The notes: a model not told the origin generated them from the sequence alone. A DNA stretch of 32,000 nucleotides from Paramicrosporidium saccamoebae KSL3 (GCA_002794465.1 MTSL01000095.1:4345-36344); one strand, 5' to 3'. Shown: positions 1-32,000, numbered from the stretch's first letter. Program-made: numbers and translations.

Positions 1-2943
1 TATGTTTGGAGGCATGATTGGGACTTCGGCCTTGTGCTCAATGTCGCTGACAATGTCCCAAATCCCCTTGATTCCAGGCAAATCTGTCAATTCCCAAAAG
101 TTTGGGATCGGAACATCAGCGGCATCGATGTCAGATTGCAGATTGCTTAATATACTACTTCCACCCAGAGCAGCTCCCTGAATCAAATTCGCCATAGCCT
201 TGTCGGGATAGTAGTGTTCAAGATTATTCATTCGAATAAACCACTTCTGAGGTGCTTCAATCTTTGCAAACAACTCCCTGCCAGCTCCGAATGGAGTGAC
301 TAGATCCAACAAATTCTGTGCAATGACAAAAATGGTCTTTCCGGTGACTGCCGGCTTGATTTGCGATATCCGTCGTCCCGCTAGACACTCTCCAACGCGA
401 CTATAAGCGTCACGTGCAATTCCGGTAAGGCGAACGATCGGAAACAGCTTAAAATGGTCTTCCTGTGCCTTGATTAAATCAAATTTCATATCCTTCAGGC
501 GGTAATCAAGACTAACAACACCCAGAATTGACGCATTACCATTAGACCTATCATCATGTCTGGACATTGTCGTCACTGGTGTAGAGGTAAAAGTGGGCTT
601 TGTCAAATTAATGACAGCATCAAGCGTACCTTTATAGACGTCGACATTTAAACAGTCAAATGTCGACTTTATCATTGGCAACAGAAGACGTACAGACATT
701 GCTTCGGTTGGCTTCGGTACAAGTTGTTCTCCGATCAATCGAATTTTTGCACCAACTGTCCACTGCTCTTTAAACTCGAGTGTCTCGTGCAAATATTCAG
801 TACACTGATTCAAATGCCGATTTGATGCAACCTCTTTGATAACAGCTTCGAAATCAGCAGCGGTGCCAATCTTTGATCTGCAGAATTCATCCAGCTGGCA
901 GTGGAGTAACAGTCCGTTATAGTCATAAACGCCAGTCTCTTCAGGAATGGGTGGAACGCCGGCTATTACCGCAAAGTCAAACATGTTTGGGAATAGCTGC
1001 ACCACATGATGAGCCAGCATTGCTCCATACGACACCCCTAATAGCCCAATTCGCGTGCCTATAGTCGGAAAGTCGCGTTCAATTGCCTTGGCAAACAGAC
1101 TCACATCTAATGCCGCATTCTCGACAGTCAGATATTTCATGTCAAAGGGTGCAGCGAAAATGATGCCATGTAGTGAACGGGCAGAAATGTGATCTGGTTG
1201 GAATCCATTTGTACCTATTCCACGATGCTCATAATGGTACACTGCCACTGAGCCCTTTGCGTCGGACAGGACTTGATTTGTGAGAGATGCAAGGTGAAGC
1301 ACAGACCCACCTGGGCCGCCCGCCAGCATTATGACTTTTGATGTTGGTGTCACTCCCTTTAGCGTGTATCGATATACTTCTACGTTTAGCAAGCCGCTAT
1401 TGACTGGATCATGGTCCGATATGCCAGAAAGAAGTCCTTGAGAACATTTAACATTCGGATGAGGAGAAGTATTGCAAGAGGTCCATGCAATATCTGCTAC
1501 GAAGGGTGCCAATTCTTCCTCAGTGAGGGGACGGTTTTGTTCATTCGGCAAAAGCTTTGGCACGTAATTTTCATCGGCCAACTCGGGTGCTTGCGTTATT
1601 GCGTAAGGGTCAGTCTTGAAATGCAATTTTTCTCGACATTCACTGCTTAAACTGGCGCGGATCCATGTGTACTTGACGTAATTTTCAAGACTCAGACTCT
1701 TGCAATAGTCAGAGGAAATGTTTTCAATAATCTGACGACTGTTTGGATGGTGGTCAAGAATACCCAGAACATCAATTCCACTATTGATGGGTTGGAAGCA
1801 CCTGTACGCTCGCAGGCTGTCAAGTACGTCTGGACCACATAAGGAAAGAATGTCATCAGGTAAGATGGGCAAGACAACCAGAAGACGACCTGCAATTGCT
1901 GGAGAATGTTCAGCCAATGCTGCAAATATCTCCTTTGTCAGCGAAATTTCGGGAATCGGATAGGCAATGTCGTATGGCTCAAAGACTCTTGGCAAAATCC
2001 TCAAGTTGTCCACAGTGGAGAGCAAATATGGCCAGTAGAGATGGCCAGCGCGGTCCATTGCTTGAAATCCAGATTCGTTATAGTCATATGCTAGTTTTTG
2101 TTGCTCGCTCATTTCCGATATTGTGCCTGGATGGATGTCTTTCTCTACTTTTGAAAACGCCATCGGGCTCAGTCCATGAACTACTGCTGGTGTAAGCGCC
2201 ACAGAGTCCAGATTTTGGATCTGCGCCACGCATTCGGGGGAGAGAAACTTGAGAGGATATTCTGGGGTCCCCAAAAGGTCCATATATTCTGCCTTGAGTA
2301 AGCTGCAGAAGCGTTCTGTTGACAATAGACTCGATAACTTAATAAATGACAACTTTGATAAGAGACCATTTATGTGCAGAACGGCAAAGAGAGAATCACC
2401 AGATTCTTCCATGATCCAGTTATCGGGAATATGATCAAGTAACAGGGCCGAATTCTTGTACATTGATAAATCTTCACAGTTGGCTATGAGACGCTCAGTA
2501 CACTCTTTGCTGACACTCTGCAGTTGGGTCGGATCAAGGTACTTTGCAAATACTGTGCATGCCTCGGGATCCAAATTTGTTACTTCTTCCAAAGTCAAAG
2601 TTTGAATGGGCGAGAAGACACGGCTTGGTGATGCTGGAATTCCCCGACTAAAATCACTATATGGCAGGGATACTAGATTTTCTGCCCCAGTCCGGTTGAT
2701 TTCCTTTATAAAAGATGTAGGACGGTTGCTCCAATGTATGATCGCTTCACTAGCTGCGCTTTGAATTCCAAGATTTACCTTTTGCAGCACTTCTCCCCAA
2801 AACTCTTCATGTTGTGTAGTATTGTCAGGATAATCATTGTACAGTGACTGCGAGCCCGATGCAAAACTAGGATTGGGTAGGATAGAGAATAAGAGCACAG
2901 AGCCCAGCATCAGTGCATATGGTAAGGTCACTTGGCGTGTCAT
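1..2943 (-). CDS. Secreted alpha/beta-hydrolase family protein, copy 1 (S33/TAP-like domain; 3' end runs off the window)
   Basis: Manual translation from ATG at 2943: MTRQVTLPYALMLGSVLLFSILPNPSF... No stop seen down to base 1 (981 codons). Contains VIMLAGGPG, YEHRGIG, GVSYG, QNLLDLVTP and NNLEHYYP, collinear with the ORFs at 3397-6402 and 22072-25488. Presumably absent from the ORF track because its stop is outside the window. Confidence 0.9.
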   Translation of the reverse strand, partial: MTRQVTLPYALMLGSVLLFSILPNPSFASGSQSLYNDYPDNTTQHEEFWGEVLQKVNLGIQSAASEAIIHWSNRPTSFIKEINRTGAENLVSLPYSDFSRGIPASPSRVFSPIQTLTLEEVTNLDPEACTVFAKYLDPTQLQSVSKECTERLIANCEDLSMYKNSALLLDHIPDNWIMEESGDSLFAVLHINGLLSKLSFIKLSSLLSTERFCSLLKAEYMDLLGTPEYPLKFLSPECVAQIQNLDSVALTPAVVHGLSPMAFSKVEKDIHPGTISEMSEQQKLAYDYNESGFQAMDRAGHLYWPYLLSTVDNLRILPRVFEPYDIAYPIPEISLTKEIFAALAEHSPAIAGRLLVVLPILPDDILSLCGPDVLDSLRAYRCFQPINSGIDVLGILDHHPNSRQIIENISSDYCKSLSLENYVKYTWIRASLSSECREKLHFKTDPYAITQAPELADENYVPKLLPNEQNRPLTEEELAPFVADIAWTSCNTSPHPNVKCSQGLLSGISDHDPVNSGLLNVEVYRYTLKGVTPTSKVIMLAGGPGGSVLHLASLTNQVLSDAKGSVAVYHYEHRGIGTNGFQPDHISARSLHGIIFAAPFDMKYLTVENAALDVSLFAKAIERDFPTIGTRIGLLGVSYGAMLAHHVVQLFPNMFDFAVIAGVPPIPEETGVYDYNGLLLHCQLDEFCRSKIGTAADFEAVIKEVASNRHLNQCTEYLHETLEFKEQWTVGAKIRLIGEQLVPKPTEAMSVRLLLPMIKSTFDCLNVDVYKGTLDAVINLTKPTFTSTPVTTMSRHDDRSNGNASILGVVSLDYRLKDMKFDLIKAQEDHFKLFPIVRLTGIARDAYSRVGECLAGRRISQIKPAVTGKTIFVIAQNLLDLVTPFGAGRELFAKIEAPQKWFIRMNNLEHYYPDKAMANLIQGAALGGSSILSNLQSDIDAADVPIPNFWELTDLPGIKGIWDIVSDIEHKAEVPIMPPNI

Positions 2944-3000
2944 GACGGCTTTTCGTGGCCCTGGTTTCTGACCGATCCGGGGCCGTTCGTTGTGCTAGTC
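2944..3000 (-). promoter_or_regulatory. Conserved proximal upstream element of the hydrolase family
   Basis: GACTAGCACAACGAACGGCCCCGGATCGGTCAGAAACCAGGGCC before the copy 1 ATG aligns with GACTGGCCCAATAAACGACTCTGGACCAGTTAGAAAG before the relic ATG (11215-11272; 26/36 identical over the first 36 nt) and with CCCCGGACCGATCAGAA before copy 3 (~22035-22051). Function inferred from position. Confidence 0.55.
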
Positions 3001-3396
3001 AGTATGGGCCATATAGTGACAATGAGTACTCTTCGTGTAATGTCACGGGCCCCTTCTGTTGTGAGCACAGACTTTGCAGATGCTTAACTTGATTTCATCT
3101 TTGACTGTGTGGTGGGGGTGGGGAGGGGCTACCATACATCTGTTTGGAGCTATATTCAAAGGGCCCCGCAGACATCAAAGATCTGTGCAAGTAGCCAATC
3201 AGCTTTTAAATTTAGAACCAATGGGATATTGATTTATTCAACCAAGCCTTGGTACATCCTGGATTAAAGTTTCAGCGGCAGTTTAAATTGGCTAATCATT
3301 TAATTGTTCATCCCACGAATAGAGCCTCCTGCTTCCGCTGTGACGGCTGTGGGGAAGCGGCATACAAGTTTCTCTTTAAAAAGAGTCAAAATGGAA

Positions 3397-6375
3397 TTAA
3401 AGCACTTTGATTGAGCCCATTTTCACGATGCTTGGAGGCAGAATTAGCGCCTCAACTTTGTGCTCAATGCTGCTGACAAGGTCCCAAATCCCCCCGATTT
3501 CAGGCAAATCTGGCAATTCCCAAAAGTTTGGGATCGGAACATCGGTGGCATCAATGGTAGCCTGCAGGCTGTCTAATATACTGCTTTCACCAAGAGCAAC
3601 TCTCTGAATCAGATTCCCCATGAGCGCGTTGGGGTAGCGATGCTGAAGATTATTCATTCGAATAAACCATTTATGAGGCGCTTCAATCTTTGCAAACAAC
3701 TCCCTGCCAGCTCCGAATGGAGTAACTAGATCCAACAAATTTTGCACAACGACAAAAGTGGTCTTTCCGGTGACTGCTGGCTTGATTTGCGATATCCGAC
3801 GTCCCGCTAGACACTCTCCAACGCGACTGTAAGCGCCATATGCAGCTCTGGCATATCCAAGGATCGGAAATAGCTCCAAACAATCTTCCTGCGCCTTGGT
3901 GAGATTAAATTTCATGTCTTTCAGGCGATAGTCAAGGGAGACTACATCTAAAATGGTATGATTAGTCTCAAACTGCCCATGATGTCCGGTGAGTCTCTTC
4001 AATGGTGCAGGAGTATAAATAGACGTTCTAGCATCCATGACATTATGAAAAGCGCGTTTGTAGGCGCCGACACTTAGACAGTCAAAGGTTGCCTTTATCG
4101 TTGGCAGTAAATAACGTGCTGTCATCGCCTCGGCTGGCTCTGATACAAGTTGGTCTCCGATTGATTGGATCTTTGTACCAACTGTCCACTGTTCTTCAAG
4201 ATTGAGCCTCTCGTGTAAATATTCAGTGCACTCATTTAGATGGCGATTCGATGCAACCTCTTTGATAACAGCTTCGAAATCGGCAACGGTGCCAATTTTT
4301 GATTTGCAAAATTCATCCATTTGGCAATGGAGTAACAATCCATTATAACTGCGAATGCCTGTTTCTCCAGGAATGGGAGGAACTCCGGCTATTACCGCAA
4401 AGTCAAACATGTTTGGGAACAGCTGCACCGCATGGTGAGCCAGTGCTGCTCCATACGAAACTCCAAACAGTCCAATTCGCGTGTCTGCAGCCGGAAAGTC
4501 GTGTTCAATCGCCTTGGCAAACAGACTCACATCTAATGCCGCATTTTCAACAGTCAAGCATTCCATGTCAAATGGTGCAGTGGAGATAATGTCATGCAAT
4601 GGACGAGAATAAATGTGATCTGATCGAAATCCACATTTACCTATTCCGCGATGTTCATAATGATACACTGCTACGGAGCCATTCGTATTGGACAGGACTT
4701 GATTGGTGAGAGTTTCAAAGTGAAGCACAGACGCACCTGGGCCGCCCGCCAGCATTATCACTTTTGATATTGGTGTGCTTCCCTTTGACACATATCGGTA
4801 CACTTCGACGTCTATCCATTCACCACTGAGTGGCTCATGATCTGATAGAACAGGAAGCAGTCCTTGAGAGCATTCAACATTCGGATGAGGAAAAGCTTTA
4901 CAGGGAGTCCATACAATATCCATTACGAGATCTTCCAATTCGTTCTCAGTGGCCAGATATCTAGGCTCCTCCGCCAAAAGCTCTGCCATGCGACTCTCAT
5001 CGGCCAGCTCGGGTGCTTGCTTTATTGCGTCTGGATCAGTTTTGAAATGTAACTTTGCTCGGCATTCTCTGCTCAGACTGGCACGGATCCACTTGTACCT
5101 GACGTAATCTTCAAGACCCAATTTCTCGCAACAGTCGGAAGGGAGGTTTTCAATAATTTGCCGGCTGTTTAGATGGTGGTAAAGAACACCGAGTACGTCG
5201 ATTCCGCTGCTGATGGGTTGGAGGCACCTGTACGCTCGTAGGCTATCAAGTACGTCCGGATCACATAAGGAAAGAATGTCATCGGGTAGGACTGGGAGAA
5301 CAGCCAGAAGACGACCTGCGATTGCTGGAGAATGTTCAGCTAATGCTGAAAATATCTCTTTTGTCAACGAGATTTCGGGAATTGGATAGGCAATATCGTA
5401 TGGCTCAAAAATTCTTGGCAAAATCCTCAAGTTATCCACAGTGGAGAGCAAATCCTGCCAATTGATACGACCGGCGCGGTCCATTGCTTGAAATCCAAAT
5501 TCGTTATAGTTAAATAGGACTTGTTGCTGTTCGCTCATTTCCAATATTGTGCCTGGGTGAAGGTCGCCCCTTACCTTTGAAAATGCTGCCGGATTCATAG
5601 CCCTTACAGCCTCTGGTGCGAGCGCCACAGAGTCCAGATTTTGGATCTGCGCCACGCATTCTGCGGATAAAAGATCGAGTGGATATTTCAAAGTCTCCAC
5701 AAAACCAATATATTCTGCCTTGAGCAAGCTACAAAAACGTTCGGTTGACAATAAGCTCGATAGCGTAGTAAATGGCAACCTGTACAAGAGACCATGTGCA
5801 TGCAAGGCAGCAAAGAGACGATTGCCAAATTCTCCAGTGAACCAATTGTAAGGGATATCTTGAACCATCATAATCCAGTTGAGGTTCAGCGGCAAACTCT
5901 CATAATAGCCTGCGAGCCGCTCAAGGGAGTCTGCACTGACTGTCTGCAACTGGATCAAATCGAAAGACTCCATGAAAACTGCGTATACCTCAGGTCTTAG
6001 AGTTGCCACCTCTTCCAGAGTAAAATCGTGAAACAGTGAGGAGTGGGGACGCAACGATCCAGAAATCTTGCATTCGGGAGCACCCACCGCGTGAATAACA
6101 ATGGCCTCGGCCCCAGCTCGGCTGATCCCTTTTGTAAATGACGCAGGACGGCTTTCCCAATGCTGGTAAGCTGCCCAAACAGCATCCTGATTACCGAGAT
6201 TTATCTTTTGAAGTACTTCTCCCCAAAACCTTCCATACTGTGTAGTATGATCAGAGCAATCACTAGCCAGCGACTGCAAACGTGATCCCAACACAAAACT
6301 AGGATTGGGTGACATAGAGAACAAGACCGCAAGGCCCAATATTATTGCACACCGTATGGTCATTCGGTGTGCCAT
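3397..6375 (-). CDS. Secreted alpha/beta-hydrolase family protein, copy 2 (S33/TAP-like domain)
   Basis: Track ORF 3397-6402. ATG at 6375 (MAHRMT) preferred because copy 3 starts MAHRVT. Hydrophobic N-terminus; GGPG oxyanion motif, YEHRGIG, GVSYG nucleophile elbow, LDLVTP (Asp), LQH (His). Confidence 0.9.
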   Translation of the reverse strand: MAHRMTIRCAIILGLAVLFSMSPNPSFVLGSRLQSLASDCSDHTTQYGRFWGEVLQKINLGNQDAVWAAYQHWESRPASFTKGISRAGAEAIVIHAVGAPECKISGSLRPHSSLFHDFTLEEVATLRPEVYAVFMESFDLIQLQTVSADSLERLAGYYESLPLNLNWIMMVQDIPYNWFTGEFGNRLFAALHAHGLLYRLPFTTLSSLLSTERFCSLLKAEYIGFVETLKYPLDLLSAECVAQIQNLDSVALAPEAVRAMNPAAFSKVRGDLHPGTILEMSEQQQVLFNYNEFGFQAMDRAGRINWQDLLSTVDNLRILPRIFEPYDIAYPIPEISLTKEIFSALAEHSPAIAGRLLAVLPVLPDDILSLCDPDVLDSLRAYRCLQPISSGIDVLGVLYHHLNSRQIIENLPSDCCEKLGLEDYVRYKWIRASLSRECRAKLHFKTDPDAIKQAPELADESRMAELLAEEPRYLATENELEDLVMDIVWTPCKAFPHPNVECSQGLLPVLSDHEPLSGEWIDVEVYRYVSKGSTPISKVIMLAGGPGASVLHFETLTNQVLSNTNGSVAVYHYEHRGIGKCGFRSDHIYSRPLHDIISTAPFDMECLTVENAALDVSLFAKAIEHDFPAADTRIGLFGVSYGAALAHHAVQLFPNMFDFAVIAGVPPIPGETGIRSYNGLLLHCQMDEFCKSKIGTVADFEAVIKEVASNRHLNECTEYLHERLNLEEQWTVGTKIQSIGDQLVSEPAEAMTARYLLPTIKATFDCLSVGAYKRAFHNVMDARTSIYTPAPLKRLTGHHGQFETNHTILDVVSLDYRLKDMKFNLTKAQEDCLELFPILGYARAAYGAYSRVGECLAGRRISQIKPAVTGKTTFVVVQNLLDLVTPFGAGRELFAKIEAPHKWFIRMNNLQHRYPNALMGNLIQRVALGESSILDSLQATIDATDVPIPNFWELPDLPEIGGIWDLVSSIEHKVEALILPPSIVKMGSIKVL

Positions 6376-6743
6376 TATTTTCTTCCAACGGCCCTGGTGC
6401 ACCGGCCAGGGTTGTCATCCACCAAACCACGAGCGTATCTGGCAGTATCAGGTTACAAAGACACTGAAAGAGAGGATGGCCACCTGGATACATTCAATCA
6501 ATGTAGCCGATATTGGCATTGGGAAATTTAAAGCAATAATCATTTGTCTCGGGACAACCAAGTCCACGTTTTAGAACAAGAAGAACGACATTGAGACATA
6601 TAATGTATCAAAATCCTTTACAACAGAAAATCACCTGATTGATGGATAGATATGTAGAATTTTGTACTCAAATGTAATGCCGACATTGGTCTATACGGAA
6701 CGCGGTTGATAGTGACATTCCATGCAGGGGCTCCTACCCGAAC

Positions 6744-8465
6744 ATGGAAATTCAGAATGAGGACACGTTGGATGGCTGTGATGTACAGTTGGAACAGGAC
6801 CTGGCAGACATTAAGAATAGGATACAAAACATGCAAAATGCTTCTTGGACCCAAACACTCACAAGCGACAATCACGTGGTGGAAACTATTGGCACTAGTG
6901 ACGACGACTATAAAAGTTTGATTCGCGAAAAGCTACGTGAGGCATGGCGAAAGATGCACAAAGCTGAATCTAGCGCGAACAAGACTGACTCTACCGTAAA
7001 CACCACTGCCTCTATCCTACACGAAACCGACTCTACAGTGAACAAGGCCGAGTTTATAGAGTTCTCGCCACTGCAGGAACAAGTGGCGAGTCCCATGTTG
7101 TCGCACCACGACGTCTATCATCTCTGTGCTACGCAGATTGAAGAAAGACAACGTCAAGAGATATACTGTCTGCATATACTCAACAATGTGCTGCAACAAC
7201 GTGCTCGAGTTGTCCGGAATAACGAACGTCTAGCTGAGGGCGCCGACGTGGAAGCACGGGATCAGGGCTTCACACGGCCGAGAATATTAATACTGGTGCC
7301 TTTCCGAAACACGGCTCTTGACATTGTTCGGGTTTTGGGGAGTCTTTGGCAGTCAACTGGCGGCCAAGTAGATAATCAGAAGCGACTGCTGGACGAGTTT
7401 GGTCCTCCTGAAGAGGATTCTCCGTCTGCTAATAAGCCTGCCGACTATCTGCACACTTTTCGCCACAACATTGACGACTGCTTCCGTTTTGGCATCAAAT
7501 GCACCCGCAAGTCCATGAAACTCTTTTGTGACTTTTACTCCTCCGACATTATCGTTGCCTCTCCTCTAGGCCTCCGTTTCATCATTGACGGACAGTCTGA
7601 AACGAAAAAGATCAACCTGGGGCAAGGCCGGAGCAAGAAGAAGCGCATAGTCAAGAAGGGTGACAGCGACTTTTTATCGTCCATCCAAATGCTGATTGTG
7701 GAACAGGCAGATGTCATTTCAATGCAGAATTGGGAACATTTGCTTCATGTGGTGGCGCATTTGAACAAACTCCCCAAGGGTGCCCATGGATGTGATTTTT
7801 CACGGGTGCAGAATCACTTTCTGGACGAGCTTGCTGCCCACACCCGACAGAATATCGTCTTTTCAGAGTTTGAGTTTCCCGAGCTGAATGGATTTCTCAA
7901 AGGTCTTGGAAATTGCATGGGAAAGTGGAAGTATACAGTAGCCAGCCAAGGAGGACTTCTCAAAAAGGGAAAGCAGGCCTTGCCACAGTTCCATCTGATT
8001 GATGCCGCATCCCATGACCTAATTCCCTCGGCACGATTTGCCTATTTTACTGAGAACATTCTGCCAAAGTACGCCCACTCGGCCTCTCACGTCTGCATCT
8101 TCATCTCCTCCTATCTTGACTTTGTCCAGGTCCGCGAGCATCTGCAACAACTCGAGTTGGCCCATGTTGTGTTGTCAGAGTACAGTTCACAGCAAGAAAT
8201 CAGTACCGCACGCACCACCTTTTTCAACGGCAAGGCACGTTTTCTTCTCGTTTCGGAGCGATTCCATTTCTTCAAAAGATACAGCATTAGGGGCATCCGC
8301 AAGCTGATATACTATTCCCTGCCAGAACACGCGGCATATTATGAGGATTGGTGTGAAATGCTGAAGGACAAGACGGATGTGCCCATCTTGGTTTCAAAAT
8401 ACGATTATTTAAAGGCAGAACGGATTGTTGGCACAAAGAAAATGTCCAGTTTGTTCCAGTCTTGA
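6744..8465 (+). CDS. UTP25: U3 snoRNA-associated protein 25 (DUF1253/DEF family)
   Basis: Motifs DQGFTRPRILILVPFRN, DDCFRFGIK, FYSSDIIVASPLGLR, DFLSSIQMLIVEQADVISMQNWEH, LVSERFHFFKRYSIRGIRKLIYYSLP. Exact start uncertain. Confidence 0.92.
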   Translation: MEIQNEDTLDGCDVQLEQDLADIKNRIQNMQNASWTQTLTSDNHVVETIGTSDDDYKSLIREKLREAWRKMHKAESSANKTDSTVNTTASILHETDSTVNKAEFIEFSPLQEQVASPMLSHHDVYHLCATQIEERQRQEIYCLHILNNVLQQRARVVRNNERLAEGADVEARDQGFTRPRILILVPFRNTALDIVRVLGSLWQSTGGQVDNQKRLLDEFGPPEEDSPSANKPADYLHTFRHNIDDCFRFGIKCTRKSMKLFCDFYSSDIIVASPLGLRFIIDGQSETKKINLGQGRSKKKRIVKKGDSDFLSSIQMLIVEQADVISMQNWEHLLHVVAHLNKLPKGAHGCDFSRVQNHFLDELAAHTRQNIVFSEFEFPELNGFLKGLGNCMGKWKYTVASQGGLLKKGKQALPQFHLIDAASHDLIPSARFAYFTENILPKYAHSASHVCIFISSYLDFVQVREHLQQLELAHVVLSEYSSQQEISTARTTFFNGKARFLLVSERFHFFKRYSIRGIRKLIYYSLPEHAAYYEDWCEMLKDKTDVPILVSKYDYLKAERIVGTKKMSSLFQS

Positions 8466-8579
8466 CATGAACAAATTTCAACACTCAATGACCCAATTGC
8501 TTGGCTTGATGATCGAGGCCTCCACTATGTAGCATGATTAACAAATATAAATACAATTAGACTTTGATTAGTATTGATT

Positions 8580-10271
8580 ATGCAGGCGGGGAGGAGATTG
8601 GAGAGGGTGATTCTGCATTTGGACATGGACTGTTTCTACTGTCAGGTGGAACAGGTGCGTCTGGGCCTCTCCCCCGCCGTCCCGCTTGCTATCCAACAAT
8701 GGCAGAATGTCATTGCTGTTAATTATGCAGCTCGGGCCGCTGGCGTCACCCGACACGCCTCCTTCCACGCCTGTCTTGCGGCGTGTCCAAGCCTCAAGCT
8801 GGTTCATGTGCCGACGTTCCGAATGGGCGGCGGGATGGTGGTGTATGGAGAGGGGATTAATGAGCCCAGTCGAAGGGAACACAAGGCCAGTCTTCAGCCA
8901 TACCGCGAGGCAAGTGGAAAAGTGTTCCAGGTCATGCGCGACACAGTAGCCGCATATGGGGCACCAATGGTTCTGGAAAAGGCAAGCGTCGATGAAGTTT
9001 TCCTTGATGTCACGGATGTTGTGGACATGATTTTGGGACGCGATCACGGCTTTGTTATCCAGCGAGGCCGTCTCCTCACCGAAGGGGCCATCGAGGCCAT
9101 CGAATGGGAAAAGCACGGCAAGCCCGCTGTTCCAGATGATCCGGATGCAGTTGATGGGATCACTGATCTACGCATCGCGATTGGCTGTCAGATTGCCCAA
9201 AGGGTGCGAGAAGCAGTGTACACGGAGCTTCAGTACACTGTATCGGCTGGGATCGCCGTCAATAAGACATTGGCCAAGTTGGCCTCTGCCCGCCACAAGC
9301 CGAACCAACAGACCTATGTGCGTCCATCTCATATTGATGCGTGGATGCGGATTGTCCCATTCACAAAGATTCGTTTTTTGGGTGGGAAGATGGGCAAATT
9401 ACTGCTCAAAACGTTTGATCAGCGGGAAGGGAATGAAGCCGAAGAGGAAGGGGAGCATTCAGCTGATGAAGACGAATCTCCCCTGGCTGCCGCTGCGACA
9501 GTTATGGCAGCTGATATGCAGTCACTTTCTCTTGAAGAGCTCACCCGGAAGTTGGGTGATGCCGAGTCGGCTCGCTGGGTTTACGGCGTCATTCGTGGAC
9601 ATGATCATTCCCCCGTCGCCCCGCGTTTGCAATCCAAGACGTTCATGTCTGCCAAAGCCCTTAGTCCTTCCGTCAAGGAATGGCAGACATTGAACGATTG
9701 GATGCTCGTGCTCGTTTCAGAGATTGTTGGGCGTCTCCACGAGGAACAACAGCTAAATAAGCGATGGCCACAGACAACCACTATCCATTACTGTAAGCCC
9801 AAGGAAAAGTCAAAAGGCAAGGCTGTCGATTTTCCCTACGAGCCCGGCCCAATTGAGATGGACCGGTTTACAGAATTTTGTATGGCCCTCATGGTGGCCG
9901 AGCGTGACGTCTTTCCCTGCAGCTGGGTGGCGCTTTCCGTGTCAAAATTTAGACCCATTACCGAGGGTACCAAGCGGAACCTGACCATGGACTCTTTTGT
10001 CACCAAAAGGAATCTGGAAACAGACTCTTTCGCCACCAAGGGCCCTTTAACAGTAGATACATTAGCCAAGGACCCTGCCTTAAAGCCATCAGCCAAGAAG
10101 AGGAAGAATTTGACCAGCTACTTTTCAAAGCAGACAGAGGACGTAGAAGGCTATCGGTGCAGCAAGTGTTCAAAATCTTTTAAAAGTCATGATTTGGAGA
10201 GTATCCAGGAACACGAGGATTACCATTTTGCTTTAGATTTACAAAAATCCATTGATTTGGAGAATACATGA
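8580..10271 (+). CDS. RAD30: Y-family DNA polymerase eta
   Basis: HLDMDCFYCQVE, IAVNYAAR, YREAS, ASVDEVFLD, NKTLAKLAS..HKPNQQT; C-terminal PIP-like NLTSYF and UBZ zinc finger CSKC...HEDYH. First ATG is 8580 (track start 8574 is TTG). Confidence 0.95.
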   Translation: MQAGRRLERVILHLDMDCFYCQVEQVRLGLSPAVPLAIQQWQNVIAVNYAARAAGVTRHASFHACLAACPSLKLVHVPTFRMGGGMVVYGEGINEPSRREHKASLQPYREASGKVFQVMRDTVAAYGAPMVLEKASVDEVFLDVTDVVDMILGRDHGFVIQRGRLLTEGAIEAIEWEKHGKPAVPDDPDAVDGITDLRIAIGCQIAQRVREAVYTELQYTVSAGIAVNKTLAKLASARHKPNQQTYVRPSHIDAWMRIVPFTKIRFLGGKMGKLLLKTFDQREGNEAEEEGEHSADEDESPLAAAATVMAADMQSLSLEELTRKLGDAESARWVYGVIRGHDHSPVAPRLQSKTFMSAKALSPSVKEWQTLNDWMLVLVSEIVGRLHEEQQLNKRWPQTTTIHYCKPKEKSKGKAVDFPYEPGPIEMDRFTEFCMALMVAERDVFPCSWVALSVSKFRPITEGTKRNLTMDSFVTKRNLETDSFATKGPLTVDTLAKDPALKPSAKKRKNLTSYFSKQTEDVEGYRCSKCSKSFKSHDLESIQEHEDYHFALDLQKSIDLENT

Positions 10272-10557
10272 TACAATCATATAGCAGCAGGTCCACTGGT
10301 GTCCTCTATTGTGTCCCAGGGGAAATTTTATGTAGTGTATAGTTGGTGGGTCTAAGAAATTTACTAGTCTCGGCTGCTTGATGGCGTTCGTGTTACACAG
10401 CATTCACTTTTCATTGGCGAGCCCGACTCAAATAAGCGGTCCCCCAAGCCGTTCTTGTCGTACTCAAATGGCTGCCTATAAAGAGGAGCCACATGCTTTA
10501 ATAAAAACAAGCACGTTCTTCAACGGTGTCTGTCTAATAACCATCCAAGACCACTAC

Positions 10558-10563
10558 AAAAAA
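10558..10563 (-). terminator. RNA polymerase III oligo-T terminator
   Basis: T6 run on the minus strand 2 nt after the tRNA-Asp discriminator; no T run in the 6-nt spacer between the two tRNAs. Confidence 0.8.
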
Positions 10564-10565
10564 GT

Positions 10566-10637
10566 CTCCCCGTCGGAGAATCGAACTCCGGTCTCATGCG
10601 TGACAGGCATGTGTACTAGCCACTATACGAACGGGGA
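10566..10637 (-). tRNA. tRNA-Asp(GTC), no intron, CCA not encoded
   Basis: Reverse complement: acceptor TCCCCGT/ACGGGGA plus discriminator G; anticodon arm CATGC-CTGTCAC-GCATG; T arm CGGAG-TTCGATT-CTCCG. Confidence 0.97.
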
Positions 10638-10643
10638 TAACAT

Positions 10644-10717
10644 CGCTCCCGGGTGGGCTCGAACCACCAACCTTACGATTAACAGTCGTACGCGCTAACC
10701 GGTTGCGCCACGGAAGC
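10644..10717 (-). tRNA. tRNA-Asn(GTT), no intron, CCA not encoded
   Basis: Reverse complement: acceptor GCTTCCG/CGGGAGC plus G; anticodon arm TACGA-CTGTTAA-TCGTA; T loop TTCGAGC. Confidence 0.97.
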
Positions 10718-11020
10718 CTGAATAAGGAGGGAAATTTTATTTAAAGTAGTATACGGAAATTCAAAAAACAGAAATTTTGATGCTACGTATTCGTAAGATT
10801 TGTTACATGGTAAGCAGCATCCGCTTATGACTGGCAGCCCAATCCAGATGGCGATCCTTGATCCCGTTTATCGTCTTGAAGATGGCGGCCTATAAAGGCG
10901 CCGAATACTAATAGGATTACCTGCTATTCAAGAGATTCTTTATTCCTGATTTGTAGTGTACTTTCTTTCAACTGAAGTAAAAGCTACAAACAAGCTCTGG
11001 CCCAACTTTAATTCGAAACG

Positions 11021-11214
11021 CTATGCTGTGAATAGATCCGAGAACAGTTGTGCCGGTTTCAGAGGCAATTCTGGATCATCAAGAGACAGGTCCGTTTGAA
11101 AAGTAGTACCGGAATTGCCATTTTGAATCGCAGTAGCAAAGAGTGCCAGCTTACGTGTATACACTGAGGGGTTGCCTGGGTTAGCATCACTGATACAGCC
11201 GTGCGATGTGCCAT
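11021..11214 (-). pseudogene. Internally deleted relic of the hydrolase family (copy 4)
   Basis: Family upstream element, then ATG GCA CAT CGC (MAHR), then in a shifted frame DANPGNPSVYTRKLALFATAIQNGNSGTTFQTDLSLDDPELPLKPAQLFSDLFTA*, which matches the copy 3 C-terminus KADPENLSLITRELLLFATAIRNNDPDIMFQMDQPPDDPELPLKMAQLFPGLFIA*. Confidence 0.88.
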
Positions 11215-11394
11215 GCTGACTTTCTACGCCCCCGGCTTTCTAACTGGTCCAGAGTCGTTTATTGGGCCAGTCAACCTGGACTATGTAAAAAATGCGATCG
11301 GTACATGTGAGGGAGCATGGTGGCACAGGTCTCTGTAAATACTAAATTCCACAGAGGATGAATGCTTTTTCATCACTCGTCTCTAATTGTGTGG

Positions 11395-11448
11395 TATGAA
11401 ATTACTATATATTTGCTTGGTATTCTACTTGAAGGGTCAGACGCCTGA
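11395..11448 (+). pseudogene. 3' remnant of small ORF B
   Basis: ITIYLLGILLEGS.. aligns with the end of ORF B (21583-21816) IAMHFLNALLEGVL*. A 4-nt deletion removes the original stop; downstream non-coding DNA also aligns with 21520-21582. Confidence 0.6.
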
Positions 11449-11579
11449 TGCCTGTGTGTAGGTAGTTAGTCAGCCCATACAGCCAAAGCCAGTTCCAGTG
11501 GGGCATTGATTTACTCGACCAGGTCCTGGCGCGCCCTGGGCTAAAATTCCAGTGGCATTGAGTGTTTCACTGGTCAAGT

Positions 11580-11861
11580 ATGAAAATTCCAATAATGACA
11601 CTCTTGCTGGCAGCTCTGTTAGCTCTCACACATGCTACTCATATTAATAACGAGCAGATTCGCTCGTTTTACATTCTAAGAGGTGAGCCACCATCTTTTT
11701 TTGAAGCTATGATTAATCTTGTCGATCCTGAAACCGGCCTCCTTATGGCCCTTGGCATTTGGGTTATTATTATCAACAATATACTTGACATCATGGAACT
11801 GATGTACTCTGGAGTCGAGGACGCCCCAATGGGTGGTTTAGTCCATGCCGAGGAACAATAG
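11580..11861 (+). CDS. Small signal-peptide plus TM protein, family A (copy A1, 93 aa)
   Basis: ATG at 11580: MKIPIMTLLLAALLALTHA (signal-like) then hydrophobic GLLMALGIWVIII. Homologous in protein and upstream DNA to 21239-21460. Confidence 0.75.
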   Translation: MKIPIMTLLLAALLALTHATHINNEQIRSFYILRGEPPSFFEAMINLVDPETGLLMALGIWVIIINNILDIMELMYSGVEDAPMGGLVHAEEQ

Positions 11862-12362
11862 AACAAATGAGTAATCTAGAAAGCCATCTCACAATCGAGG
11901 CTCGGCGAACCGAGGAGCGGTCTATAAAAAATACCGCATACTTTAGTAACTAGCCTCACCATTAAGCAATAGCTTTTATCGATGAGTCTGAGCCATCATA
12001 TACCATGCTATAAGGGTGTTTATCAATGAGTGGTGCTTTGAGCCCTAGTTGCCTAGAAATTATGCATTTTCGGTCACACCCCTCCTCTTGCCGTCAGAGT
12101 TAAAGCTGCGGGTTCAGATAGCTATTCTACAAGTCAGATCCGCCTGATTAAGAATAGTTGCCTAGAGATACGCTATATCGTTTACTAAATCAAGTTTTCC
12201 ATTCAACTAACAAAATTTGGTGACTGCCTTGATCCGAGCGTCTTAATATTCTATTGATCTTCCCAGCAACCATGCTATTCTTGGCACAAGACCCACTTTG
12301 ATCAGATGCGTAGTAAATACTGATACAAAACGAATAGGCATCTCTTGGCGACCCCGGCAAGA

Positions 12363-12599
12363 ATGAAGTTTGGACTAATTACTCCCACCCTCCTGGTCTT
12401 AACTTGCCTCGCCAGTTTTGTATTTGCATCCGAAACACTAGAAGGTGGAAAATCTGGAGATTTCTCCCAGCCTTTGTCGAAGATGCCCTGGAATACTATT
12501 CAGATGCCAGATGCACAATCACTCAGGGGTTTCTTGGGGTTTATAGTCGGTGTTGTGGGTTTCTACCTACTTGAAGTTTTTGTGGGAATGCACAAATAA
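12363..12599 (+). CDS. Small signal-peptide plus C-terminal TM protein (78 aa)
   Basis: ATG at 12363: MKFGLITPTLLVLTCLASFVFA then GFLGFIVGVVGFYLLEVFV; AATAAA overlaps the stop. Same architecture as ORF B; sequence homology not demonstrable by eye. Confidence 0.6.
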   Translation: MKFGLITPTLLVLTCLASFVFASETLEGGKSGDFSQPLSKMPWNTIQMPDAQSLRGFLGFIVGVVGFYLLEVFVGMHK

Positions 12600-12777
12600 A
12601 TAATCGAACTTTGTACACTTTATCAAGCCAAAAGCAATGCTTTAGACTGAGTAGTCCTCATTTCACGGATACTTTATTTTAGTATTCGAATGCCTCGAGC
12701 TTGGCTGCGCGCTCGGTGGCGAGTTGCCCCTTTATTGCTAGCACTCAGTTAAAGGAAAAACTGCCAATTAACAATTC

Positions 12778-14020
12778 ATGAATAGGATATGTAAAAGATG
12801 GTTTTCGGCTGGCCGGACCTTTGACCTCAATCTTGTCTCGCCAAATGGTCAGATACTCAATGGTGTGTATCAATGCAATGTAGATGGAAAAACATTCCCA
12901 AGCAACGGACTGGAGCTGGAATTCCTGGGCACAAGTAGCGCCCAAAGCACCCTGACCCGGAACGTATCATCTGTTGCCCTCAAATTCGGTATCCACCTGC
13001 GTTGTTATTAACGACGTCAGGCGGAGGTGTATTCCTATTTGATTGTGGAGAGGGCACGGTGCGACAAATGCTACGAGGGACGGTCAACCCGCTGGATGTA
13101 CGGGCACTATTTATAACACATTTGCACGGAGACCATTGCTATGGCGTACCGGGACTGGGTATGACCATGTTGGGATTGGAAAAGGGAAAGGAACGACCGC
13201 TACTGTTTGCACCCAAAGGCTTGGAAGAATGTTATCAAGGTCCAATGGGACTGCGTGGCTTCCAAACACGACCGATCCTCAAACCCAATAATCGTGGTTC
13301 GATACCCGAAAATGTACACTACTACTGGATCTCATGTATAGGCCATCCACTTTGATCATGTAAAGAAATGCTATAATGTATATGAAGACCAGCGGTTCAT
13401 TGTGAGGGCGGTGCCTATAAAACACACCGTCTTTTGCTTGGGCTATGTGATTGAGGAAAAGCCGAGACGGGGAAATTATAACATGGAAAAGGTACATGCG
13501 GCAGGTCTCTCACCGGGCGTCATTTTGGGCGAATTGAGTGCCAAAGGATCGCTCATCCTTGATGGTCGGGAAATTACGGCAGAATCCCTGATGGATCCGC
13601 CGAAACCGCCGCGGAAGATTGTGATCCTGGGCGACACATGCGATCCATCAGCGATTGCGCCGATTGCAATGGATGCAGACGTGTTGGTTCATGAGGCCAC
13701 CAATTTGGATGAGGAACGTACCGTCGCCTTTACATATATGCACAGCACGGCAGGCATGGCCGGGGCCTTTGCAAAGAGGATCAACGCCAAGAATCTAATA
13801 CTGACACACTTTAGTCCGCGGAATATGCGCGGAAATGAATACGACGAATGTGTCCATGTGCGCACCTTGGTGGAGCAAGCGAGACGGGCTTTTGGAAAGC
13901 CAAACGTTTTCCCCGCCCACGTATCCCAAGGATCATGCTAATGTTTAGGATTTCTGGAGGTTTCCTCTGCATTTGATGGGAAGAGACAGGACTGACCGGG
14001 CCATTCCGATTGTTGAATAG
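12778..14020 (+). CDS. ELAC1: Short-form tRNase Z (ELAC1/RNase Z-S type); join 12778-12988, 13021-13313, 13342-13920, 13949-14020
   Basis: LEFLGTSS..RN, LFDCGEG, ITHLHGDH, GP-type flexible arm, LGDT, HEAT, HST, LTHFSPR. Three introns join three track ORFs in frame and restore the terminal AHD motif. Confidence 0.9.
12989..13020 (+). other. Spliceosomal intron, 32 nt
   Basis: GTATCC...TTAAC..CAG; removal joins VALKF to GGGVFLFDCGEG. Confidence 0.85.
13314..13341 (+). other. Spliceosomal intron, 28 nt
   Basis: GTACAC...TAG; removal links the HLHGDH frame to the RAVPIKH frame. Confidence 0.75.
13921..13948 (+). other. Spliceosomal intron, 28 nt
   Basis: GTATCC...GCTAAT...TAG; removal gives PAH-DFWRFPL, restoring the AxD end motif of RNase Z. 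Confidence 0.8.
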
Positions 14021-14035
14021 ACATTAAATGTTGGG

Positions 14036-14261
14036 TGTAAAGATGAATACATTTCCAGGATGTAAAAATAGATTCATTTTTCAAGGTGTAAGGACAAGTC
14101 CCCTTTCAAGGTGTAAAGACAAATTCCCTTTCGAGGTGTAAAGACAAACCCATTTTCAGGATGTAAAAATAGATTCACTTTCAAAGTGAAAGAACAAGTC
14201 CCCTTTCAAGGTGTAAAGACAAACCCATTTTCAGGATGTAAAAATAAATTCATTTTCAAAG
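14036..14261. repeat. Minisatellite, 9 x ~25 bp, consensus near TGTAAAGACAAAYYCMTTTYCAAGG
   Basis: Unit starts at 14036, 14061, 14087, 14112, 14137, 14162, 14187, 14212, 14237; variant units recur in order. Confidence 0.9.
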
Positions 14262-14448
14262 TCCGCGACAATGCTTGCAGGACGAATTGGACCAACGAGC
14301 TCCAGTCTGTCGACCCGTCTGACGTCGAGCATTGCATGTGCTTTGCCTCTCAATCGGTTTCCTAACTGCATGCCGCCCGTGACGTTGGCTAGACACGACA
14401 TTTTTGCATATGACCAGGACAGCAATGGTCCGCATGACCACGTCTCCC

Positions 14449-15157
14449 ATGCTCCCGCGACCAAAATTGCCAGCTATCTGTCTGCGGGCCGTAAGAGCAC
14501 TCTTTTGAGTTATCCTGGACAACAGCGTCGCTGGGCGAGCAAGTTTACAGTCACTGACAGTAGAGACGCCCTGTACGCGTCGCCTGATATTACTGCGGTT
14601 CAGCGCAATAATACAGACGGAGAGACGAACCGCGCCTTTTCGTACTTTATGGTGGGAGCTACGGGAGTTTTGGGAGCAATGGGAGCCAAATCGACAGTGC
14701 TCAACTTTCTCACCAGCTGGTCAGCCTCCTCAGAGGCCCTTGCCATGGCACAGGTGGAGGTGGACCTGTCCAACATCCCGGAGGGTAAGAGCGTTGTGAT
14801 CAAGTGGCGTGGCAAGCCAATATTCATCCGTCATCGCACGTCGGGAGAGGTGGAGGAGGCTGCGGGTGTGAGCATGGCCGAACTGCGGGACCCACAAAGT
14901 GACGCAGATCGCACTCAGAAGCCCGAATGGATCGTCATGTTGGGCATCTGCACCCATCTCGGTTGTGTTCCTCTGGCGAACAGTGGTGACTACAATGGTT
15001 GGTATTGTCCCTGTCAGTACCCTCCTTTCTTTACAATTGACCTTGTAGCGGATCGCATTATGACATTAGCGGCCGGATTAGGAAGGGTCCTGCTCCATCC
15101 AATTTGGAAATTCCGACCTACAAGTTCCATGGTGAAGACCGTATTGTCATTGGATAG
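14449..15157 (+). CDS. RIP1: Cytochrome bc1 Rieske Fe-S subunit; preferred model join 14449-14490, 14526-15016, 15049-15157 (213 aa)
   Basis: [24 protein letters not shown]|HGSHYD (across the intron), GPAPSNL. The 5' exon gives the presequence-like [19 protein letters not shown]; the unspliced start at 14271 is an alternative. Confidence 0.92.
14491..14525 (+). other. Probable spliceosomal intron, 35 nt
   Basis: GTAAGA...AACAG; removal gives a typical-length Rieske precursor with a basic presequence. No clear branch site. Confidence 0.55.
15017..15048 (+). other. Spliceosomal intron, 32 nt
   Basis: GTACCC...TTGAC..TAG; removal restores the invariant CPCHGSHYD box. Confidence 0.95.
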
Positions 15158-15409
15158 AGGTCGATTGAGAATAAATAGTGTGTGGTTGGGGTGGTGTGAT
15201 TAGGTGAGTGTGAGTGGGTGAGTGTGTACATGTAGGAGCGAGAGAGCATTTAAAGATGAAATGCCAAGTTAGCAAGTCGAATGGCCAACTAATCGACTAA
15301 ATATCTATTACTTTGACCGGGATATATATGGTAGTGCTGACATTTGCCTTGGTCCTCCAAACACTATAATAGACGAACCAAAAACCAAAGCCATCCTTTC
15401 GTACTGAAA

Positions 15410-16330
15410 ATGTCGCTTCCGTTGGATATGGTGGAGAATTTACCAGACGTGCATACTCTTTTTGCAGTATACAATGGAAAATACTTTGAGAATGTGTTGG
15501 GTGCCACAACGCTCGAATGGAGTAACCGGATGACGCTGTGTGCGGGTCTGTGCTATCTTCGACGTATGGGAACTGCGCGATACTGTGTGATTCGACTGAG
15601 TCGACCATTATTGCAATATCGTCCTTATAGTGACACCATCTCGACGCTGCTGCATGAAATGTTGCATGCCTATCTTTGGGTAAAGGGGATGGGGGGCAAT
15701 GGATTGGATAGGGATGGCCATGGACCCGAGTTTTTACGTCATGCCGCCCGAATCAACAAAGCGGAAGGCAGCGCCATCAGCGTCTTTCACACATTCCATG
15801 AGGCGGTACAGGAGGCACGGAAGCATGTGTGGAAGTGCAATGGACCATGTGTCCATCGAGCACCATATTACGGGATAGTACAACGGGCCATGAACCGTCC
15901 CCCTCAACCTGCCGATCGTTGGTGGCGGGAGCATCAAAAAAGTTGCGGTGGAAGCTTTGTCAAGATTGCTGGTCCGGAGAGTAAAAAACGCACAACGAAA
16001 GCATTGGACTATTGGAGTCGGCTGGGAAAAGGTAATTTGGCACGGGATGATGTGGGAGGGTACCAATGTCCCTCTTGCCGCGATCATATGGCTGCGGATC
16101 TCGCCAGCCTCAAAACTCATCTCAACCTATGTAACCGCAAACAGTGTCCCGTCTGTGGTGTATTTCAAGCCATGAATCTTCTCGATGATCACATTGACGC
16201 TTGTCTCGGCGAAACAAACACTACTCTGAGTGCGTTGTCTATAGAGACTATATCATCCACCGATACTAATGGACAATCCCCAAATAATAGTTGCTCTAAC
16301 CCTACCCCTTACATAATAGATCTCACATAA
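15410..16330 (+). CDS. SPRTN: Spartan/SprT-family DNA-dependent metalloprotease
   Basis: EWSNRMTLCAGLC, LLHEMLHAYL (HExxH), GHGPEF, zinc-binding domain WKCNGPC...WWREHQKSCGGSFVKI, two C-terminal CxxC..H..C fingers, terminal IIDLT. First ATG is 15410. Confidence 0.9.
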   Translation: MSLPLDMVENLPDVHTLFAVYNGKYFENVLGATTLEWSNRMTLCAGLCYLRRMGTARYCVIRLSRPLLQYRPYSDTISTLLHEMLHAYLWVKGMGGNGLDRDGHGPEFLRHAARINKAEGSAISVFHTFHEAVQEARKHVWKCNGPCVHRAPYYGIVQRAMNRPPQPADRWWREHQKSCGGSFVKIAGPESKKRTTKALDYWSRLGKGNLARDDVGGYQCPSCRDHMAADLASLKTHLNLCNRKQCPVCGVFQAMNLLDDHIDACLGETNTTLSALSIETISSTDTNGQSPNNSCSNPTPYIIDLT

Positions 16331-16367
16331 TTTTACTTCCCCCCCCCCATCACACATACAACTTTAT

Positions 16368-17813
16368 TCATGTGTTTTGCGTGGATGAGTAGTGCAAAAT
16401 GTGTTTGACGGCTTCATCGCGGGTACCGTCGGGATGTTCATATTGCCAATCTAACAGCTCATTGATCAACAAACCAATCTGTGGGCCTTGGGCTACTCCA
16501 AGCAGCTCATGTAAATCTCGTCCACTAAGCAGCCCTCGCCAGGAATGTGCGTCCTGAAGTCCTAGAGCCGCCACCCGCTTAGTTGCTGCTTCGTATCGAT
16601 GCACTGTGGTTTCATCGTCAATGCCACCGAGCAGAATATGTCGGATGCAAGCCAATTCATAGCCCAGCAACCAATGACGTCCCAGCGACCGTACTAGTCG
16701 TCCCAGCAATCGCGCATCTTGACAATTCGTCTCCACCAGGGCTACAACACGATCAACCTGCGCCACAAGTTGGGTCACATCGGCCACATCCTGATTGGTG
16801 AATTTAAGCGAATCGCGCACAATACACCCCACGAGCGGTTCAGGCATTCGACGGGGTCGATCCACCATTTCCCCAACATGGGGCAATAATGCAGCACAAA
16901 GTAGGGCGAGTCGACGATTGGAACTCCAGCCGAGTCTACGATAGACTCGCAGAATTGTGCCGATGGTCGCATCTTCCGGTAGGGAATAGTTAGTACGATC
17001 CACCCCGGCAGGCAGATCAAAGACCAAATTGAACACTCTCAGTCGATGCATCATCTGTAGTCCCTCGAGAGCGTGTTTATCTCGCAAAATCTTGTCCAAC
17101 TCGGTGCCCACACGCTCGCGACTGATTTTGTTACGAAAGGCAGCATCCACTTCTTCGTCTTGGATGGCCCTTTCCAGGGCGGCATCCGTTCGGAATTGGA
17201 ACCGGGTAGCAAACCGAATAACCCGCAATAATCGCAAAGGATCGTCCATTAGTGTTTCCCGGGGTGGGAGTGGCGTGCGGATAATCTGTTCCTCGAGATC
17301 TGCAAAGCCAGTGCCACAAAAATCCTCCACCTCTTCAGTGTGAATGTTGTAAAAGAGCGCGTTGATGGTAATGTCTCGCCGTTGGGCATCCTGCAATGGT
17401 GTTCCAAACTGAACAATGGGAATGCGCGAATCATCTGAATACGTTTCAGAGCGCAAATTGGCAAAGTCAATGGGATGACCAAAAATGGTGAGGGTAGCCG
17501 TTTCGAGGTGTTTGGAGCGTTCCGGATTGGCCTGAATGACCCCATAGGCGCTGGATGGAATGTCATGCTGTTCCAAAAAGAAACGTAATCGTTCTGCAAA
17601 CTGCTGGCCCATCATGCGGTCAATGGCAATGTCGCAGTCATGTCCTTCCAGGCCCAGTAATTTGTCTCGCACCCATCCGCCGGCCACTCGCAGTGTGACG
17701 TCCAACTCCAGACGGACGCAGCATTCCCGTAGCAGCCCAAAAAGCTTCCGTTCCAACTCATTCAGCGTCAAGCAGTCCCGTGCAGGACGGGTTACTGAGG
17801 GAATGGGCGTCAT
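16368..17813 (-). CDS. CCA1: tRNA nucleotidyltransferase (CCA-adding, class II)
   Basis: LRVAGGWVRDKLLG, DCDIA, DFANLRSETY, DAQRRDITINALFYN, DDPLRLLRVIRFA, KISRERVGTE. First ATG is 17813 (track start 17885 is TTG). Confidence 0.95.
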   Translation of the reverse strand: MTPIPSVTRPARDCLTLNELERKLFGLLRECCVRLELDVTLRVAGGWVRDKLLGLEGHDCDIAIDRMMGQQFAERLRFFLEQHDIPSSAYGVIQANPERSKHLETATLTIFGHPIDFANLRSETYSDDSRIPIVQFGTPLQDAQRRDITINALFYNIHTEEVEDFCGTGFADLEEQIIRTPLPPRETLMDDPLRLLRVIRFATRFQFRTDAALERAIQDEEVDAAFRNKISRERVGTELDKILRDKHALEGLQMMHRLRVFNLVFDLPAGVDRTNYSLPEDATIGTILRVYRRLGWSSNRRLALLCAALLPHVGEMVDRPRRMPEPLVGCIVRDSLKFTNQDVADVTQLVAQVDRVVALVETNCQDARLLGRLVRSLGRHWLLGYELACIRHILLGGIDDETTVHRYEAATKRVAALGLQDAHSWRGLLSGRDLHELLGVAQGPQIGLLINELLDWQYEHPDGTRDEAVKHILHYSSTQNT

Positions 17814-17834
17814 GTAGCCAACCACCCGGGAGAG

Positions 17835-20189
17835 ATGTCGACGCAACAGGCTCAGTGTGCCAGGATGGACAGGGTTAGCGGGCAAGTCGTAGCCCAGTCC
17901 GCCTCATATGACCACTATTTCTTGCTGAAATTACTTCCACTAAATTCCAGCGATGGAGTCTTTCTGGCGGTCCAAGTGCTATTCTGCGATACTGATGTCA
18001 TTCCCTCTCTTATGGAACAGGTCATTTCCATTGACGTTGTACACGTCCGTCCCCCTCTAATCGTCTGTCACTTCAATGGCATCCATCTTGAAATACCTAC
18101 TGCAACGAACAATCTTTCCCCCGCTGTGGACGCTCTGATTGTAAAGGAAGAGATGCGCCATCTTCCGGTGCATTATAAGGGGACGGTTACTGGTTTAATG
18201 GAGGGCGGATATATCATAGACGATGGCCGAAGGGTGCTCAGTTCCCGTCACCTTCAAATTGGGATGGAGTGGACCTTTTATAATCTCGTCTGTCTCTTCG
18301 CGTCTGAAGAAGTTTTGGTGGAATGTCCCATCTTTACGGGCAGTCTGATCCCCGTTTCCTTATCTGGTCGTCGTCAAGAGCTGCGCACATTGCTAAAGGG
18401 AATAGTTTCGAGTTCCTACTTTGATGACGAGTCAAAGTATCAACGTCTTTGTCGACGGTTAGCGGGAGATGATCATGTGAAGCATTTTCTCGATCATTCA
18501 ACCACTGGATCCTGTGTCTTTTGCACGGCTCCGTGGGAATTTCATACCGTTGCTTCATGTACAGCTGGACCAGAAAGCAGGCTTACTGGGCTTTTGCTTG
18601 GAAAGTTGGAAATTTGTGCCAAAACAGGGCGCCTTTACTTGCGCGATTCGACAGGACAGATTGTCATTTATTCCACTCAGTCAATGGCATCGTTTGTTGA
18701 TCATTTGGTCCTCGTTTCAGATAGTGTACTGGTCGCAGAGACTGTCGAGGATATTTCGTTACGATATATTATTGCCAAAAAGATTACTGCAGTGTCATTG
18801 CTCACCAAGGACACAACTCTACTGGATAGATTTGATTTGCTCATCATCAAAGACGTCGGTATGCCTATACTTTTGGACTCTAACAAGCCCATGGTTGTTG
18901 CCATCGACGCTTATCATTTCGGTACTCTTCAGACCCATCGGCTTGAGATGCGGAAACAACAGTCAATAGAGCTGTCCATGTCTGCTTCCTGTCCTGTGCA
19001 AGCTGGCGACATTATCTTGAGGAGAGAGGACATGTTCTGGGTTCTTTTTTACGAGGCGGATGTAAGTCTGGAATCAAAACAGGCCAAAATTTCCTTCCAC
19101 ACGCCCCATCTCGTCAGCATTGTCTGTTCATCCGTAGCGGCAGACTATCTTGCACAATCTCAGACGCTGCTTCGTCAGGATTCGCTTAAAGTGACTGTAG
19201 AATCGAAAACCTTTCGAAAGGGCTCTGAAATTGGCTTGAAAAGCGCCTCCAACATTCGTACGCCCTTTTTCGCCGCCCACGCCATTGGCATTCCTGGTAG
19301 TAAGCATCTCTGTGTGACTGTTCGCACCGCAACAGATAAAATGCAACTCGTCATGAAACCAAATGCCAATTACCTCTATCCCATGTGTCTAGTACCGGGT
19401 GCAGTTATTGAGATTTCAAACGTCAAATCCACAGTTATTGGAGGCGGTGTTGACGGTTCCACGATCCACAGCTCCAAGGTCAGAATGCTCACTCCAACAA
19501 CTCGAACTAATATTCGTCTGGTGGGGTATGATCCTGACTATCAGCCCTCCAGCTCCTTTCCACTACGATTCCTCTACGAGTTGGCATCCGATTCGGCGTT
19601 GGAGGACATTGCTGTGATGGGAAAATTTTTTCGTTTTCTATCATTTCGAGTTACGGGTCATTGTATCAAATGCAGAAATGTCATTCAAAGTCGGAGATGC
19701 ATCGTTCATGGTGTCACTCCCGTCAACTACACTGTGGAAATTGTCCATCTGTTCACTGACAATACTTGGAACTGCGAAATGGTCATTGCAGATCACAAAC
19801 TCATGGTGATGGATTGGGATGCAATTTTTGATTTGTCCCTGGATGGGCCAGTGGAATATGTCGAAGGACAATCAATCGGAGGACATCAAACTCACAAGCA
19901 GCTAACCAGCGAGTCTCAATCCAACAACCCACCAGCCAACAACCCACCAACTAACAACCCACTAATCAACACACAACAATACAACGAAATGTCCAGACTG
20001 CCAGAGTTACTAATGCCCTTGAAGTCAAATGTCCTGTTTATTAGGGACTACACGGTCAAGGCCAAGGTGACATCATCCACACGACGACTACCACGATTGC
20101 AGGCTATTGAGATCGAACCAGTAGACTATGTGGAGCAGACACGCAGACTATTTGCCTTTCTAGATTCTACTGATAAAAGTTGTAATTAG
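17835..20189 (+). CDS. Probable CTC1-like multi-OB-fold protein (CST complex large subunit)
   Basis: LLGKLEICAKTGRLYLRDSTGQI (OB-fold L.D.TG type), YPMCLVPGAVIEISNV (resembles the CTC1 PLGLLPGA motif as I recall it), C-terminal CIKC...C..H zinc ribbon followed by LFTDNT. True start may lie downstream of 17835. Confidence 0.55.
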   Translation: MSTQQAQCARMDRVSGQVVAQSASYDHYFLLKLLPLNSSDGVFLAVQVLFCDTDVIPSLMEQVISIDVVHVRPPLIVCHFNGIHLEIPTATNNLSPAVDALIVKEEMRHLPVHYKGTVTGLMEGGYIIDDGRRVLSSRHLQIGMEWTFYNLVCLFASEEVLVECPIFTGSLIPVSLSGRRQELRTLLKGIVSSSYFDDESKYQRLCRRLAGDDHVKHFLDHSTTGSCVFCTAPWEFHTVASCTAGPESRLTGLLLGKLEICAKTGRLYLRDSTGQIVIYSTQSMASFVDHLVLVSDSVLVAETVEDISLRYIIAKKITAVSLLTKDTTLLDRFDLLIIKDVGMPILLDSNKPMVVAIDAYHFGTLQTHRLEMRKQQSIELSMSASCPVQAGDIILRREDMFWVLFYEADVSLESKQAKISFHTPHLVSIVCSSVAADYLAQSQTLLRQDSLKVTVESKTFRKGSEIGLKSASNIRTPFFAAHAIGIPGSKHLCVTVRTATDKMQLVMKPNANYLYPMCLVPGAVIEISNVKSTVIGGGVDGSTIHSSKVRMLTPTTRTNIRLVGYDPDYQPSSSFPLRFLYELASDSALEDIAVMGKFFRFLSFRVTGHCIKCRNVIQSRRCIVHGVTPVNYTVEIVHLFTDNTWNCEMVIADHKLMVMDWDAIFDLSLDGPVEYVEGQSIGGHQTHKQLTSESQSNNPPANNPPTNNPLINTQQYNEMSRLPELLMPLKSNVLFIRDYTVKAKVTSSTRRLPRLQAIEIEPVDYVEQTRRLFAFLDSTDKSCN
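19921..19965 (+). repeat. 15-nt coding tandem repeat x3 (NNPPA/NNPPT/NNPLI)
   Basis: caacaacccaccagc caacaacccaccaac taacaacccactaat inside the 784-aa ORF. Confidence 0.7.
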
Positions 20190-20240
20190 TGATTGTTACT
20201 GGATCAGATATATTCCAAGACCCATATTAAAGGTCCAACC

Positions 20241-20867
20241 ATGCAATATATACTAATGAAGCCGTGCATTCTGCTGTCCTGGTTGGTCTCGATCCCGCTG
20301 TGTGTCTCCACGGCTGTGGATCTAAAGATCCGCTTCGGTGCTGACCAACTCCATCTGCAAAAAACCGCCACTGCCACCACAGTGACCGTAGGGGTTTCGG
20401 GCCATCGTCTTCCTTACGCCCTTCTCTGGGACGATCAGCATCCCACTCGGGTCAAGGTTGCAGTGGGTAGACGCAGAACTGTCATCCAGATGGATCAGCC
20501 CGATGACAAGTTGTATCGTTTCCTCCTCACTATGCGCTCCCAGTCGCTGCCGTTTTACCGTCTGCTCAAGCTCCTCATTGCTCCTCCCTCTCCACCTCAA
20601 CTTCTCCTACCCCTTCCCCTCCACAACGCCATCCGCTCCATCCCATCAGCAATGCAGATTCTGGTTGGCACGACATTAGACTCCTTTGAGACAACTCAGG
20701 TGCGATGTCTTGTGCCCGAAGTGGTGGATCGCAACCTGACCACTGAAGGGAGCTTTCAACAAAAGAATGGACGGCACAGAGACGTAATTCGGGCAGCACT
20801 TTTGGACGGAAATGTTATAGTCAGGGTATTGATGGCCTCTGATCCAGCCCTCCCCATACTCCACTAA
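20241..20867 (+). CDS. Hypothetical protein with signal-peptide-like N-terminus
   Basis: ORF of ~208 aa from the first ATG (20241); MKPCILLSWLVSIPLCVSTA hydrophobic leader; no family recognised. Confidence 0.55.
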   Translation: MQYILMKPCILLSWLVSIPLCVSTAVDLKIRFGADQLHLQKTATATTVTVGVSGHRLPYALLWDDQHPTRVKVAVGRRRTVIQMDQPDDKLYRFLLTMRSQSLPFYRLLKLLIAPPSPPQLLLPLPLHNAIRSIPSAMQILVGTTLDSFETTQVRCLVPEVVDRNLTTEGSFQQKNGRHRDVIRAALLDGNVIVRVLMASDPALPILH

Positions 20868-21238
20868 GATGCAAATAAATTATCCCTTTTGGTGCGATGG
20901 CATATCCACGGACCAAGAATCAAGGGTCTATTGATGGGTGAGCTTACTTTTATTAAAGTATATTACCTCTTCATATGTAACCATTCTTAATATAACCAAA
21001 CTGAGCTGTGGAGCCGCTATTCGAGTCGGACTCACCAATAACAAGTGGATGTTGTTTAACAGGGTCCTTTAGTGCGCGAGAGCATACCTTTGCTAAAGGC
21101 GTCATTGTAAACCGCCGCACTAGATTGTGGGATGGCCTATCGGGGTTATCAACCATAAACGGATACCGTAACATGACACTTTATTGCAGGACCACATTGT
21201 CCATTCACTCTATTGTGCCCTGAGGTGGACTCTGTCAT

Positions 21239-21460
21239 TCATAAGCCAACCACTAGTTTAATGCAGTACAAAAAGTATCTGATAATCAAGAACTGAACGG
21301 TAGCGACCCAAAGGAAGCCAGTTTCAAAATTGATAAAATTGTGCAAACTTTCAGCTATGGATTCCGCCCCTTGTTGTGGCAAGGGACCCGGGCAGACTTG
21401 GGCGGCATGTGTGTGCACTGTCAGAATCGCCAGTAAGAGTGAAACTATCGTAGCTTTCAT
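21239..21460 (-). CDS. Small signal-peptide plus TM protein, family A (copy A2, 73 aa)
   Basis: MKATIVSLLLAILTVHTHA...NFINFETGFLWVATVQFLII; aligns with A1 (NLVDPETGLL) and A3 (QQGVES..NFANNGFGFL). Confidence 0.75.
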   Translation of the reverse strand: MKATIVSLLLAILTVHTHAAQVCPGPLPQQGAESIAESLHNFINFETGFLWVATVQFLIIRYFLYCIKLVVGL

Positions 21461-21582
21461 ATCCGACTACAGCAAAACACTTAATGCCGCTCCAGGGTGT
21501 GCCAAGGCTTAATTGAGTGAATAAATGCCTCATTGGCTCCGATTTTATGGACTGGCTGACTATCTACACAGGCGTGAGGCGT

Positions 21583-21816
21583 CTACAAGACCCCTTCAAG
21601 CAGAGCGTTAAGAAAATGCATAGCAATAAGGGTGATCAAAAAATACAAGATGGGGTCGCATGAGTGCCCATCTTGGAATCGGGCTAGTGCTTGAATTTCT
21701 GCTCGCCCGTCATTTCTCTTTGGTGGAATTCCTACTCCTGCCGCTTCGACTCCAAAAGCCGCACTGAAAATAAAAAGCATGGCAAGGAAGGTCAAGGCGG
21801 TAAGTCGCAGGCTCAT
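21583..21816 (-). CDS. Small signal-peptide plus C-terminal TM protein B (77 aa)
   Basis: MSLRLTALTFLAMLFIFSAAFG leader and ILYFLITLIAMHFLNALL C-terminal hydrophobic helix; a 3' remnant exists at 11395-11448. Confidence 0.65.
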   Translation of the reverse strand: MSLRLTALTFLAMLFIFSAAFGVEAAGVGIPPKRNDGRAEIQALARFQDGHSCDPILYFLITLIAMHFLNALLEGVL

Positions 21817-21953
21817 CTTGAGTAAAGATTAAATCCTTTTCCGTCTTCAAATGGAACCTGTGACAGTCCTGGCTTACTGCTTGAAAAATCTGCAGTACCA
21901 AATTCCAAACCCAATATCGTTCAAAATACGAGTGTCGCCTAGTGGTTATATAT

Positions 21954-21995
21954 ACCAGTGTCGCCATGTTCCCCCATATGCACTGATCGCACTTT
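21954..21995 (+). promoter_or_regulatory. Conserved 42-nt non-coding block in the divergent promoter region
   Basis: ACCAGTGTCGCCATGTTCCCCCATATGCACTGATCGCACTTT matches the reverse complement of 11289-11330 at 33/42 without gaps. Confidence 0.55.
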
Positions 21996-22071
21996 CATTA
22001 TGTGATTTAGGGGGCTGCCTAATTAAATTAGTGACCCCGGACCGATCAGAACGCAGGACGTAAAAACGACT

Positions 22072-25000
22072 ATGGCACACCGCGTGACCGTACCATATAC
22101 AAAAATACGGGGCTTTACACTCTTGTTATCCGTGCTGTCTAGTATAGTTTTCGCGTCGAGTCTGCACTGGCAGTCTAATAACAACTTATACATTGCTACA
22201 CAGTACGAAAGGTTCTGGCAAGAAACGGTACAAAGGGTCAATCTTGGTGACCAGAACGCGACTGGTAATGCTATCCACCGTTGGAAGAACCGCCCCATAA
22301 CTTTTTCACGGGGAATCAACCAAAATGGAGCAGAAACTATAGTATCTTGGCCACGTAATGCTTTGAATCAGGGGGTCTCAGCATCGTCACATCTTGCTTT
22401 CTCGCTTATTCGGGATTTGACTTTGGGAGAAGTATCAAATTTGGATCCTGAAGCATGCACAGTGTTTGCAAAGTACCTTGACCCGACCCAGTTACAGAGC
22501 GTCAGCACAGAGTGCACGGCACGTCTTGTAGCCAACTGTAACAATCCATTAGTACGTGGGAATTCCGCCCTGTCCCTTCGGGGAATTCCCTACAGTTGGT
22601 TTGTTGGAGAACTTGGTATTCACCTGTTCACCGCTCTGCATGACCATGGTCTCTTGTCAAACTTGCCAGCTATTACGCTATCAACACTATTCTCGACAGA
22701 GCGCTTTTGCAGCTTGCTCAGGGCAGAACACATTGGTTCGGTGGAGACTCCCGAGTATCCACTCAAATCCTTGGCTCCAGAATGTGTGGCAAAGATGCAA
22801 AACTTGGACTGTGTGCCACTTGCGCCGGCGATTGTCGGGGCCATGGGCCCGGCAGCATTTTCAAAGATGGGGGTGCTAGTCCATGCGGACACTTTCAAAA
22901 GAATGTCTGCGATACAATACGCTAGTTATGGTCAGGACGTGCCTGAACTTCCAAGGAAACAATGTGCAGGCCGTCTTGAGTGGCAGGATTTGCTCGCCAA
23001 TGTGGATTACTTGAAAGGATTGCCAAGGCTCTTTGAACCATACGATGTTGCCTATCCAATTCCCGATGTCTCGCTAACAAAAGAAATCTTTGCAGAGCTG
23101 GCAGACCATTCACCGGCAATCGCAGGCCGTCTTCTGGTTGTTCTTCCTGTCTTACCCGACGACATCCTTTCCCTATGTGGTCCGAGGGCACTTTATAGCC
23201 TACGGGCGTACAAATGTCTCCAGTTCATCGACAGCGGAATTGATGTTCTGGGCGACCTTAACCACCATTCAAACAGTCGTCAGATTATCGAAAACATTCC
23301 TTCTGAATATTGCAAGCATCTGAGTCTGGAAGACTACTTAAAGTACAAATGGATCCGCGCCAGTCTAAGTAGCGAATGTCGAGAAAAGTTACCTTTCAAG
23401 ACTGACCCCGAGGCAATAAAACAAGCACCCGAGATGGCTGATGAGAATTACAAGGCAGAGCTTTTTCCAAATGAGCAAAGACACTTTACCACTGAGGAAG
23501 AATTGGGGGCTCTCGTGACGGATATAGCATGGGTTCCTTGCAGTGTCCATAATACTCATGCAGATCTTGAATGTTCTCAAGGACTTTTTTCTGTTCCATT
23601 GGATTACGAGTCACCCAACGGCGAATGGATAAACGTGGAAGTGTATCGATACATTTTTATTGGAGCCAACCCAACATCACAGGTTATAATGCTAGCGGGT
23701 GGTCCAGGTGGATCTGTGTTTCGATATAAATCTTGCACCGATAAAATCTTACGCAGGACGTACGACTCGACAGCAGTGTATTATTACGAACATCGTGGAT
23801 TAGGTGCAAATGGATTCAAACCAGACCACATCTCTGCCCGTCCATTGCATGACATTATCTCCACTGCGCCCTTTGACATGAAATATCTGACTGTTGAGAA
23901 CGCAGCATTGGATGTGAGTCTGTTTGCCAAAGCGATTAAACGCGACATTCCGGCCACAAGCACGCAAGTTGGGCTGTTTGGAGTGTCGTATGGAGCAGCA
24001 CTGGCTCACCATGTGGTGCAGCTGTTCCCAAACATGTTTGATTTTGCGGTATTAGCAGGGGTACCTTCCATCCCTGGAGAAACAGGTATTGATAATTACA
24101 ACGGATTGCTACTCCATTGTCAAATGGATGAATTCTGCAGATCAAAGATTGGAACCGTTGCCGATTTCAAGGCTGTTCTCAAAGAGGTTGCATCTAATCG
24201 TCATTTGAATCAGTGCACCGAATATTTTCACGAAACACTCCGCCTTGAAGAGCAATGGACGGTTGGTAGAAGGATCCGATCGATCGGAGAACAGCTTATA
24301 TCAGACCTAACCAACGCAATGACGGCGCGTCTTTTATTACCAGTGATAAAGTCAACCTTTGACTGTCAGAATTACAGTATCTACAAATGCGCGCTTCACA
24401 GTGTCATGAATTTGAGAACGTCTGCTTATCCTCCTGTACCATTGAAGAAACCCACCGGGCATCATAAGAAGGATGAGTCTAATGATACCATTTTAGATGT
24501 TGTTTCCCTTGATTATCGCCTGAAAGACATGAAGTTTGACATTATCGGAGCGCAGGAAAAGCAGTTAGAGCTATTTTCGAGCCTCACCAAGGAAGACTCT
24601 ACATACGACACTTATCGTCGCGCTGGTGAATGTCTAGCGGGACGACGGCTATCGCAAATCAAACCAGCAGTGACTAGAAAGACCTTTTTTATTATTTTTC
24701 AGAACCTACTGGATCTAGTTACACCATTTCAAGCTGGCGAAAATTTGTTTGCAAAAATTGAGGCCCCCCAGAAATGGCTCATTAGAACTGATTCCCATCA
24801 GCATTCCTACTCAGAGGTGCTCATGGCGATTCTGGTTCAGGGGGCTACCTTTGGTGGAAATATTATGTTCAATGAGCTGCAGGCTAAAGTCGGTACTACG
24901 GATATTGGCCTTCCGGGCTTTTGGGACTTGAGCAGTCTGCCAGCCGTCAAGGGAATTTGGGACATTGTCAGCGACATTAAACACAAAACCGAAGCCCCAA

Positions 25001-25488
25001 TTGTTCCTCCAAGAATAATGAAAGTGGGCTCAATCAAAATTGCCCAGTTCCGATCCATCATGGCCTCATTTAGAAACAGATTGACCTGGGGTCCCTCAAA
25101 AGAGGCATCACCCACTGTCAATGTAACGGTAGGGTGGTTTGTCCCTGGTAAAAACGGCATTAAGATGAACAAGTTTCAACCGAAAGGGACTCAGTCTATC
25201 CGTCACATAATTGTGTTCCCAAGGATTGATGAATCGCGGCAGCAACTCATTCAGCGCCTTTTTGGCATAATCGATCAACTCCAATGTTCTGTTTACGTCC
25301 TCTGTGCAAAGGCTGCTATCAAGGCCGACCCAGAAAATCTCTCACTGATTACCCGTGAATTGTTACTCTTTGCTACTGCGATTCGTAATAACGATCCTGA
25401 CATTATGTTTCAAATGGACCAGCCTCCTGATGATCCGGAACTGCCTCTGAAAATGGCGCAGCTGTTTCCAGGCCTGTTCATAGCTTAA
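22072..25488 (+). CDS. Secreted alpha/beta-hydrolase family protein, copy 3 (longest, with ~150 aa C-terminal extension)
   Basis: ECSQGLFSVPLDYESPNGEWINVEVYRY (TAP-like entry motif), VIMLAGGPG, YEHRGLG, GVSYG, QNLLDLVTP, HQH; hydrophobic N-terminus. Confidence 0.92.
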   Translation: MAHRVTVPYTKIRGFTLLLSVLSSIVFASSLHWQSNNNLYIATQYERFWQETVQRVNLGDQNATGNAIHRWKNRPITFSRGINQNGAETIVSWPRNALNQGVSASSHLAFSLIRDLTLGEVSNLDPEACTVFAKYLDPTQLQSVSTECTARLVANCNNPLVRGNSALSLRGIPYSWFVGELGIHLFTALHDHGLLSNLPAITLSTLFSTERFCSLLRAEHIGSVETPEYPLKSLAPECVAKMQNLDCVPLAPAIVGAMGPAAFSKMGVLVHADTFKRMSAIQYASYGQDVPELPRKQCAGRLEWQDLLANVDYLKGLPRLFEPYDVAYPIPDVSLTKEIFAELADHSPAIAGRLLVVLPVLPDDILSLCGPRALYSLRAYKCLQFIDSGIDVLGDLNHHSNSRQIIENIPSEYCKHLSLEDYLKYKWIRASLSSECREKLPFKTDPEAIKQAPEMADENYKAELFPNEQRHFTTEEELGALVTDIAWVPCSVHNTHADLECSQGLFSVPLDYESPNGEWINVEVYRYIFIGANPTSQVIMLAGGPGGSVFRYKSCTDKILRRTYDSTAVYYYEHRGLGANGFKPDHISARPLHDIISTAPFDMKYLTVENAALDVSLFAKAIKRDIPATSTQVGLFGVSYGAALAHHVVQLFPNMFDFAVLAGVPSIPGETGIDNYNGLLLHCQMDEFCRSKIGTVADFKAVLKEVASNRHLNQCTEYFHETLRLEEQWTVGRRIRSIGEQLISDLTNAMTARLLLPVIKSTFDCQNYSIYKCALHSVMNLRTSAYPPVPLKKPTGHHKKDESNDTILDVVSLDYRLKDMKFDIIGAQEKQLELFSSLTKEDSTYDTYRRAGECLAGRRLSQIKPAVTRKTFFIIFQNLLDLVTPFQAGENLFAKIEAPQKWLIRTDSHQHSYSEVLMAILVQGATFGGNIMFNELQAKVGTTDIGLPGFWDLSSLPAVKGIWDIVSDIKHKTEAPIVPPRIMKVGSIKIAQFRSIMASFRNRLTWGPSKEASPTVNVTVGWFVPGKNGIKMNKFQPKGTQSIRHIIVFPRIDESRQQLIQRLFGIIDQLQCSVYVLCAKAAIKADPENLSLITRELLLFATAIRNNDPDIMFQMDQPPDDPELPLKMAQLFPGLFIA

Positions 25489-25546
25489 CATTTAAAGGTG
25501 AGAATGGTCACTGCCAAGTTGTACGGAAGCTCTTTCGTGACTTGCT

Positions 25547-25933
25547 TTATTGCAGGCTGCGGGGGGGAGTGCATAACGGAACAAAATCCCCAATGAAAAA
25601 ATTTCCATTACAAATTTCGCAACGTCCGTCTGCCTTACTGTCCAGTAAGACGGACAAATCACACATTGCTTTTTCTAGGTATTCGGTGATTCCCAATAAA
25701 GCTTTGCTAATCACTAACCCGGCGAAGATGGTTGAAAGGAAGCCGAATCCATTATTGGCAAAATTCCAAATAGTTCTATACATGGATTCCACTCCTTGTT
25801 GTAAAAAACGACTCGGGTAATCCTGCACGGATGTGTGTGCTATCAGGATCGCCAACAAGAGTGTCACTGCTGTAGCACTTACGTTTGATTGCAGTGAAAC
25901 GCGTAATCCCATCGAAAACCCAATCCAGGGCAT
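25547..25933 (-). CDS. Family A small membrane protein, divergent copy A3 (shifted start; may be a pseudogene)
   Basis: VSATAVTLLLAILIAHT..QDYPSRFLQQGVES..NFANNGFGFL aligns with A2. The ancestral ATG position reads GTA (25882); in-frame ATGs lie at 25912 and 25933. Confidence 0.55.
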   Translation of the reverse strand: MPWIGFSMGLRVSLQSNVSATAVTLLLAILIAHTSVQDYPSRFLQQGVESMYRTIWNFANNGFGFLSTIFAGLVISKALLGITEYLEKAMCDLSVLLDSKADGRCEICNGNFFIGDFVPLCTPPRSLQ

Positions 25934-26134
25934 GTCAAAGCTTGGCCGGCTGATTTCTGATGAAAATTCTGATCCGAGATGCCTTTCCAATAAGATTTAT
26001 GAGTTGACGCTCTCCGATGCTGCAATGCAAAACAACTATCCCAGCCTTACTCTTCAAATGGACAAGTCTCCTGATGTTGCGTGGTCATGGGATCATCACA
26101 AGGTGAGACAGTGGCCCCGGCATCAAGCATCATT

Positions 26135-26848
26135 ATGACTTGCACTGAGAATGTAACACTGTATGAAGAATTGCTCAAAAAGACTGAAGAGTATGTCAAG
26201 GTGTACATGGCACAGTACAATGACACTTCTCACGACTGGTCACATATCCAACGCGTCCGCAAAATGGCCCTCAGTATTGCCCAGCTGGAAGAACGCCCCG
26301 TCAACATGCAACTAGTCGAATTGGCGGCTCTGCTCCACGATGTCGGCGATGCCAAATTCCTGTCGTCTGGCACAGATTGCGAGACAATCCTCCGAACTTT
26401 TATGACTGAGGCGGGTTATCCGACACATCTCCAAGAGGGCATTCTCTGGATCCATCAACGGGTCTCGTTTCGATACGAACTGGAACATCCGGATAGTCAC
26501 ATTGGGCTCTATCAATGGGAGTTGGCGTGTGTACAGGACGCCGACCGATTAGATGCAATTGGCGCCATTGGAATCGCCCGCTGTTTCTCGTTCAATGCGG
26601 TGCGCAACATGCCGCTCTGTGACCCAAACATTCCCCCCAATGTAAACGGCAACGCTGAGCAGTATAAAAAGTCGAGTGCAAAGTCGAATGCGAGAAATCA
26701 TTTCTATGAGAAGCTGTTTAAGATTAAAGGGATGATGAAAACCGAGGCCGGCAAGTCCGAAGCTTCAAGGAGACATTGTCTGATGCGGGAATTTATCCTG
26801 GAATTTGATCGCGAATGTGGATTAGACTCGTCCCTACTCCCCTCATAA
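26135..26848 (+). CDS. HD-domain metal-dependent phosphohydrolase (YpgQ-like)
   Basis: SHDWSHIQRV, AALLHDVGDAK, VQDADRLDAIGAIGIARCF, HFYEKLFKIKGMMKT. Start at 26135 or 26087. Confidence 0.88.
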   Translation: MTCTENVTLYEELLKKTEEYVKVYMAQYNDTSHDWSHIQRVRKMALSIAQLEERPVNMQLVELAALLHDVGDAKFLSSGTDCETILRTFMTEAGYPTHLQEGILWIHQRVSFRYELEHPDSHIGLYQWELACVQDADRLDAIGAIGIARCFSFNAVRNMPLCDPNIPPNVNGNAEQYKKSSAKSNARNHFYEKLFKIKGMMKTEAGKSEASRRHCLMREFILEFDRECGLDSSLLPS

Positions 26849-26915
26849 TAAAATCACCCACATCTAGAGTCTATGAGGAGATCCTAGTGGCTTTTGTCAA
26901 CTCGCAACATTAATT

Positions 26916-27801
26916 TTATTTCTTGTTACCAGCAATTGACGCCACCCGTGTCGCCTCTTGGACGGTCCTGGCTAGGACACTCCTAATTTTCCCATCTTCC
27001 ATTGTGAGAATCCCAGCAATTGTGCATCCGCCGGGTGTCGTCACTGAATCCTTAATCTGCGCCGGGTGTAAGCCGCTCTGCAATACCATCCGTGCTGCTC
27101 CTTGCAAGGATTGCGCTGCCAGCTCCACTGCAACATCTCTAGTTAAACCCATCATCACTCCGCCATCGGCTAATGCGTCAATCATAATGCTATCATTAGC
27201 ATTCATGCGAGTAGACGGTACCAAGCAAAAGCAGGACCGCTGCCGCAGAGGGCAGTTACGGCGTCCATGTGGCGGTCGGCAACGAAGCGGATGCGTCCCA
27301 AACATTGCATCAAATGTTCGACGGTGCTGCTGACTTTGGAGGGGAGGGAAGGCGGAGTAGCGAGTACGACCATCCCTTCGCGGATCTGACAGGGAGTGTT
27401 GGTCATTACACGGACGACGTGGCTTTCAGGGAACCATTCCTGGCATTTTGTGAGCGTAATTCCTGCCGCTATGGAAACAACAATCTTTTCCTTGCACAGC
27501 TGCCTAATTCGGTCAGTCGCATAATCCTCCACCATTTGGGGCTTCAGACTACATGATCAGAAGAACCAGCTGGCCAATACCAAAGGAGAATCACATTGGC
27601 CCATTCTGTGGTTTCTTCGTTTCCGCACGCAAACTGCGAGGCGGGAAAGAGTCGTTTTAATCGTACTACCGTCTCCTCGCGGCCTGCCGTTCCGCGGATC
27701 TGTGAAGCTTCAAGAGTTCCAGACTCGATGAGTGCAGCCATTATACATTTTCCCATAGTACCACAGCCGATTATTCCCAGTCGCACTTCAGCAGTCTCCA
27801 T
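26916..27801 (-). CDS. PRO3: Pyrroline-5-carboxylate reductase; join 27801-27581, 27548-27222, 27189-26916 (273 aa)
   Basis: IIGCGTMG, C|LKPQ, VSIAAGIT, RVMTNTP, TALCGSGPAF, V.TPGGCTIAG. Two 32-nt introns join three track ORFs; total 822 nt, in frame. Confidence 0.93.
27190..27221 (-). other. Spliceosomal intron, 32 nt
   Basis: GTACCG...GCTAAT GATAG; restores GPAFACIMIDALADGG. Confidence 0.9.
27549..27580 (-). other. Spliceosomal intron, 32 nt
   Basis: GTATTG...CTGAT..TAG; restores VILLCLKPQ. Confidence 0.9.
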
Positions 27802-27907
27802 TGTGACTAATAAACAATGATTATGTTATCTTAAGCTTGTGATGATCGGCAGGGGGATGTGGTTGTGTCAAAGACCACACGATGCAGCCAATTGTCGAGA
27901 GATAATG

Positions 27908-28528
27908 CTATAGTTTACTGATGCCAATGGGTATCTTTGTATAGAGATTATAGTCAAAGTCAAATTCCGCCTCCTTGCCATAAGCAATTTCAGCCACATG
28001 CACTAGGATATTGGCTGTCAGTGCCCAGATGCGTTGTCCGTATTGAAACTCGTGTACCCGGAATGGCACTCCATTCCAAAAGGAAATTGAAGTGGCGTGA
28101 TATGTCAATTGGAGAAAGATGGTTAGTGGGACAGTGAATGCCAACTCGACTTCATCGTAGTTGGGCGTTGGGGTGAATTCAGGTGGAACAATGGCCACTA
28201 CGGGGAACACAATTATGCCCATCCGTGACACAATGGGCGTCATTGTGGCCACCACCTCACAGTCTACGAGTCCAATTTCCTCATTGGCCTCCCGAAGCGC
28301 CGTATCAATGGGACTACTGTCAGTCTCCTCCTGCTTGCCGCCTGGGAGTGACACTTCGCCTGGATGCATTGTCAGGTGTGCAGAGCGCAGAGTAAGTATC
28401 ACATGGTATTCTCCATTCCGCTTCTGCAATGGCACCAGAACGGCCGCCTTGGGCAGTGGATGATTCCATGTGAATGGAGTGACGGTAGGAAGGTGATTGA
28501 CCAGCCTCTCAACATTAAAGTCCGCCAT
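27908..28528 (-). CDS. PCD1: Nudix CoA diphosphatase (PCD1/NUDT7 type) with PTS1
   Basis: AAVLVPL, LTLRSAHLTMHPGEVSLPGGK (CoA motif), ALREANEEIG Nudix box, IWALTA, C-terminal SKL*. First ATG is 28528. Confidence 0.9.
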   Translation of the reverse strand: MADFNVERLVNHLPTVTPFTWNHPLPKAAVLVPLQKRNGEYHVILTLRSAHLTMHPGEVSLPGGKQEETDSSPIDTALREANEEIGLVDCEVVATMTPIVSRMGIIVFPVVAIVPPEFTPTPNYDEVELAFTVPLTIFLQLTYHATSISFWNGVPFRVHEFQYGQRIWALTANILVHVAEIAYGKEAEFDFDYNLYTKIPIGISKL

Positions 28529-28673
28529 AATTAAACGCTCCAATAAGAATGTGGCACAGTCAAGGTATGCAAAGCGAATGCAAGGATTGGAGAAGGAGAG
28601 ACGGCATGGTTATCGGGCCCTCATTGGTCAGATCCGATAAACATATAAATGTACCACGCGCAAAAGAAACGCC

Positions 28674-30656
28674 ATGCAGACGATCCCCCAGGCACAACCG
28701 AATCGACCGCGACGTGCTAGCGAACCATTGTCTCGTAGTCCTTCATCGCTTCACAGCCTACTCCGCTCCCATGATTATTTTTCCCGTCTGGACGAGGTGG
28801 TTTTGGAGCGGATCATTGGCAAATTGCATATATGGCGGTTGGAAGCGGGAGATTTGGTGGTGAAAGAGGGTGAAATGGGCGATTCAATGTTTCTGGTTGC
28901 CAGTGGCACAGTGCAAGTCTATTCGGAGGGTACAGAGGCGGTGCTGGCTGAAGTGCACCGTGGAGGATTCTTTGGGGAATTTGCTGCCTTATTCAGGGTG
29001 CCCCGAACAGCCACTATTAGGACAAAGAAGCCTACCACTTTATTAATAATCAGAAGAGCATGCTTGTTAGAGGCACTAGCAGGACATGAGGACATGCTGC
29101 GATCAATTGTAATGACAGCCCAGCGTCGGTATCGCAAGTTGATTCCCCCGCATGTCGTTTTGGGACACAAATCCACCGCCCATTCACAAATAGCCGCGCT
29201 CAAGAGCAAATTCCCTCAATTCAACGGATTGGGCGACGATTATCTCGAGAGCCTTATTGGACATTGTCGGTTCGGATGTGAACCACAAGGACAGATAGTC
29301 TCTTTCTACAACAAAACCCACGTCATCCTCATCCTCACCGGAGAAATCCGGCTTATAGACTCTACTGTCGATTTTGCGCAATTTGGAAGCGGAATGGTGG
29401 CAGAATTCAAACGCGATGACTTTATGGCGCACATGGTAGCTGAGAGCAATTGTTCGTTCATTGAAGTGCCTATTGACATTTACCACACGGCTCATGATGG
29501 AAAGACTTTACCCAAAGCCATGGCCAAATCGTCGGATGGCCCAAATGTCCCACTAAGCAGTACGATCCAGCAATCGCTTGGAAGCAAAAGACGGCATTCC
29601 GTTGACGTCGTTTTCTGGCACGACCAAATCCCAACTCCAAATGCACGAATGGTCCACTCGTTTCGTCAACTCTCCATCACAGCGGGACCGGACATTGCTG
29701 AGCTGTGTGAACTCCTCAATACCCACAACATCCGTGTCGACGATCCTACCAAAGTGCTTCCCGGTCTGGACGGGACGCGTATTGATATTTCATGTATTAA
29801 GAACCAAGTGACTGATGCAATTGTGGGAAATCTCATCACACTCTGCGGACCGGTCCTAAGACAAGTGAACCTTTCAGGCTCTGGAATTACTGACAAGTCT
29901 CTTGATGCACTTTGTGGCGTTGCAAAGACCATCACTCACCTTGACCTGTCAGACTGTGTCTTGGTCAGCAGCAAATCATTGTATGCACTATTTCAAAACT
30001 GTACTCGTCTGACCCATCTAAACGTGGCAAATTGTCCTGGCTTCAATGACGACTGTCTCCAAGGTCTGCTTGACACCCCTTTGGTAGACATTAATGCCTC
30101 ATTCTGTCGAAACTTGGGTCCCTCATGCTGGAAGCTTATTGCCTGTCATGCGCCCACTCTGGAGCGTCTGGTGCTTCATCGAACCATTGCCCTTGACGAG
30201 GAATCGGTTCTCTCTGCCAGTGAGGTTCCGTTCCCCAAACTGCGTATCTTGGATTTGGCGGAATGTGCATTCCTCACATCAACGGGTCTGCGTCTGATAC
30301 TGCATGGATGTAGTGCTCTCGAGCAATTGGGTCTGTCTTTTTGCACTGGTCTTGACGAAACACTCTTAAAGACGCTAGCATATCTAGAGGACTCACCTCT
30401 TATCAGTTTGGATCTCTCATACTGTACCCGGGCAGCCGTTGATCGCACCGTCAAAGGACTATTGAAATGCACACCGCGTTTGCAATGTCTCAGTATGCGT
30501 GGAGCCCGACATTTGACTGTTGGATGCTTGGATGCACTGCTACAACTACCCGTATTGTCAGTGGTGAATCTGAGTGAGTGTCCGGGTATTCCCTGCCAGA
30601 CGCTCCAGAACCACACAAACCAGTGGAGGTTACTGACAATTGAGAAACTCATCTAA
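28674..30656 (+). CDS. Cyclic-nucleotide-binding domain plus leucine-rich-repeat (FBXL/AMN1-like) protein
   Basis: N-terminal cNMP domain (VVKEGEMGDSMFLVASG, GGFFGEFAAL..VPRTATI), a degenerate second cNMP-like domain, then Cys-containing LRRs (LDLSDC, LNVANC, LDLAEC, LGLSFC, LDLSYC). Confidence 0.85.
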   Translation: MQTIPQAQPNRPRRASEPLSRSPSSLHSLLRSHDYFSRLDEVVLERIIGKLHIWRLEAGDLVVKEGEMGDSMFLVASGTVQVYSEGTEAVLAEVHRGGFFGEFAALFRVPRTATIRTKKPTTLLIIRRACLLEALAGHEDMLRSIVMTAQRRYRKLIPPHVVLGHKSTAHSQIAALKSKFPQFNGLGDDYLESLIGHCRFGCEPQGQIVSFYNKTHVILILTGEIRLIDSTVDFAQFGSGMVAEFKRDDFMAHMVAESNCSFIEVPIDIYHTAHDGKTLPKAMAKSSDGPNVPLSSTIQQSLGSKRRHSVDVVFWHDQIPTPNARMVHSFRQLSITAGPDIAELCELLNTHNIRVDDPTKVLPGLDGTRIDISCIKNQVTDAIVGNLITLCGPVLRQVNLSGSGITDKSLDALCGVAKTITHLDLSDCVLVSSKSLYALFQNCTRLTHLNVANCPGFNDDCLQGLLDTPLVDINASFCRNLGPSCWKLIACHAPTLERLVLHRTIALDEESVLSASEVPFPKLRILDLAECAFLTSTGLRLILHGCSALEQLGLSFCTGLDETLLKTLAYLEDSPLISLDLSYCTRAAVDRTVKGLLKCTPRLQCLSMRGARHLTVGCLDALLQLPVLSVVNLSECPGIPCQTLQNHTNQWRLLTIEKLI

Positions 30657-30726
30657 TCATGCTACAACTGCATTACAAGCGATAAAACTAATAAACGATT
30701 GATATAACCGGTATGAGTAACGGGTA

Positions 30727-31428
30727 CTAGTACACTACAGTCCCTAGAGGCCTCAAGATGACAGGTTGTCGACACATGGGACAGGAGTGCACTCTTCGCA
30801 GCCACTGGGCAGCACAAGCTTTATGGAATGCGTGTCCACAAGTCAACTTGCACACTTGATCCGTCATTTCATCTGCACAGATGGGACAGTCTTCTTGGGT
30901 CCTAATCTCAATTCTATAGTTATTTGTCTCTTCTAGGTAAGGCGACAAGTCCACTGGCAGATAGCCCATTATCAATTCTTCCAGAGTCCCAACGTCTTGG
31001 CTGCAGAGAACCCATCGGATAAGTAGCTGACGATAGTATGGAAGGCAGAATTGATGTGTAAGTCCCATGGTTCCCAGGAAATTGGCATGCACTCCCAGAA
31101 AGCGAAGCATTTCCGGACGAAGTTCGTGTGCACCCACCCACCTGCTATAGAGACCACCACAAAGAACAGTAAGCATCATATACGTTGTGAACAGTATGGG
31201 AAATATCTCCATCGAGTGCGTCATTCCCATAAATGGTCCACTTCTATATTTGCCCTCGTCCAGAGACGTAAGAAACTCCTGGAAGCATCTGCAGCCCACA
31301 TTTCGACGACACACTGCCACAATCATCCGGGCCACAATCAACATAACAAGTATGGCCTCGGGAATAAGGTCCCACCATCCCCGCAGCGCCAGTCTCCAGT
31401 CTTTGTGGTCGTAATACGATGACGCCAT
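30727..31428 (-). CDS. Membrane-anchored RING-H2 E3 ubiquitin ligase
   Basis: Two N-terminal hydrophobic segments; C-terminal CPIC..CGHAFHKAC..W....SCPMCR. Confidence 0.85.
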   Translation of the reverse strand: MASSYYDHKDWRLALRGWWDLIPEAILVMLIVARMIVAVCRRNVGCRCFQEFLTSLDEGKYRSGPFMGMTHSMEIFPILFTTYMMLTVLCGGLYSRWVGAHELRPEMLRFLGVHANFLGTMGLTHQFCLPYYRQLLIRWVLCSQDVGTLEELIMGYLPVDLSPYLEETNNYRIEIRTQEDCPICADEMTDQVCKLTCGHAFHKACAAQWLRRVHSCPMCRQPVILRPLGTVVY

Positions 31429-32000
31429 CGAGGCAAGCTAGACAGTCAGCTACGTGCGTTGTTCTTGTACCATCACAACACAAGCGACAATCCAGGCCAG
31501 TGATACCTTGGTGCCCTTCATCGTATCCCCCAGAAACTCTATCAATGCGCGGGGGTTTCAATCCTGTCAAAAGGCTTGTTTATTATTGGAGGAGAGTATG
31601 CCATATGTGCGAATCAGGGTTTTCAATCAAGGAGCACCATTACAAATTTTTATCTCCTGCACTCTCTCCTTTATAGAATAAAGCTACTCCTTGCATCATG
31701 CATTCCAATCTGTAAATTGAGTGTAACAAATGAGTTTATCGCGGACTAGCTACTACTAGTTGGACGAAAAAGTTCATTTTATTAAACTGTATTTGTGATA
31801 GTCAAGTAGGGACCCTTTGCTAGTCCGGACTCGTGGAGATACTATCTCATGGTGCTCTCCTCTATAGACCGCCACTCTCAATATTATGTACTTTAATTGT
31901 AGGATAACTATCTAGATTGGGCCCGCCAATAATTAGACACTGTCTTGTAATTATTCCACGATCTATGGACACGCAATAGCAAATAAACGCTAAAAGTTGG

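Follow-up and report, generated by a model that had tools for sequence, protein, structure and literature searches.

The 32,000-nt window of Paramicrosporidium saccamoebae DNA considered here (the whole stretch analysed, from whose first letter all positions are counted) seems to belong to a locally amplified gene cluster that is now partly decayed, a reading to which we give a probability of roughly 0.8. At least six units, each made of a small ORF (A), a spacer and a hydrolase gene, are found on one 55-kb contig, and this count is a lower bound, as about 72 kb of the genome was inspected and the remainder may contain further units or more distant copies of A. Thus, locus Y, which the original prediction had described as the inverted mirror of locus X, is no special mirror but a worn-out copy, one of six or more, and the region is a case of ordinary gene-family amplification and decay. 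The window is part of contig MTSL01000095.1 (GCA_002794465.1), to which the c3 protein maps exactly, and the paralogs are named proteins of P. saccamoebae. The amplified cluster was detected only in P. saccamoebae, which is indeed a parasite (of amoebae), and in close metagenomic relatives. Neither the genome paper nor a literature search provided a description of the locus, in agreement with what had been supposed.

Layout, decay and age of the repeated unit

The unit measures about 4.5–5 kb and, with the hydrolase placed on the plus strand, consists of a C repeat, A on the opposite strand, the conserved promoter/leader block of A, a spacer that varies in length, the hydrolase promoter block and the hydrolase. 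This block order is identical in X, Y, U0, D3 and U1, as seen in blastn maps and in a five-way alignment of the spacers. Four units (c0, c1, c2 and Y) are oriented one way and two (X, which holds c3, and D3) the other way. The third A paralog that had been predicted is present, but a hydrolase-tail relic, a leader/promoter remnant at 2937–3280, and a fourth A copy and fourth hydrolase (c0) located immediately left of the window had been missed.

Comparison of 10900–12700 with the window by blastn identified 11016–12207 as an inverted, diverged copy of 20923–22095 plus 25311–25493, with about 55–75% nucleotide identity between the X and Y copies. The blocks are collinear once X is reverse-complemented: 11016–11200 matches 25311–25493 (72%, E 3e-27), 11191–11344 matches 21940–22095 (65%, E 4e-10), 11401–11635 matches 21405–21627 (66%, E 4e-22), 11702–11775 matches 21280–21353 and 12118–12189 matches 20949–21020, all in reverse complement. 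In addition, 11516–11630 matches the reverse complement of 25832–25948 in the third A copy, and the inverted repeat pairs I9 and I12 of a separate repeat search represent the same X/Y homology. The opposite-orientation homology thus runs across genes and intergenic DNA alike, beyond chance, as in an inverted segmental duplication, and the predicted duplication, including its extension into non-coding DNA, holds: the spacer, leader and "past A" motifs that had been quoted are all present, and the 42-nt block (11289–11330 against the reverse complement of 21954–21995) has exactly 33 of 42 identical positions.

In locus Y the hydrolase carries an internal deletion of about 3.2 kb, therefore its start codon (11214) and about 29 nt are joined, near 11191–11200, to the last ~180 nt of the gene, which begin at the equivalent of c3 position 25311 and end in a stop codon at 11021–11023. 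It is a relic, as had been proposed, but not a 5' stump. The tail frame is uninterrupted over about 70 codons, lacks an in-frame ATG and shows a dN/dS of 0.35–0.44 against c1 and c3. The hydrolase tail of D3, which abuts the start of an HD-domain gene, begins at nearly the same hydrolase position as that of Y, whereas similarity in A and its leader groups Y with X and not with D3; gene conversion may have blurred the order of duplication and deletion events.

After duplication, the units would have decayed by deletion, with Y losing the hydrolase body, D3 keeping only A3 and a hydrolase tail, U1 losing A, and A0 losing its hydrophobic segments. Given at least six copies of one unit and such later decay, the mirror symmetry of X and Y would stem from common descent combined with a single inversion or inverted duplication. 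The hydrolase duplications are old, with a synonymous divergence of about 0.6–0.9, and a housekeeping gene compared with the contig of a metagenomic sister organism (L007) gives a dS of 0.91 and a dN/dS of 0.06. Judged from these sequence divergences, the duplications may be about as deep as the split from that organism.

Table 1. Features of the repeated units and neighbouring elements, in window coordinates.
Feature	Position	Strand	Evidence or remark
Hydrolase c1, 5' part	1..2943	-	No stop over 2943 nt; runs left of window past 10-N gap
Spacer U1 between c1 and c2	2937..3396	-	Direct match 11208-11557 to 2937-3280; five-way alignment
Hydrolase c2	3397..6402	-	ORF; repeat pairs I1, I3, I5, I7, I10
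C copy W1	10382..10532	+	nhmmer E 1e-34; 114 nt downstream of DNA polymerase eta stop
tRNA-Asp(GTC) and tRNA-Asn(GTT) genes	10566..10717	-	ARAGORN, Rfam; flanked by two C copies
C copy W2	10799..10940	+	nhmmer E 1e-29
Locus Y, internally deleted hydrolase	11016..11214	-	72% to reverse complement of 25311-25493; 3'-end alignment
Locus Y, hydrolase promoter-proximal block	11215..11344	-	65% to reverse complement of 21940-22095
Locus Y, B-tail homology (non-coding), then A leader/promoter block	11401..11579	+	66% to reverse complement of 21405-21627
A1, 93-aa ORF	11580..11861	+	Two hydrophobic segments; NCBI: 88-aa protein from 11595
Locus Y, two decayed C copies	11873..12207	+	11873-11948, 12114-12207; nhmmer E 1e-4, 6e-11
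Locus X, nested C copies	20922..21230	-	Young 20922-21070 (GACCC/GACCC) beside old decayed 21078-21182
A2, 73-aa ORF	21239..21460	-	Two hydrophobic segments; unannotated
Locus X, A leader/promoter block with CCAAT motif	21461..21582	-	Best-conserved part of X-Y homology
B, 77-aa ORF, intact only in X	21583..21816	-	N-terminal half within X-specific spacer (~21650-21940)
Locus X, hydrolase promoter-proximal block	21940..22071	+	57-70% pairwise identity; kept in X, Y, U0, U1
Hydrolase c3, 1138 aa	22072..25488	+	ORF, profiles, AlphaFold model
A3, 121-128-aa ORF	25547..25933	-	ATG 25912 or 25933; convergent with c3
Second hydrolase-tail relic, unit D3	25962..26081	+	70% to 25356-25437, 71% to c1 tail

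The hydrolases and their promoter blocks

Four hydrolase genes (c0, c1, c2 and c3) are present on the contig, and purifying selection acts on every intact copy: dN/dS is about 0.3, with pairwise pS values of 0.42–0.53 and dN/dS values of 0.25–0.34 (0.29–0.34 for c1 and 0.25–0.34 for c2 against the other copies). The NCBI model of c1 has 1123 aa (P0002), while c2 lacks the C-terminal extension and has its start codon homologous to those of the other copies at 6375. The c3 protein starts with a signal-peptide-like sequence, which is followed by a helical N-terminal domain (about 470 aa), an alpha/beta-hydrolase domain and a C-terminal extension (about 135 aa). The four paralogs all share the nucleophile elbow GVSYG (G-x-S-x-G; Ser639 in c3), of which the Ser and the last Gly are also invariant in 29 homologs. 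The GGPG oxyanion motif (G543-G544-P545-G546) and R575-G576 are invariant in both sets, and D881 (motif NLLDLVTP, aligned with the DxxTP motif of Hip1) and H911, both after the lid, in all alignments; these two residues would be the putative catalytic Asp and His. Four Cys residues are likewise invariant across the 29 homologs.

The family profile matches prolyl iminopeptidases as well as Hip1 and CaeA, the latter two with E values between 1.5e-9 (the value for Hip1) and 3e-9; Pfam matches of c3 itself fall below curated cut-offs, and paralog P0006 lies above that of Abhydrolase_1. The best Foldseek matches of the AlphaFold model (pLDDT 86.7) are Hip1, TnmK1/2, DM3 and DPP7 (E 1e-13 to 1e-9), the match to Hip1 having an E of 1.4e-13 and a probability of 1.00, with a TM-score of only 0.41–0.47. 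By predicted fold and catalytic motifs, the enzyme is a putative secreted alpha/beta hydrolase of the Hip1/TAP-like (peptidase S33) type, so that the secreted peptidase/esterase-type serine hydrolase of the original prediction is upheld. Both the profile and the fold point to Hip1 (Rv2224c, CaeA) of M. tuberculosis and the Streptomyces TAP group, MEROPS S33-type enzymes with a large lid, with which the P. saccamoebae proteins share an alpha/beta core with an inserted helical lid, GGPG, GxSxG, Asp, His and predicted export. Unlike them, the hydrolase is eukaryotic, with an identity of about 14%; it possesses the N-terminal helical domain, related only to P0032 and P0033, two uncharacterised proteins of about 780 aa that are anchored at the surface, and in c1 and c3 carries the conserved C-terminal extension.

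The A leader block was found in all five spacers (X, Y, U0, D3 and U1). Between X and Y it shows 68–75% identity in 50-nt windows and 89 of 120 identical sites (74%; p = 8e-4 against a neutral proxy of 60%), and it is more conserved than synonymous sites. U1 holds the hydrolase promoter block, B-tail homology and an A-leader remnant, without A and C. Since the conserved promoter-proximal blocks of A and of the hydrolase are separate, with an unalignable spacer of 42–290 nt between them, the two genes lack one common promoter.

The small ORFs and the C repeat

In line with the small membrane protein of the original prediction, the small ORF A recurs among the units, with an N-terminus resembling a signal peptide and a further hydrophobic segment, and the two segments occupy matching positions in A1, A2 and A3. 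The sequences suggest that A is probably a genuine, fast-evolving gene with its own promoter, whose small product would be secreted or membrane-located; in this gene, only the reading frame and the hydrophobic layout may be constrained. No sequence-level constraint is demonstrated, since dN/dS among A paralogs is 0.73–1.10 and pN about equals pS even in the signal-peptide part. Alternatively, A and B could be non-coding parts of the spacer with frames open by chance; in that case the conserved "leader" would serve the hydrolase as a distal regulatory element, or have some other role. This is rather unlikely, although it agrees with the dN/dS of about 1 throughout, with a search that found no A homologs outside the 55-kb contig, and with the annotation, in which A2, A3 and B were not called and A1 stems from a MAKER run that retained ab initio predictions. 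Moreover, the frame of A0 is still open though its hydrophobic segments are gone, and thus open frames can persist without obvious function. Against chance stand the absence of in-frame stops in all four A paralogs (3–10 in each of the other two frames), indels that are all multiples of three, the two-segment layout kept in three copies and the conserved, CCAAT-bearing block that immediately precedes the start codon of A. In neutral simulations the frame stays open with a chance of about 0.15 for A1, 0.15 for A2 and 0.03 for A3, and jointly of about 7e-4 at 0.3 substitutions per site. B would be either a young or a chance ORF: no second intact copy was found among the units compared, and the "B remnant" proposed in Y is not a coding unit, as only the last ~22 codons of B match and stop codons break the frame.

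C is a dispersed, transposon-like repeat of about 150 nt that is also found near unrelated genes and on another contig. The motifs formerly quoted as homology past A do exist, but they sit inside these dispersed copies. C may be compared with solo LTRs or small non-autonomous elements mobilised by a retroviral-type integrase, of which the Ty3 sigma elements beside yeast tRNA genes are an example. Like these, C has termini of the TG...CA type (TGTTAAAC...TTCAACA) and a short inverted repeat at its ends; it contains AATAAA as well as an internal TATA-like motif, and two of its copies flank a tRNA gene pair. It also shows perfect 5-bp flanking duplications at identical element boundaries, GACCC (X), GTAAC (U0b) and GATCC (L004 14039–14167), scored in three copies, the others being too decayed; TG...CA termini and target-site duplications of fixed length are thus both found. 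Unlike them, C is only about 150 nt long and most copies follow a stop codon at a distance of 115–190 nt and share the orientation of the gene concerned. No full-length C-matching element with gag/pol was found in the ~72 kb of P. saccamoebae DNA inspected.

Shared descent, joint function and assembly

The original prediction had inferred from the linkage a co-regulated secreted module in which A or B might be an anchor, chaperone or inhibitor. On this reading, one divergent promoter would drive both the hydrolase and A/B, whose products would work jointly, and selection would keep the genes adjacent. The close head-to-head layout, in which the start of B lies 255 nt and that of A2 611 nt from the start of c3, recalls divergent pairs with bidirectional promoters, and the A ORFs have long persisted. 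Moreover, the P. saccamoebae hydrolases lack a membrane anchor, whereas their metagenomic catalytic-domain relatives P0008 and P0009 end in their own transmembrane segment, which leaves room for a separate anchor. Nevertheless, such a module is improbable. Unlike in bidirectional-promoter pairs, the two promoter-proximal blocks are separate and the pairing is not conserved outside the duplicates. All A–hydrolase linkages derive from one ancestral unit and therefore represent a single observation, so that the caveat already attached to the prediction, that the linkage could reflect one duplication event, proved well founded. A1 and A3 are kept where the adjacent hydrolase has been deleted, and c1 and c2 are kept without an upstream A gene. 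No A/B-like ORF or small ORF with signal peptide and transmembrane segment was found near the distant P. saccamoebae paralog P0007, downstream of paralog P0006 (the only side covered), around the relative P0013, or in the 580 nt downstream of the L006 relative, and in the sister organism the site orthologous to locus X holds a hydrolase tail only, without A/B. Linkage was thus absent from the independent lineages and paralog groups covered, and purifying selection was seen in the hydrolases but not in A, B being present only once. Paralogs without A/B neighbours and A ORFs with a dN/dS near 1 had been named as observations that would speak against the module, and both are largely what was found, therefore it is unsupported.

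The units might also have been mis-joined or duplicated during short-read metagenomic assembly, as the left end of the contig breaks inside c0, c1 contains a 10-N gap, and the genome was assembled from a mixed sample of amoeba, bacteria and parasite. This is extremely improbable, since 25–45% of nucleotides and many indels distinguish the copies, a divergence well beyond what collapsed or duplicated reads would produce, and each copy has unique flanks.

Local amplification and decay of one unit remains the preferred reading, under which the adjacency of A and hydrolase would be inherited and would not be evidence of joint action. Parasites have families of secreted proteins that are specific to one lineage and amplified locally, such as the subtelomeric multigene families of microsporidia, and the P. 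saccamoebae cluster resembles them in having tandem and inverted signal-peptide genes in one lineage and in mixing intact, truncated and pseudogenised members. Unlike in those families, housekeeping genes are interspersed (chromosome-end position is no part of the likeness), the copies are old (dS 0.6–0.9) and purifying selection is clear in the enzyme copies, whose products would be serine peptidases/esterases that are secreted or located at the surface.

An inverted, decayed copy in a hydrolase cluster

The inverted duplication that the original prediction had placed between locus X, next to the hydrolase gene c3, and locus Y is real and far beyond chance, and amounts to an inverted, decayed copy in an old, locally amplified hydrolase cluster, which the prediction had described correctly. 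When 10900-12700 was searched against the window by blastn, the blocks shared with X were collinear in order and inverted in orientation (see table), and a separate repeat search recovered matching pairs (I9 and I12). The 42-nt block (11289-11330 against the reverse complement of 21954-21995) is identical at exactly 33 of 42 positions, and the remaining motifs quoted in the prediction occur in the sequence as stated. The c3 ORF is an exact match to contig MTSL01000095.1 (55,111 bp) of GCA_002794465.1, in which record position equals window position plus 4344, and its paralogs carry Paramicrosporidium saccamoebae names in the database. This species parasitises amoebae within the nucleus, and its compact genome has been reported to contain 0.53% repeats (PMC5701793); no mention of the locus was found in the genome paper (PMC5701793) or in a literature search.

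The contig carries four hydrolase genes, c0-c3, and an alignment of five spacers together with blastn maps shows that a single unit is repeated. When the hydrolase is placed on the plus strand, the unit begins with one or more copies of C (a dispersed repeat of about 150 nt); these are followed by the small ORF A, which is encoded on the minus strand, its conserved leader, a homolog of the tail of the small ORF B, a variable spacer, the promoter block of the hydrolase, and, last, the hydrolase itself. Relative to the window, four units (c0, c1, c2, and Y) point one way and two (X and D3) the opposite way, with about 8.7 kb of housekeeping genes between Y and X. The hydrolase of Y has an internal deletion that joins, near 11191-11200, its start codon (11214) plus some 29 nt to the last ~180 nt, which end at the stop at 11021-11023. 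D3 retains the A copy A3 and a second relic of the hydrolase tail, U1 retains the leader, the B-tail homolog, and the promoter only, and U0 retains an A copy, A0, the hydrophobic segments of which are gone. The tail boundaries of Y and D3 nearly coincide, yet the A and leader similarities run counter to one shared deletion.

Among the neighbouring genes, that of the Rieske iron-sulfur protein (annotated 14271-15203) contains an unannotated 32-nt intron (15017-15048, GTACCC...TTGTAG) directly after the CPC codons, and its splicing restores the conserved C-terminus; in the deposited 310-aa model the intron is translated, and the C-terminal end is out of frame. The annotation of this genome may have missed other ultra-short introns. 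Directly upstream of the Rieske gene and overlapping its start, at least seven tandem copies of a 25-nt unit (TTTCAAGGTGTAAAGACAAAyyCCC) occupy 14054-14283. Moreover, three tandem RING-finger paralogs lie at 30727-31428 and to the right of the window (L010 7077-7661, 8218-9118, and 10001-10453), with a C element behind two of the three.

Features of the hydrolase cluster (window coordinates unless another sequence is named; rc, reverse complement)
Feature	Coordinates	Counterpart or length	Remark
Hydrolase c0			partial, at contig end
Hydrolase c1		1123 aa	10-N gap exactly at left edge of window
Hydrolase c2		972-1001 aa	
Hydrolase c3	22072-25488	1138 aa	
Spacer X	20900-22100		
Spacer Y	rc of 11185-12230		
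Spacer U0			between c1 and c0, just left of window
Spacer D3	25480-26090		
Spacer U1	2914-3404		
blastn block	11016-11200	rc 25311-25493	72%, E 3e-27
blastn block	11191-11344	rc 21940-22095	65%, E 4e-10
blastn block	11401-11635	rc 21405-21627	66%, E 4e-22
blastn block	11702-11775	rc 21280-21353	
blastn block	12118-12189	rc 20949-21020	
blastn block	11516-11630	rc 25832-25948	third A copy
C copies, window	10382-10532, 10799-10940, 11873-11948, 12114-12207, 20922-21070, 21078-21182, 31834-31954		
C copies, L002	13593-13739, 13739-13852		
C copy, L010	7822-7953		
C copies, L004	8523-8660, 14039-14167		
Stand-alone hydrolase tail, L007	465-731	88-aa ORF	own ATG
Stand-alone hydrolase tail, Y	11021-11190 (-)	~70 codons open	w/o in-frame ATG
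Stand-alone hydrolase tail, D3	25962-26081 (+)		

Class, age, and selection of the hydrolases

In the c3 protein, residues 12-32 form a hydrophobic N-terminus; a helical region (~470 aa), the catalytic domain, and a tail of roughly 135 aa make up the rest. With an exhaustive HMMER search, 258 relatives were recovered at E <=0.001, most of them about 600 aa long and matching the catalytic domain only. GGPG, RG, GxSxG (Ser639), Asp881, His911, and four Cys are invariant in 29 homologs, and the family profile matches Hip1/CaeA of M. tuberculosis (E 1.5e-9) and prolyl iminopeptidases. For the PDB search, this 29-sequence profile took the place of a four-paralog profile, which gave marginal GxSxG matches only. 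AlphaFold modelling of full-length c3 from an alignment of the four paralogs only was unusable (pLDDT 32); the model from the 29-sequence alignment reached a pLDDT of 86.7, and in fold it is closest to Hip1, TnmK1/2, DM3, DPP7, and prolyl endoproteases (E 1e-13 to 1e-9, TM-score 0.4-0.5). Conserved motifs, profile matches, and fold matches all point to a predicted lid-bearing serine hydrolase of the S33/S28 type, either a peptidase or an esterase.

The N-terminal helical domain (residues 1-470, window 22072-23480) is covered by no Pfam family; the only relatives are uncharacterised metagenomic proteins some 780 aa in length (P0032 and P0033), which have a signal peptide and, at the C-terminus, a transmembrane segment. 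P0008 and P0009, relatives in the catalytic domain, end in a transmembrane anchor, whereas the P. saccamoebae copies do not. The C-terminal extension is conserved, with 56% identity, in P0157, a metagenomic protein of the same architecture. Scans of metagenome contigs for hydrolase relatives with their flanks confirmed none. A role of the hydrolases in host interaction is plausible.

The four hydrolases differ pairwise with pS of 0.42-0.53 and dS of 0.62-0.92, and dN/dS is 0.25-0.34 over the entire gene; thus, all four are functional and their duplications are old. A metagenome contig from a sister organism (L007, JGI 3300042203) carries an ortholog of the housekeeping gene ending at 20867 (83% nucleotide identity, dS 0.91, dN/dS 0.06) and, about 256 nt beyond it, only the C-terminal tail of a hydrolase as an 88-aa ORF. 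Therefore, this site already held a hydrolase before the two organisms diverged, and what it contains has since changed.

The last 55-90 hydrolase residues recur as stand-alone tails with the consensus ...ELxLFATAIxNxNPxxxFxMDxxPxxPELPLKMAxLFPxLFxx. The dN/dS is 0.29-0.38 for the L007 tail against c3 and c1, and 0.35-0.44 for the Y tail. Such tails are either products of recent deletions or segments with a function of their own. In addition, L007 316-490 shares about 180 nt (65% identical, E 4e-12) with 88-267 of L005, an unrelated P. saccamoebae contig, a stretch that may represent a second dispersed repeat family.

A dispersed repeat at gene 3' ends

The genome paper reports almost no repeats (PMC5701793), and a profile search located 12 copies of C over roughly 72 kb of P. 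saccamoebae sequence. The termini of the element are TGTTAAAC and TTCAACA, and CTATAAAGA and AATAAA occur in its interior. Perfect 5-bp direct repeats (GACCC, GTAAC, and GATCC) flank three copies at identical boundaries, each of them preceded by T[AT]AAA. Two copies flank a tRNA-Asp/tRNA-Asn pair (at 10382-10532 and 10799-10940), two lie behind RING-finger genes, and two are on a different contig, MTSL01000113. Moreover, seven of the nine scorable copies follow a stop codon at a distance of 10-190 nt and have the same orientation as the gene that it ends. Because of its termini and perfect flanking repeats, C resembles a solo LTR or a small element mobilised by an integrase of retroviral type, and may be such an element with a preference for gene 3' ends. 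C was also considered as a 3' coding exon of A, since differences between the X and U0 copies fall mostly at third codon positions (12/7/16); the exon reading was rejected, as this bias lacks significance, frameshifts occur in other copies, and C is found dispersed between flanking duplications.

The homology that the original prediction had noted in the DNA past A therefore has to be read differently: its motifs are present, but they lie inside C copies, and duplication alone does not account for them. X and U0 each contain a young C nested in an old C at the same place with different flanking repeats, thus the similarity of X, Y, and U0 in this part is partly due to repeated insertion and not to segmental duplication alone.

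Small ORFs and the proposed module

A1 (93 aa), A2 (73 aa), and A3 (121-128 aa) share 28-34% mutual identity, and each has two hydrophobic segments at matching positions. Their pairwise dN/dS is 0.73-1.10, and both pN and pS are as high as the synonymous divergence of the hydrolases, the signal-peptide part included. The A frame has no stops in any of the four paralogs (each other frame has 3-10), all indels are multiples of three, and a neutral simulation at 0.3 substitutions per site gave chances of about 0.15, 0.15, and 0.03 of the open frame being kept. The best-conserved stretch between X and Y comprises the A signal peptide and the DNA up to about 120 nt upstream (68-75% identity in windows); its leader is identical at 89 of 120 positions (p = 8e-4 against a 60% neutral proxy), and a CCAAT motif is found in the leader block of all five spacers. 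Rfam detected two tRNAs and nothing else over the whole window, thus this block corresponds to no known RNA. An A-family profile searched against 5.8 billion proteins matched solely the annotated A1 itself, and this NCBI annotation is not evidence of expression, because MAKER was run with keep_preds=1 (PMC5701793). A small ORF family co-duplicated with the hydrolase is probably genuine, and we give roughly two chances in three to A being a real gene family with its own promoter, constrained only in frame and hydrophobic layout.

B (77 aa) is intact in X only and is unsupported by comparison, as the other units align to no more than its last ~22 codons, with stops interrupting their frames. Its N-terminal half lies within an unalignable spacer of 290 nt in X and of 42, ~50-90, and ~180 nt elsewhere; a single insertion in X was considered as the origin of B, but with a unit-specific length insertion and deletion are indistinguishable. 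Just beyond locus Y, an unannotated 78-aa ORF (12363-12599, +) is hydrophobic at its N-terminus and in one C-terminal segment; it is similar to B in length and layout only, with no significant sequence similarity (E 0.24).

The original prediction had further proposed that the hydrolase and A/B form a co-regulated secreted module, and no evidence that A works with the hydrolase was obtained. Two more distant P. saccamoebae paralogs exist, P0006 (1901 aa, MTSL01000113) and P0007 (1374 aa, MTSL01000039). By tblastn, blastn, and a search for small ORFs with hydrophobic ends, no A- or B-like sequence was found in the 7 kb preceding P0007, on the downstream side of P0006 (its upstream sequence being 125 nt only), around the relative P0013 on a 9-kb contig, or in the 580 nt downstream of a close relative on contig L006. 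Moreover, A1 and A3 are retained beside deleted hydrolases, and c1 and c2 are retained without an upstream A. Scans without A/B neighbours, the decoupling of linkage from retention, and an A dN/dS of about 1 thus largely agree with what the prediction had named as speaking against a module, namely hydrolase paralogs without A/B neighbours, or ORFs untranscribed or with dN/dS near 1. It is very improbable that the A proteins are rapidly diversifying small membrane partners of the adjacent anchor-less hydrolases, in a two-gene host-interaction cassette amplified as a whole. If they were, A could tether or regulate the hydrolases at the parasite surface inside the amoeba nucleus, replacing the built-in C-terminal transmembrane anchor of the catalytic-domain relatives.

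The locus is a case of gene-family evolution of the ordinary kind in a genome already published; it yields some useful additions to the annotation and alters no general principle. For genome scanning, linkage repeated within one cluster counts as a single observation, and short dispersed repeats can lengthen an apparent segmental duplication. As regards the organism, a very compact, repeat-poor genome harbours an old, still-selected family of secreted Hip1/TAP-like hydrolases with at least four members and a novel N-terminal domain, and the same locus yields an unannotated orphan family of small hydrophobic proteins and an undescribed short transposon-like repeat at gene 3' ends.
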